Shown piece after piece: positions 1 to 64,000 of a DNA stretch of 64,000 nucleotides (positions within the stretch are counted from its first letter, which is position 1; the number at the start of each line of letters is the position of its first letter). The position numbers and the translations under genes were made by a program. Source of the stretch: Candidatus Poribacteria bacterium (GTDB lineage Bacteria; Poribacteria; WGA-4E; GCA-2687025); the NCBI GenBank assembly GCA_016866785.1, contig VGLH01000003.1:4795-68794 (forward strand), in the 5' to 3' direction. The notes below the pieces were generated by a model, which made no database searches, was not told where the DNA came from, and saw nothing but the letters and a program-made list of their open reading frames with translations.

Positions 1-278
1 TTCGCCTTCGACCAGCCACGCATCGGGTCTGCAGTCGCGGTTCGGAAGTGCTTCCGATCCGCCTGTAGTAGGGATCGGAACTTGGCGTATGCCGGCTTTT
101 GCGCTGTCTGTGCGAGGATTCCCGAGCTCTCTGGCGGATCGGCAGCCAGGAACGCGCCGACGTCCGCCGGGCTAGCCGGCGGTTCCGCCCAAGAACGCGA
201 CACAGCCGCTAGCACGAGCGCCGCAACGATCCACCGAGCCCTCGACGACCGGTGCGTCCACACACGCCGCATTCTCAT
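1..278 (-). CDS. Partial CDS (N-terminus only, runs off the window start): hypothetical secreted protein. ATG at 278 overlaps the stop of the upstream ABC exporter (ATGA)
   Basis: Open minus-strand frame from 278 to position 1 with no stop. N-terminus MRMRRVWTHRSSRARWIVAALVLAAVS looks like a signal peptide. ATGA start/stop overlap as elsewhere in this window. Third-position GC is lower than in confident genes, so it could be spurious. Confidence 0.3.
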   Translation of the reverse strand, partial: MRMRRVWTHRSSRARWIVAALVLAAVSRSWAEPPASPADVGAFLAADPPESSGILAQTAQKPAYAKFRSLLQADRKHFRTATADPMRGWSKA

Positions 279-2088
279 CCTCCCGCAGATTCCTGTCTGA
301 ACTGGGTTCGGTGGAGCGAACCGTACGCTCCGCCTTGCGCCAGCAGCTCTTTATGCGTGCCCTGCTGAACGATCCGCCCATCCTGAATGACGAGGATCTT
401 GTCGGCGTTCTGGATCGTCGTCAATCGATGGGCGACGACGAACGCCGTTCTGCCCTGGAGCAGCTCACCGAACGACCGCTGGATGGACGCCTCCGACTCG
501 GAATCGAGCGACGAAGTCGCCTCGTCTAGCAGAAACAGCGGCGGGTTCTTCAGGAACGCGCGCGCGATGGCGATCCGCTGCTGCTCGCCCCCCGACAGCC
601 GCACGCCTCGCTCGCCGATGGGCGTTCCCAAGCCTTGGGGCATCGCCTCGATGAACGCCAACGCGTGAGCGCGCCGCGCCGCCTCTCGCACCGCCTCGTC
701 CGACGCGTCGGGAGCAGCCAGACGGATGTTGTCAGCGACGGTTCCCGCGAAGAGAACGCTTTCCTGCGGTACGAAGGCGATCTGCGACCGCAGCGAGCTC
801 AACCGAATCCGGGGCACTGGCACGCCGTCGAATAGAATTTCCCCCGAAGTCGGCTCGTAGAACCGTCCCAGCAGATGCAGAATCGTCGTCTTTCCCGCGC
901 CGCTTCGACCCACAAGAGCCACCGTCGTTCCGGGCTCCGCAGTGAACGACACGTCCTGCAGCACAGGCTCCCCGCCAAAGCTGAACGAGACGTTGCGGAA
1001 CTCGACGGAACCCGAGAAGCCGTCCAGCGGTTCGCCGCCGTCCATCTTCTCCGACGGCAGCTCGTGGATGGCGTCGACCCGCGCGAGCGACGCGATCCCC
1101 TGATGCGCCAGCGCGCTGAAGTTCCCGATGCTCTTCGCCGGTTCCATCATCAACGCGGCGAGTCCCAGATGCGCCAAGAGCTCGCCCAAGCCCAGCGAGC
1201 CCCCGACCGCCTGCCACGCCCCGATGGCGAACACGCCCGCGAGACCGATGCCCATCGCGATTTCCGTTGCCGGGGACTGGAACGCGAACAGCCGGACGCG
1301 CTTCATCGCGAGCCGGTAGACGGCGTGTGTCCGTCTCTCAAATCGCGTCTGCTCGCCGGCTTCGGCGCCGAACGCCTTGATGACTTTCAGCCCGAAGATG
1401 CTCTCCTGCAACGCCGACGCGACCGCCGCCTGCTCCTGCTGCACCAGCAGGCTCGTGCTCCGCACCCGCGACCCGATCACTCGAATCAGCCCCGCCAGCA
1501 CCGGGACCACGAGGAGCGTCGCCGCCGCGAGAATCCAGTTCTGCAAGAACATCAGAGCCAGGTAGACCATCAACGTCGCCGCGGAGCGAACGCCGCCCGT
1601 GATGGCGTGGACGCTCTGGACGACCACGTTCACGTCGTCCACCGTCCGCGACATGAGGTCGCCGCTCCGCTGCTGCTGGATCGTTCCCAACGGCAGACCC
1701 AGGATGCTTCGGTGGAGCCCGTTCCGCAGCGATGTCATCACGCGGAACGTGACGCGATGCATCAGATACGTGTGTCCGTACCCGATCACACCCTTGACGA
1801 CGAGCGCCGCGACAACGCCCGCCAGCACCGCGCCCATCGTCCGAAGGGCTGCCGACGCATCGGCGGCGGAGACGGCGAATCCTGGGAACACGGGATTCAG
1901 GCGCAACAGATGGAACTCGAGCGGATAGACGTTCGGTCCGTCGCTGGAGGCGAGAACCGCCATGGCATCCGATAGCGCGCGGACGATGCCTCCCGACAGG
2001 GCGGACGTGACGCCGGCGAGCACGACCACGCCCAGCATCGATGCCGTGTAGGGAGCCAGAAGGCGGGCGTAGCGCGTCCACACGGTCA
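275..2088 (-). CDS. ABC transporter, fused permease and ATP-binding protein (MsbA-like exporter)
   Basis: About 604 aa. N-terminal 6-TM region, then Walker A GRSGAGKTT, ABC signature LSGGEQQRIAIARAF and Walker B LFLLDEATSSLD. The ORF-track N-terminal extension (2089-2683) is Arg-rich off-frame junk overlapping the methyltransferase gene. True start is MTVWTRYARLL at 2088. Confidence 0.85.
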
Positions 2089-2802
2089 TGTCGGGACACG
2101 CTCCATGGCGACGATGAGCCTCGGAGAGGCGGCTGACAGGTCGCTGCCGTCGAAGTCGCCGTACCAGCGCACGGGAGCCATGCCCACGCGCGACGCCATC
2201 GCCGTCAGCTCCGGCGGCGTGTAGAGCCGCAGCGAACGCACCCACTGGCGATTCGACTTGCCGCCGTTCGCGAGCACATCGCGCGTGTCGAGGACGGTTC
2301 CCGTCACGGCGTCGAATCGTGCGCTCGCCAGATGGATCGCATCGGCGGCGCGCCACCAGTTGCGTCTGCCGTCCAGGTGCGCGGCGGCGTAGGGGTTCCA
2401 CGTTTCGATGAGGGCGTACCCATCGGGATTCAGGGCTCCCGCCATCGCGTCGAGAGCTCGCTGGTTGCCTGAATCGTCCAGCAGTCCGAACGAAGCGAAC
2501 ATGCAGATCGCCACGTCGAACGCCCCGTCGAAGGGAAGCGCGCGCATGTCGGCGAGGGCGTAGCAGGGCCCGTCCGGCTTTCGGCTGTGTGCAGCGGCTT
2601 GGATGAGCGGCTCGGACGCATCGACGCCGACGACGCGGTATCCGTACTCGGCGAGAAGCATGGCGTGCCTGCCGGCTCCGCATCCCACGTCCAGAACGCG
2701 GTCGTCCGACTGGAGATCGAGCGCCTCGACGAGGAAATCGACCTCGTCGCGCGTCGCCTCATCGCCGGGCATTTCCGCCGACACGTACTCCGCATCCCAC
2801 AT
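2086..2802 (-). CDS. Class I SAM-dependent methyltransferase
   Basis: Motif I VLDVGCGAGRH and a typical Rossmann MTase layout. Its stop overlaps the exporter start, suggesting translational coupling. Confidence 0.8.
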   Translation of the reverse strand: MWDAEYVSAEMPGDEATRDEVDFLVEALDLQSDDRVLDVGCGAGRHAMLLAEYGYRVVGVDASEPLIQAAAHSRKPDGPCYALADMRALPFDGAFDVAICMFASFGLLDDSGNQRALDAMAGALNPDGYALIETWNPYAAAHLDGRRNWWRAADAIHLASARFDAVTGTVLDTRDVLANGGKSNRQWVRSLRLYTPPELTAMASRVGMAPVRWYGDFDGSDLSAASPRLIVAMERVPT

Positions 2803-2835
2803 GGCGGGAAGCGTAGCACCGGCTCGGTCGAGTCG

Positions 2836-3858
2836 TCAAAGGGCGCGGGTCGCGCCTTCGCCTGTCCAGGCGGGCAGGTCGTCGCCGGTTCCTTCGATCC
2901 AGTCGGGCGTCAGGGCGACGTGGTCGATGGTCCGGCGATTGTTCGTGAACGAGACGTGCAGGAGCCCATCGCGCGACTGGATGATCGCCGGATAGTGGAA
3001 CCGCCCCTCCCCCGTCATGAGGTCGCGGGTGGTGTACCATGTCTCGCCGTCGTCATCGCTGATCGCCAGCGAGAGCGGGTTCCGCTGCGATGGATCGCGA
3101 TTGAACGCCAGCACGACGCGACCGTCCACCAGTTTCACGGCGTCCAGAGCCGCGTGCGGACATCCCAGCTCTGTCACCTCCGCTGGCGACCACGTTCGTC
3201 CGCCGTCCGCAGACACGCTGCGGAGCACGTTGGGATGCCTGCCGGACGGACGCAGCAGCGCGACGATCCGCCCATCAGCCGCCTCGATCAGCGATGGGTG
3301 CTGGTTCGGCTCGCCGGGCACCGCGCCAACCAGGTTCCACGTCGCCCCGTCGTCGGAGCTCCGCCACATGCGGGAGTGCCCATCCATGAACTCCGTCCCG
3401 AAGATCAGATCACCGGAGGAGAGTCGTATCGGCTTGCTGTGGGGCACATGCCCCAGATCTCGCGTCAGGAACTCGATATCCGACCACGAGGAGCCGCCGT
3501 CGTCCGAGTGGCACATCCGTAGATCGCACGTCACCCATCGGACGCCGGGACCGTAGGGTCCATCCAGCTTGCCGTGCATCGTCCCGTAGATGACGAGAAT
3601 CCTGCCCGACTCGTTCTCGTAGAGGATGCCGTTCCCTTCGGGCTTGCCGGGCGTGTCCGCGACGATGGACAGGGGCCCGAACTCGCCGCCGGGAGGCATC
3701 CGGGCGATGACCCACGCCGCGTCGGGTCGCGCCTCGCCCTCGCCGGCGTAGTATCCCACCAGCAGACCGCCCGTACGCGTTTCGACCAGCGTGGAGCAGT
3801 GGCACGAAGGGAACCGCTCGGAGGGTTCCGCCACGGCTTCCCAGGAGAGGATCGGCAT
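2836..3858 (-). CDS. BNR/Asp-box repeat glycosidase-like protein (sialidase/GH33-like beta-propeller)
   Basis: Four Asp-box motifs (SDDGGSSW, SDDGATW, SADGGRTW, SDDDGETW). Start taken at MPILSWEAV (ATG about 3858); upstream ORF extension is Arg-rich junk. Confidence 0.7.
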   Translation of the reverse strand: MPILSWEAVAEPSERFPSCHCSTLVETRTGGLLVGYYAGEGEARPDAAWVIARMPPGGEFGPLSIVADTPGKPEGNGILYENESGRILVIYGTMHGKLDGPYGPGVRWVTCDLRMCHSDDGGSSWSDIEFLTRDLGHVPHSKPIRLSSGDLIFGTEFMDGHSRMWRSSDDGATWNLVGAVPGEPNQHPSLIEAADGRIVALLRPSGRHPNVLRSVSADGGRTWSPAEVTELGCPHAALDAVKLVDGRVVLAFNRDPSQRNPLSLAISDDDGETWYTTRDLMTGEGRFHYPAIIQSRDGLLHVSFTNNRRTIDHVALTPDWIEGTGDDLPAWTGEGATRAL

Positions 3859-3872
3859 AGTCGCTCCGGGAT

Positions 3873-4628
3873 TCAGTTCGTCCAGGTGTTGCGGAACGGG
3901 TCGCCAGCGTCGCGCCGGGCTTGGGTCGTCATGCGCGTCCAGTCCGTCGCTTCGTCGGCGGCATGGGTCGAGCGAGTCAGGCGCGGGCAGTGCCGACAGA
4001 GCTCGGCGAAGATCGCGTGCGCGATGATCAGGTTGCCGACTCGGTTCGCGTGAACTCCGTCTGGGTGGATCAGCCAGTCCGCTTCGCCCTGGGCTGCCCA
4101 AACGTCCGCCAGCAGTGCGCCTTGTTCGCGCGCCAGATCGCGCAGGGCGTCGTTGTAGCGGATGGTCGCCTCGCGGCTCCCCTTGTCGTAGGGCGGGAAG
4201 CTGCGCCAGCCCGTCATGTGATAGATCGTCGTGACGACCATGACGGGATCGCAGGCTTCCCGCACATCGCTCAGGATGGTTCGACAGTCGTCGATGAACC
4301 CGGAAATCGCCATCCCGGCGCGCATGTCGTTGAGCCCGTAGCAGAAGACGAACAGGTCGGGCTCCGCCGCGATCACGTCGTCGCGGTATCGTTCGAGGGC
4401 GCTGGGCTTCGCGGACTGCGCGTAGCCGGGACTGCGCGGACTGATGGCGTTCGCCCCGATGCCCCGGTTGAGGTACTCCAGGGGCTCGGACTGGGCGCTC
4501 TGAAGCAGGCGATGGAGAACGTCGGCGAAACGGTCGGAGACGTCCGGGACCCACGGTCCGCCTTGGACGGTGCTCTCTCCCAGGACGACGAACCGGCGGA
4601 AGGGCTCGTCGAGGCGCAATCGGCTCAT
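3873..4628 (-). CDS. SGNH/GDSL-family hydrolase (lipase/esterase/acylhydrolase)
   Basis: Block III GLNDM and catalytic DGVH (DxxH) near the C-terminus. N-terminal VVLGEST block. Confidence 0.7.
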   Translation of the reverse strand: MSRLRLDEPFRRFVVLGESTVQGGPWVPDVSDRFADVLHRLLQSAQSEPLEYLNRGIGANAISPRSPGYAQSAKPSALERYRDDVIAAEPDLFVFCYGLNDMRAGMAISGFIDDCRTILSDVREACDPVMVVTTIYHMTGWRSFPPYDKGSREATIRYNDALRDLAREQGALLADVWAAQGEADWLIHPDGVHANRVGNLIIAHAIFAELCRHCPRLTRSTHAADEATDWTRMTTQARRDAGDPFRNTWTN

Positions 4629-4634
4629 CGCGTC

Positions 4635-5345
4635 CTACCTATCGTCCGTGCGCTCTCCGCCAACGCGGCGCTGACGGCGGAGCATCGAGGGTTCCCTGCC
4701 GTCGTCGGCTGGGGCTTCGTCGGCGCCGGAATACTCGCCGAGGACGACAACGGGATAAACGCTGTCGAACCCAGCGATCCGACCCTTGATGCGGACACGC
4801 TCATCGCGCGGCGGCGACGCCCGCAGATCGTCGTACACCGCGTTCGGGTGGAACACCAGGTCCTCGCCCGATCCGTCGGCATAGACGCGATGCCATAGCC
4901 CGGAAGTCACCAGACCCCGCGCCTGCACCCATCCGGGAACCCAGCGGAAGCTTCGGCGCGTGAAGCCCAGATGCGCGCGCAACTCGCCTGTCGCCTCGAT
5001 ATCAGTGCGATAGAGCAGCCGCCCGTCTTCGACGCCGCGCGTGTCGCGGATGCTGTGGACGATGTCGTAGATGTCGAGATAGTCGCCTTCGGGCGTGATC
5101 TCGACGATGGTGCGCCAGGGGTTCCGGCGACCGTCTTTGTCGCGAACCGCCTTGAACTCGATGTTCGACGGATCGACGTACGGGCTCAGCAGCTTCTCGA
5201 TCTGCCAACGGCTGCGGTTCGTCATGCCGCCGTAGAGGTGCAGACTCAGCTTCTCGACTTCGGCGCGCGCGAGGGTGACGGCTCCCGCCGCAAGAACGAG
5301 CGCACACGCCGTCAGGACGAGCCAATGGTTCCGATGAGGTCGCAT
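4635..5345 (-). CDS. Hypothetical secreted protein
   Basis: Signal peptide MRPHRNHWLVLTACALVLAAGAVTLARA. No recognisable catalytic motif. Confidence 0.5.
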   Translation of the reverse strand: MRPHRNHWLVLTACALVLAAGAVTLARAEVEKLSLHLYGGMTNRSRWQIEKLLSPYVDPSNIEFKAVRDKDGRRNPWRTIVEITPEGDYLDIYDIVHSIRDTRGVEDGRLLYRTDIEATGELRAHLGFTRRSFRWVPGWVQARGLVTSGLWHRVYADGSGEDLVFHPNAVYDDLRASPPRDERVRIKGRIAGFDSVYPVVVLGEYSGADEAPADDGREPSMLRRQRRVGGERTDDR

Positions 5346-5501
5346 ATCCAGCCTCCTTGCACTGCACATCCTGCGCTCTGGTCAGCATCGTGGGCGGACA
5401 CTCGACCAACGTGCTACGTCGTGCAGAACGCGGCTTGAGAGCCTCGACAACCGCACGCGCCATCGGCATTCTGACGCGTCGGCTCCCCCGCGTCAACCGA
5501 A

Positions 5502-7940
5502 TCACCGGTCGATCAGCAACCGACGGGTTTGCCGCATTCCTGAGCCTTCCAGCACGACCCAATAGACCCCGGACGCGACCGGCTCGCCGCGTTCGTTGCG
5601 CCCGTCCCAGTGCAGCGCCGTCGCCCGAGTCGTGTAGTCTCCTGCGGAGAGTTCACCCAGCGACCAGCGACGAACCAGTGTCCCGGCAACGTCGACGATC
5701 CGCGCGTCGAGAGTCGCCGTCTGTCCGAGCCGGAAGGGAATCCACACCTCCGGGTTCGCCGGAGACGGATACGCGGACAGAAGCTCAAGAGCCTTCGAGC
5801 GCGAATCGTCAGCCCATCCCGGCGCCGAGATCGGATGCACCGACAGGTCGGAGCCGACGAGCTCGCCTCCGAGAATCGACGATGCGCCCGTAGCCCGCAC
5901 GCGCAAGGCGTACTCCGACGCCGGCAGCGGCGTCCCAGCGACCGACACGAGCGACACGCCCGTTGCGTCGGGAAGCGTCAGCACATTCGCCGTCGGTGGA
6001 ACCAGCTCGTACACGGTTCCGGTGGGAAATCGGAATCGCGCCGCCCAGAGGCGCATCGCGGCTGGCGGCGATATGAGAAATGCGCCGTCGGGCTCGCGCA
6101 ATGCCCGCAGACGAACCGTTCCGGTTGCCGTGGGCGGAGCCGCCGGCACGCTTTTCTCGCCGAAATGCTTGGCGACGATGACCAGATCGGCGATGTCCAC
6201 GACGCCGTCGCCGGACAGGTCGGGGTTCAGCCCGATGAACGGACCCGACTCGCCGAAACGCTGCGCGACCAGCACCAAGTCCAGGATATCGACCGCGCCG
6301 TCGCGGTTGACGTCGCCGGTAAAGGACACCGACGGCATGCCGTGGTCGTCGAAGATGGAGAGCATCTCGGCTCGCTGCGGGTAGCCGCGTTCGATCCATC
6401 CGTCGCGGAACTTCTTGACGGTTTTGGGACGATAGGCGACGAAGAGCTCCCACACGCGCGGGAACTGGTTGGCGATCCCGTCGTCGTCCACATCGCGCGT
6501 CGTGTCCACGCTCTGGGAACCGTCGGAGAGGTCCCACAGGACGCTGGCGACCGCGCCTTCGACGATGCTGCCGTCCGAGTTGCGTCCCTTGCCGTCGATC
6601 GTGCCGGTCCACCAGTCGTTCGTCTCGATGTTGGGCAGGTTCGCGTTCCGGTAGGACCGGACGTTCAGCGCTCGGTCGTCCACCAGCGCCTCCATGAACT
6701 CCGCCCATCCCTCACTGACGGCGAACTCCGAATCGGAGACCGTATGAAGCGTGTGACCGCCGTCCACCCCGTTGCCGAAGGGGATCGCGTCGAACCGGTC
6801 GCCGTAGGCTGATGTCATCACGGCATGTCCGTACTCGTGCAGCGCGGCTTCGCGCAGGATGCCGTCGTTGAACCCGATGCGGATGACCTCGAACGAGACG
6901 ATGCCGATGCGGGCGTCTACGCTGTAGTAGGTTCCGCCGTCGAGAGATGGGTACTCGACTGTGACGCTCTTCCGTTCGAAGCCCACCGTGCGGCGAAGGT
7001 AGTCGCGCTCATCGAGCATCGCGCCGAAGATGCGACCGATGGCGTGCCGTTCGTCGTCGAGTCCCCAATGTACCGCCAGATCGGTCGTCGTCCCGCCGGC
7101 AGCGGGAGCCCAGTCCGTGCTCCGGCGGTACAGGGTTCCCCGGTGATCCGTCATCGTGAGGTGCGCGTTGCGAACCAAGACATTGATGCGGTACGTGCGA
7201 GCCGTCCCGTCGGCTCCCTTCGCCGGAACGTCCACAAAGGCGAAGCGCCCATCGACGTCGGTGAAGACCGTCTCGATCACCTGCTCGATCAGAAAGGCTC
7301 CGCGAGCGACTCGTTCCGCGAGCTGGACGGTGACCTCCCGAATCGGCAGCGCGATGCCCTCGACGTCGTCGTGGTACGTGACGCGTCCGGTGAACCGGGC
7401 ATCGCCGGGCGCGACGACCGCCGCTGGAGCGCGTTTCACCTGGGCGTCGAGTGTCCGTCCTCCGGATGCATCGATGGGGAATGGAGTGGCGCTGTCTTGG
7501 GAACTGGACGCCTGCACGCGCAGGTAGCGGACGAAGAGCTCGGGTTCCGGCTTCGTGGAACCGGTTCCGCCGACCGGAGTCAGCGCGGCGACGATGTCGT
7601 AGTTCCCGGGTCGGCTGACGCCGACCGCGACGCTCCGCACGAGTTCGCCATCCGACGGGACGTACACCATCTCTGTCCGCGCGGACAGCACCGAAGCGCC
7701 CTTGCCAACCCGCCATTCGAGCCGCGCAACCGTGCTCGTTCCCGTCATCGCGCGTACGCGCAGCAGATACCCGCCGACCCGGGCGAGGCTGGGAACCACC
7801 TGCGGATCGACCGACCCGACGAACCATGGGTCCCGCTGCCGGGCGCATCGAGTTTCCATGCGCTCGGCGGTCGCTCCCAAGGACGCGCACCACAGGAGCA
7901 CCAGCGCCAGAACCGTCCATCGACCCTTCACCGGAGACAT
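5502..7940 (-). CDS. Secreted multidomain zinc metalloprotease (HExxH) with dockerin-type repeats and a Por-secretion-tail/FlgD-Ig-like C-terminal domain
   Basis: Signal peptide MSPVKGRWTVLALVLLWCASLGATA. HEYGH zincin motif (ALHEYGHAV). Two dockerin type I repeats DVNRDGAVDILDLVLV and DLSGDGVVDIADLVIV. C-terminal about 90 aa (YPSPANPEVWIPF...VASGVYWVVL) matches the T9SS CTD / FlgD-Ig pattern. Confidence 0.75.
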   Translation of the reverse strand: MSPVKGRWTVLALVLLWCASLGATAERMETRCARQRDPWFVGSVDPQVVPSLARVGGYLLRVRAMTGTSTVARLEWRVGKGASVLSARTEMVYVPSDGELVRSVAVGVSRPGNYDIVAALTPVGGTGSTKPEPELFVRYLRVQASSSQDSATPFPIDASGGRTLDAQVKRAPAAVVAPGDARFTGRVTYHDDVEGIALPIREVTVQLAERVARGAFLIEQVIETVFTDVDGRFAFVDVPAKGADGTARTYRINVLVRNAHLTMTDHRGTLYRRSTDWAPAAGGTTTDLAVHWGLDDERHAIGRIFGAMLDERDYLRRTVGFERKSVTVEYPSLDGGTYYSVDARIGIVSFEVIRIGFNDGILREAALHEYGHAVMTSAYGDRFDAIPFGNGVDGGHTLHTVSDSEFAVSEGWAEFMEALVDDRALNVRSYRNANLPNIETNDWWTGTIDGKGRNSDGSIVEGAVASVLWDLSDGSQSVDTTRDVDDDGIANQFPRVWELFVAYRPKTVKKFRDGWIERGYPQRAEMLSIFDDHGMPSVSFTGDVNRDGAVDILDLVLVAQRFGESGPFIGLNPDLSGDGVVDIADLVIVAKHFGEKSVPAAPPTATGTVRLRALREPDGAFLISPPAAMRLWAARFRFPTGTVYELVPPTANVLTLPDATGVSLVSVAGTPLPASEYALRVRATGASSILGGELVGSDLSVHPISAPGWADDSRSKALELLSAYPSPANPEVWIPFRLGQTATLDARIVDVAGTLVRRWSLGELSAGDYTTRATALHWDGRNERGEPVASGVYWVVLEGSGMRQTRRLLIDR

Positions 7941-8044
7941 ACACTCCCTCTCGCACCAGATGCTCCACGCCGGCTTTGCGTGTCGTCGGAGCTCACAGTA
8001 TTCTACTCAACGTTCGTGCGACGAGCCATGAGGACAGCGAAACC

Positions 8045-8869
8045 GTGAAACGAGCCCGCCGAGTCTTGCCCATTGTCCTGCCGTTTCTCGCCGCCTTGGT
8101 GCTCGCGGCGATCTGGATCGGTTGCGGCGACGACATCACGAACGGACCGGGACCCGTCGATGTTCCCCTGGATCCGAAGATTCGCTCATCCGACGGCGCG
8201 ATCATGGTGCTCATCGACGAGGGCGTGTTCACGATGGGCGACCCCGATGCCCCGGCTCGAGCAGACAACCGCCCCGCGCACGCGGTGGCTCTGAGCGCGT
8301 TCTATATCGACGAAGCCGAAGTGACGAACAGCCAGTACGCAGCCTTCCTCACAGCAACGAAGCGCGCCGCCCCTAAGTTCTGGAACGACGACCGCTACAA
8401 CGGGCCCAATCAGCCGGTCGTCGGCGTCACATGGTCCGATGCGAGCGCGTACGCGCGCTGGGCGGGCAAGACCCTGCCGACCGAAGCCCAGTGGGAGAAA
8501 GCGGCGCGCGGCGGCATCGCTGGCGCACGCTATCCGTGGGGCAACGCCGCGCCCTCCGGGACGAACGCCATCTTCGGCGCGACTCGCGCGACCCCTGCAG
8601 ATGTCAAATCGACCACGCCGAATGCGCTGGGCATCTTCGACATGGGCGGGAACGTCTGGGAGTGGTGCGCCGACTACTACGACGCGACCTACTACAACAT
8701 CTCGCCGGATCAAGACCCGCGCGGTCCGCTGGCGGGCGCGACGCGCGTCCAGCGCGGGGGTTCCTACGCGAGCGATGCGTCCGCGCTCGAAGTATCCCAG
8801 CGGAGCCATCAGGACCCGGCAGAAGCCAACGCCGTAACCGGGTTCCGGTGCGCCAAGAGCGCTTTCTAA
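8045..8869 (+). CDS. Formylglycine-generating-enzyme (FGE/SUMF1)-domain lipoprotein
   Basis: GTG start with GAGGA about 10 nt upstream. Lipobox LAAIWIGCG. FGE-sulfatase family blocks (PAHAVALSAFYID, GVTWSDASAYARWAGKTLPTEAQWEKAARGG, GNVWEWCAD, RVQRGGSY). Confidence 0.8.
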   Translation: MKRARRVLPIVLPFLAALVLAAIWIGCGDDITNGPGPVDVPLDPKIRSSDGAIMVLIDEGVFTMGDPDAPARADNRPAHAVALSAFYIDEAEVTNSQYAAFLTATKRAAPKFWNDDRYNGPNQPVVGVTWSDASAYARWAGKTLPTEAQWEKAARGGIAGARYPWGNAAPSGTNAIFGATRATPADVKSTTPNALGIFDMGGNVWEWCADYYDATYYNISPDQDPRGPLAGATRVQRGGSYASDASALEVSQRSHQDPAEANAVTGFRCAKSAF

Positions 8870-8894
8870 CCCGCCTTCGAGGAGCCGCGAGGAC

Positions 8895-9666
8895 GATGGA
8901 GCTCCTCGACCTCATCCGCCGACGTCGCAGCCAGCGGGTCGAGTTCCGCGACGAACCCATCGCGTCGGAGCATGTCGCAGTCCTCGTCGAAGCCGCCCGA
9001 TGGGCTCCCTCGCCGTTCAACACCCAGCCGTGGGAGCTCGTCTTTCTCGACGCACCGGAACCCAAGGCAGCGCTGGGACGGCTCGCACGCAAAGCCATCG
9101 TCGAGCAACTCAAGAGCGCCGAGTTCCTTCAGGACGTCTCCGACTGGACGAGCGTCAGCGAGGACGAATGGCGTCAGCGCGCCGATGGCGTCCTACTCGG
9201 AGACCAGCTTCCCGATTCGTCGCTCGCCCGGTTCCTCGCGCCGTACCTGCTGCGCCATGCGCGGCAGGCGAGCGTTCTGGGCAAGGCTGGAGCCGGCAAC
9301 GCTCCCGGCCGCTCGACGGAACGACTGCTGGCGGTCGCCCCGCTCGTCTGCGTCGTTGTGAGGAACCGCGACCGGAAGTCCCCCGGCGAGAGCGGCGATC
9401 TCTGGTCGTGTTTCGGCATCGGGGCGATGCTGCAGAACCTCCTGCTTGCCGCGACCGAGCTGGGCATCGGCGCTCAGTTCGTCAACGCGCCACTGGAGAC
9501 GCCGCAGGACAGGGATGCCGTGCGCGACCTGCTACACGCGCCGCACTCCCGCGAGCCGGTCGTCATCCTGCGATTGGGTTATGTCGCGCAGGAGAACAAG
9601 CTTTCCGTCAGGCTTCCCGCCGAACGGTTCGTTCACTGGAACCGATACCCGGAGGATGGTGGATGA
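8895..9666 (+). CDS. Nitroreductase-family protein
   Basis: N-terminal RRRRSQRVEF, a typical nitroreductase start. FMN-reductase fold pattern. RBS GAGGACG. Stop overlaps the next start (ATGA). Confidence 0.7.
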
Positions 9667-10694
9667 AAGTCGTCGTGTTCCGCGCTCCGGGCGCGCCGCT
9701 GGAGATCGAAGACCGCCCGATACCCACGCCCGGAGACGGCGAGGTGCTCATCCGCGTCGATCTCTGCGGCGTCTGCGCGTCCGACCTTATGGCGGTCGAT
9801 GGGCTTGCGACGGACTACTCCCCGCCGGTCGTCCTGGGTCACGAGATCGCCGGACGCGTTGTCGCCTCGCGTGCGACCGGCATCGACGTCGGAGCCCTCG
9901 TGTCGGTGAATCCCATGGTGACGTGTGGCGTTTGCAGTGCCTGTCGCCGCGATGAGGCGAAGTACTGCCGATCGCTGACCGGCATCGGACACGACATCGA
10001 TGGCGGGTTCTCGGAATACATGCTCGCTCCTGACGCTCTCGTGTCCCAGGGCGGGCTGATCGTCTACCCGCCCGACGTGGAGCCGGAGCGCGTCCTGTTC
10101 ACGGAGCCGATGGGCTGTGTAGCGAACGCGATGGCAGAGACGCCCTTCCGCGACACCGTCGCGATCCTCGGCGCGGGTCCCATCGGCTTGCTCTTCGTGC
10201 AGGCGGCGGTCCTGCATGGACTGCGCGCATACGTCATTGAGCCGTTAGCAGAACGCCGGGCAGTCGCCGAACGCCTCGGGGCAGAGCAGACGTTCGACAA
10301 CTCCGATGAGAGCATGTCCGAGCTGATCGACGCCACGGAAGGCGGCGCAGACACGGTCATCATGGCGTCCGACAGTCCATCGGCGCTGGGTCTGGCGTTC
10401 CGATGCGCGCGTCGCGGCGGGGCAATCAACCTGTTCGGGCTCGCGCCCAAGGGGAGGACCCTGACGCTCGACCTCGAGGAGCTCCACTTCAGCGGGCATC
10501 GGATCCAAGCATCGTGGGCGTTCTCGCGGGCATCTCTGGCGCAGGCGCGCGACTGGATCGCCGACGGCAGCATCGACCTGTCGCCGTTCGTGACGGAACG
10601 CTATCGGCTGTTACAGGCGGATGCCGCGTTGGGCTCTGCCAGGGATCGACGCGGCATCAAGACGGTGCTGGAGTGCCGAGCTGCGACCGCGTGA
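9663..10694 (+). CDS. Zinc-dependent alcohol dehydrogenase (MDR superfamily, threonine/sorbitol dehydrogenase-like)
   Basis: GHEIAG catalytic Zn motif, structural Zn cysteines CGVCSAC, NAD-binding GAGPIG. Confidence 0.85.
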   Translation: MKVVVFRAPGAPLEIEDRPIPTPGDGEVLIRVDLCGVCASDLMAVDGLATDYSPPVVLGHEIAGRVVASRATGIDVGALVSVNPMVTCGVCSACRRDEAKYCRSLTGIGHDIDGGFSEYMLAPDALVSQGGLIVYPPDVEPERVLFTEPMGCVANAMAETPFRDTVAILGAGPIGLLFVQAAVLHGLRAYVIEPLAERRAVAERLGAEQTFDNSDESMSELIDATEGGADTVIMASDSPSALGLAFRCARRGGAINLFGLAPKGRTLTLDLEELHFSGHRIQASWAFSRASLAQARDWIADGSIDLSPFVTERYRLLQADAALGSARDRRGIKTVLECRAATA

Positions 10695-10792
10695 CCGCCG
10701 CGCGAGTTGACTCGTCTCTGCCGCGTCGTTATATTCGACGATGTCGCGCCCGAGCTCGGGGCGCGTTCGACACTGCTAGGAGGGCTCGTCCG

Positions 10793-11542
10793 ATGCGCCG
10801 CATCGCTACGTTCGTGTCCAGCCTCGCGCTCCTCGCTTCGCTGTCCTCGGTGTCCGTCGCGCAGCCGTACGTCGACTCGTTCGACGACACGAAGCTGAAC
10901 GCGATGTGGACGTTCCGCAATGCAGGCAACAACGACAAGTGGGAAGTCAAGGGCGGCTGGTTCATCTTCGACATCCAGGCAAACCAGGACCTGTTCCGCC
11001 AGGGCGTCGATGGGGCGCCCTTCCTTCTGATGAATCCACCGGCGGACGACAAGAAGTTCACGATCGAGACGAACGTTGATGCGCTTCTCGACAAAGCAGC
11101 CCAGCCTGGGGCGTCGCATGCCGGGCTCATCATCTTCCGCGAAGACAAGTGGGCGTACTCCCTGTGGGGTCCCTACAACAACCAGGACATGCGTCTGGAG
11201 GACTGCATCGCTGCCGACTACCGCTGGCGCGACCAAGCCCAGATCGCAGTCGATGCCAAGCCAGACAAGGACGTCTACTTGCAGATCGTGAAGTCCGGTA
11301 CGGAGCTCGAGTTCTTCTACAAGGACAGCCCTGCTGACAAGTGGAAGTCCGCCGGCATCGACAAGAAACTGGGGCCCAACTACGAGAAGGGTACCTACAA
11401 GATCGGGCTCTTCCTCAAGAACTGGGGCGGCTCCGTCGCGCAGAAAGCCGCCTTCGACTACTTCCATTCGCCGGAGCTCGCGACGGCCGTGCGCCCCGAC
11501 GGGAAGACGGCGTCGACGTGGGCTGGGCTGAAATCGCAGTAG
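10793..11542 (+). CDS. Secreted concanavalin-A-like (LamG/DUF1349-like) jelly-roll protein
   Basis: RBS AGGAGGG. Signal peptide MRRIATFVSSLALLASLSSVSVAQP. Sequence pattern resembles ConA-like lectin/glucanase domains found with glycoside hydrolases. Function not assignable from sequence. Confidence 0.5.
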   Translation: MRRIATFVSSLALLASLSSVSVAQPYVDSFDDTKLNAMWTFRNAGNNDKWEVKGGWFIFDIQANQDLFRQGVDGAPFLLMNPPADDKKFTIETNVDALLDKAAQPGASHAGLIIFREDKWAYSLWGPYNNQDMRLEDCIAADYRWRDQAQIAVDAKPDKDVYLQIVKSGTELEFFYKDSPADKWKSAGIDKKLGPNYEKGTYKIGLFLKNWGGSVAQKAAFDYFHSPELATAVRPDGKTASTWAGLKSQ

Positions 11543-11619
11543 CCTTCGGGTATCCTAACGGCGCAGGGCGAATCCGCCTTGCGCCGCACGTGTGCTCGGG
11601 GTGCTGCACCGGAGAGGTC

Positions 11620-12843
11620 ATGCCGAAGCGAACCCGCATCATCAACGCGACGCTCTACTGCCCCGAACCGACACGCGCCACGCAGATCACCTTCGCGGGG
11701 AACCGGATCGTCGCTGTCGGCGACTCGTCAGAACCGGCGGACGAGGTCTACGACGGGACGGGCTGCGTCGTATCGCCGGGGCTCATCGACGCGTTGGTTC
11801 ACGGCGGCGGGGGCAAGCCCGTCCTCAGCGGTAGCGTCGAGGACGTCCGAGCCGTCGCGCGCGCCCACGGCATACACGGCACGACGGCGATCTGCGGAGG
11901 CACGTTCGCGATGCCCATGGATCGTCTGCGCGTTGGCTTGCGAGCCGTCGCCGAGGCGGCTCTCGACTGGGACGGTTCCGGCGCTCGCGTGTTGGGACCC
12001 TACGTCGAGGGGAAGTTCGGCTCTTCCGCCAAACGGGGAGCTCACGCCGAGGAGCACCTCGCCGCGCCGACCATCGAAGCGTTCCTCGATCTCTGGGAAG
12101 CCTCACGCCACACCGTCCGCGTCTTCTCTTACGCCGTCGAGAACGACGCCGGATTCGCCTTGACGCGTTACCTCTCCGAACGGTTCCCCGAGATCGGCGT
12201 CGTGCCGACGATGGGCCACACGAACGCCGACTACGACACTGCCTGTCGCGCCATCGACGCAGGCATCCGTCGCGCGACGCACCTTTTCAACGGGATGAGC
12301 GGCATCCACCACCGAGACATGGGCGTCGCGGAAGCCGTGCTCGACGATGACCGCGTCCACGCCGAGCTCATCGGCGACTGCCGCCACGTGAGCCCGACGT
12401 GGTCCCGGATGGCAACGCGGCTCAAGGGCCCCAGGAACGCCAGCCTCATCACCGACGCGGGTTCCGCCGCCGCGATCCCCGAAGATGAGCTCCAGTCCTA
12501 CTTCGAGCCCGACCCCCAATCGGGGCGCCTGGTCACGCGGACCGGTCGCCGCGTCTTCCTGATCGACGGAGCGTTGTACCTCGATCGCGAGGGCAGGGAA
12601 CTCACCGGCGGATGCCTGACGCTCAGCGACGCCGTCCGGCGCGCCATCGACTGGGGAACGTCTGTCTCGGACGCCGTCCGCATGGCGACGCTCACTCCTG
12701 CCGAAAGCCTCGGACTGACGACGAAAGGTCGGCTCGCGTCCGGCTTCGACGCCGATGTCGCCGTGTTCGACGCTCAATGGCGCGCGCGCGCCGTGTTTGT
12801 CGAAGGCAGCCCGCTCGTCAACGCCCTGCCGCGAATCCGGTGA
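11620..12843 (+). CDS. nagA: N-acetylglucosamine-6-phosphate deacetylase (amidohydrolase superfamily)
   Basis: LVHGGGG metal-binding block and HTNADY / HLFNGM histidines, as in NagA family. RBS GGAGAGG. Confidence 0.75.
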   Translation: MPKRTRIINATLYCPEPTRATQITFAGNRIVAVGDSSEPADEVYDGTGCVVSPGLIDALVHGGGGKPVLSGSVEDVRAVARAHGIHGTTAICGGTFAMPMDRLRVGLRAVAEAALDWDGSGARVLGPYVEGKFGSSAKRGAHAEEHLAAPTIEAFLDLWEASRHTVRVFSYAVENDAGFALTRYLSERFPEIGVVPTMGHTNADYDTACRAIDAGIRRATHLFNGMSGIHHRDMGVAEAVLDDDRVHAELIGDCRHVSPTWSRMATRLKGPRNASLITDAGSAAAIPEDELQSYFEPDPQSGRLVTRTGRRVFLIDGALYLDREGRELTGGCLTLSDAVRRAIDWGTSVSDAVRMATLTPAESLGLTTKGRLASGFDADVAVFDAQWRARAVFVEGSPLVNALPRIR

Positions 12844-14039
12844 TGCCTGCCATCGACTGGATCGACGACGACTCGCCGCTGGGCGCGTGGGGCGACGACG
12901 GCTCTGCTCGCGTCGCCATCGGGCACGACTACGGCGGAACTTCGGCGCGGACCGCCGTCTACACGCGCCTGGAGGGAGTTTGGCGTCGTGTCCGCCACGG
13001 TTCGGTGCGGCACGACCGGTCTCGCGGGCTCATCGATCTAGGCGTCGGCGACGCGTTGTCGTGGGTTCGGGAACGCTTCGGATCGGACGCGAAGCCCGTT
13101 CTAGGCGTGGGCTGCAAGGGACCCACGGATCCATCGACCGGCATGACCGATCCTTCGACGCATTTCGCGTGGGGCAAGCACAACGTCGTCGAGCGCTACC
13201 GCGAGCAGCACCCCGGCGCGTTCGGAGACGTCATCGCCGCCAACGACCTGATGGCGTGCGCCCTCGGCGTCAGTCTGTCGCCTGACGTGCGCACGCAGAT
13301 CGCCAACGCCGTCTCTACATGGAACGCCCTGCATCCCGACGATCCTCTGCGCGACGACTCTCTGAACCGCGACGTAGCAGTCGTCTCGCTGGGAACCGGC
13401 GCGGGATACAAGGTGATCGGTCCGGATGGACGCGTTGGCGAAGGCGGTGAGGTCTGGACGCTCTACGCGCCCGTCGATCTGGGGTTCATGAACTGGCTCT
13501 GGGAGAAGTACCGCTCCAGCCGCGATGCGGAGAGGTACCCGTTGCACGTCGAACGTTACGTTTCCGCGCTTGGGCTCCCGATCTTCTACGAGTACCTGCT
13601 GGTCTCTGGGCGAGCTCCCGATCCCGACGCTGCAACGGCGATCCGTGCCGCCCACGACGTGCCCGGAGCCATCTCAGAGCACGCAAGGCGCGGGTGCTCC
13701 GTCTGCCAGATGGCGTTCGTCCACCTCGGAGCGCACATCGCGGCGCTGGCTCAGGGCATCGTGCAGGCGCACAAGCCGCGCGCGGTCGTCCTGTCGGGAG
13801 CCAGCCTCGTCGCGCAGAACTGGCCGCTCTTGGAGGAACCGTTCCTGCGCTACTTCCGGCGCGACTTCGGAGGCAAGCCGGTCGAGTTCCCGCTCGCGGC
13901 TGAGAGCCGAATCGGACTTCGTGAATGGGTCGCGCGAACCGCCGTCGCCGTGGACCGCAGCCCCATGCCGGGCGTTGACGGGGCTGCCTACTTGGCGGTC
14001 CACGCCGACTTCTACCGATCAACGCGAGCGTCCGACTGA
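12843..14039 (+). CDS. ASKHA-superfamily sugar kinase (BadF/BadG/BcrA/BcrD-type, N-acetylglucosamine kinase-like)
   Basis: Phosphate-1 motif [16 protein letters not shown]. Overlaps nagA stop (TGATG). Sits between nagA and Gfo/Idh/MocA genes. Confidence 0.55.
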
Positions 14040-14058
14040 CTGCCAAGGAGGAATGAGC

Positions 14059-15039
14059 ATGGACACGATCCGGTGGGGCATCTTGGGAACCGGCAGCATC
14101 GCGCGGAAGTTCGCGCAAGGGCTTCGGGCGCTGCCCGACGCGCGGCTCGTCGCCGTTGGGTCGCGCCGGCAGGAGACGGCGGACGCCTTCGGTCGCGAGT
14201 ACGACGCGCCGAACCGACACGCCTCCTACGAAGCGCTGGCGCACGACCCCGACGTCGATGCGATCTACGTCGCGACACCTCACTCGCTGCACCGCGACAA
14301 CACGATCCTCTGCCTCGAAGCGGGCAAGCCGGTTCTGTGCGAGAAGCCCTTCGCCATCAACGACGCCGAAGCGCGAGAGATGGTCGCCTGCGCCCGCGAG
14401 CGCCAGGTGTTCCTCATGGAGGCGATGTGGTCGCGGTTCCTGCCCGCCATCGTCGAGCTACGGCGGCTTCTGGCAGAAGGCGTCCTCGGCGAGCTCCAGA
14501 TGCTGACGGCGGACTTCGGGTTCCGAGCAGGCAGCGCGAACCCCCGGAGCCGTCTGTTCAACCCGGAGCTCGGGGGCGGGGCGCTGCTGGATGTGGGCGT
14601 CTATCCCGTATCGCTGGCGTCGATGATCTTCGGGACGCCGCGCCGCGCCACGTCGCTGGCGTGCATCGGCGAGACGGCAGTGGACGAGCACGCCGGCATC
14701 GTGCTGAGCTACGACGCCCCGCGCATGGCGGTTCTCTACACGTCCATCCGGACGACTACGCCTCAGGAGGCGTATGTGCTCGGCGCGAACGGGTCGATCC
14801 GCGTTGACAAGCCATGGTGGGTTCCCAAGTCGCTGACCGTGTCCGTCGGGGAACCGGAGCAGATTCCGTGCACGTACGTCGGCAACGGGTACAACTACGA
14901 GGCTGCCGAGGTCATGTCGTGCCTGCGCGAGGGGCGGCTTGAGAGCGAAATCATGCCGCTCGACGAGACGGTTTCCATCATACAGACGCTGACGGAGCTC
15001 CGCCGCGACTGGGGCTTGCGCTACCCGGGCGAGTCCTGA
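14059..15039 (+). CDS. Gfo/Idh/MocA-family NAD(P)-dependent oxidoreductase
   Basis: N-terminal Rossmann GILGTGSIA and the EKP motif (CEKPFA). RBS AAGGAGG 7 nt upstream. Confidence 0.85.
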
Positions 15040-15048
15040 TTCCCGACT

Positions 15049-16278
15049 CTAGTACTCCTCCGCGAGCTCTTTGGCGATGCGCGTCCACTCCCAGAAGCGC
15101 TCGGGGTGGTGCTCGCACGTGTGCGTGTCTTTGAGCACCATCTCGACGACGCAGTCCCGCGACACATCGAGCGTGTGCCGGATGTCGGCGCGGACCTTCT
15201 CCGGATCGAACGATCCCACCAGGAACGCCGGCTTCGGCTTCCACGAGAAGATGTAGTTGGGCCCCAACCGCTCAGCCGCCTCGTCAACATCCGCGAACGG
15301 CGCGATGGAGATGCGGCGGATCCCAGGAATCTGGAACACGTAGTCCAGCTTCTTCACGAGGTCGTCGCAGCAGCCGTAGCCGTTGAGCGCGAACGGCGCG
15401 AGCAGGCGTCTCTCATATTGCAGCGAGAACTCCTCGTGCATCTCCGGCGAGACGGGGTCGAGCTCCTGCGCCTCGGCGGACGCCCACATATCGCAGGGAC
15501 GGATCCGCTCCGGGTCGTAGTCGGACAGCGGCAGCTCGTCCGTGTAGCCGTTCCCGCCGGTCGAGTGGTACGTCGCGTCGTTGTTGAGGCTCAGCAGGTT
15601 CTGATCGACGTACTGCCGGATGAGGTTGTGGTGTCCCTCCTCCAGGAACGCCATGGCGTCGTGGAGCATGTTCGGGTTCTCGGACATGTCCCAGAACACC
15701 TGCTCCAAACCCCGCAGGTCGCAGTAGATGTTGAACAGGTGGAACGAGACGTGGCTGACACCTTTGAGCCGGATGTTGAGGATGTCGCCGAGAAGGTCCC
15801 GCGCCTGCTCCAGCGCTTGCATCGTGGCGGGCTCGTCGTACGTGACGACCGGAAAGGTGAGCTTCTTGAGGTCCGCCGGTTCGTGAATCACGGGATCGAA
15901 CGCCCAGGCTCCGCGCGCCGTCGTGCTGGGAACCCGTTTGCCGGACATGCCCCATCCAGTGCGATGGGTGACCTTGGGAACGATCCATTCCTTCTCGATG
16001 ACCGTGTCGTCGTCGAGATGCTCGTGGTAGTAGAGACGGCTCCGAAGCGTCCACTCGATGCTCCGGGCGTGGGGGTCCGAGCACTTCAACTCGCTCTGAG
16101 GCAGCAGCTCGCCCCACGAGCCCTCCGGGAAGATAAGAACCATCGGGCGGACGCGCTGGAGGCTGTTGTGCTTCTTCCACATCTCGCGGCGCTGCGCCAT
16201 GATCGGCAGGTCGGCGACGTCGGCGACGCGACGCGCAAGGTCGCGTAGCAACGTACGCTCTTCCGGGCTGATAGGCAT
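15049..16278 (-). CDS. Conserved hypothetical protein (possible URO-D-like/TIM-barrel fold), divergent from a Gfo/Idh/MocA gene
   Basis: 409-aa ORF with coding-like GC3. C-terminal GYGCCDD and isolated Cys/His. No confident family assignment from sequence alone. Confidence 0.45.
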   Translation of the reverse strand: MPISPEERTLLRDLARRVADVADLPIMAQRREMWKKHNSLQRVRPMVLIFPEGSWGELLPQSELKCSDPHARSIEWTLRSRLYYHEHLDDDTVIEKEWIVPKVTHRTGWGMSGKRVPSTTARGAWAFDPVIHEPADLKKLTFPVVTYDEPATMQALEQARDLLGDILNIRLKGVSHVSFHLFNIYCDLRGLEQVFWDMSENPNMLHDAMAFLEEGHHNLIRQYVDQNLLSLNNDATYHSTGGNGYTDELPLSDYDPERIRPCDMWASAEAQELDPVSPEMHEEFSLQYERRLLAPFALNGYGCCDDLVKKLDYVFQIPGIRRISIAPFADVDEAAERLGPNYIFSWKPKPAFLVGSFDPEKVRADIRHTLDVSRDCVVEMVLKDTHTCEHHPERFWEWTRIAKELAEEY

Positions 16279-16484
16279 CGTGGGTCTCCCTTCCCTGGTG
16301 TGTGGACATCGCGGATCTCGCCCGCCGCCGCGCGATGACCATTATAGCCGCCCTCCGAATGTCGCGCGAGAACCTGTCGGTTCCGCACAATGCGGCGAGG
16401 TGCTAAGATCGCTCCTACGCCGCAAGGCATGCGACTCCAGCGACCGGGACGCAACCGTATGGCGAAGAAGGGAAGACGCCTCTC

Positions 16485-17483
16485 ATGCCAGCCAAGGTCA
16501 AAGTCGGATTCATCGGGACGGGCGGCATCGCCGGGAATCATCTGAGCAACCTCAAGGGCTTCGACGACGTCGAGTTCGCCGCGATGTGCGACGTGCAGAA
16601 GGAGCGCGCGGAATCCCGCGCGAAGGACTTCGGCGGCAACGCCTACACGAACTACCAAGAGATGCTCGACAAGGAGCAGCTCGACGCGGTCTACATCTGC
16701 CTGCCGCCGTTCGCGCACGGCGAGCCCGAGCTCATCGCCGTCGACAAGGGCATCCCGCTCTTCATCGAGAAGCCCATCGACGTCGACATCGACACCTGCC
16801 TGCGCATCCGCGACGCCGTGGGCCGCAAGGGTCTGCTCACCAGCGTCGGCTACAACTGGCGTTACAGCGACGCCGTCCACCAGGCGCGCGAGCGCCTGAC
16901 GAGCTTCAAGGTTCTCGGTGCGCTGGGAGCCTGGATGGGCGGGATGCCCGGAACGCCGTGGTGGCGCGTCCGCAAGCAGTCGGGCGGGCAGCACGTCGAG
17001 CAGACGACCCACGTGTTCGACGTGTGCCGGTACCTGCTCCAAGCCGATGCCGTCAGCGTCCACGCCGTCGCCGCGAAGGGCGGGATGGCGGAAGTGCCCA
17101 ACTACGACATCGAAGACATCAGCTTCGTGAACATCACGTTCGACAACGGAACCATCGCCAACATCCAGTCGGCGTGCTGTCTGTCGGGGTGGTCGCGCGT
17201 CAAGATCGAGGTGTTCGGACGAGACCTGTCAGCGGACATCTCGCAAGGCAGGGCGGTCTTCGTGACGGGCTCGGACAAGCGCGAGGAGATCGCCAGCACG
17301 GTGAATCCGTACGTCGAGGAAGATCGCATCTACATCGACGCCGTGAAGAGCGGCGACGGGTCGAAAATCCGCGCCCCCTACGCCGACGCGGTCCAGACTC
17401 AGAAGATCATGATCGCCGCGACGCGGTCGATGGACTCCGGCAAGCTCGTTTTCGTCCAAAACGACACGTTCGTTCTCGCGTAG
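16485..17483 (+). CDS. Gfo/Idh/MocA-family oxidoreductase
   Basis: GFIGTGGIAGNH Rossmann motif and EKP motif (IEKPID). Confidence 0.85.
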   Translation: MPAKVKVGFIGTGGIAGNHLSNLKGFDDVEFAAMCDVQKERAESRAKDFGGNAYTNYQEMLDKEQLDAVYICLPPFAHGEPELIAVDKGIPLFIEKPIDVDIDTCLRIRDAVGRKGLLTSVGYNWRYSDAVHQARERLTSFKVLGALGAWMGGMPGTPWWRVRKQSGGQHVEQTTHVFDVCRYLLQADAVSVHAVAAKGGMAEVPNYDIEDISFVNITFDNGTIANIQSACCLSGWSRVKIEVFGRDLSADISQGRAVFVTGSDKREEIASTVNPYVEEDRIYIDAVKSGDGSKIRAPYADAVQTQKIMIAATRSMDSGKLVFVQNDTFVLA

Positions 17484-17542
17484 GAACCTAACTCAGTCGT
17501 CTGCCGCGCGGTGCCATCGCACGCGCGAGCGGCACGACGCAG

Positions 17543-17570
17543 TAGGGGCGGGTCTGAGACCCGCCCCTAC
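17543..17570. terminator. Perfect 13-bp stem / 3-nt loop hairpin between convergent genes (candidate bidirectional terminator)
   Basis: GTAGGGGCGGGTC-TGA-GACCCGCCCCTAC lies between the 3' ends of 16485-17483 (+) and 17602-18699 (-). Confidence 0.45.
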
Positions 17571-17601
17571 GAGACGATCACTTCACGCGAGCCCGCACCA
17601 C

Positions 17602-18699
17602 TCAGTAGACCGCCGTCTGCATCCTCTCCTCCAGAAAGTCCTCGGTCAGCCTGCCCGCCGCGAACTCGTCGAGCTCCCGCTTGCGGACCCGCATGGTCAG
17701 GACCGACGAGGGCCCTTCGGCCACTCTCCCCGCAAGCGAGTAGGTCGTCCCGTAATGCTCGATACGGGCGTTAGAGGACCGCGTGACGACGTCCCCTCCC
17801 GGTGATGCGACTCCCCGAACGACGATGGCGATCCACTCGTCGGGCCCAAGTCCACGTAGACGCGCGGACTCCTGGAGAATCGTCCTCAGCGATGCCTTGA
17901 GCCACTCGACCTTGCCCGCATCGTAGGGCTCGGTAGGTTGCGATGGAACGATGAGACGCATCTCACGCTCGCGCGACATCGGATCGTCCGCTGAACGGAG
18001 CTCCAGCAGCGTGCGATCCCAAAGCGACGTCGGCGGAGCCGGCTGCTGCAGTGCAGGAGCGGGTACAGCGCCCGGAGCGAGAGGGAAAACAACGGACATA
18101 GAGCACAAGACGCCGAACCCCTCGACGTACGTGGCTTGAACGCTGCCCGAAGAGCCGCCCAACGCGGACACAAACGTCCCCATTCCCATGCCGCCGCCGA
18201 GCTGATCGCCGACCGATTTCTGGACCACCTTCGACAAGACGGCGAGGTCCATCGTCATGTCTGCCATGAAGGAGTCTGGAGCAGGCGTGAATCTCACGAT
18301 GGACTGAGAACCGGCACCGCTGCTGTTGGATAGGAACCTGACGTTCGGCAGCGCCCTGGCGGCTTCGGCGACGCTCGCAGACGCCCCGGATGTTGCCTGC
18401 GCGACGGTGTCTTCTGCCACACGAAGCGCCTTCTCGATCTCAACCGTTGCCTGACGCAAGCCGTCTCCGACCGCCGTCTTCACCTCGGCGGCGATCCTCG
18501 GAATCGACTCGATGACCTCGTCTGGGACTACGATCTCGATCCGCCCGGTCGAAGCGGGCAGCGCGGGGGCTGCGACAACAGGGGCGGGTCGCGCCGACGC
18601 AGGTTCCGATGTCGAAGGTTCCTCCGAGTGAGCCGTTCCCGATCCAGCGAACGCGATCACCGCCATGGCTGCTCCGACTGACCAGCATCTGAACGTCAT
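17602..18699 (-). CDS. Hypothetical secreted protein, last gene of the ECF sigma / anti-sigma operon
   Basis: Start MTFRCWSVGAAMAVIAFAG with SD AAGGGA. Signal peptide. Gly/Met-rich segment GGGMGMGTF. Begins 1 nt after the anti-sigma stop. Confidence 0.5.
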   Translation of the reverse strand: MTFRCWSVGAAMAVIAFAGSGTAHSEEPSTSEPASARPAPVVAAPALPASTGRIEIVVPDEVIESIPRIAAEVKTAVGDGLRQATVEIEKALRVAEDTVAQATSGASASVAEAARALPNVRFLSNSSGAGSQSIVRFTPAPDSFMADMTMDLAVLSKVVQKSVGDQLGGGMGMGTFVSALGGSSGSVQATYVEGFGVLCSMSVVFPLAPGAVPAPALQQPAPPTSLWDRTLLELRSADDPMSREREMRLIVPSQPTEPYDAGKVEWLKASLRTILQESARLRGLGPDEWIAIVVRGVASPGGDVVTRSSNARIEHYGTTYSLAGRVAEGPSSVLTMRVRKRELDEFAAGRLTEDFLEERMQTAVY

Positions 18700-18700
18700 G

Positions 18701-19537
18701 TCATTGTCCCTTCTGCGCATCGTGTGAACGGTACGATGGTTCCCCAGCGCCTTCTGAGGGGGCGGCGTAGGCGATCAGGCGCGCGATCTGCTGCCGCGTT
18801 CGGGTGAGTTCGTCGCCGGTGAGCGCTGCCAGCGCCGTCATGTCCTGTCGGACGATCTGCAGTTCGTCGGCTCGGTCCTGCTCGGCGCGTCGGAGCCAGT
18901 CGATGAGCGCCTGTCGATCCTCCAGGCGGCTCGCGTTGAACGCTTCGGCGAACGCGACGAGGGACGCGTTCGTCCGCTGATCGGCGGCGTGGATCGTGTA
19001 GTTCGCCAGCCGCCGGACGTCTCGCGCGTATCCGTCGCGGAGGATTCCTTCGACTTCCGACCTGGCTTGCTGGACCTGGGCATCGACGGCTCCCGGAAGC
19101 GTCCCTTCAAGCTGAGCCGAAACGACCTCCGGAACGCGTTCCGCCACGCGCGCGTCGATGCGACGGGCGAGCTCGGGTTCCAGCGACCGGATCACGGAGT
19201 TGCGCACCGACGAGCCCAACTCCTCGCGCAGTCCCGCGACAGCTTGATTCAGCGCCTGCGCGTCATGCCGCGAGCTCCAGCCAATCACGAGCCCCGTCGC
19301 AAAGACGATGAGCGCCGCAGCCGCGATCTGCGCGGCACGCCAAAGCCCGACTGCCGGACGCGACCGCATCGATGGCGCCTGATCCTCGCCGAGGAACTCG
19401 ACGACTCGCCGCCATCCCTCGATCTCGGCGTGGCAGGCATCGCACTCGGCGATGTGATGCCTCACGTCCTCGGATGCCGATCCGTCGAGCTCGTCGTACA
19501 GATAGGACACGAGCGTTTCGCGGGCCGGATGCTCCAT
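18701..19537 (-). CDS. Anti-sigma factor (zinc-finger ZAS-type N-terminus, single TM, periplasmic domain)
   Basis: HxxxCxxC motif HIAECDACH. One TM helix AAQIAAAALIVFATGLVIGW. Immediately downstream of the ECF sigma gene. Confidence 0.7.
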   Translation of the reverse strand: MEHPARETLVSYLYDELDGSASEDVRHHIAECDACHAEIEGWRRVVEFLGEDQAPSMRSRPAVGLWRAAQIAAAALIVFATGLVIGWSSRHDAQALNQAVAGLREELGSSVRNSVIRSLEPELARRIDARVAERVPEVVSAQLEGTLPGAVDAQVQQARSEVEGILRDGYARDVRRLANYTIHAADQRTNASLVAFAEAFNASRLEDRQALIDWLRRAEQDRADELQIVRQDMTALAALTGDELTRTRQQIARLIAYAAPSEGAGEPSYRSHDAQKGQ

Positions 19538-19541
19538 GGTG

Positions 19542-20156
19542 TTACCTTCCTTCTGACTGTCTCTCGCCCCGGCTCGGTGGTTCTGCGGGATCGGGCAGCA
19601 TTCGCGCCAGTCGCGTCAGGGCTTCTGCCATGCGCGACTTCACGGTTCCCTCCGGGATGTCCAATACTTCGGCGACTTCGCGACACTTCAGGTCTTCGTA
19701 GTGGCGCAGGACGACGACAACGCGCAGATGCTCCGGGAGCCGCTGCAGGGCGTCGCGCACGATCTGCTGCCGTTCCGCCCCGACGACTGCCATGTCGGGG
19801 GCCGCCGACGCCGATGCAGGTTCCTCGATAGCTTCGTCCCCGGGCAGTTCGACGACACTGCGACTGGCACGACGGAGCTCGTTCCGGCAACGGTTCACGG
19901 CGATCCGCCAGACGAACGTCGAAAGACTCGACTCGCCTCGGAACGTCGAGCGCGACAGATAGAGCTGCGTAAACACGTCCTGCGCCAGGTCCTCGCCGAC
20001 ATGCCAGTCGCCGACCATCCGCGCGCAGAGCCGCTGGATCGGCTCCCGCCACCGCTCGACCAGCGCGGCGAAGCCCTTCTCGCTGCCGTCTTCCATGAGC
20101 CGGCGCATCCGTCTGTCGTCGGCTGTCGCTCGTCGAGCGCTCCGCAATGGACGCAT
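19542..20156 (-). CDS. RNA polymerase sigma-70 factor, ECF subfamily
   Basis: Region 2 DLAQDVFTQLY and region 4 helix-turn-helix LKCREVAEVLDIPEGTVKSRMAEAL. Confidence 0.85.
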   Translation of the reverse strand: MRPLRSARRATADDRRMRRLMEDGSEKGFAALVERWREPIQRLCARMVGDWHVGEDLAQDVFTQLYLSRSTFRGESSLSTFVWRIAVNRCRNELRRASRSVVELPGDEAIEEPASASAAPDMAVVGAERQQIVRDALQRLPEHLRVVVVLRHYEDLKCREVAEVLDIPEGTVKSRMAEALTRLARMLPDPAEPPSRGERQSEGR

Positions 20157-20240
20157 CCCGCCTCCCGCGCGCCGTTTCCGTGGACGTACGGTGTGACACC
20201 GGCGAACGCAAAATGGTTCGGAGAATCTCGACGGCGGGCG

Positions 20241-21113
20241 TCAGTTGTCTTCGGCGCCGACGGCGCGGAAGTACGCCGCCGTCGCCAGGACAACGAGGAG
20301 CATCAGCACGAAGCCGACAGCGGAACCGAAGGGCCAGTCACGGATGGTCTTGAACTGGAGCTCGACGAGCTCTCCGAGCATCATCGTCTTCGCGCCGCCC
20401 AGGAGCTTCGGCGTGACGAACGCGCTGGCGCTGGGAACGAACACGAGGACGGATCCCGCGACGATCCCCGGCAGGCTCAACGGCAGCGTGACGCGGCGGA
20501 ACGCCGTCGCCGGCGTCGCGCCCAGGTCGAGCGCAGCCTGTACCAGCGAGGGGTCCATGCGTTCCAGCGTCGCGTAGAGCGGAAGGATCATGAACGGCAG
20601 GTAGCCATAGACGAGCCCCAGAACGACGGCGGTCTCGGTGCCGTGCAGAACCGCGCTTCCAAACCCCAGGGTCTGGGCGACCACGTCGAACAGACCGTTC
20701 CTCCAGAGCATGAACCGCCAGGCGTAGGTTCGGATGAGGAAGTTCGTCCAGAAGGGCAGAACCACGAGCAGCAGCAGGGCATCGCGCCGCCGAGGGAAGG
20801 ACCGCGCCAAGCCGTAGGCGAACGGGTAGCCGATGGCAAGGCAGAGCAGCGTCGTCAGCAGCGAGATGCCGACCGAACGCAGCGCCATGAGAACGTAGGC
20901 GGGAGGGAACTCGTCTCCCAAGGGGCGCGCCAGACGGGCGTAGTTCCCAAGCTGGAGCTCCCACGCGACGGCTCCCGAAGGCATGCGCGTCAGGAAGGAA
21001 TACGCGAACATGATCGCCATCGGCGCGAGAAAGAAGATGACCAGCCACACGCCGGCTGGCGCTAGGAGGATCAGATAGGGATTCGGCTCGTGCGCGCTAC
21101 GGAGCCGTAGCAT
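20241..21113 (-). CDS. ABC transporter permease (PotB/PotC-type, polyamine or related importer)
   Basis: Six TM segments and an EAA-like loop region. Start overlaps the upstream ATPase gene. Confidence 0.8.
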   Translation of the reverse strand: MLRLRSAHEPNPYLILLAPAGVWLVIFFLAPMAIMFAYSFLTRMPSGAVAWELQLGNYARLARPLGDEFPPAYVLMALRSVGISLLTTLLCLAIGYPFAYGLARSFPRRRDALLLLVVLPFWTNFLIRTYAWRFMLWRNGLFDVVAQTLGFGSAVLHGTETAVVLGLVYGYLPFMILPLYATLERMDPSLVQAALDLGATPATAFRRVTLPLSLPGIVAGSVLVFVPSASAFVTPKLLGGAKTMMLGELVELQFKTIRDWPFGSAVGFVLMLLVVLATAAYFRAVGAEDN

Positions 21114-22245
21114 CGTCCCGCTCCCAGAGCCCATCGTCCTCCAGAACTCGCAGGTCCTCCGGCGACCAGGCGACGCTGACGCGCGTCCCAGCGGGGAACC
21201 GACACGTCCCAGGATCGCTGCTCGACTGAGCCAGCAGGGAGAAGCCGGGACCCAGCGCGATTCGGTAGCGCACCGACGCGCCGAGGTAGACGGCTTCCGC
21301 TACGGTCCCGTCGACGCGGTTGACGGCAGGATCGGCGTCGCCGTTGCCTGTCGTTCGCACGGCGATGCGCTCGGGTCGAAGGCTTGCGGCAACGCGCGCT
21401 CCGTCAGCCGTCGATGCCGCTGCCGTCGCCCACAGCTCGTGACGCGATTCGCCGTTCGGGACGGCGAGCAGCACGCTCCGACCGTTGCGGCGGACCACGT
21501 CGCCTTCGACGAAGTTGGTCGTTCCGATGAAGTCGGCGACGAATCGGTTCCGAGGCATCGCATAGATCTCTTCGGCGGAGCCCATCTGCTGGACTCTCCC
21601 CGCGCGCATGACGGCGATGCGGTCGGAGAGCGTCATCGCCTCTTCCTGGTCGTGGGTCACGTAGAGAAACGTGATACCGACATCGCGCTGGAGCGCCTTG
21701 AGCTCTTCCTGCATCTGCTTTCGGAGCTTCAGGTCGAGGGCGGCGAGCGGCTCGTCGAGGAGCAGGAGCGAGGGTCGGTTCACCAGAGCGCGCGCCAGCG
21801 CGACGCGCTGCTGCTCGCCGCCGGACAGTTGGCTCGTCCGACGCGACCCGTACCCCGGCAGTTTCACTCGCTCTAGCGCGGATTCGGCGCGGGTGCGCGC
21901 CTCGCGCCGAGGCGTTCCCTTCACCTCCAAGCCGAACGCGACGTTCTCGACGACTGTCAGATGGGGAAAGAGCGCGTACTGCTGAAAGACGGTGTTCACG
22001 TCGCGGCGGTACGGCGGCGTGTCCTGGACCGATACACCATCGAGCAGCACGCTTCCCGAATCTGGGCGCTCGAACCCGGCGATAATCCGCAGAATCGTGG
22101 TCTTGCCGCAGCCGCTGGGACCCAGCAGCGAGAAGAATTGCCCGCCTTCGACGTGGAAGGATACGTCATCGGCGGCGGCGACCGTGCCGAACGACTTGCG
22201 GATGCCGTCGAGCGTGACTTCGCCGCGACCCCGACTCACGGACAC
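21097..22245 (-). CDS. ABC transporter ATP-binding protein (PotA/MalK-like importer ATPase with C-terminal regulatory/TOBE-like domain)
   Basis: Walker A GPSGCGKTT, signature LSGGEQQRVALARAL, Walker B LLLLDEPLAALD and a C-terminal extension. Confidence 0.85.
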   Translation of the reverse strand: MSVSRGRGEVTLDGIRKSFGTVAAADDVSFHVEGGQFFSLLGPSGCGKTTILRIIAGFERPDSGSVLLDGVSVQDTPPYRRDVNTVFQQYALFPHLTVVENVAFGLEVKGTPRREARTRAESALERVKLPGYGSRRTSQLSGGEQQRVALARALVNRPSLLLLDEPLAALDLKLRKQMQEELKALQRDVGITFLYVTHDQEEAMTLSDRIAVMRAGRVQQMGSAEEIYAMPRNRFVADFIGTTNFVEGDVVRRNGRSVLLAVPNGESRHELWATAAASTADGARVAASLRPERIAVRTTGNGDADPAVNRVDGTVAEAVYLGASVRYRIALGPGFSLLAQSSSDPGTCRFPAGTRVSVAWSPEDLRVLEDDGLWERDDATAP

Positions 22246-22261
22246 CTCGATCCAGCGGTCA

Positions 22262-22807
22262 TCAGCCGACCACGTTCAGCGTCTGGCGGGCGTGGCGAAC
22301 CAGTTCCGGGCTCCCGCCCAGACGGATGATCGCCTTCACCAGGCTCTCGACATGCTTCTCGATCCCGTCTTCCGTGCGCTCGATCCGCACGAGCACATGG
22401 CGTTCGCCGAGTCGTTCGGCAGCTCGACGCACGGTTCTGATCAAGCCCAGGTAGATCGCGTCGGCTTCTCCGCTCTCGAAGGCGATGGCAGCACGGAACG
22501 CCGTCTCCAGGCTAAACGCCGGCTCACGGACCGACGCCTCGCAGCTTTCCAGGTCCCGTTCCACTCGCGCGAGCGCGTCGCGGTCGATGCCACGAACGAC
22601 ATCATGGAGTATCTCTGCCCGTTCGCACAGAGACCGTGAGAAGTGGACGACGATGTGATGCCCCCACTCCTGAACGCTCATCGTCTCCCAGAACTGAGCG
22701 ACGCGGTCGTCTTCGGTTCCGGTGCGGAACATGAAGTCGGCGTAAAGCCGGGCGACGCGCAGTTCTATGTCGGCGCAGAAGTCGAGCAGTTCACCAACGA
22801 CAACCAC
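22262..22807 (-). CDS. Hypothetical protein (possibly ferritin-like/four-helix bundle)
   Basis: 181 aa, helical. One ExxH-type motif (EWGHH). No confident family. Confidence 0.4.
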   Translation of the reverse strand: MVVVGELLDFCADIELRVARLYADFMFRTGTEDDRVAQFWETMSVQEWGHHIVVHFSRSLCERAEILHDVVRGIDRDALARVERDLESCEASVREPAFSLETAFRAAIAFESGEADAIYLGLIRTVRRAAERLGERHVLVRIERTEDGIEKHVESLVKAIIRLGGSPELVRHARQTLNVVG

Positions 22808-22883
22808 GGCGCACCTCCTTACTCTCTGCCGCCGTACGTCCGACAGGAGCCGGTTGGATTGGCGCGGACGCGTCCACGCTGGG

Positions 22884-24335
22884 TCAGAGGATATACCGGC
22901 TCAGGTCCTCGTCTCGGACGATGTCCGATAGCTCGCGGCGCACGTAATCGCGGTCGATGGTGACCGATTCGCCGCGTCGTTCCGGCGCGGTGAACGAGAC
23001 CTCCTCGAAGAGGCGCTCCATGATCGTGTGCAGTCGGCGCGCGCCGATGTTCTCCGTGCGCTCGTTCACCTGAAACGCCAACGCGGCGACCTCCTCTACC
23101 GCGTCGCGGGTCATCGTGCAGTCGATGCCCTCGGTCCCCATCAGCGCGACGTACTGCGACACGAGCGCGTTTCGGGGCTCCGTCAGGATACGGCAGAAAT
23201 CCTGCTCGGTCAGGCTATTCAGTTCGACGCGCAGCGGGAACCTGCCCTGGAGCTCCGGGATCAGGTCCGACGGCTTCGCGACATGGAACGCTCCCGCCGC
23301 GATGAAGAGCACGTGGTCCGTCCGAACCGTGCCGTACTTCGTCGTCACGGCGCATCCCTCGACGATGGGCAGGATGTCCCGCTGAACGCCCTCCCGCGAC
23401 ACGTCGGGACCCGACCGCGACTCTCTGCCCGCGATCTTGTCCATCTCATCGAGGAAGATGATGCCGTGGTCTTCCGTCCGCTGGATCGCCTCGGAGACGA
23501 CGCGGTCCATGTCGATCAACTGGTCGGACAGCTCGTCGAGCAGGATCGGGCGCGCCTCCGCGACGGTCAATCGCCGTCGGCGCGTCTGCTTGGGCATCAT
23601 CCCGCCGAGGAGCTCCTTGAGGTTGATGTCCATCTCCTCGACGCCGCCTGGGGTCAGCAACTCGATGAACGGAGCCGGTCGAACCTGCACCTCCAAGTCG
23701 ATGGTCCGGTCTTCGAGGTCTCCGCTGCGGAGCCGGACGCGCATCCGCTCACGACTCCGCTGGAACCGCTTTCGCGCCGCGTCGGCGTCCGACGCTCCCT
23801 CCGCGTCGTCGCTCTCCCATCCCGATTCCGAGTCCATCTCCTCGCGGATGGACGGCGGCGTCGGGAACAAGGCATCGAGCAGGCGATCCTCGACAGCCGC
23901 CTCCGCGCGCGACCGCACCTCGTCGCGATGCGACGCCTTGACGAGCACGACGGCGGTCTCGACCAGGTCGCGGATCATCGACTCGACGTCGCGACCCACG
24001 TAGCCGACCTCCGTGTATTTGGACGCCTCGACTTTGACGAACGGAGCATTCGCCAGACGCGCCAGTCGACGGGCGATCTCCGTCTTGCCGACGCCCGTGG
24101 GTCCGATCATCAGGATATTTTTCGGCATCACCTCGTCGCGCATGTCGTCGGGCAGCATCGCGCGCCGCGACCGGTTCCGCAGCGCGATGGCGACCGCCCG
24201 CTTCGCGCGCGCCTGTCCCACGATGTATCGGTCGAGCTCTGCGACGATCTCGCGAGGGGTCAAGCTCGACGAGAGAAACGTCGCCTCGTCGGCGGACGGG
24301 TTGGCAGGCGTTGTCGCCGGTGTGGCATCGATCAT
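22884..24335 (-). CDS. hslU: ATP-dependent protease ATPase subunit HslU
   Basis: GQARAKRAVAIALRNRSRR, Walker A GPTGVGKTE, sensor and C-terminal blocks typical of HslU. N-terminus about 30 aa longer than canonical. Start at 24335 or 24383 is ambiguous. Confidence 0.9.
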   Translation of the reverse strand: MIDATPATTPANPSADEATFLSSSLTPREIVAELDRYIVGQARAKRAVAIALRNRSRRAMLPDDMRDEVMPKNILMIGPTGVGKTEIARRLARLANAPFVKVEASKYTEVGYVGRDVESMIRDLVETAVVLVKASHRDEVRSRAEAAVEDRLLDALFPTPPSIREEMDSESGWESDDAEGASDADAARKRFQRSRERMRVRLRSGDLEDRTIDLEVQVRPAPFIELLTPGGVEEMDINLKELLGGMMPKQTRRRRLTVAEARPILLDELSDQLIDMDRVVSEAIQRTEDHGIIFLDEMDKIAGRESRSGPDVSREGVQRDILPIVEGCAVTTKYGTVRTDHVLFIAAGAFHVAKPSDLIPELQGRFPLRVELNSLTEQDFCRILTEPRNALVSQYVALMGTEGIDCTMTRDAVEEVAALAFQVNERTENIGARRLHTIMERLFEEVSFTAPERRGESVTIDRDYVRRELSDIVRDEDLSRYIL

Positions 24336-24363
24336 CGAGTCGTCCACCAGGGATGCCGGTCTC

Positions 24364-24918
24364 TCACTCTGGAATGCTCTCAATCGTCAGGTTGCCGTTC
24401 GTGTAGACGCAGATTTCGGACGTGATCCGTAGGGCTTCGCGGACGATCTCCTCCGGCGGCAGCGTCGTGTGCGTCACGAGAGCTCGGGCTGCCGCCAGCG
24501 CGCTGGGCGCGCCGCTGCCGATGGAGAGGACGCCGTCGTCCGGAGCGATCACGTCGCCGGTTCCCGAGACGAGCAGCGACTCCTTCTCGTCGCACGCAAT
24601 CACCTGGGCGTCCAGTCGGCGCAGGGCTCGGTCGCTCCGCCAATCCTTCGCCAGCTCCACGGCGGCGCGGCGAAGGCTTCCGCGGTACTCTTCGAGCCGG
24701 GCTTCCAGCTTCTCGACGAGCGCCATCGCGTCGGCGGCAGAACCGGCGAACCCCACGAGCACCTTGCCGTCGTGGATGCGACGAACCTTCGAGCTCTGCG
24801 CCTTGACGATCGTGCTCCCAAGCGTCACCTGTCCGTCGCCGCCGAGCGAGATTCGGTCATCTCGCCGGACGGCAAGGATCGTCGTGGCGCGGAGGTCGGA
24901 GCCGACGCCGGTTCTCAT
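24364..24918 (-). CDS. hslV: ATP-dependent protease subunit HslV (with an 11-aa N-terminal extension before the catalytic Thr)
   Basis: TTILAVRRDD...GFAGSAADA...GSGAPSALAAARAL are typical HslV blocks. The only in-frame start is ATG at 24918 (MRTGVGSDLRA-TTIL), overlapping the upstream stop (ATGA). Confidence 0.9.
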   Translation of the reverse strand: MRTGVGSDLRATTILAVRRDDRISLGGDGQVTLGSTIVKAQSSKVRRIHDGKVLVGFAGSAADAMALVEKLEARLEEYRGSLRRAAVELAKDWRSDRALRRLDAQVIACDEKESLLVSGTGDVIAPDDGVLSIGSGAPSALAAARALVTHTTLPPEEIVREALRITSEICVYTNGNLTIESIPE

Positions 24919-25586
24919 AGCGAAAGAGCCCTTCCAGACCATCGGATCAATGCTGCCCAAAGGACGAGCAGCGACGCGGCGAAGGTCGTGCCCGACCGGA
25001 GCCCGCTCAGCACGGGTATAACCGCAGACGGGATCGAACACTGGGGCTCCCGCAGATGGTAGCCCGCCAGCGCTCCGCTGACGACCCACGCTCCCACGGC
25101 GAACATCGGAACCATGCCGGAGCCCGCAGGCACACCGAATTCGTTCCAGTGCCACAGCCCGACGCGCGAACCGACCCCCTCGAACGCGATTCCCGCCGCC
25201 AACGCCACGACGCCGGCTGTCAGCGACGAGGCGGCGACGCCCGACTTCTCGCGCACGGTCACGTAGGCGAACAGGCTCACGGCGAGCAGCGCCCCCCGAA
25301 CGGCTTCGACGCCGATGGCGACGGGCGCTCCGGGAACCTCCGGTCTCAGGTGGAAAAGCGCTCCGCTCTGCGCGAGCATCGTGTCAGCGATGGCGACAAT
25401 GCAGGCGGCGACGACGCCGGACGCCAGCGCCGACCGCACCGGTGGCATCGCCCCAAGCGCGACGCGCCCCAGGAGCGCCCACGCAACGAGGGCCCCTAGG
25501 AGAACGACCCACCGGTTCCCGGTCCACATCGCCGCGAGACCGACGAGGCTCGCCCCTGCAACAGCGGGCACGTGTCTTACGAACAT
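24915..25586 (-). CDS. Hypothetical polytopic membrane protein
   Basis: About 6 predicted TM helices. No motif recognised. Confidence 0.5.
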   Translation of the reverse strand: MFVRHVPAVAGASLVGLAAMWTGNRWVVLLGALVAWALLGRVALGAMPPVRSALASGVVAACIVAIADTMLAQSGALFHLRPEVPGAPVAIGVEAVRGALLAVSLFAYVTVREKSGVAASSLTAGVVALAAGIAFEGVGSRVGLWHWNEFGVPAGSGMVPMFAVGAWVVSGALAGYHLREPQCSIPSAVIPVLSGLRSGTTFAASLLVLWAALIRWSGRALSL

Positions 25587-25592
25587 GACGAG

Positions 25593-26330
25593 CTATCTGC
25601 CCTCCGCCAGTCGGAGCGCGCTTGTAGCGGGCAGTTGGGCTTCGAAGATGCGCAGTTGGGCGGTCTCGATGTCGTACGGAACGCGCAGAAGCACGATCTT
25701 CCGCGTCTCGTCATCGTAGACCGCGTAGCCGGCGCGAGGGTTCCGATCTCGCGGCTGACCCACGGATCCGGGGTTCACCAGATACCGCGCATCCGACCGG
25801 ATCTCGACGGCTTCACCGGGAACCGGGATCAGCTCGCCGATGGAACCGCGCCACTCGGCATACACGCACGCCCGGTGCGTGTGCCCGAAGAACAGCAGGT
25901 CGTCCGGCATCGACTCGAACGTCGTAACGATCTCCTCCTTGCGGAGCAGGTAGGCGTCCTCGTCGTGCCATCCGCCATGGCATATCGACACGCCCTCGCC
26001 GACGGCGACCGGGCCCTTCGGCAGCGACGCCAGGAAGTCCGATGACTCGGGCGAGATGAGCTCGCGGGACATCAACGCCGCCTCTCGGGCGTCCACCGAG
26101 AAGCCCGTTGGCTCCTCGATGCCCGCGATCACTTTGTCGTGATTTCCGCGCACGCAGGCGAGAATCGGCAACTCGGCAACTCGGCGGATCGTCTCAGTCG
26201 GCTCGCCTCCGTACCCCACCAGGTCGCCCAGAACCCACCAGCCGTCGATATCCCTCGCGGCGGCGTCCCGGAGCACCGCATCGAGCGCCTGCAGGTTGGC
26301 GTGGATATCGCTGAGAATACCGACCCTCAT
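25593..26330 (-). CDS. Metallophosphoesterase (calcineurin-like, YfcE/MJ0936-type)
   Basis: DIHAN, GDLVGYG, GNHD and GHTH metal-binding blocks. Confidence 0.8.
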   Translation of the reverse strand: MRVGILSDIHANLQALDAVLRDAAARDIDGWWVLGDLVGYGGEPTETIRRVAELPILACVRGNHDKVIAGIEEPTGFSVDAREAALMSRELISPESSDFLASLPKGPVAVGEGVSICHGGWHDEDAYLLRKEEIVTTFESMPDDLLFFGHTHRACVYAEWRGSIGELIPVPGEAVEIRSDARYLVNPGSVGQPRDRNPRAGYAVYDDETRKIVLLRVPYDIETAQLRIFEAQLPATSALRLAEGR

Positions 26331-26452
26331 GCAGAGCGCCTCACCGCACGCCGTTCAGACCGCGACGACCGGAACAGACATCGTGGCAGCCCGCCGCGCG
26401 ACACTTCCGCAGCGGGCTACAGCCGAGATGAGCCAACACCGATGCGGATCGC

Positions 26453-27148
26453 CTATCGACGGAGGACAGCCCACGTCAGCGGCAGCTTGCCGCCCGGTTC
26501 CACCGCAGCGGGCTTGCCGACGATATGGGACGCCGGCTCCGTCCAGTCAATCGGGCCCCACCCGTCGGCGTTGCCTTCCTGATACGCGGCGATGCGGATC
26601 GTCTGCCCTTTCTGGAACATCTTGGTCTGCTGGAACCCCTGCGGCACGACGAACTTGTTGAAGTCCACCGAGAGCTCGATGGAGTCGCCGGAGTAGGCGT
26701 GGGGGAAATCGGCGAAGACGACCTTGCCGGATTCGAGGTGATAGACCTCGATCCCGTCGTCTGCGCCGTTGCGTCGTCCGATCTGGATATAGAACTCGGA
26801 CCCGATGACGTCCTTCACGCCCGTCGGAGTGCCTTCGTACGCGTCGTTCTTGATGCCGGTGGCGGCGCTGTTATCCGCATCGATCAGCACATGGTAGTAG
26901 TAGCGGAACGCGTCGCCGGGAGCCGCCGTCCCGTAGACCGTCTGGAGGACGAACAGTGTCGTGTCCGAGCTGGCGACCTTGATCTCCTTGTAGTCGCCGT
27001 GGATGTTCGCGGCGGTCATGTCTTTGGGGTCCGACACCGCGACCGGTACTTTCGACCAGTCGTCGATCTTCCCGTCGATGGTGATGTTCTGCGCATAGGC
27101 AACGACCGACAGCATCGCCGCTGCCGCGACGATCAGATGGAGAAGCAT
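26453..27148 (-). CDS. Secreted protein with a CBM9/DOMON-like carbohydrate-binding-type domain
   Basis: Signal peptide MLLHLIVAAAAMLSVVAYAQ. IDGKIDDW motif as in CBM9-like domains. Start chosen at ATG 27148. Confidence 0.5.
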   Translation of the reverse strand: MLLHLIVAAAAMLSVVAYAQNITIDGKIDDWSKVPVAVSDPKDMTAANIHGDYKEIKVASSDTTLFVLQTVYGTAAPGDAFRYYYHVLIDADNSAATGIKNDAYEGTPTGVKDVIGSEFYIQIGRRNGADDGIEVYHLESGKVVFADFPHAYSGDSIELSVDFNKFVVPQGFQQTKMFQKGQTIRIAAYQEGNADGWGPIDWTEPASHIVGKPAAVEPGGKLPLTWAVLRR

Positions 27149-27191
27149 GATCTGTCCTCCGGGTTGCCGTGCCGTGAACGGGCCCGATCGA

Positions 27192-27560
27192 TCATGTCTC
27201 GAGTTCGATGGTCTCCGGCGTCGAAGAGCTGAACCCGACCATGATGACCAGTTCGCCGGAGCCGACGTTCTTCGTGTAGTGCACGACGTTCTGCGGGATG
27301 TGGATGCAGTCGCCGGGCTCCATCGAGAACTCATCGTCTCCCAGACCCTGGCGTGCCGAGCCCTTCACGACGTAGATGATCTCCTCGGCGTTCGGATGCC
27401 GATGCCGCCCGTGGCCCCCGCCCACCGGGAACGTCGCCGTTCCCAGCGCGAGATGCCGCGACGGCGTGTTGTCTGCGTGGCAATGCCAACGCAGCACCGT
27501 GTGCGGGAGATGCACCACAAGCGCTTCATCACCGCGCACTAGCGCATGGCTTTCCGCCAT
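27192..27560 (-). CDS. Cupin-domain protein
   Basis: Cupin motifs G(X)5HXH (GGGHGRHRHP) and a second His motif (HIPQNVVH). Confidence 0.7.
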   Translation of the reverse strand: MAESHALVRGDEALVVHLPHTVLRWHCHADNTPSRHLALGTATFPVGGGHGRHRHPNAEEIIYVVKGSARQGLGDDEFSMEPGDCIHIPQNVVHYTKNVGSGELVIMVGFSSSTPETIELET

Positions 27561-27584
27561 CGAAGCCTCCTCTCTCACACCGCC

Positions 27585-27986
27585 TCAGGGATCGACTTTG
27601 GGTCGCACGTCGGGCTCGATCTGATAGGCTTCCGCGACTCGGTTCATCGCGTTGAACAGATCGACGACGGCGATCAGCTCGCCCAACCCCTCGGTCGTCA
27701 AGCCCAGCCGCTGCAGTGCCGCCGTATGCGAGTTGATGCAGTAATCGCATCCGTTGGTGATCGAGACCGCCAGCGCGATGATCTCCTTCGTCCGGCGGTC
27801 GAGCGCCCCATCCGCCATGATGAGCTTCAGTCGCTCCCAACTCGTCTCCAGGTGCGTGGGATTGGTCGCCAGCGCGCGCCAGATGTTCGGCACGCGATCC
27901 AGCCCCCGCGTGCGCTTGATGTCGTCGAACACCTCGCGAACCTTGCCGGTCGCTTCCGATTCGGGAACCAGTCGCACGGTGGGCAT
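27585..27986 (-). CDS. Carboxymuconolactone decarboxylase-family protein (AhpD-like peroxidase-related)
   Basis: CxxCxxxH motif CDYCINSH characteristic of the AhpD/CMD fold. Confidence 0.75.
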   Translation of the reverse strand: MPTVRLVPESEATGKVREVFDDIKRTRGLDRVPNIWRALATNPTHLETSWERLKLIMADGALDRRTKEIIALAVSITNGCDYCINSHTAALQRLGLTTEGLGELIAVVDLFNAMNRVAEAYQIEPDVRPKVDP

Positions 27987-27995
27987 GCGCAAGTC

Positions 27996-28925
27996 CTATG
28001 CTTCGCGAACGACCGGGTTGGAGAGCACGCCGATCCCCTCGATTTCCACGTCGACGACGTCGCCATGCGCCAGCTTCTCGCCGCGCGCCTTGCCGACGCC
28101 AGACGGGGTACCAGTCGAGATGACGTCGCCTGGTTCGAGGGTAATATGGCGCGTGATCCAGGCGACCAGCTCGGCGCAGGTGAAGATCATCTCGCTCGTG
28201 CGCGCCCGCTGTTTCTCGACGCCGTTCACGCGGAGCGTCAACAGCAGGTCATCCGGGTTCGCAACCTCATCTCGCGTGACGAGGCAGGGCCCCATCGGCG
28301 CGAAGGTGTCGAGCCACTTGCCGTTGAGCCAGTCGAACCACCGATCGCCTTCGCGCGGTTCGCGTTCGCGGTCGAGCAGCAGGTTCCGCTCGGAGACGTC
28401 GTTCAGGATCGTGTAACCGGCGACGTAGTCGAGGGCGTCGGATGCCGCGATGTACTTGCCGCGCTTGCCGATGACGACCGCGAGCTCGCCTTCCCAGTCG
28501 ATCCACCCGGCGTACCGAGGGATCACGATGGCTTCGCCATGCGCGATGGTCGTCGTTCCCGGCGGCTTCATGAAGACGCGCGGCGTCGTGGTCTTCTTCT
28601 CCGGCGCTTCGCCGCCGCCTTCTCGAATGTGTTCGGCGTAGTTGCCGGCGAGGCAGAGCAGCTTGGGAGCCCGTGGAACCGGCGCGGCGATGGGAGCCGT
28701 CGTCCAATGCGCCTTGGCGGGTGACGCAGCCGCCAGGTCGTGCACTCGACGGGCAGCAGCCATGCCGGCGTCTCCGGCGTCCAACAGCGTCTGCATCGTC
28801 GTCAGGGCGAGCCCACCATCGTCGTCGATGTTGGCGAGGTATGTCCGCGCCGCGTCCACAACGCGCCCATCGACCTCGATTCCCAGATGCGTCCCTGATC
28901 TGCCCTGAAAGCTCACGAGCCGCAT
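27996..28925 (-). CDS. Fumarylacetoacetate hydrolase (FAH)-family protein
   Basis: DWEGELAVVIGKRGK and LNDVSER metal-binding blocks. Start at MRLVSFQG (28925). Confidence 0.8.
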   Translation of the reverse strand: MRLVSFQGRSGTHLGIEVDGRVVDAARTYLANIDDDGGLALTTMQTLLDAGDAGMAAARRVHDLAAASPAKAHWTTAPIAAPVPRAPKLLCLAGNYAEHIREGGGEAPEKKTTTPRVFMKPPGTTTIAHGEAIVIPRYAGWIDWEGELAVVIGKRGKYIAASDALDYVAGYTILNDVSERNLLLDREREPREGDRWFDWLNGKWLDTFAPMGPCLVTRDEVANPDDLLLTLRVNGVEKQRARTSEMIFTCAELVAWITRHITLEPGDVISTGTPSGVGKARGEKLAHGDVVDVEIEGIGVLSNPVVREA

Positions 28926-29050
28926 GCGTCGCCTCCTGACGTGCTCCTCCGACCCTCCATATCGGTTCGGATGCATGGTAACACTCGGAGCGTGCGGTCA
29001 CAATGCGCCGCCAAGCCTCTCGGCGCACTCGGAAAAGTGGAACCCGAGCC

Positions 29051-29077
29051 TTGACATCGGTCGTTTCCGTGTACACT
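29051..29077 (+). promoter_or_regulatory. Candidate sigma70-like promoter upstream of the fused uvrA (TTGACA-N15-TACACT)
   Basis: TTGACA at 29051-29056 and TACACT at 29072-29077. The spacer is 15 nt, shorter than optimal. This is a sequence match only. Confidence 0.25.
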
Positions 29078-29093
29078 TACAGGGGCATCTCGC

Positions 29094-32000
29094 GTGCCGA
29101 GGGGCCCGAGCGGCAACCCTACCGATCCGCTCGCGAATACAGGAATCACTGCGGCGCCTGCTGTGCCAGGCGTTCCCGAGGGCACCCCATTGAGCGTCCG
29201 ACGTACCGAGTACCGCGACGTCGTCTCCGTGCGCGGCGCCCGGGTTCACAACCTCCAGAACATCGACCTCGACCTGCCGAAGAACTCCCTGATCGTCTTC
29301 ACGGGCGTCAGCGGCTCCGGGAAGTCGTCCCTCGCGTTCGACACGCTCTACGCCGAGGGACAGCGCCGCTACGTCGAATCCCTTTCCGCCTACGCGCGGC
29401 AGTTCCTGGGACAGATGGAGAAGCCGGACGTCGACTTCATCGGCGGCTTGTCGCCGACCATCTCCATCGACCAGAAGTCGACGGGTCACAATCCGCGTTC
29501 CACCGTCGCGACGATCACCGAGGTCTACGACTACCTGCGGCTCCTCTTCGCGCGCGTCGGGGAGCTTCACTGCCTCGAGTGCGGCAAGCCCGTCGGCATG
29601 CAGACCCGCGACGAGATCATCGACCGGTTGATGGAGCTCCCGGACGGTCAGCGCGTCCAGATCCTGGCTCCCATCGTTCAGGGCAGGAAGGGCGAGTACC
29701 GCGAGGAGCTCGCCGACGCCCTCAAGGCGGGATTCGCTCGCGCCCGCATCGACGGGCAGGTCTTCGAGCTGACCGACACGGTCGATCTGGATCGCAGCCT
29801 GAGACACAACATCGAGATCATCGTCGACCGTATCCAGGTCCGCGAAGGCATCCGCGACCGGCTCAGCGAGTCCATCGAGACGGCGATGAAACTCGCCGGC
29901 GGCACGATGATCGCCGACCTGATGGACGGGACGGAGCACTTCTTCAGCCAGAAGTACGCCTGCGCCGAGTGCGGCATCAGCTATGAGGAACCCTCACCAC
30001 AAGCGTTCTCCTTCAACAGCCCGAAGGGCGCGTGCTCCGCCTGCAACGGTCTCGGCGAGACGATCCGCATGTCGCCAGCGAAAGTCGTCGCGGACACATC
30101 GAAGTCGATCCGCCAAGGCGCGATCGCCTTCTGGGGCGATCTGGGAACACTCCGAGTCCGTCACGTCGCCGAGAGCCTAGCCGTGCACATGAAGTTCTCG
30201 CTCGACACGCCGTGGCGCGATCTCCCGGAGACCACGAGGGAGGCGGTTCTGTACGGCTGCGGACGCGAGCGCATCCACTTCGTCTACAAGAACCATCGGG
30301 GACGCGAGTTCCACTATGACAGCCGGTACGAAGGCGTCATCCCGCCGGAGGAGCGCCACTACTTCGACGCGGACAACGAGAACGCCCGCCGGTGGTACTC
30401 CCGCTTCATGGACGCCCAGTCGTGTCCGGAGTGCCACGGATCAAGGCTCCGACCCGAAGCGCGCGCCGTCCACATCGCCGGCAAGACGATCCTCGACGTG
30501 ACCGAGATGAGCGTCCAGGACGCGCGGGCGTTCTTCACCGACCTGCCGCTGACGAAGCGTCAGGAGACCATCGCGGAGCAAGTGCTCAAGGAGATTCGGG
30601 GACGTCTCTGGTTCCTGTCGAACGTCGGACTGCACTACCTCAGCCTGAACCGCACGGCTCCGACGCTCTCCGGCGGCGAAGCTCAGCGCATCCGGCTCGC
30701 CAGCCAGATCGGAACGGGGCTCGTCGGTGTTCTCTACATTCTGGACGAGCCGAGCATCGGGCTTCACGCGCGAGACAACAAGAAACTGCTCGACACGCTC
30801 AAGCATCTGCGCGACATCGGAAACACGATCATCGTCGTCGAGCACGATGAGGAGACGATGCGCGCCGCCGACTTCATCGCCGACTTCGGTCCCGGAGCGG
30901 GCGTCAAGGGGGGTAATCTCGTCGTCTCAGGCTCTCCCGCCAAGGTCGCTGCGACGCCGGAGAGCATCACGGGCCAGTACCTGGCTCACCAGCGCGCGAT
31001 TCCCATACCGGAGAGCCGTCGCGCTCCCAACGGTAAGTGGTTGGGGATCCGCAACGCCCGGCAGAACAACCTCAAGTCGCTCGACATCGACCTGCCGCTG
31101 GGCGTCTTCACGGCGGTGACGGGGGTCTCGGGCTCCGGCAAGTCGTCGCTCCTCAACGACATCCTGGCGAAGGCGCTCCTGCGCGACCTGATGCGCGCCG
31201 AGGAGACGCCCGGCGACTACGACGCCATCGAGGGCGTCGAGCATCTCGACAAAGCCATCGTCATCGACCAGTCGCCTATCGGCCGGACGCCCCGCTCAAA
31301 TCCTGCGACCTACGTGAAGCTGTTCGATCACATCCGCAATCTCTTCGCCGAGCTGCCGGAGAGCCGGGTTCGCGGCTACCAGCCCGGACGATTCAGTTTC
31401 AACGTGAAGGGCGGGCGCTGCGAGGCGTGCGAAGGGAACGGACTCAAGCGCGTCGAGATGCACTTCCTCGCCGACGTGTGGGTGAAGTGCGAAGTATGCA
31501 ACGGCGCGCGGTTCAACGACGAGACGCTCGCCGTCCTCTACAAGGGCAAGAGCATCTCCGAAGTCCTCGACATGGACGTCCAGGAAGCGTTGACGCACTT
31601 CGCCGACATCCCGAAGATACGGCGCGTGCTGAAGACGCTCCACGATGTCGGGCTCGACTACATCAAGCTGGGGCAGCCGGCTCCGACGCTTTCCGGCGGC
31701 GAAGCCCAGCGCGTCAAGCTCGCGAAGGAGCTCGCGCGCGTCGCAACGGGACGCACGCTCTACATCCTCGACGAACCGACGACCGGGCTCCACTTCGAGG
31801 ACGTCCGCAAGCTGCTCGAAGTCCTCCACAAGCTGGTGGACAAGGGCAACTCCGTCATCGTCATCGAGCACAACATGGAGGTCATCAAGACCGCCGACCA
31901 CATCATCGACCTGGGGCCCGAAGGTGGCGAGGAAGGCGGCTATCTCGTCGCGATCGGCACGCCGGAAGAGCTCGCGCACGGCGTCGTCGTCGGAGAGCTC

Positions 32001-34910
32001 CCGTCCGCGACGGGGCGCATCCTGCGCCAGGTTCTCGGCATCGACGGCGAGTCGCGACCGGAGCTCAGCGACCACACCGACGACTCGACTCCAAGATCGG
32101 AGCTCATCGACGAGATACGCGTCGTCGGAGCGCGCGAGCACAACCTGCAAAACGTGAGCGTCAACATCCCCCAGGGCAAGATGGTCGCGTTCACGGGCGT
32201 GTCCGGTTCCGGAAAGACCTCGCTCGCCATCGACACGATCTACGCGGAAGGTCAACGGCGGTACGTCGAGTCACTCTCCGCCTACGCGCGGCAGTTCTTG
32301 GGGCAGATGGAGAAGCCCCGCGTCGAGCACATCGAGGGGCTCTCTCCCGCCATCGCCATCGACCAGAAGCAGCCCAGCAAGAGCCCGCGCTCGACCGTCG
32401 GAACCGTCACCGAGGTCTACGACTACCTGCGCGTGCTGTTCGCCCGCGCGGGGACGGCGCATTGCCCGGAGTGCCATCGACCCGTCGGGAGCCAGTCCGT
32501 CCAGCAGATCGCCGACAACATCCTGCGCCTGCCCGAAGGGAGCCGGCTCCACGTCCTCGCGCCGGTGCAGTTGGCGCGCGGCGAGGAGTACGCCGAGGTT
32601 TTCGACCGCGCCGCAAAGCGCGGGTTCGCCCGCGTCTGGATCAATGGTAAGGTGGAGGAGCTCCCAACTGCCGTCGTCCTCGACCGGCGCATCCGGCACG
32701 ACGTCGGGATCGTCGTGGATCGTGTCATCCTGCGCAAAGACGAGCGTTCGCGGCTCTCGGAAGCCGTCGAAGTCGCGCTCCGTGAGGGCAAGGGCGTTCT
32801 GCGGATCGTGGGCGTGTCGCCCAACGAGGATGGCGACGAGACACCCGTCTCGGAGTCCTTCAGCGAGCATTTCGCATGCGTGCCCTGCGGTCTGAGCTTC
32901 AAGCCGCTGACGCCGAAGAACTTCTCGTTCAACAGCCCGTTGGGCATGTGCCCGCGCTGCGAGGGCATCGGGCGGGTCGTCGGAGCCGACCAATCCCTCA
33001 TCGTGCCGAACCCTCGCAAGTCGATCCGCGCGGGAGCCGTCCTCGTGTGGGGCGAGGTGACGTCGGAGCATCCGATGTCGCCGTTTCTGGTCGTGCTCGC
33101 CAAGAAGATGGGCTTCTCGCTGACGACGCCCTTCGAGAAGCTACCGGACGAAGTCCGCGAGATCATCCTCTACGGCTCGCGCGAGGTCTTCGACGTAAAC
33201 GGCGGCAGAGCCCGGTTCCGAGGAGCCGCCGGAGGAACCGACTGGGTCCACGTGCGCGGCGCCTTCGCGCGGGATATCCGGCCGTTTCTCCGCGAGGTGG
33301 ACTGCCCGACGTGCCGGGGTTCCCGGCTCCAGCCCTTTGCGCTGAGCGTGCAGTTGGGCGGCAAGACGATCGTCGAGTGGACGCGCATCACGATCCGCGA
33401 GGCGCTCGACGCGATGATGTCGCTCCGGCTGACGGGTCAGCTCGAAGCCGTGGCGCGCGACTTGCGGGAGGAGATATCGAACCGGCTGCGGTTCCTCTGC
33501 GATGTCGGGCTCGACTACCTGACGCTCGCGCGCCCAGCTCCCAGCCTGTCCGGTGGCGAAGCGCAGCGGATTCGCCTGGCGTCGCAGTTGGGTTCTGGGC
33601 TGACTGGCGTGCTCTATGTCTTGGACGAGCCGACCATCGGTCTGCATCCGCGCGACAACGACCGGCTCATCAAGGCGCTGCACCGGCTCCGCGACCTGGG
33701 GAACACGGTTCTGGTGGTAGAACACGACGAGGAGACGATCCGCACGGCAGATCACATCCTCGACTTCGGACCGCGAGCCGGCACGCACGGCGGCGAGATC
33801 GTCGCACAGGGCTCCCTGTCGGTCCTCGAGTCCACGAAGTCGTCGCTGACCGGGCAGTATCTGTCCGGCGTCGAGGCGATTCCCAAGCCCCCGAAGCGTC
33901 GGCGCGGCAGGAACGCGGCGCTGGAGATCATCGGCGCAACCCATCGGAACCTGAAGAACGTCGACGTCTCCATACCGCTTGGAACGCTCACCTGCGTCAC
34001 GGGCGTGTCGGGCTCCGGCAAGTCGTCGCTCATCGAGGAGACGCTCTATCCGGTCTTGGCGCGCAAGCTGAATGGGGCGTCGACGCACGCAGGGGCGCAC
34101 CGCGCCATCCGGGGCATGGAGCATCTCGACAAGGTCATCAACGTCGATCAGAAGCCCATCGGCGAGACCCCCCGGAGCAATCCGGCGACCTACACGGACG
34201 TCTTCACCGACATCCGTTACCTCTACGCGGAACTGCCGGACGCCCAAGCGAGGGGCTTCGACTCGCGGCGGTTCAGCGCGAACCTCGCCGAAGGTCAGTG
34301 CGAGACGTGCCGGGGCAACGGCTACACGCGGATCGAGATGCAGTTCCTGCCCGACGTGTGGATCGAGTGCGACGCCTGCGCCGGAAGCGGCTACAACAAG
34401 GCGACGCTCCAGGTGCGATACCGCGACAAGAGCATCGCCGACGTGCTCAAGATGACCGCCGCCGACGCGCGCGAGCACTTCGCGAAGATCCCCAAGGTCG
34501 CGCGGAAGCTCCAGACGCTCTGCGATGTCGGACTCGACTACATCCAGTTGGGGCAGTCGGGAACGACGCTGTCCGGCGGCGAGGCGCAGCGCGTCAAGCT
34601 CGCCCGCGAACTCGCCCGGCGGTCGAGCGCGGGGACCGTCTACGTCATGGACGAACCGACGACGGGTCTGCACTTCGACGACGTGCGCAAGCTGCTGGAA
34701 GTGCTCCACCGGCTCGTCGATCAGGGGAGCACCGTCGTCGTCATCGAGCACAACATGAACGTCATCGCCGCAAGCGATCACGTCATCGACCTTGGACCCG
34801 AAGGCGGCGACGCGGGAGGCTACGTCGTCGGAACCGGCACGCCGGAGGACATCGCGCGGATCGACGCATCGCACACGGGTCGGTTCCTGCGACCCATCCT
34901 CGGGCACTGA
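29094..34910 (+). CDS. uvrA: Tandem-fused double UvrA (two complete excinuclease ABC subunit A units in one 1,938-aa polypeptide)
   Basis: Each half has Walker A GVSGSGKSS/GVSGSGKTS with YAEGQRRYVESLSAYARQFLGQMEKP, two ABC signatures (LSGGEAQRIRLAS, LSGGEAQRVKLA), zinc-finger cysteine pairs (CLECG..CAECG..CSACNG in half 1; CPECH..CVPCG..CPRCEG in half 2), a UvrB-binding-length insert and an insertion-domain region. The second unit starts about 32100 (IRVVGAREHNLQN). The start codon is uncertain: GTG 29094 or TTG 29185 with GAGGGC upstream. Confidence 0.85.
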   Translation: MPRGPSGNPTDPLANTGITAAPAVPGVPEGTPLSVRRTEYRDVVSVRGARVHNLQNIDLDLPKNSLIVFTGVSGSGKSSLAFDTLYAEGQRRYVESLSAYARQFLGQMEKPDVDFIGGLSPTISIDQKSTGHNPRSTVATITEVYDYLRLLFARVGELHCLECGKPVGMQTRDEIIDRLMELPDGQRVQILAPIVQGRKGEYREELADALKAGFARARIDGQVFELTDTVDLDRSLRHNIEIIVDRIQVREGIRDRLSESIETAMKLAGGTMIADLMDGTEHFFSQKYACAECGISYEEPSPQAFSFNSPKGACSACNGLGETIRMSPAKVVADTSKSIRQGAIAFWGDLGTLRVRHVAESLAVHMKFSLDTPWRDLPETTREAVLYGCGRERIHFVYKNHRGREFHYDSRYEGVIPPEERHYFDADNENARRWYSRFMDAQSCPECHGSRLRPEARAVHIAGKTILDVTEMSVQDARAFFTDLPLTKRQETIAEQVLKEIRGRLWFLSNVGLHYLSLNRTAPTLSGGEAQRIRLASQIGTGLVGVLYILDEPSIGLHARDNKKLLDTLKHLRDIGNTIIVVEHDEETMRAADFIADFGPGAGVKGGNLVVSGSPAKVAATPESITGQYLAHQRAIPIPESRRAPNGKWLGIRNARQNNLKSLDIDLPLGVFTAVTGVSGSGKSSLLNDILAKALLRDLMRAEETPGDYDAIEGVEHLDKAIVIDQSPIGRTPRSNPATYVKLFDHIRNLFAELPESRVRGYQPGRFSFNVKGGRCEACEGNGLKRVEMHFLADVWVKCEVCNGARFNDETLAVLYKGKSISEVLDMDVQEALTHFADIPKIRRVLKTLHDVGLDYIKLGQPAPTLSGGEAQRVKLAKELARVATGRTLYILDEPTTGLHFEDVRKLLEVLHKLVDKGNSVIVIEHNMEVIKTADHIIDLGPEGGEEGGYLVAIGTPEELAHGVVVGELPSATGRILRQVLGIDGESRPELSDHTDDSTPRSELIDEIRVVGAREHNLQNVSVNIPQGKMVAFTGVSGSGKTSLAIDTIYAEGQRRYVESLSAYARQFLGQMEKPRVEHIEGLSPAIAIDQKQPSKSPRSTVGTVTEVYDYLRVLFARAGTAHCPECHRPVGSQSVQQIADNILRLPEGSRLHVLAPVQLARGEEYAEVFDRAAKRGFARVWINGKVEELPTAVVLDRRIRHDVGIVVDRVILRKDERSRLSEAVEVALREGKGVLRIVGVSPNEDGDETPVSESFSEHFACVPCGLSFKPLTPKNFSFNSPLGMCPRCEGIGRVVGADQSLIVPNPRKSIRAGAVLVWGEVTSEHPMSPFLVVLAKKMGFSLTTPFEKLPDEVREIILYGSREVFDVNGGRARFRGAAGGTDWVHVRGAFARDIRPFLREVDCPTCRGSRLQPFALSVQLGGKTIVEWTRITIREALDAMMSLRLTGQLEAVARDLREEISNRLRFLCDVGLDYLTLARPAPSLSGGEAQRIRLASQLGSGLTGVLYVLDEPTIGLHPRDNDRLIKALHRLRDLGNTVLVVEHDEETIRTADHILDFGPRAGTHGGEIVAQGSLSVLESTKSSLTGQYLSGVEAIPKPPKRRRGRNAALEIIGATHRNLKNVDVSIPLGTLTCVTGVSGSGKSSLIEETLYPVLARKLNGASTHAGAHRAIRGMEHLDKVINVDQKPIGETPRSNPATYTDVFTDIRYLYAELPDAQARGFDSRRFSANLAEGQCETCRGNGYTRIEMQFLPDVWIECDACAGSGYNKATLQVRYRDKSIADVLKMTAADAREHFAKIPKVARKLQTLCDVGLDYIQLGQSGTTLSGGEAQRVKLARELARRSSAGTVYVMDEPTTGLHFDDVRKLLEVLHRLVDQGSTVVVIEHNMNVIAASDHVIDLGPEGGDAGGYVVGTGTPEDIARIDASHTGRFLRPILGH

Positions 34911-34930
34911 CATCGGGAGGGTTGCGGCGG

Positions 34931-37750
34931 ATGAGAAAGCTCTATCTCCTCGACGGCATGGCGCTCGCCTACCGCGCCTACTTCGTGTTCATCCGCAACC
35001 CGATGCTCAACTCGAAGGGCTTCAACACAGCCGCCATCCACGGCTACGCGACGACCCTCCTGCAGGTGCTTGAACACGAGAAACCGACCCATATCGCTGT
35101 CGCGTTCGACACGCCCGAGCCGACGCAGCGCCACATCGAGTACCCCGAGTACAAGGCGCAGCGCGAGGCGATGCCCGAAGACCTGAGCGCGTCGCTGCCC
35201 TACGTCTTCCGGCTGACCGAGGCGTTCAACATCCCCGCGCTGCGGATGCCGGGCTACGAGGCAGACGACGTCATCGGCACGCTCGCCCGACGCGCGGAAC
35301 GCGACGGGTTCCAGACCTACATGGTCACGCCCGACAAGGACTATGCCCAGCTCGTCGACGAGAACACGTTCGTGCTCAAGCCCGGCAAGTCCGGCGACGG
35401 AACCGAGGTCATCGGCATCCCACAGGTGTTGGAGCAATGGGGCATCGAGCGCGTCGAGCAGGTGATCGACGTCCTCGCGCTCTGGGGCGACAGCTCAGAT
35501 AACGTCCCCGGCGTTCCCGGCATCGGCGAGAAGACGGCGAAGGCGCTCGTCGCGAAGTACGGCTCCGTCGAAGGCTTGCTGGCGAACACGGCCGAGCTGA
35601 AGGGCAAGCAGAAGGAGAATGTCGAAGCCTTCGCCGACCAGGCGCGGCTCTGCAAGCGGCTCGTGACCATCGACTGCGATGTGCCCGTCACTGTCGGCAT
35701 GGACGATCTGACGGTTCGCGAACCCAATCGCGATGCGCTCCTGGAGCTCTTCCATGAGCTCGAGTTCCGCTCGCTGGGCAAGCGCGTCTTCGGCGACGCC
35801 TACGAGCTCGCCCTCACGACCGCCGCTCCCGCTGCCGCAGCCGACGACGATGCGGACGACGCCAACGGCGACGATGAGGCGGGCGAAGACGAGATCGTCG
35901 ATGAGGAAGCCGGAGACGCGGTCGCCATCACGGGCCCCGTGCGGACCATCGAGGACACACTCCACACGTACACCGTCGTCGACACGCACGAGGCGCGTCG
36001 GGCGCTCGCCGATGACCTGGCGACCCGCGAGCGCTTCTGCTTCGACATCGAGACGACGGGTCTGCATCGGTCGGCGGAACCCATCGGCTTGGCGTTTTCG
36101 TATTCGCCGGAAACCGGCTTCTACGTCCCACTGCCCGTTGAGCCGTCGGCGATCCAGGCGACACTGGAGACGTTCCGCCCTGTCTTCGAGAACCCAGCCA
36201 TCGAGAAGGTGGGTCACAACATCAAGTTCGACCTGGCGGTGCTGAAACGCCAAGGCATCGAGGTCGCCGGGGTGCTCTACGACACGATGATCGCCCACGC
36301 GCTCATCGAGCCGTCGATGCGCCACAGCATGGACTACCTCTCGCAGGTCTACCTCGGCTACAAGCCGGTCTCCATCGAGTCGCTCATCGGAGAGCGAGGT
36401 CCCGAGCAGAAGTCGATGCGCGACGTGCCGATTCCCGCCGTCGCGGAGTACGCGGCGGAGGACGCCGACGTGACGTTCCAGTTGCGGGGCTCGCTCGATC
36501 CGCTGATCGACGAGAGGAACGCGCGCCGCATCTTCGCCGAAGTCGAGACGCCGCTGCTGCCGGCGCTCGTCTCGATGGAGCACGCGGGCGTCCGTCTGGA
36601 TGTTCAGGCTCTGCGCGACCTGTCCGCGACGCTCGCCGTCGAGATCGTCGACCTGGAGAAGCGCATCTACGAAGCCGCCGGCATGGAGTTCCATATCGAC
36701 TCGCCGAAGCAGCTCGGTGAAGTGCTCTTCGATGTCCTCAAGCTCGAAGACAAGCCGAAAAAGACGCGCACGGGTCAGTATTCGACGCGGGAGCAAATCC
36801 TGACGCGCCTCGCCGACCGGCATGAGATCGTCGAGTTGGTGCTGCGGTTCCGCGAGTACCGCAAGCTCAAGTCGACCTACGTGGACATGCTTCCGGGCTG
36901 CGTGTCGCCGGAGACGGGGCGCGTCCACACGCACTACAACCAGCTCGTGACGGCGACCGGTCGCATCCAATCCCACGGGCCCAACCTGCAGAACATTCCC
37001 ATTCGAACGGAACGCGGCAGGGAGATCCGGCGGGCGTTCGTTCCGCGCGAGGACGGTTATCGGATTCTCGCGGCGGACTACTCGCAGATCGAGCTCCGCA
37101 TCGTCGCCGAATTGAGCCACGACGACGCGATGATCGCCGCGTTCCGGAACGAGGCGGACATCCATAGCGAGACAGCGTCACGCGTCTTCGGTGTGTCCAC
37201 GTCCGACGTGAACGCCGAGCAGCGACGCAAAGCGAAGATGGTCAACTTCGGCGTGACCTACGGCATGACGGCGTTCGGCTTGGGGCAGCGGCTCAACATC
37301 CCGCGCAAGGAAGCAGGCGAGATCATCGACGCGTACTTCGCTCAATACCCTGGCGTGCGAGGATACATGACATCCGTCGTCGAGTTCGCAAGGGAAAAAG
37401 GCTACGTCGAAACGCTTTTGGGAAGACGCCGCTACCTCCGCGACATCAACTCGAAGAACGCCACGGCGCGAAGCGGCGAGGAGCGGAACGCCATCAACAC
37501 GCCCATCCAAGGAACCGCCGCCGACATGATCAAGATTGCGATGGCGAACATCCACCGGGAACTCCGAGAGCGGAACCTGCGGACGCTCATGCTTCTGCAA
37601 GTCCACGACGAGCTCGTGTTCGACCTCTACGAGCCGGAGCGCGACGAGGTCATGGAACTCGTCGAACGATGCATGAAGTCGGCGATACCGATGGCGGTTC
37701 CCATCGTCGTCGAGATGGGAGTCGGCGCCAACTGGCTCGACGCGCACTGA
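34931..37750 (+). CDS. polA: DNA polymerase I
   Basis: 5'-3' exonuclease N-terminus (MRKLYLLDGMALAYRAYF). 3'-5' exo / Klenow region and polymerase motifs (RRKAKMVNFGVTYG, LLQVHDELVFD). RBS GGGAGG. Confidence 0.95.
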   Translation: MRKLYLLDGMALAYRAYFVFIRNPMLNSKGFNTAAIHGYATTLLQVLEHEKPTHIAVAFDTPEPTQRHIEYPEYKAQREAMPEDLSASLPYVFRLTEAFNIPALRMPGYEADDVIGTLARRAERDGFQTYMVTPDKDYAQLVDENTFVLKPGKSGDGTEVIGIPQVLEQWGIERVEQVIDVLALWGDSSDNVPGVPGIGEKTAKALVAKYGSVEGLLANTAELKGKQKENVEAFADQARLCKRLVTIDCDVPVTVGMDDLTVREPNRDALLELFHELEFRSLGKRVFGDAYELALTTAAPAAAADDDADDANGDDEAGEDEIVDEEAGDAVAITGPVRTIEDTLHTYTVVDTHEARRALADDLATRERFCFDIETTGLHRSAEPIGLAFSYSPETGFYVPLPVEPSAIQATLETFRPVFENPAIEKVGHNIKFDLAVLKRQGIEVAGVLYDTMIAHALIEPSMRHSMDYLSQVYLGYKPVSIESLIGERGPEQKSMRDVPIPAVAEYAAEDADVTFQLRGSLDPLIDERNARRIFAEVETPLLPALVSMEHAGVRLDVQALRDLSATLAVEIVDLEKRIYEAAGMEFHIDSPKQLGEVLFDVLKLEDKPKKTRTGQYSTREQILTRLADRHEIVELVLRFREYRKLKSTYVDMLPGCVSPETGRVHTHYNQLVTATGRIQSHGPNLQNIPIRTERGREIRRAFVPREDGYRILAADYSQIELRIVAELSHDDAMIAAFRNEADIHSETASRVFGVSTSDVNAEQRRKAKMVNFGVTYGMTAFGLGQRLNIPRKEAGEIIDAYFAQYPGVRGYMTSVVEFAREKGYVETLLGRRRYLRDINSKNATARSGEERNAINTPIQGTAADMIKIAMANIHRELRERNLRTLMLLQVHDELVFDLYEPERDEVMELVERCMKSAIPMAVPIVVEMGVGANWLDAH

Positions 37751-37751
37751 C

Positions 37752-39467
37752 GTGGGACGCGCAGCCGGATACTCGCTGAGCTCGGCGCTCTCCGTTCTCT
37801 GGCTCCTCGGCGTTTCCCCTGTCCCAACGGACGCACGGTCCTTCCCGACGTTCGTCGACGCGACGGACGAGAGCGGCATCGATTTCCGCCATTTCGACGG
37901 CAGAACCGGGCGCAAGTACCTGCCGGAGACACTCGGTTCCGGCGCGGCGTTCTTCGACTACGACGGCGACGGGTGGCTCGACCTCTACGTCGTCAACGGA
38001 GCCGATCTGCCCGGCTCATCGACGTTCCCGCCTCCCACGAACCGCCTCTACCGCAACCTGGGCGACGGAACCTTCGCCGACGTGACCGCCTCCTCCGGCA
38101 CGGGCGACACGGGCTACGGCTTCGGCTGCGCCGTCGCGGACTACGATAACGACGGCGACCTCGACCTCTACGTGACCAACTTGGGGCGGAACGTCCTCTA
38201 TCGCAACAACGGCGACGGGACGTTCTCGGACGTCTCGTCCTTCGCCGGCGTTGCGGACGATCGGTGGAGCACGAGCGCCGCCTTTGGCGACTACGATGGC
38301 GACGGATGGCTCGACCTGTTCGTCGTCAACTACATGCGGTACGAGTTCCATGGCACGGCAGCGGCGATGATCGCCGGTCAGCCCACCTATCGCAGCCCGG
38401 TCGATCAGCTTCCCGGCAGCGAGTTCGTGCCGGAGTCCCCGGTTCTCTACCGCAACAACCACGACGGAACTTTCACGGACGTGACCGACACGGCGGGAGT
38501 GAACCGACCGGGCATCGGGCTCGCCGTCGCCGTGGGCGACTACGACAATGACGACGACCCGGACATCGCCGTCGCCAACGACATGGAGCGCGACACGCTC
38601 TATCGCAACAACGGAGATGGCACGTTCGCCGACATGACAATGACTGCCGGCACGGGGTACGACGAGAACGGCATCCCCGGTAGCGGCATGGGCGCATCGT
38701 TCGGCGACTACGACAACGACGGTGACCTCGATCTCCTGGTCAGCAATGCGTCGTCGATGCCCGCGATCTTGTACCGCAACGACGGTGACGGCATGTTCAC
38801 CGACGTGGGCTGGCAGTCCGGGGTCGCCGTCGCGACGCTGCCGTGGTTCAAGTGGTCTGCAGAGTGGTTCGACGCCGACCTGGACGGCTGGCTCGACATT
38901 CTCGTCGTGAACGGCCACCTGCAGGACAACATCGCGGAATTCACGGATCAGCAGTACGCGCAGCGCCTGACCTTGCTTCGGAACCGAGGGGATGGGACAT
39001 TCTCGGACGTCGCGCGCGAGGCGGGTCTGCTCGCGCTCCCGCCGACGGTCGGCAGAGGAGCCGCCCTCGGAGACTACGACAACGACGGCGACACGGACGT
39101 CTTCGTCGTCAACTCGAATGCGCCACCGACGTTGCTGCGGAACGACGGCTCCGATGCGTCCGAGTGGCTGATGGTCCGAGTTGTGGGCACGGCGGAACGA
39201 ACGGCAGATGGAGCGCGTGTGACGGTCACGGCGGGTGGCATCACGCAGACGCGAGAAGCCCGCGGCGTAGGGAGCTACCTATCGGCACGCGACGACCGAC
39301 TGCTCTTCGGTCTCGGTGACAACCGCGTGGCATCGGTCGCCATCCGGTTCCCCGATATCTCGACTGCCCAGGCGTCCGATGTTCCGTCGCGTCACCTGGT
39401 CGAGTTCGTTCGCGGAGCCGGCTCGCGCGTGACGGAGCTGCGGGCGGTTCGGCGCAAGACACGATAG
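37752..39467 (+). CDS. CRTAC1-family protein (FG-GAP/VCBS repeats plus C-terminal ASPIC/UnbV domain), secreted
   Basis: Repeated DYDGDGWLDLYVVN / DYDNDGDLDLYVTN FG-GAP-type repeats. C-terminal VRVVGTAERTADGARVTVTAGGITQTREARGVGSYLS matches the UnbV/ASPIC pattern. GTG start 2 nt after the polA stop. Confidence 0.8.
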   Translation: MGRAAGYSLSSALSVLWLLGVSPVPTDARSFPTFVDATDESGIDFRHFDGRTGRKYLPETLGSGAAFFDYDGDGWLDLYVVNGADLPGSSTFPPPTNRLYRNLGDGTFADVTASSGTGDTGYGFGCAVADYDNDGDLDLYVTNLGRNVLYRNNGDGTFSDVSSFAGVADDRWSTSAAFGDYDGDGWLDLFVVNYMRYEFHGTAAAMIAGQPTYRSPVDQLPGSEFVPESPVLYRNNHDGTFTDVTDTAGVNRPGIGLAVAVGDYDNDDDPDIAVANDMERDTLYRNNGDGTFADMTMTAGTGYDENGIPGSGMGASFGDYDNDGDLDLLVSNASSMPAILYRNDGDGMFTDVGWQSGVAVATLPWFKWSAEWFDADLDGWLDILVVNGHLQDNIAEFTDQQYAQRLTLLRNRGDGTFSDVAREAGLLALPPTVGRGAALGDYDNDGDTDVFVVNSNAPPTLLRNDGSDASEWLMVRVVGTAERTADGARVTVTAGGITQTREARGVGSYLSARDDRLLFGLGDNRVASVAIRFPDISTAQASDVPSRHLVEFVRGAGSRVTELRAVRRKTR

Positions 39468-39493
39468 CGTGGGGTACGTCGAGGAGGGTAGGC

Positions 39494-41167
39494 GTGCGAG
39501 CGTACGCCGTCGCGCTCTGGCATGGGGTCAAGCCTCGGCTTCGCGACCCCGACATCGTCCTGTTCATCCTGCTCCTGGCGATCCATCTAGTCCCCATCTG
39601 GGGGTTCCGCTACTTCCCCGCGCAGGACGGGCCTGCCCACCTGAACAACGCCAACGCGCTCTTCCACTACAACGACCCCGATGCGACCGTTTTCCGCGAG
39701 TACTACGTCATCAACCGCCAGCCCGACCCCAACTGGTTCGGGCACATCGTCCTCGGCGCATTGATGCTGCTCCTGCCGACGCTCGTCGCCGAGAAGGTGT
39801 TCTTGAGCGCCTACGTGTTCCTCCTGCCCTGGTCGGTCCGGTACGCAGCGCGGGCGGTCAACCTCGACAGCGGCTACGTCGCCGCGCTGGCGTTCCCTTT
39901 CATCTACAACTACCTGCTGCACATGGGGTTCTACAACTTCGCGTTCAGCCTGCCCGTGTTCTTCTTCGCGGCTGGGTACTGGTTCCGGTACGGCGACGCA
40001 CTGACGTTGCGCCGGACGGTGGCTCTGTCGTTTCTGGTGATGCTCCTCTACTTCTGCCACTTGGTCTCGGTCGTCGTGCTCGTCCTGCTGATCGGGACGC
40101 CTTCGATTGCATGGACGGCAGGAGACGCCGCACGCATCGCCCTGCGCCGCTTCCACGATTGGCGGGCGGCGCGTCCTGCCATCGTCTCGCGGACGCTGAC
40201 GACCGCCTACGCCCTGCTCCCGACAGCGATCCTGGCGGGAGTCTTCGTCGCCCGCGCAGGAACGACGCCGTCGCCGCCGGGCGGGGCGCTCTGGATACGT
40301 CTGCGGCGGCTCGAATCGCTGGTGTCCTATCAAGAGTCGGAGCTTGGGTGGACGGCAGCGTTCGTATGGGTGCTCGTCGGTCTGACGGCGCTGGCGCTCT
40401 ACCGGCTCGCGCGGGCGCATCGGCTGTCGCGGTGGGACTGGCTTGCCGTCGTCGTGGGTGCGTCCGTGTGGGTCTACTTCGTGGCGCCGGATGGCTTGTC
40501 GGGCGGCGGGTTCATCAGTCATCGGATGAACCTCTACCCGTTCCTGACGCTCCTGCTTTGGCTTGCGGTTCGTCGGGCAGGAGCCGTGACGAAGTGGATG
40601 ACGCGGATCGCCGCCAGTACAATCGCGCTCGGGCTCGTGACGCTCCACATCGGCAAGTACGCGGAGCTCAACGACTACCTCGCCGAATACACGTCCGGTC
40701 AGTCGCTGGTCGAGCGGAACTCGACGCTGCTGCCGCTCTGCTTCTCGCACCAGGGCGTCTCGCCGGATGGTCGTGTCCTGTCGGCGCGGATCGGGTTGTT
40801 CCTGCACGCAGCGGGGCATATCGCGGCAGAACGCGGGATCGTCGAGCTCGACAACTACGAAGCGAACACGGGCTACTTCCCGCTGACGTTCCGAGGCGAG
40901 GTGAACCCCTTCTGGCATATCGGTGTGGGTCCAGGGCTGGAGGCGCAGCCGCCGTGCGCCGACTTCGCCACGTACCCGACGAGAACGAAGGGGCACGTGG
41001 ACTACGTGCTCCTGTGGGGCATGCGAGAGGATCAACGGGAGCTCGACTGCACGCGCTCGATCCTCCAGCAGCTCGCCGACGGCTACGAGCTCATCTACAC
41101 GTCGCCTCAGCGCGGCATGATGCAGCTCTACCGCAGGAAACTCGCTCTGCCATCGCCGCCTTCGTGA
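39494..41167 (+). CDS. Large polytopic membrane protein (putative GT-C-type glycosyltransferase-like)
   Basis: GTG start with GAGGAGGG SD. At least 12 TM helices followed by a soluble C-terminal domain. No catalytic motif confidently identified. Confidence 0.55.
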   Translation: MRAYAVALWHGVKPRLRDPDIVLFILLLAIHLVPIWGFRYFPAQDGPAHLNNANALFHYNDPDATVFREYYVINRQPDPNWFGHIVLGALMLLLPTLVAEKVFLSAYVFLLPWSVRYAARAVNLDSGYVAALAFPFIYNYLLHMGFYNFAFSLPVFFFAAGYWFRYGDALTLRRTVALSFLVMLLYFCHLVSVVVLVLLIGTPSIAWTAGDAARIALRRFHDWRAARPAIVSRTLTTAYALLPTAILAGVFVARAGTTPSPPGGALWIRLRRLESLVSYQESELGWTAAFVWVLVGLTALALYRLARAHRLSRWDWLAVVVGASVWVYFVAPDGLSGGGFISHRMNLYPFLTLLLWLAVRRAGAVTKWMTRIAASTIALGLVTLHIGKYAELNDYLAEYTSGQSLVERNSTLLPLCFSHQGVSPDGRVLSARIGLFLHAAGHIAAERGIVELDNYEANTGYFPLTFRGEVNPFWHIGVGPGLEAQPPCADFATYPTRTKGHVDYVLLWGMREDQRELDCTRSILQQLADGYELIYTSPQRGMMQLYRRKLALPSPPS

Positions 41168-41231
41168 TCGTTGAGACCGACCCGCCGGATCGCATACAAT
41201 CCGGGCGCGCGCCAACGCCCGGAGGCTCCCC

Positions 41232-42446
41232 ATGAAGATCCTCGTCTCGAACGTCGGCAGCTCGTCCTACAAGTTCCAGCTTCTCGACATGGCAACGGAA
41301 CGCGTCCTCGCGCGCGGCGGCGTCGAGCGCATCGGAAACGCGCCGTCCGCGTACAAGTACTCGGGCGGGCCCGAAGTCCAGGGAACCATCGACGCTCCAA
41401 ACCATCTCGCGGCGATCCGCCACGCCGTCGATTACTTGCTCGACGCGTCTGAGGGCGACCCCATCCTGTCCAGCCTCGACGACGTGGACGGCGTCGGGTT
41501 CAAGACTGTCTTCGCCAAGGGCATCACGTCCTCGGCGTTGATCGACGAGTCGGTCATCGCAGCGATGGAAGCCCTCATCCCCGTCGTTCCCGTCCACAAC
41601 CCAGCCTACATCGCCTCGATCCGGGCGTTCCAAGAGCTCGCTCCGGGCAAGCCGCTCGGAGCCGTCTTCGAGACGTGGTTCCACGAGTCGATGCCCGACT
41701 ACGCGCGCGAGTTCGGCGTCCCGCGAGCCTGGGTGCGCGACTTCGGCATCCGCCGGTACGGGTTCCACGGGGCGTCCCATCGGTTCGTGTCGCAGCGCGT
41801 GCCGCAGATACTGGCGGAAAAGGGCGTCGCGTACGACGCCGCGAGTCTGCGTGTCATCTCGTGCCACCTCGGCGGGAGCTCGTCGCTCTGTGCCATCCGG
41901 GGCGGGAAGTCGGTCGACACGAGCATGGGATTCAGCGCCCAGAGCGGGGTGCTCCAGGGAACTCGTTGCGGCGACATGGACCCGTTCGTGCCGCTCTACG
42001 TGATGGATGTCGGCGGACTGACGCGCCAGGAGGTCGAGCGCGCGCTGATGAAGGACGCGGGTCTTGCCGGCGTCTCCGGGGTCGGCAGCGACATGCGCGA
42101 CATCATCAAAGCCGCCGACGAGGGGAACGCCGACGCCAAGCTCGCGCTGGACACCTACCACTACGGCGTCAAGAAGACCATCGGGGGCTACGCGGCGGCG
42201 CTCGGCGGCGTGGACGTTCTCGCCTTCACCGGCGGGATCGGAGAGAAGGGCTGGGAGAACCGCGAAGCGATCTGCGACGGTCTGGCGTTCCTGGGCATTG
42301 AACTCGACGCGGTCAAGAGCCGAGCCCTCCGGGGGGAAGGCAACATCGCCTCCGTCGACTCCCGCGTGCCGATCCTCGTCGTTCCCGCCAATGAAGAGCT
42401 GATCGTCGCCCGCGAGACCGCGCGGCTCATCGCGGCAGCAAGCTGA
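41232..42446 (+). CDS. ackA: Acetate/propionate kinase
   Basis: N-terminal ILVSNVGSSSYKFQLL and the full AckA fold pattern (HNPAYI, RYGFHGASH, ISCHLGGSSS). Confidence 0.9.
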   Translation: MKILVSNVGSSSYKFQLLDMATERVLARGGVERIGNAPSAYKYSGGPEVQGTIDAPNHLAAIRHAVDYLLDASEGDPILSSLDDVDGVGFKTVFAKGITSSALIDESVIAAMEALIPVVPVHNPAYIASIRAFQELAPGKPLGAVFETWFHESMPDYAREFGVPRAWVRDFGIRRYGFHGASHRFVSQRVPQILAEKGVAYDAASLRVISCHLGGSSSLCAIRGGKSVDTSMGFSAQSGVLQGTRCGDMDPFVPLYVMDVGGLTRQEVERALMKDAGLAGVSGVGSDMRDIIKAADEGNADAKLALDTYHYGVKKTIGGYAAALGGVDVLAFTGGIGEKGWENREAICDGLAFLGIELDAVKSRALRGEGNIASVDSRVPILVVPANEELIVARETARLIAAAS

Positions 42447-43300
42447 TGGGCACTGGCGGAGGGCTGGGCGAAGTCGTTCTCGGCAAGCGCATCGCCGAAG
42501 GCCGCATGGCGGAACTGTTTGCCCTTGACGAGAGCCGCGTCGTCAAGCTCTTCCGCCCCGACTGGGGCATGGACGAAGCGGAGTCCGAGGCGCGGCGCGC
42601 TCGGTTGGTGTGGGAATCAGGCGTCCCGACGCCGCAGCCGCTCGGCGTCGTCGAGGCGTGCGGCAGAGCCGGTATCGTCTTTGAGCGCGTCCACGGTCGC
42701 GAGATGGCGGCGGCGATCCGGCCCTGGAACGTACGACGACTCGCGCGCTCGTTTGCCGATCTCCACGTCGAGATGCACTCCCGGTCGGCTCCCAGCCTCC
42801 CGGATCAGCGACCCCTGCTTGAACGGAAGATACGGCACGCCGACGCGCTCCCCGACGCGTGGCGCGACGCCGCCCTCTGCTCCCTCGCCGCCCTCCCGAC
42901 CGGCGACGTGTTCTGCCACGGCGACTTCCACCCCAAGAACGTGATGATGACTCGCTCCGGAGCCACGATCATCGACTGCGATTGTGTCACGCAGGGGAAC
43001 GGGCTGGCGGATGCGGCGAGGTCGATCCTGATTCTGGAGCTCGCAGCGAGATATCGGCGACCCCCAGTCGTCGCCAGTGTCGTATCGCGGACGATCCGGC
43101 GGTTCATCCGAGAGTACCGGAGCCGCTACATGGAAACCACCGGCGTGGGAGCGCAAGACGTAGGGGCTTGGCGGCTCGTCGTTGCGGCAGGGAGACTCAG
43201 CGAGCGCATCGAGGTCGAGCGCGGCATCCTGCTGGGAATGGTTCGCAAGGCGGTCGAGGCTAGCTCGGTTGGAGTCGGAGATGGCTCCGCAGCGGGATGA
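42446..43300 (+). CDS. Aminoglycoside-phosphotransferase (APH)/protein-kinase-like fold protein
   Basis: Brenner motif HGDFHPKNVM and a downstream IIDCD block. Start overlaps the ackA stop by 1 nt. Confidence 0.65.
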   Translation: MGTGGGLGEVVLGKRIAEGRMAELFALDESRVVKLFRPDWGMDEAESEARRARLVWESGVPTPQPLGVVEACGRAGIVFERVHGREMAAAIRPWNVRRLARSFADLHVEMHSRSAPSLPDQRPLLERKIRHADALPDAWRDAALCSLAALPTGDVFCHGDFHPKNVMMTRSGATIIDCDCVTQGNGLADAARSILILELAARYRRPPVVASVVSRTIRRFIREYRSRYMETTGVGAQDVGAWRLVVAAGRLSERIEVERGILLGMVRKAVEASSVGVGDGSAAG

Positions 43301-44117
43301 GGGCGGCGATCAGCCCGACGGCGGTGGCTCCGCCGGTGATTGTGAGAATCTGCTCCGCCGACAGGAACTCGACCAAGCCGACGCCCGGTCCGAACCGGCG
43401 GAACAGCAGGTAGAAAAGCCCCATGCCGATCTCGCTGCCGATCAGCCCCTCGAAGCATCCCTGAAGCACCAGGGGCGCGCGGATGAAGCCGATGGTCGCG
43501 CCGACGAGCTGCAAGATCGCCAGCTCATCGCGCCTCGCGTAGATCGTCAGCATGATCGAGAACGAGATGACCACCACCGAGATGAGCGCGACGAGCACGC
43601 CGAGAAGGAACACGACGCCCTTCACCTGCTGCATGATGGCGATGTCGCGTTGTTCGTAGAGAACGCTCTCTACGCCGGGCAGCGTCTTCAAGTGTGTTTC
43701 GAGGGCGTCCAGCGTCTGCGTTCTCCGGGACTGCGGCAGCGGGTAGATTTCGACGGATCGTGGCAGCGGGTTGTCCCGCTCGAAGCCTTCGAGCAGCAGA
43801 TCGCTCTGCTCACCGAAGATGTCGCGGCTGCGCGCAAGCGCCTGATCCTTCGACACGATGACGATCCGCGCGACGCCCGGCAGCGATTCCAGCGCGGTTC
43901 CCAACGCTTGCACATCGCTGTCCGGCACCGTGTCCTCGATGAACGCGACCATCGCCGGATTGTCTTCGAACCGCGCCACTTCGCCCCGCACGACGTTCTG
44001 GATGAGGCTCAGCGCCCCGAAGAGCACCGTCGTCAACGCGACGATGAACACTGCGAGCACGCCGACCGCGCCGCTGTGCCGGATGTTCAGGAGCGATTCG
44101 CCGAAGAGATACCTCAT
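43260..44117 (-). CDS. ftsX: Cell division ABC transporter permease FtsX
   Basis: Four TM FtsX topology with a periplasmic loop. Overlaps the ftsE stop (ATGA). Confidence 0.8.
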   Translation of the reverse strand: MRYLFGESLLNIRHSGAVGVLAVFIVALTTVLFGALSLIQNVVRGEVARFEDNPAMVAFIEDTVPDSDVQALGTALESLPGVARIVIVSKDQALARSRDIFGEQSDLLLEGFERDNPLPRSVEIYPLPQSRRTQTLDALETHLKTLPGVESVLYEQRDIAIMQQVKGVVFLLGVLVALISVVVISFSIMLTIYARRDELAILQLVGATIGFIRAPLVLQGCFEGLIGSEIGMGLFYLLFRRFGPGVGLVEFLSAEQILTITGGATAVGLIAALIPLRSHLRLQPS

Positions 44118-44791
44118 GCCAAGCCCTCGCGGAGCGTGCCGCGGTCGATGCGGATGACGCGCTTGCCCCGTTCGACGGCGCTCGACAGGTCATGCGTCGC
44201 GATGAGAACGGTCGTACCGCGCAGGTTGAAGCCCTCGAACAGGTCGTAGATGTCTGACGCGAGCCGATGGTCCAGGTTCCCGGTCGGCTCGTCCGCCAAC
44301 AAGATGGCGGGGTTCCCCACCATGGCGCGAGCAATGGCGACTCGCTGCTGCTCGCCGCCGGAGATCTCCTCCGGTATGCCGTCGCGCCGGTGCGTCAGGC
44401 TGACCCGCGTCAGCATGCGATCAACGGCTTCCCGTATCTCGCGGCGCGGCTTCCGGGCGACGCGCAACGCCAGGGACACGTTTTGGTGAACCGTTCGATG
44501 CGGCAGGAGCTTGAAGTCCTGGAACACGACCCCGACGCGCCGACGGAAGTGCGCCAACTGACGGGGGCGGAGCGAATCAATGTCCTGCCCGCCGATGACG
44601 ACGCGCCCCTTCGTGGGCAGCAGGTCGCGGAACAGGAGCCGAAGCAGCGTCGTCTTGCCCGCGCCGCTCGCGCCGACGATGAAGACGAACTCTCCGGGCA
44701 GGATGTCGCACGACACGTCGTTCAGGACGGGCTCATGCCGTCCGTAGCGCATCGTGACGTGCTCGATCTGGATGATGGGCTGAGCGCTCAT
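44114..44791 (-). CDS. ftsE: Cell division ATP-binding protein FtsE
   Basis: Walker A GASGAGKTT, signature ISGGEQQRVAIARAM, Walker B ILLADEPTGNLD. Confidence 0.9.
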   Translation of the reverse strand: MSAQPIIQIEHVTMRYGRHEPVLNDVSCDILPGEFVFIVGASGAGKTTLLRLLFRDLLPTKGRVVIGGQDIDSLRPRQLAHFRRRVGVVFQDFKLLPHRTVHQNVSLALRVARKPRREIREAVDRMLTRVSLTHRRDGIPEEISGGEQQRVAIARAMVGNPAILLADEPTGNLDHRLASDIYDLFEGFNLRGTTVLIATHDLSSAVERGKRVIRIDRGTLREGLA

Positions 44792-44922
44792 GCAGAATCC
44801 ACTCCGGCGGACGGCGTGCAGACGCCGGGAGGGATACCCGCCGTCGTCGTGTACGAACGACGCGCGTGAGCTCGGTGTTTCCGGTTTGTGCTGTCAGGCG
44901 AACCGCCCGACGGTCAGGACGC

Positions 44923-45135
44923 TCACCGGAAGGGCCCGCTTGGGCTGCAGCCCTTCGGCGAGAGCGAACACGTCGGTTTGGCAGCGCCGGCAGAAGCGGC
45001 GAACGTGGAGTACAGCCGCTTCGGGTGAGCCGTCTGGCACTCGGGGCACTCGATCGTGCGGTCGTCATCCGAGACACGGCGTAGCAGTGAGAAATGCTTC
45101 CCGCACGACGCGCATTCGTACTCATAGATTGGCAT
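44923..45135 (-). CDS. FmdB-family zinc-ribbon protein (putative regulatory)
   Basis: MPIYEYECASCG...CPECQ. Two CxxC pairs, typical of the FmdB family. Confidence 0.7.
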   Translation of the reverse strand: MPIYEYECASCGKHFSLLRRVSDDDRTIECPECQTAHPKRLYSTFAASAGAAKPTCSLSPKGCSPSGPFR

Positions 45136-45281
45136 AGGGATGCCCTTTCAAATGCTGATCACCAGATTACATGATAGCGCACGCAAGGACAGACGGACAG
45201 AGCCGCGATCACACCGGCTCCCTGCGGGCGAAGCGTCTCCACGGCGGTTAGCGCGACAGCGGGCCCGAGCGCTGACGGCAA

Positions 45282-46607
45282 CTAGAACGTCGGCGCCGGA
45301 CGGATCCTCGTCGTATACGCCGACTCACCCTCGCCAGGCACCAGCTTCGGAACGGACGTCAGGTAGTACGAGCCGGCGTCGTCGCCGTACTCCACCTCGA
45401 CGAACGCCGCGATGGAACACCCCGCCGGCGCGTCGCCCTCGGCACGCCACAAGCCGTCGTCTCCCAACGCAAGAGGGACGCGCCGGAACGTCCACGAACC
45501 GTCCGTGCTATAGATTCCCTGCGCCGCTCTGACCCGAGCATTCCGGTCGATGCGAACCTCGAAGCGGACGCGTTCGTCTGATGACGATTCGCGCAGCGCG
45601 CCTTCGATCACCGGAGTCGCTGGAAGATCGTCCCGCCCGTGGAGCACCGCATGGACGCCACGAGCCAGGTTCGCCCCGACGCGCACCCAGATCGCCTTGC
45701 CGTTGTCATACGTCTCATAGATGCCCGACGCTTGCCCGAAGTACCCATGATCGCCGTCGTAGATGACGCCGAACCGCACGCGCGGCGCGGACGCGAACGG
45801 GACGTTAGACCCGATGGGGAAGAACTCGTCTTGCGCTCCGTTGACGATCCAGACCATCCCGTGGAGCCGGTCCACGAAGTGCGCCGGATCGTACTGCGCG
45901 ACGAACCGCTTCCACGCGACGGACTCGGGCGTACGCCCGGTCGGGCGAATGACCAGCGACTCCAGCCAGTTGTCCTGCGTGCTGACCGTCCGGTCGTAGT
46001 CGCCGGTCGCGGCGACGGGCATTGCCAGCGCGATGCGGTCATCCGCCGCGCTCGTCAGGAGGGAGCACAGTCCGCCCCGCGATGTGCCAGTGACCCCAAT
46101 CGACCCGGTGTCCACCATGTCCAGCGTCGTCAGATAGGTCACCGCCCGAATCGCCGACATGACGAAGTGGTACATCCAACTGTTGCGGATGTCCTTGTCA
46201 GGCTCCAGATCGAGCCAGTTCTCGTAGATGTCCTTCGGACCCGTCGATTCGCCTTCGCCAACGCGGTCGATGGCGAGCGCGACGATGCCGCCCGAAGCCG
46301 CCAGGTTCCGCGCGTCCGTCGGGGACGCCGTGACCATGACCATCGCGGGCAGCGGGGTGGTGCGCGCCGCCACCGGAGCCGCCAGGTGCCCGGCGATGCG
46401 GATCGCCGTCCCGTTCCACTCGTGAGACAAGAACGACAGCTCACGGACGATGAGATCGACGTCGTTGTGACGCTCCACGGATTCGGACGCCACCTCGACC
46501 TCCAGCGGCGCGGACTTCGCCCAATCCACGTCCCAGACGATGTCCGGCGCGGAAATCGCAGCGGGCGCTAGGCACGTCATCCCCAGAACGATCGCGGCGG
46601 CGCGCAT
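45282..46607 (-). CDS. Secreted alpha/beta-hydrolase (esterase/acetyl-xylan-esterase/dienelactone-hydrolase-like)
   Basis: SD GGAGGA. Signal peptide MRAAAIVLGMTCLAPAAISAP. GxSxG nucleophile elbow GTSRGG. Upstream ORF extension is rejected. Confidence 0.65.
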   Translation of the reverse strand: MRAAAIVLGMTCLAPAAISAPDIVWDVDWAKSAPLEVEVASESVERHNDVDLIVRELSFLSHEWNGTAIRIAGHLAAPVAARTTPLPAMVMVTASPTDARNLAASGGIVALAIDRVGEGESTGPKDIYENWLDLEPDKDIRNSWMYHFVMSAIRAVTYLTTLDMVDTGSIGVTGTSRGGLCSLLTSAADDRIALAMPVAATGDYDRTVSTQDNWLESLVIRPTGRTPESVAWKRFVAQYDPAHFVDRLHGMVWIVNGAQDEFFPIGSNVPFASAPRVRFGVIYDGDHGYFGQASGIYETYDNGKAIWVRVGANLARGVHAVLHGRDDLPATPVIEGALRESSSDERVRFEVRIDRNARVRAAQGIYSTDGSWTFRRVPLALGDDGLWRAEGDAPAGCSIAAFVEVEYGDDAGSYYLTSVPKLVPGEGESAYTTRIRPAPTF

Positions 46608-46800
46608 GTCGGTTCCTCCATTGCGGCGGTTCGACTTCCCCGTGCTCCACACATTAGCCGATCCTGGCGCCAGGCACATTCCTTGAATGCTGTCCGATGG
46701 ACGGCGGGTCGAAGGATCGCGCGGGAACGCGCCGTCGCCTCGTTCTCGGTGTTCGCCGCATTCGGAACGTGTTCCCGATCTGTGCACAGGTGTTCGGATC

Positions 46801-47727
46801 ATGGTCAACGACAGCGCTGCGGCTGAGGTTCTACAGGCACTGGCATCCGGCTATCATACGGTCGATGCGCACGCGCCGGACCGTGCGCCGAACTGGGAGA
46901 GCCTCGTGCGTCGACGCTCGCGCCGCATGGCAATCGCGGCAGTCCTCTCCGCGTGCCTCCACCTGCTGGGAGCCCTCGCGCTGAGCGTCGTGATCATCGT
47001 CCAGAAGTCTGAGCTCATCACGGCGATCACAGCGGACGTCCTGCCATCCACGCCTCCCAAGGTCGTCAAGCGGATGATGACCCATCGCCGGACGCCGCCG
47101 CCCCTCGTCGCACAGACGTCATCCATCGCGACGCCGGATCCGACGCCCGGTCGGCAGCCGATCTTCAACACTCGATCCGTCTTCACCGCCGTCACGGCGT
47201 CGGTCGATACGCCGACGGCGCTGGTCCGCGCGCAGGGCGCTCCTGACGTGTCGCCGATGCGACCTCCCGCCCGCGTTCCGACGAGTCCGGTCGCGACCAT
47301 CGCCACGCAACCGCCGGCATGGGCTCCGCGCTCGGTTTCGGCAGCGCCCGCGAGGATCGACGAGGCGTTTCCGGGGCTTTCGTCCGTGGTGGCGGCGGTA
47401 ACGCCCGAATCGTCCGCGAACCGCATCGCGCCCCAGTATCTCGACGCGATCCGACGCCGCATCGAGAAGTTCCAGCGGTATCCACGGTTTGCGCGCGAAG
47501 CCGGGCTCGAGGGCACAACGAACGTCCTGTTCCTCGTCCGCCGCGACGGGACGGTGAGCAGCGTCGAGGTGCAAGGGTCCTCCGGCTCCAAGGTGCTGGA
47601 CGATGCCGCCGTTTCGGCGATCCGAGAGGCGTCGCCGTTCCCCGCGTTCCCCGCCGAGCAAACCGGGGACTCGCTGCGAATCCTGATTCCGGTCGTGTTC
47701 GAGCTGAAGGAACCTCGCGGGTCCTGA
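46801..47727 (+). CDS. tonB: TonB-family energy transducer
   Basis: N-terminal TM anchor, Pro-rich spacer, C-terminal TonB domain (YPRFAREAGLEGTTNVLFLVRRDGTV...IREASPFPAFP). Confidence 0.65.
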   Translation: MVNDSAAAEVLQALASGYHTVDAHAPDRAPNWESLVRRRSRRMAIAAVLSACLHLLGALALSVVIIVQKSELITAITADVLPSTPPKVVKRMMTHRRTPPPLVAQTSSIATPDPTPGRQPIFNTRSVFTAVTASVDTPTALVRAQGAPDVSPMRPPARVPTSPVATIATQPPAWAPRSVSAAPARIDEAFPGLSSVVAAVTPESSANRIAPQYLDAIRRRIEKFQRYPRFAREAGLEGTTNVLFLVRRDGTVSSVEVQGSSGSKVLDDAAVSAIREASPFPAFPAEQTGDSLRILIPVVFELKEPRGS

Positions 47728-47748
47728 CGCGAGGTCATTACTCCTGCA

Positions 47749-47782
47749 CATGAGGGAGAACCCAACACATGAGGGAGAACCC
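47749..47782 (+). repeat. 15-nt direct repeat CATGAGGGAGAACCC x2 (19-nt period), duplicating an SD-like GAGGGAG plus an ATG
   Basis: Exact copies at 47749-47763 and 47768-47782, immediately upstream of ATG 47784. Confidence 0.6.
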
Positions 47783-47783
47783 G

Positions 47784-48911
47784 ATGAAACGCGTGCAATG
47801 GATCGCGACCGCCATCGCCTGGTTCGCGGTTGCGTCGCTGGTTCCCGTCGAAGCGCAGACCCGAGCCGATCTCGCCGCCGTCGATCGCGCCATCGACAAC
47901 GGGCTCAAGTGGCTCGCGACCCAGAGCGACGCCAAGGGCATCTGGCGCAGCGAGTACGGTCCGGGCGTATCCGGGCTCGTGGCAACGGCGTTCCTGCGCC
48001 ATCCCAAGGGCACGTACACCGCGGACAGCCCTCAGGTGAAGCGCGCGCTCGACTGGTTCGTCAGCCTCCAGAACGCCGACGGGTCCATCTACGACGCCAA
48101 GAGCCAACTCCCGCTGCCCAACTACAGCACGTCCACGGCGTTGATGGCGCTCGCTGCCTCCAAGAACGCGCGCTACGCCACGGCGATCCGGCGCGCGCAG
48201 GAATACATCATGCGCTCGCAAGTCGATGAGGGAGAGGGCGCACAGCCGGAGGATTCCAACTACGGTGGGATCGGATACGGCAGCAATCCGAACCGAAACG
48301 ACCTGTCGAACCTGTCGATGGCGCTGACGGCGCTGCGCGACAGCGGCACATCGGCGGACGCCGCCGTCTGGGACAAGGCGATCAAGTTCCTGAGCCGTCT
48401 CCAGAACAACAGCGAGACGAACGACGAGTCCTGGTCCACCGACGACGGCGGGTTCATCTACGCGCTGGGTAAGAACGAGCCGCCGGAGAGCAAGGCGGGC
48501 AACGACGCCCAGGGACGACCCCGCTCCTACGCGACGATGACCTACGCGGGCGTCATGAGCATGATCTACGCCAACGTCAAACGGGACGATCCGCGCGTTC
48601 AGGCGGCGGTCAAGTGGCTCAGCCAGCACTGGAACCTGGAAGAGAACGAGCCCATCGGAAAGCAGGGACTCTACTACGGCTACCAGACGATGGCGAAGGC
48701 GCTCGCCGCTTACGGGTCGCCGACCTTCACGACGGCATCCGGGCAGAAGATCGACTGGTATCAAGCCCTGTCGCAGCAACTGATCAAGTCTCAGACGCCG
48801 ACCGGGGCGTGGCCCCCCAACGAAGCGGATCGCTGGTACGAGGGCGATCCGGTGCTCGTCACGGCGTACAGCATTCTCGCCCTCGAGGCGGGTTACCCGA
48901 AGACGAAGTAG
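47784..48911 (+). CDS. Secreted prenyltransferase/squalene-oxidase-repeat (terpenoid-cyclase-like alpha/alpha barrel) protein
   Basis: Signal peptide MKRVQWIATAIAWFAVASLVPVEAQ. Repeated Q..DGS/Gly-aromatic motifs (QNADGSIY, NYGGIGYG, DDGGFIYA) like QW/PFTB repeats. Confidence 0.5.
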   Translation: MKRVQWIATAIAWFAVASLVPVEAQTRADLAAVDRAIDNGLKWLATQSDAKGIWRSEYGPGVSGLVATAFLRHPKGTYTADSPQVKRALDWFVSLQNADGSIYDAKSQLPLPNYSTSTALMALAASKNARYATAIRRAQEYIMRSQVDEGEGAQPEDSNYGGIGYGSNPNRNDLSNLSMALTALRDSGTSADAAVWDKAIKFLSRLQNNSETNDESWSTDDGGFIYALGKNEPPESKAGNDAQGRPRSYATMTYAGVMSMIYANVKRDDPRVQAAVKWLSQHWNLEENEPIGKQGLYYGYQTMAKALAAYGSPTFTTASGQKIDWYQALSQQLIKSQTPTGAWPPNEADRWYEGDPVLVTAYSILALEAGYPKTK

Positions 48912-48918
48912 GAGTCGC

Positions 48919-49818
48919 GTGCCGCGTCGCGGACGCCGAGAGCCCACGCCCGGATCGAACGTGAAGGAACCGGTGCGCCCGCGTCCTAAGCGCGCGCTGA
49001 GCCAGCACTTCCTGCACGATCCGGGCGTCCTCGACCGCATCATCGCCGCTGCCGGGATTCAGTCCGGCGACACGGTGCTGGAGATCGGCAGCGGGCCCGG
49101 AGCGCTCACCGAGCGGCTTGCCGCCGCCGTGGGCGGATCCGGACGAGTCCTTGCCGTCGAGATCGACCGCGACCTGATCCCGAAGATCGAGGAACTCGCG
49201 ACACGGTTCCCCGCCGTTCAGGTGGTGCCGACCGATTTCCTTGCAGCGCCGCTGACCGACGTCCTCGCCTCGAACGGCGTCGCGCCTCCTGTCGCCGTGG
49301 TCGGCAACCTTCCGTACAGCATCACGACCCCGATCCTCGAGCGCCTGCTCGACGACTCGCGCGCCTGGACCGCCGCGACGCTCATGGTGCAAGAGGAGGT
49401 AGCTCGTCGCATCGCCGTTCCGCCCGGAAGCCCCGGCTGCGGCTCGATCTCCGTGTGGATCCACTATCGATGCGTCGCCGAGTACTGCTTCCGCGTCGGA
49501 GCCGGGGCGTTCCACCCGCCACCGCGGGTTCGGTCGGCGGTCATCCGTCTCATCCCGCGTTCCGCACCGCCCGTTCACGTCGTCGACGAGCTCCTACTGT
49601 CTCGCGTGACGCGCGCGGCATTCGGACAACGGCGCAAGACGCTTCTCAACGCGTTGTCATCGCTTGGGGCGTCGCGCCCGGAGATCGCGTCCGCGCTGGA
49701 CTTCGCCGGTATCGACTCATCGCGCCGGGGCGAGACCCTGACGCTGGAAGAGCTCGCCCGCCTCGTGAACGCGCTCGCCGCGCGGCTCGGAGCCAATCCC
49801 GTAACCGCGCAGTCCTGA
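48919..49818 (+). CDS. rsmA: 16S rRNA (adenine1518/1519-N6)-dimethyltransferase
   Basis: LSQHFLHDPGVLDRI, VLEIGSGPGALT SAM motif, NLPYSITTP. Confidence 0.9.
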   Translation: MPRRGRREPTPGSNVKEPVRPRPKRALSQHFLHDPGVLDRIIAAAGIQSGDTVLEIGSGPGALTERLAAAVGGSGRVLAVEIDRDLIPKIEELATRFPAVQVVPTDFLAAPLTDVLASNGVAPPVAVVGNLPYSITTPILERLLDDSRAWTAATLMVQEEVARRIAVPPGSPGCGSISVWIHYRCVAEYCFRVGAGAFHPPPRVRSAVIRLIPRSAPPVHVVDELLLSRVTRAAFGQRRKTLLNALSSLGASRPEIASALDFAGIDSSRRGETLTLEELARLVNALAARLGANPVTAQS

Positions 49819-49878
49819 CGCCGTTCTACTCGTCGGAAGTTGACGACAAGGGAACGAACCGCCGGAGGACCTGCGGAC

Positions 49879-51243
49879 ATGCGTTCAGCCCGCCTCGGAT
49901 GGATGCGTCCGCGCGTCCTCGCTGCCGTCGCCGCTCTCGCCGCCGTCCTCGGCTGCGCGGGCGCGTCTCGAGCGCCCGGGAACCGAGGTTTCCTCGACCT
50001 GATCGCCGTGCAGCAGTCCTACGCTCGTGGCAGCGCGACGCCGGATCAGTGGACGGCGCTGGCGCGCGACTTTGCAGGACTCGTTCGGCAGAACCCCGAC
50101 TCGGACGACGCGGACGATGCGTTGTTCGGCGCGGGCGTCTCCTACTTCTACGCGGGAACCCCTGCGACGAACGCCGCAGCGACCAAGGCGTTCCGCGAGC
50201 TCCGCGACCGGTTCCCGACATCGCCGCACGCCCCGAACGCGCTCTACTGGTCCGCCAGAGCCTATGGCAGGCTCGGCGACCCAGCCCTGGCGCACCGTCA
50301 CTATCAGTTGCTCGTCAACAACTACCCGTCCAGCACATATGCCGCTGAAGCGTGGAACGCCATCGCCCCGCCGCCACCGAAGCCCGTGGCGCCGGCTCGC
50401 ACCGTCGTCATCGAGGACCCGAAGCCCAAGCCCAAGATCGACGTGAGCCCACCTCCCAAAGGCGAGCCGACGCCCGTGGTCGTGACGCCGCCGTCACAGC
50501 CTATCGTTCAGCCGCCGACGCAGACGGCTCCTAAGATCGGGGCATCTCCGACGCTGATGCAGCAGCTCGGATTGGGCGTGTCGACGATCGTCATCGACCC
50601 AGGACACGGCGGGAAGGACTACGGCGCGACGGCTCCCGGGCTGCCGTCAGAGAAAGAGATCAATCTCGACGTATCGACGCGCCTCGCCGCGCTTCTCGAA
50701 GAGCGAGGTCTTCGCGTTCTGATGACGCGCAAGGACGACACCTTCATCCCGTTGGCCCAGCGCAACGAGTTGGCGCGGAAGTGGAACGCCGATCTTTTCG
50801 TCAGCATCCACGTGAACTCCGCCGAGTCGCCCGCAGGCAACGGCGTGGAGACGTGGGTATGCGCTCCGGCGCGTGATGCGCGGTCTGCACGCGCCGCCGC
50901 GCGCGAAAACGCGGGCAGCGTCCAGATGCACGATATCGACGACCTGCTGGCGGATATCCTCGTCTCCGCCAAGACCGCCGAGAGCCGCTCTCTCGCCGCG
51001 AGAGTCCAGGAGGAGCTCGCGAACGCCTCCGGCTCGAACGACCGTGGGATCAAGGAAGCCGGATTCGTCGTTCTGGCGGGGCTTCGCGTGCCGTCCGTGC
51101 TCGTCGAGCTCGGGTTCCTGTCGAACCCGACAGAGGGCAGAAGGCTCGCCACCCCCAGCTACCGAGAGACGCTCGCCGAAGCCATCGCGCGGGGCATCAT
51201 GCAATACGCCACCTCGTTCAGCGTGACGGCGACGGCGAAGTAA
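49879..51243 (+). CDS. N-acetylmuramoyl-L-alanine amidase (AmiC-type) fused to an N-terminal TPR/YbgF-like domain and a Pro-rich linker; lipoprotein
   Basis: Lipobox LGCAG. TPR-like N-terminus. Pro-rich PPPPKPVAP...PPPKGEP. Amidase_3 blocks IVIDPGHGGKDYGA, SIHVNS and FVVL...ELGFLSN. Confidence 0.8.
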   Translation: MRSARLGWMRPRVLAAVAALAAVLGCAGASRAPGNRGFLDLIAVQQSYARGSATPDQWTALARDFAGLVRQNPDSDDADDALFGAGVSYFYAGTPATNAAATKAFRELRDRFPTSPHAPNALYWSARAYGRLGDPALAHRHYQLLVNNYPSSTYAAEAWNAIAPPPPKPVAPARTVVIEDPKPKPKIDVSPPPKGEPTPVVVTPPSQPIVQPPTQTAPKIGASPTLMQQLGLGVSTIVIDPGHGGKDYGATAPGLPSEKEINLDVSTRLAALLEERGLRVLMTRKDDTFIPLAQRNELARKWNADLFVSIHVNSAESPAGNGVETWVCAPARDARSARAAARENAGSVQMHDIDDLLADILVSAKTAESRSLAARVQEELANASGSNDRGIKEAGFVVLAGLRVPSVLVELGFLSNPTEGRRLATPSYRETLAEAIARGIMQYATSFSVTATAK

Positions 51244-51383
51244 GGGCTGCCGCCACCTACGAGGCGGTTACAAAGCGCCCGTCCCCTAAGGGCGCAGCGG
51301 AGGGCTCCCGCAAGGGAGCCTTCGTGCTGTACCGGTCGTGTCTGCGCGTTGTCGCCTGCCGGTGCCCCCGCTAGAATGCGGGC

Positions 51384-54300
51384 ATGGCGACCTCCTCCCT
51401 CCTGCGAGCGATCACCGCCTTCCTCGTGACCGTTCTGCCGGCGCTGCACTCCGCGCCTGCAAAAGCCGCCAAGCCCGTCCGTCGGATCGACGCCACGGGA
51501 GCCCGGTCGGCGCGCATGACCTTCGGCGCGGTCGATCTCTGGATCACCAGCCACGACCTGCCGGAGTTGTCGATCGAGTCCGATTCGCCGTTGTCCGTCG
51601 GGAGGGACGACGAAACCATCGCCGTGGAGGGCGGTTCCGACGACGCCGGAGCCGTGAAGATCCGCTGTCCCGAAGACCTCCGGCTCAATGTGACGGTCGA
51701 GCGCGGCGAAGTCATTGTGACGCGGCTCTACGGAACGCTGGGTCTGCGACTCGTCGACGGCTCCTTGACAATCGACAGAGCCGTGGGCAGCTTCGACGTG
51801 CAGGTCGATCGCGGAAACGTCAGCGCGCGCGTGTTCCTCGCCGATGCCTCGAAGTTCCAGGTCAACCGAGGCGACATCGAGATCGCCGTGCTGGACGCCG
51901 CCGCGTTCCCGCTCGTGCTCAAGTCGGGCGAGGGAGACCTCTCGCTGCGAATCCCGCCAGGCTTTGCCGCTGAGCTCGATGCCCGCGCCGACGGCGGAGC
52001 CGTCAACATCGAAGTGCCCATCGGTCTACGAATCCAGACGCCCGAAGAGAGCGGCGGAAATCGCCGCGTTGCCGGCACGCTAGGAACCGGCGGACCTCTC
52101 GTCGAGCTCCAGACGGACCACGGCGGTATCGACGTCCTCGCTGCCAATGACGAGGAGAGCTCGGAAGCGACGGTTCCGCAGTACGTCGCTCCCCGAATCG
52201 AGGGCGGCATCTCGGTGGACGGCGAGCTCGAAGCCCCCTGGCTCGATGCGCCCAACTTGCGCTTCGAGAGCGCGACAGCAGGTCCATCGACGCACGTCCA
52301 GTTCGCGTGGGATGACGAGCATCTCTTCATCGCGGCTGCCGCCGAGCAGCGCGACTGGGCGTCGCTGGCGCTCAAGGTTCTGCCGGACGATCCTGACTTC
52401 GAGGGCGCGGGCAATGAGCTCGGTTGGGGCATCACGCTCTTGGAGCGACACCTCGGACTGATCGTCAACCCGCTGGGAACCCGACTCGACGACGAACCGG
52501 ACGACGATGGTCTGGAGATCGCGATACGACTGCTGCCCGGCTGGTGGGTTCTCGAAATGTCGGTTCGCGTCGACGGCTTGGAGCCGGATACCACGGGAGC
52601 CGTGCGTCTGTCGCGCGGCGGGACAGAAGACGGTTCCGGCGACCAGAACATCCTCCTCGTGTTGGGCGAGCGACGCGATCCACGCGAAGAGCGCATTCCG
52701 ATCCGGGTCGAGGCAGAGGGCGACGCCACCGCAGATGAGATCACGGAGGCGGTCGGGCTGCCCGCCGATGGGCTGATCCGCCTGTCCGATCTTCCGGCGG
52801 TCGAAGCGCGCGCGCGGCGTCTCGGCTGGTTCCGCGAGGTCGGCGTGTCGCTCACGTCGGACGGCGAGACAGAAACCGCTCTCCTCTCGGCGTCCGGCTT
52901 TCAGGCGACGCGAACGCACTCTCCCGAAATCGATGGCGCGACGGTCTGGCAGTCCGACGATCTTCGATTCGCCTTCGATTGGCGCGACGGCTGGATCGCC
53001 AACGACGCCATCGAGTCGAGGCGGCGGCTCATGGAAAACGCCTACCGCGCGCAGGGCTACGCGCTAGCGACCGTGCGCTCCGACGTGTCCTCGGACGGTC
53101 TGCGCCTGATCGTCGACGAGGGCAGGATCGATGCGATCCGAGTCGTCGGCGCGCGCGCGGTTCCGCGAGCCGACATCGAATCGGAGCTCGCGTCCAGTCG
53201 AGGGCAGCCCTACAACCGATGGGTCGCTGTCGACGACTGTCGAGCGGCAACGGATCGACTGTCGCGCGGGCATCGCGAGTTGATGGGATTGAGCGACGGC
53301 GGCGCCGAACGGGCGGACGGCGGAGTCGTCTGGACCGTCATCGCGGAAGAGCGGAGCCGGGTCGGTGTGTCGGTTGCGCCGATTGTCGCCTTCACGCAGG
53401 TGCACGTCTGGGAACTGGGAGCTACTCTGAGGCTGCGCGATGAGCCCATCGGACGATGGCTGACGGCGATCCGCATGTCCGGGCTCCAATACGCGGAGAG
53501 AACGGACGGACGAACGTACCGCGTGAACGGCAGCGTCGGAGCACGCTACGCCATCGACACGAAGGGCATGCTCGTGATCGGGGGTGTCGCCGAACGCGCC
53601 TCGCGCGCTCAGCTATGGCAGGGCTCCCCCGGTGTGCTTTCGAGCCTGACAGCGCTCGCGTACGGTTCCGTGCCAGGGGACTACCACACGACGGACGGCG
53701 TTCGAGCGTTCACGTGGTTCGCTCCGCATCGCCGCGTCAAGCTCGAAGCGGGGATCAGCGCCGACATCGACCGCTCGCTCCGGTCGCTGCTCGACCGAAG
53801 CATTCTGACGCGCGGAGGCATCCGACCCAACCGCCCCGCATCGGACGGCACGACGCACTACGCGTCGCTCGATTTCATGCTGGACCTTCGCGACGTCGAT
53901 ACGCAAGACGACATGGCGATCCAGCCGAAGCCCGAGCCCTCGCCACGAACGCGGCTCGGGCTTCTCGCGCAGGTCCACTCGGAAGTCGCGCGATTCATTC
54001 CGGCGCTCCCGGACGACGGCTCGCTTCGCCGGGCAGCGTCGATGCGCTTCGTGCGTGTGCAGGGCAATCTCGCCGCCTACGCGCCGCTGGGAGACAGCCT
54101 CCAACTCACCGCCCGTTGCCAGGGTCAGTGGACGCGCCAACGCCTGCCGATTCAGCGCCAATGGTGGCTGGGTGGAGCCGCGACGCTCCGAGGGTTCGAG
54201 ACATCGCAGTTCGTCGGCGACCTCGGAGGCGTCATCGGCGCGGACCTCGCGTGGCATCTGCCGTGGGCAGCGGCGTTCCTCGCCGCGTTCGGAGATGCCG

Positions 54301-54521
54301 GCGCCACCATGTGGGCGGACGAGCCCGAGTGGGATCGGCATTGGTACGGCGACGCTGGCATCTCAATGGGCATCGACGTGACCTCCGACGCGAGCCCGCC
54401 CGCCGCAAGGCTGACGCGCCGCCTCGGGTTCCAGCGGCTCCAGATGGACATCGCGCTGCCGGTTCGTGGAACCGACGAACGAACGCCGCGATTTTGGCTC
54501 TGGGCGACCGTTCCCTACTGA
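51384..54521 (+). CDS. Large outer-membrane protein: DUF4097-like beta-helical (putative adhesin) region + CBM9/DOMON-like domain + POTRA + Omp85 (BamA/TamA-type) beta-barrel
   Basis: Signal peptide MATSSLLRAITAFLVTVLPALHSAPAKA. Repeated short GxVxV/GDIEI beta-strand motifs in 60-300. VDGELEAPWLDAP motif. POTRA-like ENAYRAQGYALATV...IDAIRVVGARAVP. C-terminal barrel ending in an aromatic residue (...WLWATVPY). Confidence 0.65.
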   Translation: MATSSLLRAITAFLVTVLPALHSAPAKAAKPVRRIDATGARSARMTFGAVDLWITSHDLPELSIESDSPLSVGRDDETIAVEGGSDDAGAVKIRCPEDLRLNVTVERGEVIVTRLYGTLGLRLVDGSLTIDRAVGSFDVQVDRGNVSARVFLADASKFQVNRGDIEIAVLDAAAFPLVLKSGEGDLSLRIPPGFAAELDARADGGAVNIEVPIGLRIQTPEESGGNRRVAGTLGTGGPLVELQTDHGGIDVLAANDEESSEATVPQYVAPRIEGGISVDGELEAPWLDAPNLRFESATAGPSTHVQFAWDDEHLFIAAAAEQRDWASLALKVLPDDPDFEGAGNELGWGITLLERHLGLIVNPLGTRLDDEPDDDGLEIAIRLLPGWWVLEMSVRVDGLEPDTTGAVRLSRGGTEDGSGDQNILLVLGERRDPREERIPIRVEAEGDATADEITEAVGLPADGLIRLSDLPAVEARARRLGWFREVGVSLTSDGETETALLSASGFQATRTHSPEIDGATVWQSDDLRFAFDWRDGWIANDAIESRRRLMENAYRAQGYALATVRSDVSSDGLRLIVDEGRIDAIRVVGARAVPRADIESELASSRGQPYNRWVAVDDCRAATDRLSRGHRELMGLSDGGAERADGGVVWTVIAEERSRVGVSVAPIVAFTQVHVWELGATLRLRDEPIGRWLTAIRMSGLQYAERTDGRTYRVNGSVGARYAIDTKGMLVIGGVAERASRAQLWQGSPGVLSSLTALAYGSVPGDYHTTDGVRAFTWFAPHRRVKLEAGISADIDRSLRSLLDRSILTRGGIRPNRPASDGTTHYASLDFMLDLRDVDTQDDMAIQPKPEPSPRTRLGLLAQVHSEVARFIPALPDDGSLRRAASMRFVRVQGNLAAYAPLGDSLQLTARCQGQWTRQRLPIQRQWWLGGAATLRGFETSQFVGDLGGVIGADLAWHLPWAAAFLAAFGDAGATMWADEPEWDRHWYGDAGISMGIDVTSDASPPAARLTRRLGFQRLQMDIALPVRGTDERTPRFWLWATVPY

Positions 54522-54567
54522 CTTCTGGCGCGACACGTGGTCTGAGAACCATCGAAAGGACGACCCG

Positions 54568-55548
54568 TTGAACACTCCGCCAACCGAGTTCATCCGAGTT
54601 CCGCACGAGAAGCTCCACGCCTTTGTCGCTCGCGCCGGCGAGGCGGTCGGCTTGCCGCCAGAGAGAGCATCCGTGCTGGCAGACGCGCTGGTCGCCAACG
54701 ATCTGCGCGGCGTCTTCAGCCACGGTACACAGCAGATCGCAGGGTACGCGCCGCTGATGCGCGACGGACACTTGAACGCGAAGCCGAACGTCCACATCGT
54801 CCGCGAAACGCCCACCAGCGTGATCGTCGACGGCGACGGCGGGCTCGGATACTTCCCGGCGCTGCGGAGCGCCGAGCGCGTCATCGAACTGGCGAAGCAG
54901 TCCGGCATCGCGGTCGGGTTGAGCCGCAACCACGGGCATTTCGGGGCGGCAGGGATTTACTCGCGGAAGGCGCTCCTGCACGGGTTGCTGGCGTTCGTCA
55001 CGTCGGGTCACCAGCTCGGTCTGTCACCGGGGAACCCGATCTACCACGCCGGAGGAGGCTCGCCGATGTCGTTCAGCTTTCCGACGGGCGACCAAGACCC
55101 GTTCGTCCTCGACTTCGGCGCGATGCACGACCTCTACATGGGGAACCAGCACCGCGAGGAAATCGCGCGCTTGGCTCCCGCCATCGTGTTCCGCAGCATC
55201 GGGCTTGGAGCGATCTGCCAGACGTGGGGGGCGCTTCTCGCAGGCGTGCCGCTGGATCCGTCCCGCGCCACGCGGACATGGTCGGGAGCCAACCAGGGGT
55301 CGCTCGTCATCATGTTCCGAATCGACTTGTTCATGCCGGTCGAGCAGTTCGAGCGCGAGACGTCGGCGTACGTCCGCGCGGTGCGGCAGATGGCTCCCGT
55401 CGAGGGATTCACGGAGTCGTATCTGCCCGGCGGGATCGAGGCGGTGAGGGAGCGCGAGTATCGTGAGCTGGGCGTGCCGGTCGGCAGGAATCACCAGAGC
55501 CGTCTGCAAGCGCTGGCGGATGAGCTCGGGATCGAGCGCCCGTGGTGA
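54568..55548 (+). CDS. Ldh_2-family (malate/L-lactate/ureidoglycolate dehydrogenase type 2) oxidoreductase
   Basis: TTG start with AAAGGA SD 7 nt upstream. Family blocks GVFSHGT, HGHFGAAG, PGGIE. Confidence 0.7.
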   Translation: MNTPPTEFIRVPHEKLHAFVARAGEAVGLPPERASVLADALVANDLRGVFSHGTQQIAGYAPLMRDGHLNAKPNVHIVRETPTSVIVDGDGGLGYFPALRSAERVIELAKQSGIAVGLSRNHGHFGAAGIYSRKALLHGLLAFVTSGHQLGLSPGNPIYHAGGGSPMSFSFPTGDQDPFVLDFGAMHDLYMGNQHREEIARLAPAIVFRSIGLGAICQTWGALLAGVPLDPSRATRTWSGANQGSLVIMFRIDLFMPVEQFERETSAYVRAVRQMAPVEGFTESYLPGGIEAVREREYRELGVPVGRNHQSRLQALADELGIERPW

Positions 55549-55557
55549 CGCAGGGCG

Positions 55558-56931
55558 TCAGGCGATGCCGAGGCGCTCGACGAAGCTCGTGTGGACGCAT
55601 CCGGCGAGGAAGTCCGTGTCGTCCATGACGCGCCGATGGAAGGGGATGGTCGTCTTCACGCCGGCAATCGTGTACTCGTCCAGTGCGCGGCGCATCCGGG
55701 CGATGGCTTCTTCCCGCGTCGCGCCGAAGGTCACGAGCTTCGAGATGAGCGAGTCGTAGTACGGCGGGATCAGGTACCCCGCGAAGGCGTGGCTGTCGAT
55801 TCGGACGCCCGGTCCTCCGGGCGTCTGATAGGTGACGATCCTGCCGGGAGTCGGCATGAACCCCTTGTCCGGGTCCTCCGCGTTGATGCGGCACTGGATC
55901 GCGTGTCCCTTGAGGGTCACGTTCTTCTGCTCAAGGGTCAGGCGTTCTCCCGCGGCGACTCGAATCTGCCACTTGACAAGGTCCTCGCCGCAGACCTGCT
56001 CCGTGATCGTGTGCTCGACCTGGATGCGCGTGTTCATTTCGAGGAAGTAGAACTCGCCGTCATCCGTCACGAGGAACTCCATCGTCCCCGCGTTCTCGTA
56101 GTGGATCGCCCGCGCCGCCCTCAGCACGAGCCTCCCGATCTCGTCGCGCACTTTCGGATCGATGTTCGACGGCGTCTCTTCGACCAGCTTCTGGTGTTTG
56201 CGCTGGATCGAGCAGTCGCGCTCGCCGAAGTGGATGATGTTCCCGTGCTGGTCGCCCATGACCTGGAACTCGATGTGCCGCGCGTCCTGGACCAACTTCT
56301 CGATGTAGACGTCTTCTCGCCCGAATGCCGCCTTTGCCTCCGCCCGCGTGGTACGGAACAAGGCGACCAGGCTGACGTCGTTGTGCGCCGCGCGGATGCC
56401 TCTACCGCCGCCGCCGGCAGCCGCCTTGATCATCACCGGATAGCCGATCTCACGGGCAATCGCCAGCGCCTCGTCCTCGGTGTCGGCAAGCTCGTGCTGG
56501 TGGCTGCGCAAGCCTCGACGGCGACGCCTTCCGCTGGGAACAAGAGGGATCCCCGCCTTCCCGACCGACTGCCGCGCCTGAACCTTGTCGCCCATCGTCG
56601 CGATGTTTTCGACGCTGGGCCCGATGAACGCGATCTTGCACTCGCGGCACACCTCCGCGAAGTGGGCGCTCTCGGCAAGGAACCCGGTTCCCGGATGGAT
56701 CGCGTCCGCGTTCGTCACTTCGGCGGCGGCGATGATCGATGGGACGTTCAGATAGCTCTTCGGGGAAGGCGCGGGACCGATACAGACCGATTCGTCCGCA
56801 TGCCGGACGTGGAGCGAGTCGGCGTCGGCTTGGGAGAAGACCGCGACCGTGCGAATCCCCATCTCCCGGCACGCGCGGATCACGCGCAGGGCGATCTCGC
56901 CACGGTTGGCGATCAGGACTTTCTTGAACAT
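55558..56931 (-). CDS. accC: Acetyl-CoA carboxylase biotin carboxylase subunit
   Basis: MFKKVLIANRGEIALRVIRA N-terminus. ATP-grasp blocks. EMNTRIQVEHTITE. Contains an unusual Arg-rich segment (VPSGRRRRRGLRSHQHE) in the B-domain linker. Confidence 0.95.
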   Translation of the reverse strand: MFKKVLIANRGEIALRVIRACREMGIRTVAVFSQADADSLHVRHADESVCIGPAPSPKSYLNVPSIIAAAEVTNADAIHPGTGFLAESAHFAEVCRECKIAFIGPSVENIATMGDKVQARQSVGKAGIPLVPSGRRRRRGLRSHQHELADTEDEALAIAREIGYPVMIKAAAGGGGRGIRAAHNDVSLVALFRTTRAEAKAAFGREDVYIEKLVQDARHIEFQVMGDQHGNIIHFGERDCSIQRKHQKLVEETPSNIDPKVRDEIGRLVLRAARAIHYENAGTMEFLVTDDGEFYFLEMNTRIQVEHTITEQVCGEDLVKWQIRVAAGERLTLEQKNVTLKGHAIQCRINAEDPDKGFMPTPGRIVTYQTPGGPGVRIDSHAFAGYLIPPYYDSLISKLVTFGATREEAIARMRRALDEYTIAGVKTTIPFHRRVMDDTDFLAGCVHTSFVERLGIA

Positions 56932-56961
56932 CGCGTCACTCGTCTGCGGGCTGCGAGAAGC

Positions 56962-57441
56962 CTAAACGCGTCGTACGCGGAACAGCGGCTGACCGTATTC
57001 GACCGGGGTCGCGTTCGCCACCAGCACCTCGATGATCTCGCACTCGAACTCCGCCTCGATCTGGTTCAGGAGCTTCATCGCCTCGATGATGCAGAGCGTC
57101 TTGCCAATCGTCACGCGGTCTCCGACGGCGACGAACGGCGGCTCGCTCGGCGACGGCGCGATGTAGAACGTACCGATCATCGGCGCTTCGACGACATCGA
57201 AGTTGCCGCCGCCGATCTCCGTCGGTGTGCGTTCCACCACCGGAACCGCAGGAGCCGCCATCGGCTGAACCGGCGCCGGGGCAGCGACAGCGCCCTGCAG
57301 CCGGAGCAAGAGTCGGCGCGACTCCTTCCCCTCCTCGACGGCGAGCTCTGAGAGCCCGCACTCGCGCATCAGGTCGGCGAGCTCGCGGATCTCAGCCGCG
57401 AGCTGTTGCCGTCGCTGTCTGTCGTCGGCGGCTCGTACCAC
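56962..57441 (-). CDS. accB: Acetyl-CoA carboxylase biotin carboxyl carrier protein
   Basis: Biotinyl-lysine motif EAMKL in a C-terminal lipoyl-like domain. Ala/Pro linker. Confidence 0.85.
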   Translation of the reverse strand: MVRAADDRQRRQQLAAEIRELADLMRECGLSELAVEEGKESRRLLLRLQGAVAAPAPVQPMAAPAVPVVERTPTEIGGGNFDVVEAPMIGTFYIAPSPSEPPFVAVGDRVTIGKTLCIIEAMKLLNQIEAEFECEIIEVLVANATPVEYGQPLFRVRRV

Positions 57442-57444
57442 GGG

Positions 57445-58002
57445 TCACGCCCTTCCCAGGTACTCTCCCGTCCGGGTGTCGACCTTCACCTGAGCGCCCT
57501 GGTCGACGAACAGAGGTACCTGAATCGTGATGCCAGTCTCCAGCTTCGCTGGCTTCGTGCCTCCGCTCACGGTATCGCCACGGAACCCCGGTTCCGTCTC
57601 TACGATGGTCAGCACGACGGCTGCCGGGAGTTCGACGGTCACCGCCGTCTCGCCGTCGAACTGGACTTTCACCTGCATGTTGTCCGCGAGGAACTGCGCG
57701 GCGTCGCCGAGGAGCTCCCGCTGCATCGGCATCTGCTCGAACGACTGGTTGTCCATGAAGTAGTAGAGGTCTTGCTCGGCGTACAGGTACTGCATCTCGC
57801 GCGTCTCGAGCCGCACGAGCTCGATGTCGGCGCCGGACCGGAACGTGTTCTCGAACACCGCGCCGTCAGACAAGCGGCGTAGCTTCGTTCGCATGAACGC
57901 GCCGCCCTTGCCGGGCTTGTGGTGTTGGAACCACTCGACGCGATGCAGGTCCCCGTTGAATCGAATCACAACCCCATTGCGAATATCCGCCGTCGATGCC
58001 AT
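57445..58002 (-). CDS. efp: Elongation factor P
   Basis: KPGKGGAF loop with the conserved Lys. Full-length EF-P pattern. Confidence 0.95.
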   Translation of the reverse strand: MASTADIRNGVVIRFNGDLHRVEWFQHHKPGKGGAFMRTKLRRLSDGAVFENTFRSGADIELVRLETREMQYLYAEQDLYYFMDNQSFEQMPMQRELLGDAAQFLADNMQVKVQFDGETAVTVELPAAVVLTIVETEPGFRGDTVSGGTKPAKLETGITIQVPLFVDQGAQVKVDTRTGEYLGRA

Positions 58003-58057
58003 GTCGGTCCTTCGCTAGTCGATCAGAAGCGCCGTATCCTGAAACTCGGAGTCCCAG

Positions 58058-58504
58058 TCACTGACCGCGCCGCGCCAAAGCGGCTGCCATTGCGTCGAGC
58101 GCGAGCCGGTAGCTGTCCGCGCCGAAGCCGGCGATGGTTCCCAGCGCGATCGGAGCGACGAACGAATGATGGCGGAAAGACTCTCGCGCGGCAATGTTGG
58201 ATAGATGCACCTCGATCACGGGAACGCCGAGCATCGAGAGCGCATCGCGCACGGCGACGCTCGTGTGGGTCAACGCCGCCGGGTTGATGAGAACGCCGTC
58301 CACCGACCCGAGGTGCTCGCCGATGATATCGACCAGCGCGCCTTCGTGGTTCGACTGGAACGTCGTCAATCGGATGCCCAAGCCAGTCGCTTGCGCGTCC
58401 AGAGCCCGGTCGATGTCCGCCAGCGTCGTCGTTCCGTAGATGGCGGGTTCGCGCTTGCCCAGCAGGTGCAGATTGGGTCCGTGCAGGACCAAGACGTGCT
58501 TCAT
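58058..58504 (-). CDS. aroQ: 3-dehydroquinate dehydratase, type II
   Basis: [20 protein letters not shown] and [15 protein letters not shown] signature blocks. Confidence 0.9.
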
Positions 58505-58527
58505 TGCTCCGTCGGTTGCCGATTCGC

Positions 58528-60156
58528 TCATCTCAGCGCTGCCTCGATGGAACGCACGATCTCGTCCTCGGCGAAGTCATCCCGAATCACCACGTTGCCG
58601 ATGCGGGTCGGCAAAATGAACCGGATCCGCCCGCCGTCCACCTTCTTATCATGCCACATCGCCCCCGCCACGTCGCGAGGATCGATATGCGCCGGCAGAG
58701 CGGTCGGTAGCCCCGCCGAGGTCAGGATCGCCCGTTGTCGGTCGCAGAACGACCCATCGACGAGTCCGCGCGCGCGGCTCAGCTCCGCCGCGCAGAGCTC
58801 GCCCAACGCGACCGCTTCTCCGTGGAGGAAGTCGCGGTACCCAGTGACCGCCTCGATGGCGTGTCCAAACGTGTGACCGTAGTTCAGCGTCGCGCGGACG
58901 CCGGATTCGTCCTCGTCCTCTTCGACGATCCGCGCCTTGATCGCGCACGATGCCGCGACGATCTCCGTCAGCAGGCGCTCGTCACGCGCCAAGACCTCCG
59001 GCATGCGCCGTTCCAGCGTCTCGAACAGGCTCGGAGAAGCGATCACGGCGTATCGGAGCACTTCCGCGATTCCGGCGCGGAACTCGCGGTCGGGCAGCGT
59101 CGCCAGCGCCGCGATGTCCGCGAGAACCAGACGCGGCTGGTAGAACGCGCCGATCAGGTTCTTCCCCTTGGGATGATCGACCGCCACCTTGCCGCCGACG
59201 CTCGCATCGACCTGGGCGATCAGACTCGTCGGAACCTGAACGAACGGCACGCCCCGCATGTACGTCGCCGCGACGAAACCCGCGATGTCGCCCACGGTTC
59301 CCCCGCCCACGGCGACAATGGGTGACTGCCGCTCCATGCGGCGCTCCGCGCACAGGTCGTACAGGCGGCTCGCCGTGGACAGGTTCTTGTGCTCCTCGCC
59401 GTCGGGAATCGACGCGAGCCACGCGGCGAATCCCGCGTCTTCGAGGTGTCGGACTATCCGAGCGCCATAACGATCCGCGAGCCGCTCACTCGTGACGACC
59501 GCGACTCTCGATCCGCGCCGCGCGAACGATAGCCGCGACGCCAACTCAGCCAGAACGCCTCTGCCGATCACGATGGGGTACGAGCGCGATCCGAGCCGGA
59601 CGACGATCTCCGTGGGCGGCTGCGCGGTTGCCCGCGAGTCGGTCGCGCTGGCGACTTCGGCAGCTAGGGCTTCAATCGACTTGCCGTCCGTATCGACGAT
59701 GGCATCTGCCTGGGCGTAGTACGGTTCCCGCGCCTGAAGCAGCTCGCGGATGCGCGCCGTGGGGTCCGCCACCTGCAGGAGCGGACGATGCGTCTCGCCG
59801 CGCACGCGGTCGTGGATCGACTCCGGCGTGGCGCGCAGATAGACCACCGTCCCGGACTCCCGCAGCGCCCGCAGATTCTCCAACCGGAGGATCGCTCCGC
59901 CGCCCGTCGAGATGACCACGCCGCGCCTCGCCGCAGCCTCGCGTACCGCCTCGCTCTCCAGGTCGCGGAATGCCGTCTCGCCGCGCTGCGCGAAGAGCTC
60001 CGGGATCGTCGCCCCGGAGGAGCGCTCGATGATCTCGTCCGTGTCGATCAACTCGCGTCCCAACCGTCGAGCGAGCTCCGCCCCGACGGAGCTCTTGCCG
60101 GAGCCCATGAAGCCGACCAGCACGATGTTGCGAGAGTCAGACCGAGTCTCAGACAC
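58528..60156 (-). CDS. aroKB: Bifunctional shikimate kinase / 3-dehydroquinate synthase (AroK-AroB fusion)
   Basis: N-terminal P-loop GFMGSGKSS plus LIDTD (AroK). C-terminal [29 protein letters not shown] and HTFGHA (AroB). GTG start 60156 overlaps the aroC 3' end. Confidence 0.9.
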
Positions 60157-61309
60157 GACGCACGGACTCCAAGTAGCCTTCCACGTTCCGGCGCACTTCG
60201 GACAGGCTGTCGCCGCCGAACTTCTCCAGCCACGCTTCCGCCAGCACGACCGCCAGCATCGCCTCGCCGACGATGCCACCCGCCGGAACCGCACAGCTAT
60301 CGGTGCGTTCTTTCTGCGCCTCGAAGGGCTCCTTCGTGTGGACGTCTACAGACCGCAGCGGTCTTCCGAGCGTGGATATCGGCTTCATCGCGACGTTCAC
60401 GACCAGGGGCATCCCGTTCGTGATGCCGCCCTCCAGCCCTCCGGCGCGGTTCGTCTCGCGGTAGAACCGGCATTCGTCCGCGTCGTAGAAGATCTCGTCG
60501 TGCGCCTCGGAACCGGGAATGCCGGCGGCGTCGAACCCCAAGCCGATGGAGACGCCCTTCATCGCCTGGATGCTCATCATGGCTCCGGCGATCCGCGCGT
60601 CGAGGCGCGTGTCCCAGGCGATGTGGCTCCCCAGTCCGATGGGCAGCCCGCGCGCGATGACCGTGAAAACGCCGCCTACGGTGTCGCCTCGTCGCTGTGC
60701 GGCGTCGATGTGCTCGATCATCCGGGCTTCGGCATCGGCGTCGGGACATCGCAGAGGCGACTCGTCGAACGCTGCGTTGCCGTCGAGGGCGTTCACGTCA
60801 ACGTCGGCGCGGATGGGCCCGATCTGCGTCACGACGGAGAAGATGGAAACGCCAAACTCCGCCAGCAGCCGCTTGGCGACCGCTCCGACCGCGACGCGGA
60901 CGGTCGTTTCCCGCGCGCTCGCCCGTTCGAGCACGTTCCGCAGGTCATCGTGCCCATACTTGATGCCGCCCGGCAGGTCCGCGTGACCCGGACGCGGACG
61001 TGTCAGGGTCCGTCGATCCGTCTGCGCGTCCGCGTCGGGCGACATGACCGATTCCCAGTTCTCCCAGTCCCGGTTCGGCACGTAGAGCGCGACCGGACTG
61101 CCCAGCGTCCGGGCTGCCCGCACGCCCGACGTGATCTGCACGGCGTCTTTCTCGATCTTCATCCGACCGCCGCGCCCGTATCCGAGCTGGCGGCGCGCCA
61201 GATCGACGTCGATGTCGGCAGCCGCCAGCGGGAGCCCCGCCGGAACGCCCATCACGATGGCGGTCAATCCCTTGCCGTGCGATTCGCCAGCGGTCATCCA
61301 TCGGAACAT
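60149..61309 (-). CDS. aroC: Chorismate synthase
   Basis: MFRWMTAGESHGKGL, GYGRGGRMKIE, RPGHADL signature blocks. Confidence 0.95.
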   Translation of the reverse strand: MFRWMTAGESHGKGLTAIVMGVPAGLPLAAADIDVDLARRQLGYGRGGRMKIEKDAVQITSGVRAARTLGSPVALYVPNRDWENWESVMSPDADAQTDRRTLTRPRPGHADLPGGIKYGHDDLRNVLERASARETTVRVAVGAVAKRLLAEFGVSIFSVVTQIGPIRADVDVNALDGNAAFDESPLRCPDADAEARMIEHIDAAQRRGDTVGGVFTVIARGLPIGLGSHIAWDTRLDARIAGAMMSIQAMKGVSIGLGFDAAGIPGSEAHDEIFYDADECRFYRETNRAGGLEGGITNGMPLVVNVAMKPISTLGRPLRSVDVHTKEPFEAQKERTDSCAVPAGGIVGEAMLAVVLAEAWLEKFGGDSLSEVRRNVEGYLESVRRV

Positions 61310-61333
61310 GCGAGCGAAAACCCCTTCGATGCG

Positions 61334-62809
61334 CTATGGCGCGTCCGTTGCCACGCGCCGGATCCATGCATGTACGTCGCTGTCTCCGGTCCCGGATTCC
61401 ATCCACGCCGCAAGCAGCACGCCACGACGGGCGTGGAGTCGAAGCCACGAGCTCTGATCGGCTCCCACGCGGACCTCGATTCCCTCGCCCGGTTCCAAAC
61501 GCGAGCCGGACAGGTCGAGCCGCTGGAGGTAAATGTCCTGCTGTGTCTCATCGTCCGTTTCGCGCCGGAAGTCGTGCCAGGCAACGACGACGGTTCCGCG
61601 GTCGATCACGATGCGCGGATCGCGCTGCCGTCCCTCGGCGGTGCAGACATGCTTGCCGTCGGCTTCCCATGCCATCGACCCATCGTGCAGCACGTGCTGA
61701 CCATAGATGTCGTCGAAGACGTCTCGGGTATCGACCCACGAGACAACGGCTCCGCCCTTGCCGTCGCTCGCACCGACCGCGTTCTGCTGATTCCCCGGCG
61801 CGGTCGAGATGGGCATCCCGAGGTGCCCCCACTGCCGCGACCCATCTGGAGCCACATGCTGCCCGTACAGGTCTATGTTCGAGTAGGTTCCGTCGTCGTC
61901 CCGGTAGTCGGTCCAGAACACCAGCGCTCCCCCGCCCCCATCGCCAACGACGAACGGACCCGCCTGGCTCCCGGCGGATAGGCTGATCCGGGTTCCCTCC
62001 GGTCCCCAGAGCCGCTCGCCCGACGGCGACATGCGCTGAGCCATCGCGTGCCATTCGGGCGACGACACGTCCCACCATGTGACGACGCATCCGCCGGTTC
62101 CATCGAGGTCGATCATGGGGTCGTACTGGTGCGCCGGAGCCGTGCACACTGGCGACCCGTTGGGAGCCCACAGCGGTTTGCCCGTCGACGCGACGCGCTG
62201 TCCGTAGATATCCTGATCGCCGCTCCGCCAGTCTTCCCATGCGGCGATGAAGCCACCCTCGCCGTCGGCGATGATCGTCAGATCGTCCTTGCCGGTGGCG
62301 TGCACAGCGATGGGAACACCGGTGGGCTCCCAGAGGGGCTCGCCATTGGCGCTGAACCGTTGCGCGTAAATGTCCTGGGAACCGTTACGGCTGTCGCCCC
62401 ACGCGACGAAGAAGCCTCCGCCGTTTGGGTCGTCCGCTACGTCGGGCCATCCCTGGGAACCATCCAGCGCGCACAAAGGCTTGCCGTTCGGCTGCCAGAG
62501 CGGCGCCCCGGAGGCATCGAACCGCTGACCGTAGATGTCTCGGTCGCCCGCGCGGAAGTCGTGCCAGACGATGAAGCTCTCGCCGTTCGCCTTGAGGACG
62601 GCGACCGGGAACTCTTGTCCGTCAGCCGCTGCGCTCACGACGACATGCACGCCCTTCCCGTCGATATCGCCGCCACGCGGCTCGGCAGTAGCCGCACCCG
62701 CAATCCACCACAGAATGGCGGCGCAACAGGCGGCGACTCGCTGGACAGCGTGGTCTGGCAAGGGCGACAGTACCTCAACAGCAGGGGTGGACCGGTTCCA
62801 GTCTACCAC
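61334..62809 (-). CDS. Secreted repeat protein with seven copies of an approximately 50-aa DIYGQR-type repeat (probable 7-bladed beta-propeller)
   Basis: GTG start. Hydrophobic N-terminus VAACCAAILWWIAGAATA. Repeats DIYGQRF..G.PLW.PNG.P.C, DIYAQRF, DIYGQRV, DLYGQHV, DIYGQHV, DIYLQRL. Confidence 0.55.
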   Translation of the reverse strand: MVDWNRSTPAVEVLSPLPDHAVQRVAACCAAILWWIAGAATAEPRGGDIDGKGVHVVVSAAADGQEFPVAVLKANGESFIVWHDFRAGDRDIYGQRFDASGAPLWQPNGKPLCALDGSQGWPDVADDPNGGGFFVAWGDSRNGSQDIYAQRFSANGEPLWEPTGVPIAVHATGKDDLTIIADGEGGFIAAWEDWRSGDQDIYGQRVASTGKPLWAPNGSPVCTAPAHQYDPMIDLDGTGGCVVTWWDVSSPEWHAMAQRMSPSGERLWGPEGTRISLSAGSQAGPFVVGDGGGGALVFWTDYRDDDGTYSNIDLYGQHVAPDGSRQWGHLGMPISTAPGNQQNAVGASDGKGGAVVSWVDTRDVFDDIYGQHVLHDGSMAWEADGKHVCTAEGRQRDPRIVIDRGTVVVAWHDFRRETDDETQQDIYLQRLDLSGSRLEPGEGIEVRVGADQSSWLRLHARRGVLLAAWMESGTGDSDVHAWIRRVATDAP

Positions 62810-62952
62810 GCCGGGACGCCAGGCAACAAACGCGCGGGTCGCCGGATCAGGGCTGTTTCATGAGCACACCTCGCCTCGCGCTTCTGCACCCCAGGCAACC
62901 GGCTGATGCCCGCGCGCTGCGGCATCCGTCGACGCGCTGACCCTCTATCGCC

Positions 62953-62996
62953 GTCATTCCCGCGAGCCCCGCCTTCGCGGGGCTCGCGGGAATGAC
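62953..62996. terminator. Perfect 20-bp GC-rich stem / 4-nt loop hairpin in the intergenic region downstream of the flotillin gene
   Basis: GTCATTCCCGCGAGCCCCGC-CTTC-GCGGGGCTCGCGGGAATGAC. No U-tract follows on the minus-strand transcript, so it is a rho-independent terminator variant or a REP-like element. Confidence 0.45.
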
Positions 62997-63071
62997 AGGT
63001 AGTGTTGGACCTGCGCAGCAGGCGGCGAGACTCGTTCATGAAACTGCCCTGGTCGCCGGATCCGCTTCACA

Positions 63072-64000
63072 TCAGGTCGCGTCGGCGTCCCGTCGCGTCG
63101 CGCTCGCGATGGAGCCGAACGCCTCCTGCAGCAGGCGGGCCCGCTCCTCCTCGATGGGGTGCGGGTGGATGCCGGATATCGGCGCGCGGGAACCGCCCAT
63201 GCCGGTCAGCACCGTCGCGTGCTCGACCGGGAATAGGTCCATCGTCTGCGCCAGCGGCTTAATGAACCGCTCGAAGTTGTCGATGACGAACGCATCGAGC
63301 GCCGAGTCGCCGCCCTCGGCGAGGATGTCGATGGTGCGTCGGAGTTGGTCGATCTCCGCCTGCGCTCGCCCTCGAATGGTCGCCGCTTCCGCGCGGGCAG
63401 ACAGGACGAGCCGCTCCCGCTCAGCGAGCGCCGGCGTGATGACGTCCGCCTCGTACCGCGCCGTCAGCATCTCGATGCGTTGCTTCTCGGCTTCGATCTG
63501 CGCCCGAACGCCCGCGACCTGCGCTTCGGCGTCTCGGACTGCCTTCTGCACACCGATGGCTGCCCGCTGGTTCTCGGACGCGATGCGGACGCGCGTCTCC
63601 GCCTGCAGGCTCTCGCGCTCGTTCTCGGCTTGGCGGACGATCACCTCGGCGCGGCGCGCCTCCGACTGCTCCTTGGCGGTCGCTCGCGCGAGCGCCTGCG
63701 CCTCGCGGGACTGCGTGTCGGCGTTGGCGGACTGCACGCGCTTGAGCAGAGCGATGTAGAGTTCCGGTTCCGCCACTCCTTCGAGCCGATGGTCGTCCAC
63801 GTCCGCGATATTCATCGACGTGATCTCGAGACCGATGCCGTCGAGGTCGGACTTGCAGACGCGGATCATGTTCTGGACGAGGATGTCCTTGTCCGTCATC
63901 ACCTGTTCGGGCGTCATCGTCGCGATGGAGTCGCGCAGATGCCCCTCGATGATCGACGTCGCGACGTGCGTCAGCTCTTCCCAGTCCTGAATCATCGTCA
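63072..64000 (-). CDS. Flotillin/SPFH (band-7) family protein, partial (N-terminus beyond window end)
   Basis: SPFH-domain C-terminal part followed by a flotillin-type Ala/Glu/Gln-rich coiled-coil (EAEAQVAGVRAQIEAEKQRIE) and C-terminal tail. Confidence 0.75.
   Translation of the reverse strand, partial: TMIQDWEELTHVATSIIEGHLRDSIATMTPEQVMTDKDILVQNMIRVCKSDLDGIGLEITSMNIADVDDHRLEGVAEPELYIALLKRVQSANADTQSREAQALARATAKEQSEARRAEVIVRQAENERESLQAETRVRIASENQRAAIGVQKAVRDAEAQVAGVRAQIEAEKQRIEMLTARYEADVITPALAERERLVLSARAEAATIRGRAQAEIDQLRRTIDILAEGGDSALDAFVIDNFERFIKPLAQTMDLFPVEHATVLTGMGGSRAPISGIHPHPIEEERARLLQEAFGSIASATRRDADAT

Follow-up and report, generated by a model that had tools for sequence, protein, structure and literature searches.

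Organization of the locus

The 64-kb window (the whole stretch of DNA that was analysed) contains an uninterrupted open reading frame (ORF) that encodes two full-length class-I UvrA units in one chain, followed on the same strand by the gene for DNA polymerase I (Table 1). No second uvrA was found elsewhere within the window. An identical protein is present in NCBI as the UvrA of a Candidatus Poribacteria metagenome-assembled genome (MAG). The start codon is ambiguous (GTG at 29094 or TTG at 29190), and the choice between the two is uncertain because the first 32 or so residues show no conservation. A scan for sigma-70-like promoters 5' of the gene gave none that passed; by eye only, a TTGACA (29052) and a weak -10 element can be made out in this region. 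The gap between uvrA and polA holds no terminator-like site. DNA polymerase I is the gap-filling polymerase of excision repair, and the adjacency of the two genes was considered as a functional clue; it was dropped because the adjacency is absent in the three relatives checked.

Table 1. Positions of the tandem uvrA gene, its parts and the neighboring polA in the window
Feature	Position	Strand	Remarks
Tandem uvrA-uvrA ORF	29094..34910 (stop 34908-34910)	+	1,938 aa; GTG start; uninterrupted
N-half, complete class-I UvrA unit (aa 41-981)	29214..32036	+	NF001503 1447.5 bits, profile 3-941/943
21-nt run identical to 32277-32297 (SAYARQF codons)	29385..29405	+	Among the few long identical stretches
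UvrB-binding domain, N-half (aa 170-275)	29601..29918	+	R256/E262 = E. coli R216/E222
Insertion/DNA-binding domain, N-half (aa 328-436)	30075..30401	+	Full length; PF17755 profile 2-109/110
Inter-half linker (aa 982-1005, GIDGESRPELSDHTDDSTPRSELI)	32037..32108	+	About 24 aa, acidic, not conserved
C-half, second class-I UvrA unit (aa 1006-1938)	32109..34907	+	NF001503 1300.9 bits; somewhat more diverged
UvrB-binding domain, C-half (aa 1134-1238)	32493..32807	+	R1220/E1226 kept; GRKGE changed to ARGEE
Insertion domain, C-half (aa 1299-1364)	32988..33185	+	PF17755 profile 1-65/110 (first ~60%), 60.8 bits
E1691 codon	34164..34166	+	Glu in place of the IGRTPRS Arg, 5 residues past the distal Q-loop Gln
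polA (DNA polymerase I)	34932..37750	+	Begins 21 nt past the uvrA stop; GGGAGG upstream

Two complete UvrA units in a single chain

The initial annotation described the ORF as two complete UvrA units arranged head-to-tail, and profile searches bear this out. Each half alone scores above the cut-off of the NCBIfam UvrA equivalog NF001503 (1147 bits), the C-half matching profile positions 4-941/943 over aa 1006-1936, and TIGR00630 gives 1395 bits for the N-half and 1243 bits for the C-half against a cut-off of 729.8. A Pfam search finds UvrA_inter (UvrB-binding) and UvrA_DNA-bind (insertion) domains twice each. The insert of UvrB-binding-domain size that had been noted in both halves corresponds to PF17760, which is full length in each. 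An insertion-domain region had likewise been assigned to each half; it is complete in the N-half, but in the C-half it is partly eroded, with gaps in the alignment and a truncated match to PF17755.

Both ABC modules and both signature sequences that had been attributed to each half are found as well. The Walker A lysines K77, K683, K1041 and K1643 are all present, and the signature (LSGGE), Walker B and H-loop motifs, as well as the Q-loops, are intact in all four modules. The Cys pairs of zinc-finger type amount to six CxxC pairs (three zinc modules) per half, all of which align with E. coli UvrA. An alignment of the two halves with each other and with E. coli UvrA, which the initial annotation had proposed as a check, indicates that conserved residues are kept in both halves. 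Of 296 alignment columns without variation among single UvrAs, 286 are retained in the N-half and 268 in the C-half. In E. coli UvrA, roles have been tested for K37 and K646 (the proximal and distal Walker A lysines), G502 and R216/E222 on the UvrB surface, and the DNA-binding arginines are R712, R722, R724 and R730 (PMC3025350). Equivalents of the first five residues are kept in both halves, while those of the four arginines are all present in the N-half and three of the four in the C-half.

The residues that form the dimer interface of C. thermocellum UvrA are R54, Y55, S58, F66, G80, L81, P83, I85, L507 and V510 (PMC12796330). Nearly all of the 33 N-halves and 33 C-halves of tandem UvrAs compared here retain their equivalents, a conservation that would also be expected from other roles of these residues in the DNA wedge and the ATP-binding core. 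Y62/Q65 of the wedge, F755 of the hairpin and the glutamines of the Q-loops (numbering as in PMC12796330) are likewise conserved in almost all of these halves.

Comparison with known UvrA proteins

In canonical UvrA, two identical chains pair via their ATP-binding-I domains, bind DNA on the ventral side and engage one UvrB each. The domain order within each half of the window protein is identical to that of the class-I homodimer (E. coli; G. stearothermophilus 2R6F; C. thermocellum 9GXK series), the best match to a solved structure being Ct-UvrA (1225 bits over aa 41-981), and the protein has kept the residues for catalysis, zinc binding, the UvrB surface, DNA binding and the dimer interface. 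In contrast to the homodimer, the two units are covalently joined through the linker of about 24 aa and are 52% identical to each other (over 959 aa), and in the C-half the insertion domain is eroded and the arginine of IGRTPRS is missing.

The double UvrA architecture has been present in the databases since the Chlamydia genomes. The uvrA gene of Chlamydia trachomatis (ct333, CT333) spans 5,361 bp and encodes 1,786 aa (PMC6686042), and a curated model of the chlamydial-type double UvrA exists (NCBIfam NF001885 / PRK00635; 1,809 positions), which aligns collinearly over the junction of a Chlamydiae MAG protein. The chlamydial proteins resemble the window protein in having two UvrA units per chain, but the latter, at 1435.9 bits, stays below the cut-off of 3054 and thus falls outside this equivalog. 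The tandem UvrAs of Planctomycetota (Symmachiella dynata, 2,291 aa, for instance) and of other Poribacteria have N- and C-halves that are orthologous to those described here, with an overall identity of 53-73%; the planctomycete proteins differ in carrying an extra carboxy-terminal extension of 350-400 aa without a Pfam match. Class II UvrAs (D. radiodurans UvrA2, DrrC, Ecm16) have the ABC-ATPase core, the insertion domain and zinc finger 3 in common with the window protein, but have neither a UvrB-binding domain nor zinc module 1 (PMC9328131), and both of these are found in each half here.

Age and distribution of the fusion

The codon-aligned DNA of the two halves is 62% identical (50% at third positions), and identical runs reach 25 nt at most. 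The initial annotation had put the identity in conserved blocks at about 75-80%, with only short identical runs; the best 40-codon blocks, at 78-82%, agree with this estimate, and the 21-mer that it quoted occurs exactly twice in the window (29385 and 32277; 0 expected). It had also singled out the junction as the place where an in-frame stop or start might be sought; the sequence at 32037-32108 contains no stop, start codon, ribosome-binding site or frameshift. Linkers across the tandem family range from 15 to 69 aa (median 36) and have no motif in common, and such variation in length and sequence is as expected of a tether.

That the double gene is an artefact of assembly or annotation, with two uvrA genes collapsed into one or a stop at the junction missed, has a negligible probability, in keeping with the initial annotation. 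The source is a metagenome-assembled genome and the database entries of some relatives are of single length (935 aa in the case of P0121), both of which would fit an artefact. However, halves that are so diverged at the DNA level leave nothing that could collapse, the reading frame runs through the junction, and over 100 independent clusters show this fusion too. Besides the identical NCBI protein, relatives at 67-73% identity and 98% coverage carry the fusion in independent JGI, ENA and NCBI assemblies, one of them on a contig of 3.66 Mb.

The same architecture is widespread, contrary to the earlier view that a double fusion of this kind is uncommon. The best 120 database matches are all double-length (1,811-2,394 aa). 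A search for UvrA homologs longer than 1,700 aa had been suggested, and of the 150 best-matching representatives of clusters at 50% identity, 91 have at least 1,700 aa and 38 have 1,500-1,700 aa. Tandem UvrAs make up at least about 130 clusters at this level of identity and occur in Poribacteria, Planctomycetota, Chlamydiota and some Desulfobacterota-type MAGs; a search of genome contigs finds doubles in Planctomycetaceae, Kuenenia, Chlamydiae, Poribacteria and Syntrophales/Deltaproteobacteria genomes. Single-length Poribacteria UvrAs (935 aa) were considered as split genes, and were rejected as such since they are internal-start calls within an intact ORF of 1,911 aa (L082, 3073..8808).

In neighbor-joining trees, the N-halves group as a clan in 167 and the C-halves in 114 of 200 bootstraps, counts that leave out the Chlamydiae and Syntrophales sequences and one single UvrA (L076) that was dropped as a mis-extracted ORF. 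The nearest neighbors of each half of the window protein are the corresponding halves of three other tandem proteins (P0002, P0006 and P0008). The grouping of N-halves with N-halves and of C-halves with C-halves, together with a derived D-to-N change in the GDG motif of zinc finger 3 that is common to both halves, points to one old uvrA duplication as the origin of both, as the initial annotation had supposed, and suggests that purifying selection has since acted on each of them.

Within the incomplete coverage of the full-text literature that can be searched, we found no paper on a tandem, fused or duplicated UvrA architecture and no biochemical study of any such protein, which accords with the earlier remark that the double fusion is functionally uncharacterized. 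The tandem UvrA is an unexceptional example of a type of protein that has received little study but is known and already in the databases.

Erosion of the carboxy-terminal half

The C-half of the window protein is mildly eroded, having lost part of the insertion domain and one otherwise invariant arginine, and the hairpin region of its zinc finger 3 is altered. Across the family, too, the C-half shows consistently greater divergence in the UvrB-binding domain, the insertion domain and the signature-II/zinc-finger-3 region. The arginine in question, that of IGRTPRS, is present in 35 of 35 single UvrAs and in 32 of 33 N-halves, and in none of the 33 C-halves. It may correspond to Bst R691, a mutated DNA-binding residue. 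The Q-loop segment that contains it has been placed near the DNA backbone (PMC12796330). The GRKGE motif of the UvrB-binding domain is also lost, in about 97-100% of C-halves.

Three architectures can be recognized in the family: two complete units; a complete unit followed by one that lacks the insertion domain; and two units that both lack the UvrB-binding domain. When representatives at 50% identity are counted, the form without the C-half insertion domain is the commonest (44, versus 30 with both domains), and 27 tandem proteins lack the UvrB-binding domain in both units. Loss of the C-half insertion domain is seen in many of the Poribacteria-type relatives (about 1,836 aa).

A putative single-chain UvrA dimer

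The analysis establishes how the fusion is built, which motifs it retains, that it is old and how widely it occurs. The product of the ORF is probably a single-chain, pseudo-dimeric class-I UvrA that serves as the damage sensor of bacterial nucleotide excision repair and that arose by an old tandem duplication and in-frame fusion. The natural reading, as in the initial annotation, is a covalent pseudo-dimer with four ATPase sites, for which we infer intramolecular packing, a stoichiometry of two UvrBs and excision-repair activity. A tandem duplication of uvrA would have been followed, long ago, by fusion in frame. The N-half would then most likely pack on the C-half within one chain as the protomers do in the UvrA homodimer, with the paired halves tethered by the flexible linker, and one polypeptide of 215 kDa would provide four ATPase sites and two UvrB docking domains. 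Such a fusion would free dimerization from its dependence on concentration and may have allowed the halves to diverge slightly, the N-half remaining fully canonical and the C-half becoming partly eroded.

The divergence of the C-half could instead reflect a functionally asymmetric UvrA-UvrA' heterodimer, in which the N-half clamps DNA and discriminates damage in the canonical way while the C-half is a specialized partner with reduced DNA contact that perhaps biases which side loads UvrB. The features of the family described above (the consistently greater divergence of the C-half in three regions, the loss of the IGRTPRS arginine and of GRKGE, and the prevalence of proteins without a C-half insertion domain) argue for such an arrangement. 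We consider it unlikely here, however, as the C-half of the window protein keeps its catalytic motifs, the R216/E222 surface, most of the DNA-binding arginines, the zinc ligands and a remnant of the insertion domain, and as the changes are few in number and of presumed functional weight. Pairing between chains, either as a dimer of tandem chains or through a swap of the N-half NBD-II with the C-half NBD-I, would give eight ATPase sites. The inter-half linker is similar in length to the conserved linker that joins the nucleotide-binding modules within a unit, so the topology would permit a swap; the very short and highly variable linkers of the family nevertheless fit intramolecular pairing, the homotypic interface residues Y55 and F66 are strictly kept in both halves, and nothing points to higher oligomers, which makes pairing between chains very unlikely. 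UvrA paralogues with other roles exist (PMC9328131), and the 27 representatives without UvrB-binding domains would be compatible with a role other than excision repair, for example in resistance to drugs or intercalators of the kind associated with the class II proteins DrrC and Ecm16. For the window protein this is highly improbable, since both halves score as UvrA equivalogs and contain the UvrB-binding domain with R216/E222 that is absent from class II, and since the neighboring gene is polA, with no biosynthetic cluster adjacent.

Implications for the UvrA family

For genome annotation the finding is of little consequence, as the protein is already deposited as UvrA. Its interest lies in the single-chain pseudo-dimer, a natural form of the UvrA dimer in which site-specific mutations may be introduced into one protomer at a time. 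Such single-protomer mutations bear on what the proximal and distal ATPase sites each do and on UvrB stoichiometry. The tandem family also displays stepwise, asymmetric loss of domains after fusion, of which we found no description in the searchable literature, whose coverage is incomplete.

A broader suggestion, which we raise tentatively and regard as possible rather than likely, is that tandem UvrAs are natural, obligately asymmetric damage sensors whose two sides are non-equivalent in DNA clamping or in the hand-off of UvrB. After fusion, the C-half would have given up the DNA-proximal arginine, GRKGE and, in most lineages, the insertion domain. If this is true, the four ATPase sites could be mutated one by one, which is impossible in a homodimer, and tandem UvrAs would show which activities, present twice in the UvrA dimer, suffice as a single copy.

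A tandem uvrA gene in one open reading frame

The tandem uvrA gene in the window is real: a single ORF, with no internal stop codons in its translation, encodes two full UvrA units (see table). Both the N-half (aa 41-981, 1447.5 bits) and the C-half (aa 1006-1936, 1300.9 bits) match the UvrA equivalog model of NCBIfam (NF001503, cut-off 1147 bits) end to end, in agreement with the initial annotation. Pfam likewise finds two UvrB-interaction domains, bearing out the proposal of one in each half, and two insertion (DNA-binding) domains; an insertion-domain region had been proposed for each half, and both are found, the one in the C-half matching profile positions 1-65 of 110 and no further. The halves are 52% identical in protein over 959 aligned residues and 62% identical in codon-aligned DNA (50% at third positions). 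Their best 40-codon blocks reach 78-82%, close to the 75-80% first estimated for conserved blocks, and identical runs are as short as had been noticed: the longest is 25 nt, and the 21-mer originally quoted has exactly two copies, at 29385 and 32277. The true start codon, GTG 29094 or TTG 29190, is uncertain. Because the first ~32 aa after the GTG lack conservation in relatives, translation may start at TTG 29190, which has GAGGG 8 nt upstream and gives an N-terminus resembling that of relatives.

That the tandem gene is an artefact is improbable in the extreme. With halves only 62% identical in DNA, an assembler would have had nothing to collapse, and the junction (32037-32108), where an in-frame stop or start would have spoken against a fusion, lacks a stop, an ATG or GTG in frame, and a ribosome-binding site. 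An identical 1,938-aa NCBI protein is annotated 'excinuclease ABC subunit UvrA [Candidatus Poribacteria bacterium]', and seven more clusters with 67-73% identity span 97-98% of the window protein as one polypeptide; their assemblies are from JGI, ENA and NCBI and include a 3.66-Mb contig. The fusion is thus genuine rather than misassembled. Deposited 935-aa 'UvrA' proteins from four Poribacteria MAGs (P0121: MBT3269123.1, MBT5535633.1, MBT5709980.1, MBT7808079.1) were considered as separate short UvrAs and rejected, as they reflect an internal-start call inside an intact tandem ORF of 1,911 aa (3073..8808 in locus L082). At this locus the collection's gene table calls no gene for the N-half of the ORF (3073-6000), since the 935-aa product was called from the internal start.

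The linker between the halves is 15-69 aa long (median 36) in 123 tandem proteins, across which no conserved motif was found, and its charge differs, being acidic in the window protein but K/R-rich in planctomycetes. Given this variable length and charge and the lack of a motif, the linker behaves, as judged from sequence, as a passive tether.

Features of the tandem uvrA locus (nucleotide positions in the window unless marked aa)
Feature	Position	Strand	Description
HslU-like and HslV-like genes	22884-25155	-	AAA+ ATPase gene adjoining proteasome-type peptidase gene
Upstream ORF	26453-27334	-	293 aa
Upstream ORF	27546-28724	+	392 aa
Tandem uvrA ORF	29094..34910	+	Single open frame, 1,938 aa, GTG start
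Linker	aa ~981 (last conserved N-half residue) to ~1006 (first of C-half)		About 24 acidic, polar residues
Read-through ORF	32876-37750	+	1,624 aa
E1691 codon	34164-34166	+	C-half residue at the IGRTPRS arginine
polA (DNA polymerase I)	34932-37750	+	ATG 34932, 21 nt past uvrA stop

Genomic neighborhood

The gene downstream, polA, encodes a protein with 5'-3' exonuclease, 3'-5' exonuclease and polymerase domains. The narrow gap, a GGGAGG upstream of the polA start and the lack of a terminator-like site between the two genes fit co-transcription, and suggest a putative operon joining two functions of excision repair; three loci carrying relatives (L082, L086, L087) lack this adjacency. The 1,624-aa ORF was rejected as a high-GC read-through, its 5' part overlapping uvrA out of frame and its 3' part being polA. 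No second uvrA lies within the 64-kb window. Elsewhere in the window is an apparent hslVU pair, and neither of the two upstream ORFs matches Pfam at E <= 1e-5.

Distribution and architectures of tandem UvrAs

The initial annotation had called such a fusion uncommon, which the databases refute. In a search of 5.8 billion proteins, the best 120 matches all have lengths of 1,811-2,394 aa. When 1.84 billion representatives at 50% identity were scanned exhaustively with HMMER, the N-half alone serving as query, the best 150 comprised 91 of at least 1,700 aa, 38 of 1,500-1,700 aa, 16, mostly fragments, of 1,100-1,500 aa and just 5 of single length. In species-representative genomes, double UvrAs occur in Poribacteria, Kuenenia and Planctomycetaceae, Chlamydiae, Syntrophales and 'Deltaproteobacteria' MAGs. 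The uvrA of Chlamydia trachomatis (ct333) is 5,361 bp, or 1,786 aa, long, and transposon insertions in it are tolerated in cell culture (PMC6686042). The chlamydial-type NCBIfam model NF001885 (1,809 positions) is collinear with the Chlamydiae MAG protein across its junction; the window protein scores 1435.9 bits against it, below its 3054 cut-off. The database doubles, the length of ct333 and this model show that the architecture is known and annotated, and as such the tandem fusion is neither rare nor new. We found no paper discussing it; the 2008 review of UvrA classes by Goosen and Moolenaar may mention such forms. The window protein belongs, as a member from Poribacteria, to a widespread class of tandem UvrAs that is already annotated but experimentally neglected.

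Among the same 150 representatives (P0172-P0321), four main forms occur: a complete N-half and complete C-half, as in the window (30); a complete N-half and a C-half without the insertion domain (44); both units without the UvrB-binding domain, a tandem class-II-like form of ~1,550-1,700 aa (27); and a complete N-half with a C-half lacking the UvrB-binding domain (6). A few representatives have mixed architectures. Planctomycete tandem UvrAs (P0058 at aa ~1950-2291, L001 and others of ~2,300 aa) differ in an extra C-terminal extension of 350-400 aa, without a Pfam match.

Origin of the duplication

In a neighbor-joining tree of 33 tandem proteins, split into halves, and 35 single UvrAs taken from the retrieved loci (906 columns after trimming, 200 bootstraps), the N-halves form a clan in 167/200 bootstraps and the C-halves in 114/200, with Chlamydiae and Syntrophales sequences left out. 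Nearest to each half of the window protein is the same half of three relatives (P0002, P0006, P0008). The GDG of zinc finger 3, whose D is present in at least 97% of single UvrAs, is GNG in both halves throughout the tandem family (window aa 782 and 1742). As this change is derived and common to both halves, one ancestral gene was probably duplicated and, together with the half-by-half clustering, it points to one duplication-fusion. These patterns indicate that the event is older than the Poribacteria and Planctomycetota lineages sampled here, or else passed from one to another, and that both halves have since been under purifying selection. The initial proposal of an old duplication is upheld by the clans.

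Conservation and divergence of the two halves

Single UvrAs share at least 97% identity at 296 alignment columns, of which 286 are retained in the N-half and 268 in the C-half. Aligned with E. coli (MG1655) UvrA, both halves retain the proximal and distal Walker A lysines (K37, K646), the damage-recognition residue G502 and R216 and E222 of the UvrB-interaction surface; of the DNA-binding arginines R712, R722, R724 and R730, the N-half keeps all four and the C-half three (R722 is Q1718), with roles as experimentally assigned (PMC3025350). Residues listed in a 2025 cryo-EM study of C. thermocellum (PMC12796330), namely the ATP-binding-I dimer interface (R54, Y55, S58, F66, G80, L81, P83, I85, L507, V510), the DNA wedge (Y62, Q65, F66), both Q-loop glutamines and hairpin F755, are present in essentially all 33 N-halves and 33 C-halves.

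Three regions of the C-half have diverged more, namely the UvrB-binding domain, the insertion domain and the region of zinc finger 3. C-halves family-wide have lost the GRKGE motif in the first of these, and in the C-half of the window protein FSFNVKGGRC has become FSANLAEGQC. All 35 single UvrAs and 32 of 33 N-halves have the IGRTPRS arginine, which follows the distal Q-loop glutamine by five residues in a loop near the DNA backbone (PMC12796330); C-halves have N, D, E or H there and never R (0/33). Across the sequences compared, its loss is family-wide and specific to C-halves.

A probable single-chain pseudo-dimer

We consider it probable that the window protein is a single-chain UvrA pseudo-dimer. 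The comparisons above establish the architecture of the fusion, its retained motifs, its age and its distribution; we infer a packing, stoichiometry and activity in which each half would fold as a normal UvrA protomer, the halves would pair through their conserved ATP-binding-I surfaces, and the pair would bind DNA and offer two UvrB-binding domains, like the canonical two-UvrA/two-UvrB complex. Fusion would free dimerization from concentration dependence and may have allowed mild specialization of the C-half. The main alternative takes the same C-half asymmetry as functionally important, the protein being a true heterodimer-like sensor; this we regard as possible and rather unlikely. An inter-chain or domain-swapped assembly, with halves pairing between polypeptides, appears quite improbable, and a role outside excision repair, for a protein with both UvrB-interaction surfaces, more improbable still.

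What remains of value is the systematic asymmetry of the C-half across tandem UvrAs, and these proteins may be used to dissect the four ATPase sites one by one.

Follow-up and report, generated by a model that had tools for sequence, protein, structure and literature searches.

A conserved Omp85 protein of Candidatus Poribacteria combines an N-terminal toastrack and CBM9-like module with three POTRA domains and a BamA/TamA-like barrel

Diderm bacteria and organelles rely on Omp85 proteins to build their outer membranes. Five POTRA domains upstream of the barrel are typical of BamA, although not universal. Other globular domains have precedents in this position. In PlpD and the other patatin-Omp85 proteins ("type Vd"), the barrel is preceded by a patatin lipase and one POTRA, and the N-terminal domain of PlpD has been shown experimentally to be periplasmic (PMC11116518). 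WD40-Omp85 and metallophosphoesterase-Omp85 proteins, which are without POTRA, carry alternative N-terminal modules that have been proposed to be built-in periplasmic accessories (PMC4104836). Since WD40, patatin and metallophosphoesterase fusions were all catalogued in 2014 (PMC4104836), the premise of a sequence-only reading of the present locus, that Omp85 N-termini consist of POTRA domains alone, is outdated. Toastrack proteins (LiaG, DUF4097; 4qrk, 4opw) are usually found on PspC/LiaF membrane domains or as stand-alone lipoproteins, and for PSP systems an intracellular location of the toastrack domain has been argued (PMC11237479). A CBM9-like domain is known from PghK, where it forms a periplasmic sensor proposed to read peptidoglycan fragments (bioRxiv 10.1101/2023.05.05.539549). 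Here, we describe a protein that joins toastrack and CBM9-like domains to POTRA domains and an Omp85 barrel, a combination that is an undescribed architectural variant of a known superfamily and is conserved across Poribacteria. No entries for Poribacteria, DUF4097, PF13349, PF06452 or CBM9 occur in the supplements to the 2014 survey of Omp85 proteins (PMC4104836), a literature search revealed no paper that links DUF4097 or toastrack to Omp85, and a search on Poribacteria together with BamA or the outer membrane found nothing relevant.

The gene is a genuine open reading frame with an ATG start at 51384..54521 (+) of the window (the whole 64-kb stretch of DNA that was analysed). Its product has 1,045 residues, as the sequence-only reading had stated, and NCBI holds the identical protein as hypothetical protein FJZ36_01080 of Candidatus Poribacteria. 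A chance ORF is excluded because exhaustive phmmer retrieves full-length relatives at E values of 1e-103 to 1e-30. Domains were mapped with Pfam/NCBIfam, the family profile compared with the PDB, two AlphaFold2 (AF2) models and Foldseek. Both models are confident (pLDDT 86.3 and 87.5); inter-domain placement is uncertain because the AF2 pTM is 0.57. The resulting layout, with the site upstream of the gene, is as follows.

51349..51377, + strand: promoter-like hexamers, TTGTCG-17 nt-TAGAAT (consensus scan only)
51384..51467, + strand: putative signal peptide, residues 1-28, MATSSLLRAITAFLVTVLPALHSAPAKA, with an AKA-A cleavage-like site (read from sequence)
51471..52157, + strand: toastrack (DUF4097-like) single-stranded beta-helix, residues 30-258 (Pfam, AF2, Foldseek)
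52158..52685, + strand: CBM9/DOMON-like beta-sandwich, residues 259-434, trimmed and degenerate in this protein (Pfam in relatives, profile, Foldseek)
52686..53354, + strand: three tandem POTRA domains, residues 435-512, 513-589 and 590-657 (AF2, Pfam, profile)
53355..54518, + strand: 16-stranded Omp85-type beta-barrel, residues 658-1045, with a C-terminal Tyr (AF2, Foldseek, Pfam)
54186..54197, + strand: LRGF, residues 935-938, in loop 6 (L6) between strands 11 and 12 (motif position)
54288..54302, + strand: FGDAG, residues 969-973, in strand 13 (motif position)

The succession of DUF4097-like, CBM9-like, POTRA and Omp85 barrel regions that had been read from the letters is upheld by sequence, profile and structure, with two corrections. 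The part that is not POTRA spans ~405 residues (30-434) instead of the ~600 proposed, and what had been taken for a single POTRA-like segment is three domains according to AF2 and the profile. The doubt that the N terminus might be ordinary tandem POTRA is answered by the same map, in which residues 30-434 are toastrack and CBM9-like.

The putative signal peptide is modelled by AF2 as a helix at residues 2-23 with low pLDDT, and hydrophobic leaders also open the sequences of the relatives. The promoter-like site upstream was observed once against 0.2 expected in the consensus scan, with shuffles as control. Its hexamers stop 7 nt short of the start codon, so the transcript may have little or no leader; nothing resembling a Shine-Dalgarno sequence can be seen ahead of the ATG. 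The gene directly follows ksgA (48919-49818) and a TPR+Amidase_3 gene ending at 51243, a placement that had been correctly described. We rejected a functional link to these genes: the adjacency is absent from all seven other family loci, a strongly structured intergenic region together with the promoter-like site intervenes between the amidase gene and the Omp85 gene, and the neighbourhood is not conserved across the eight loci, so that the adjacency carries no meaning. Cell-wall hydrolase genes are neighbours at two loci, Amidase_3 in the window and M23 plus CtpB beside relative P0004. There are no TpsA, TamB or skp/lpxD neighbours in the eight loci, and the family HMM finds no paralogue within the window.

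The identity of the toastrack domain rests on concordant profile and structural matches. Residues 125-251 match PF13349 (DUF4097) at 20.1 bits, just below the 22.9 cut-off, and the LiaG model of NCBIfam matches weakly, while 11 of the 17 family members match PF13349 (best E 1.9e-8). The region is modelled with pLDDT >90, and Foldseek retrieves 4qrk (8.4e-9) as well as 3pet, 3lyc and 4opw; the span 90-255 draws matches from hundreds of short DUF4097-like proteins. The original DUF4097-like assignment therefore holds. The domain has the fold of known toastrack proteins and their repeat pattern of Gly-containing turns, but differs from them in being fused to Omp85.

The CBM9-like assignment holds at the level of the family. 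PF06452 (CBM9) is matched by 10 of the 17 relatives, the family profile aligns with the CBM9 of Thermotoga maritima Xyn10A (1i82) at E 3.7e-12 and with 7nwn at 1.8e-12, and Foldseek pairs the region with 1i82 (4.8e-9, TM 0.60). The present protein alone gives no Pfam match to PF06452. The domain has the fold, a DGxLxExxW start (VDGELEAPW, at residue 278 here), and the VNP and WxVE(I/M)AIP core motifs in common with 1i82 and the PghK domain, but no glycoside hydrolase is attached to it. The copy in the window, which is modelled with lower pLDDT (58-79), is the most degenerate of the family: the WNS and YSYW family motifs are absent, and the C-terminal Trp-bearing segment is deleted. Part of the domain is lost relative to 1i82, and so is the Trp that aligns with its sugar-stacking Trp. 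In CBM9-2 of Xyn10A, we take the sugar to be sandwiched by the aromatic pair Trp71/Trp175. In the alignment, the first Trp of this pair corresponds to Trp in the main subgroup, to Phe here, and to non-aromatic residues in P0003-P0008. Since conserved motifs and the stacking Trp are missing from its sequence, this copy may have lost glycan binding. The N-terminal module is also strongly acidic (net -15 and -21), which is not as expected for a peptidoglycan binder.

The POTRA domains appear in the AF2 secondary structure as a beta-alpha-alpha-beta-beta pattern occurring three times at 435-657 (pLDDT >90). Pfam POTRA (PF07244) matches residues 524-579 (26.1 bits, E 1.5e-5), the family profile aligns 451-696 to the POTRA regions of BamA, and POTRA stretches are matched in relatives (three in P0009 and P0013, two in P0010). 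For the barrel, the proposal of an Omp85 domain ending in an aromatic residue is borne out by 16 long strands in the AF2 model, a Foldseek match to BamA at 1e-21 (TamA reaches TM 0.44 over its whole chain) and the terminal Tyr. Compared with the PDB, the family profile gives E values of 2.9e-40 to 1e-15 for BamA, 6.5e-17 for TamA and 3.3e-8 for the TpsB protein CdiB. PF01103 (Omp85) matches residues 888-975 at 24.3 bits (cut-off 24, E 2.7e-5), and relatives cover this model nearly whole (positions 12-308 of 325). LRGF at 935-938 is the loop-6 (V/I/L)RG(F/Y) hallmark of Omp85 proteins, as in BamA and FhaC; the family consensus around L6 is LGGxxTLRGxxF. FGDAG at 969-973 is the strand-13 (F/G)xDxG motif, partner of the L6 arginine, and across 17 sequences F969 is invariant and D971 nearly so. 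The features that mark the superfamily, namely a barrel match, POTRA upstream of the barrel and the L6 and strand-13 motifs, are thus all present. The barrel is Omp85, of the BamA/TamA-like and not the ShlB/TpsB-like kind.

The family was recovered by exhaustive phmmer and later by an alignment profile; with a word-indexed homologue search, the protein retrieved itself alone, and the first alignment retrieved unrelated Omp85s only. At least 142 clusters (90% identity) have the architecture in common, and all the named ones are Candidatus Poribacteria. A scan of genome contigs with relative P0010 turned up two loci, both in Poribacteria. The Mb-size contigs that bear a member all differ in length, and each chromosome appears to carry one copy of the gene. 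One candidate for a second Poribacteria Omp85, P0031, was rejected because it belongs to this very family and is truncated at its N terminus. Mean pairwise identity is alike for the toastrack, CBM9 and barrel regions (26-28%), and this equal conservation suggests that the architecture evolves as one unit. Elsewhere, the same barrel clade bears unrelated N-terminal modules (CotH in P0053, or CBM9 alone ahead of POTRA and barrel in P0115). Partial, sub-threshold matches of relatives to DUF5686 (PF18939) and NF047779 Omp85_fam are confined to the barrel, the N-terminal regions being different, and point to a shared divergent barrel clade. Database names of members ("hypothetical protein," "DUF4097 family beta strand repeat protein," "BamA/TamA family") describe these proteins only in part.

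How the N-terminal module is oriented is suggested by the AF2 models, in which residue 427 closes the final CBM9 strand and residue 437 opens the first strand of POTRA. This leaves a linker of ~6-10 residues, too short to thread the barrel. Together with the positions of the POTRA domains and, by analogy, the PlpD precedent, it indicates that the module most likely lies in the periplasm, where it would form the tip of the POTRA arm. Self-contained surface display, as first envisaged, is unlikely in view of the three POTRA domains following so short a linker and of the periplasmic location of the PlpD domain (PMC11116518), whereas the accompanying idea of an assembly protein in a divergent envelope is plausible. 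The best explanation, to which we give about an even chance, is that this is a lineage-specific BamA/TamA-like Omp85 facing the periplasm, with the module acting as a built-in accessory. The protein would be exported by Sec, its 16-stranded C-terminal barrel would be inserted in the outer membrane, the three POTRA domains would hang into the periplasm, and the toastrack and CBM9-like module would sit at the far end of this arm, well inside the periplasm and level with the peptidoglycan layer or past it. In the Omp85 manner, barrel and POTRA domains would handle beta-strand substrates that are to enter or cross the outer membrane. The toastrack could offer two extended beta-sheet surfaces for docking of partners or substrates, and the CBM9-like domain could contact glycan or peptidoglycan or, in the degenerate copy described here, be a structural spacer. 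The WD40 module of WD40-Omp85 proteins, for which the role of a fused BamB has been proposed, would be a parallel to such an accessory. These substrate and ligand assignments are speculative.

Among described systems, BamA (Escherichia coli 5d0o, Fusobacterium nucleatum 9ccg) is the best structural and profile match and has the same 16-stranded barrel, L6 RGF, FxDxG, tandem POTRA and C-terminal aromatic residue; the differences are three POTRA domains where BamA typically has five, and the ~405 extra N-terminal residues. The protein could therefore be the housekeeping BamA of the lineage, its arm cut to three POTRA domains and the toastrack-CBM9 module replacing POTRA1-2 and/or accessory lipoproteins, a reading that we consider unlikely, if by no means far-fetched. 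The family is apparently single-copy per chromosome and found in many Poribacteria assemblies, its nearest solved relatives by profile are BamAs (that of F. nucleatum at 2.9e-40), JGI and NCBI pipelines name some members BamA or BamA/TamA family, and cyanobacterial BamAs with three POTRA domains and a non-POTRA N-terminal extension are known (PMC4104836). However, on the BamA equivalog model TIGR03303 (cut-off 297 bits) the protein scores 18.5 bits, P0010 68 and P0009 91, while TamB-adjacent Omp85s of other uncultivated lineages reach ~247; bamA-type synteny (skp/lpxD/rseP) is absent in the eight loci, and a barrel clade bearing unrelated modules such as CotH or CBM9 alone looks accessory and modular. 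That it is the sole essential BamA of Poribacteria, with the toastrack and CBM9-like arm replacing both the missing POTRAs and the Bam lipoproteins, is distinctly improbable; the arm, self-contained and reaching into the periplasm, would then be, for example, a beta-augmentation rail or a chaperone for arriving substrates, with anchorage at the cell wall. TamA (4c00, 8us1) resembles the protein in having three POTRA domains and an Omp85 barrel, but the adjacent TamB (PF04357) is missing at all eight loci, the N-terminal module is extra, and the TamA model NF047950 (cut-off 625) does not match the protein.

The remaining readings assign the barrel another role. It might be mainly a membrane anchor, the protein being a structural tether or sensor that uses its CBM9-like and toastrack domains to join the outer membrane to peptidoglycan or an inner-membrane partner and has no insertase or translocase activity. 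The Omp85 scaffold is reused for non-assembly functions in PlpD (PMC11116518), the periplasmic CBM9-like domain of PghK is tied to peptidoglycan sensing, toastrack domains have been proposed as protein-docking platforms in envelope-stress systems (PMC11237479), and cell-wall hydrolase genes lie nearby at two loci. This is nevertheless improbable, since L6 RGF, FxDxG and three POTRA domains are kept as in active Omp85s, the cell-wall neighbours are not conserved at other loci, and the CBM9 of this protein is degenerate and acidic. An autotransporter resembling type Vd, exporting its own toastrack/CBM9 "adhesin" passenger through the barrel, would agree with the original model of PlpD, in which a passenger-like module likewise precedes POTRA and barrel, with the deposition of toastrack crystal structures as "putative adhesins" and with the normal action of CBM9 modules on polysaccharides outside the cell. 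Both PlpD, which is a dimer, and the present protein have a non-POTRA globular domain in this position, but the domains differ (toastrack and CBM9-like with three POTRA domains here), and Pfam detects no patatin or other catalytic domain. Export is very doubtful: three POTRA domains follow directly after the linker, the PlpD passenger is periplasmic (PMC11116518), barrels of the BamA/TamA type do not open to the exterior (PMC4104836), and "adhesin" in PDB titles is a putative label. As for a TpsB-type two-partner-secretion transporter, the strongest Pfam match is to PF03865 ShlB (residues 884-997, 43.6 bits, cut-off 22.7, E 3.4e-11), and phmmer against the PDB retrieves CdiB alone. But that match spans only model positions 196-309 of 311, the last third, common to all Omp85 barrels, so that of the Omp85/ShlB barrel originally looked for, the Omp85 part stands and the ShlB type does not. 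PF01103 is matched nearly full length by relatives, the family profile favours BamA by ~30 orders of magnitude, there are three POTRA domains and not two, beta structure alone follows the signal peptide, with no N-terminal plug helix, and no TpsA gene lies near any of the eight loci. We regard this reading as effectively refuted, with next to no chance of being correct.

Unlike the WD40- and metallophosphoesterase-Omp85 proteins, the present protein combines its alternative module with three POTRA domains. An Omp85 that occurs phylum-wide, apparently in single copy, and adds toastrack and CBM9-like domains to three retained POTRA domains is a further undescribed architecture. It would allow the contribution of a fused periplasmic accessory to an Omp85 machine to be tested in a natural case, and it is an unambiguously extracytoplasmic protein with a toastrack domain. 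If the protein were the true BamA of the lineage, it would represent an alternative build of the periplasmic arm of BAM in sponge-associated and free-living Poribacteria; were it the sole essential BamA, an uncultivated phylum would possess a differently built BAM machine.

The main finding of this analysis is the domain order of the 1,045-aa protein: a Sec-type leader is followed by a toastrack (DUF4097) domain, a CBM9-like domain and three POTRAs, and the protein closes with an Omp85 barrel that bears the functional hallmarks of such barrels. The sequence-only reading had named DUF4097-like, CBM9-like, POTRA and Omp85 barrel parts, and Pfam scans across relatives, the family profile and AF2/Foldseek comparisons bear this out. 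Pfam detects ShlB (884-997, E 3.4e-11), Omp85 (888-975, E 2.7e-5) and POTRA (524-579, E 1.5e-5) in the protein, together with a sub-threshold DUF4097/toastrack match (residues 125-251); the same scan of this sequence alone gives no CBM9 match. Modelled at full length by AF2 from an alignment of 43 sequences (mean pLDDT 86.3), the protein has the following secondary structure:

N-terminus: signal-peptide helix
Residues 30-258: all-beta region
Residues 259-434: beta-sandwich
Residues 435-512, 513-589 and 590-657: three POTRA units (beta-alpha-alpha-beta-beta)
Residues 660-1042: 16 long barrel strands

In Foldseek searches of the PDB, this full-length model matches BamA (E 1e-21) and TamA (TM 0.44 across the TamA chain). 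Residues 30-435, modelled separately (pLDDT 87.5, pTM 0.69), match both toastrack structures (4qrk, E 8.4e-9; 3pet, 3lyc and 4opw) and CBM9 modules (1i82, E 4.8e-9, TM 0.60; 7nwn) and, more distantly, DOMON-like subunits of ethylbenzene dehydrogenase and nitrite oxidoreductase. Loop 6 carries the motif LRGF (935-938) and strand 13 the motif FGDAG (969-973), both conserved in the family, and the C-terminal residue is Tyr (Phe in relatives), in keeping with the proposed Omp85-type barrel ending in an aromatic residue. Where a single POTRA had been read there are three, so that the non-POTRA N-terminal extension is ~405 aa and not ~600 aa.

The barrel is BamA/TamA-like. Against PDB sequences, the family profile ranks BamA from F. 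nucleatum first (E 2.9e-40), followed by other BamAs (E 1e-28 to 1e-15), TamA (E 6.5e-17), the CBM9 module of T. maritima (E 3.7e-12) and the TpsB protein CdiB (E 3.3e-8). That gap between BamA and CdiB effectively refutes a TpsB identity, as does the ShlB match, which covers only the C-terminal third of the ShlB model, the part common to all Omp85 barrels.

Database comparison shows that the ORF is a real gene. At ~66-67% G+C throughout, the window abounds in long spurious ORFs for that reason; this one is identical to an NCBI entry (hypothetical protein FJZ36_01080, from a Candidatus Poribacteria MAG), is also called on three further contigs, and has full-length relatives of 1,000-1,260 aa in an exhaustive phmmer search (E 1.7e-103 to 1e-21). 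When 17 family members were aligned and each scanned singly, Pfam matched POTRA in all 17, Omp85 and DUF4097 in 11 each, CBM9_1 in 10 and ShlB in nine. Higher-scoring relatives display the order DUF4097, CBM9_1, three POTRA stretches and an almost full-length PF01103, and the main-subgroup profile retrieves at least 142 clusters (90% identity), whose lengths are 1,140-1,280 aa in nearly all cases, with the same precomputed Pfam set. Our protein groups with P0002-P0008 in a smaller subgroup that is rich in G+C, with 23-29% identity over the full-length alignment. Mean pairwise identity is similar across modules (toastrack 26%, CBM9 28%, POTRAs 22-28%, barrel 28%), so the domain architecture has been kept together as one unit. 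All members with a named organism are Candidatus Poribacteria (our protein, MDA1190236.1, MBI1930783.1, P0192 and P0241, plus chromosome OZ240244.1 and contig JADFGN010000701.1). No two of the Mb-size contigs among those of the listed proteins have the same length, which suggests one family copy per chromosome.

The phmmer search also returned shorter proteins and other module combinations. P0025 (509 aa) and P0026 (409 aa) match residues 93-373, the toastrack and CBM9-like part, without a barrel, and are either stand-alone N-terminal modules or gene fragments. Two metagenome proteins share the divergent barrel clade of our protein (motifs FNRVxGL, DWSLF, LGGxGTLRGY and C-terminal RLxRMF): P0115 has a signal peptide, CBM9_1 and POTRA without a toastrack, and P0053 has a signal peptide and a CotH kinase-like domain (PF08757, E 3.5e-32) with no POTRA match. 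The fusion of CotH to an Omp85 barrel in P0053 may deserve attention in itself.

Within the family, the CBM9-like domain of our protein is an outlier. In the alignment it has lost the WNS and YSYW/W-P motifs through deletions, and a Phe replaces the main-subgroup Trp that aligns with the Trp in NPWEQDSVEIFID of 1i82; this 1i82 Trp is one of the two sugar-stacking residues of CBM9-2. Because the domain is degenerate and also very acidic, glycan binding is uncertain. A periplasmic CBM9-like domain in PghK has been proposed to read peptidoglycan fragments (bioRxiv 10.1101/2023.05.05.539549).

The immediate surroundings, with the flanking genes as first read, are:

48919-49818, upstream: ksgA/RrnaAD
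Ending at 51243, upstream: TPR + Amidase_3 gene
51244-51383 (+): 140-nt spacer, strongly structured (MFE -75.8 kcal/mol, z -2.9)
51384..54521 (+): Omp85 gene, ATG start, 1,045 aa

Within the spacer, a GCAA loop caps a 10-bp G+C stem (~51300-51323) that no T-run follows. The spacer also holds the sole promoter-like site in the region, TTGTCG-17-TAGAAT, whose end is 7 nt from the ATG; since, moreover, no Shine-Dalgarno sequence can be seen upstream of the ATG, the transcript may lack a leader. The gene probably forms a transcription unit by itself. Downstream lie an Ldh_2 dehydrogenase and, on the minus strand, accC, accB, efp and aroK-aroB. Just upstream of ksgA (46687-48911, +) are a TonB C-terminal-domain protein (346 aa) and a 380-aa protein with a squalene-hopene-cyclase C-terminal-like repeat, of the terpenoid-cyclase/prenyltransferase type. 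Elsewhere in the window, a 1,938-aa ORF (29094-34910, +), ~twice the normal UvrA length, matches UvrA_inter and the UvrA DNA-binding domain in two stretches each and has several ABC ATPase P-loops; it resembles a UvrA that has been fused or duplicated in tandem, and is followed by polA (ending at 37750). An 811-aa ORF (5502-7940, -) that combines a dockerin type I domain with an FlgD Ig-like domain at its C-terminus is predicted to be a secreted, cellulosome-style module in this Poribacteria-labelled genome. At 37752-39467 (+) is a 571-aa protein with FG-GAP repeats and an ASPIC/UnbV domain; that a related FG-GAP/FlgD_ig subtilase is encoded directly upstream of P0002 (locus L016) is probably a coincidence.

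We favour the view that the protein is a periplasm-facing, specialised Omp85. POTRAs are periplasmic by definition of the Omp85 family, and in the AF2 model only ~10 residues separate the last CBM9-like strand (421-427) from the first POTRA1 strand (437-444), too few for the N-terminal module to pass through the barrel to the surface; its expected place is the far tip of the POTRA arm. One analogue alone has been tested by experiment, the N-terminal domain of the patatin-Omp85 protein PlpD, which was long assumed to be exported and then shown to be periplasmic (PMC11116518). That spacing and this precedent also disfavour surface display of the type Vd kind, which the sequence-only reading had entertained. 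In the periplasm-facing reading, barrel and POTRAs would perform an insertase/translocase-type task, and toastrack and CBM9-like domain together would serve as a built-in accessory or as an anchor. The toastrack, with its two extended beta-sheets, has been proposed as a protein-docking platform (PMC11237479).

That the protein is the lineage's own BamA is unlikely, although the single-copy, phylum-wide pattern would fit and BamA heads the profile ranking. Scores on the BamA equivalog model TIGR03303 are very low (18.5-91 bits against a cut-off of 297), whereas P0155 and P0151, Omp85s of metagenome bacteria immediately downstream of TamB genes (L009 2031-8715, L011 1068-8068), reach ~247 bits. 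In contrast to that tamB-bamA/tamA arrangement, the eight family loci compared (the window and those of P0010, P0006, P0004, P0244, P0018, P0005 and P0002) contain no TamB gene, no TPS-domain cargo gene and none of skp, lpxD and rseP, which often flank bamA; we found no neighbour common to them, amidase adjacency (window) and M23-peptidase/CtpB adjacency (P0004) being isolated cases. The modularity of the barrel clade also speaks against a lineage BamA. Somewhat less probable still is a tether or sensor in which the barrel is only an anchor, and a rebuilt BAM machine in Poribacteria, the most novel of the readings, is likewise improbable.

Family members are already public under generic names ("hypothetical protein", "DUF4097 family beta strand repeat protein", "BamA/TamA family outer membrane protein", "outer membrane protein assembly factor BamA"). 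A 2014 survey of the superfamily listed ten subfamilies, including WD40-, patatin- and metallophosphoesterase-Omp85, and no entry for Poribacteria, DUF4097 or CBM9 occurs in its supplements (PMC4104836); our full-text literature search found neither DUF4097 or toastrack paired with Omp85 nor CBM9 paired with POTRA. The toastrack-CBM9-POTRA-Omp85 protein of Poribacteria is thus not a new kind of system, but a new domain architecture within a well-known superfamily.
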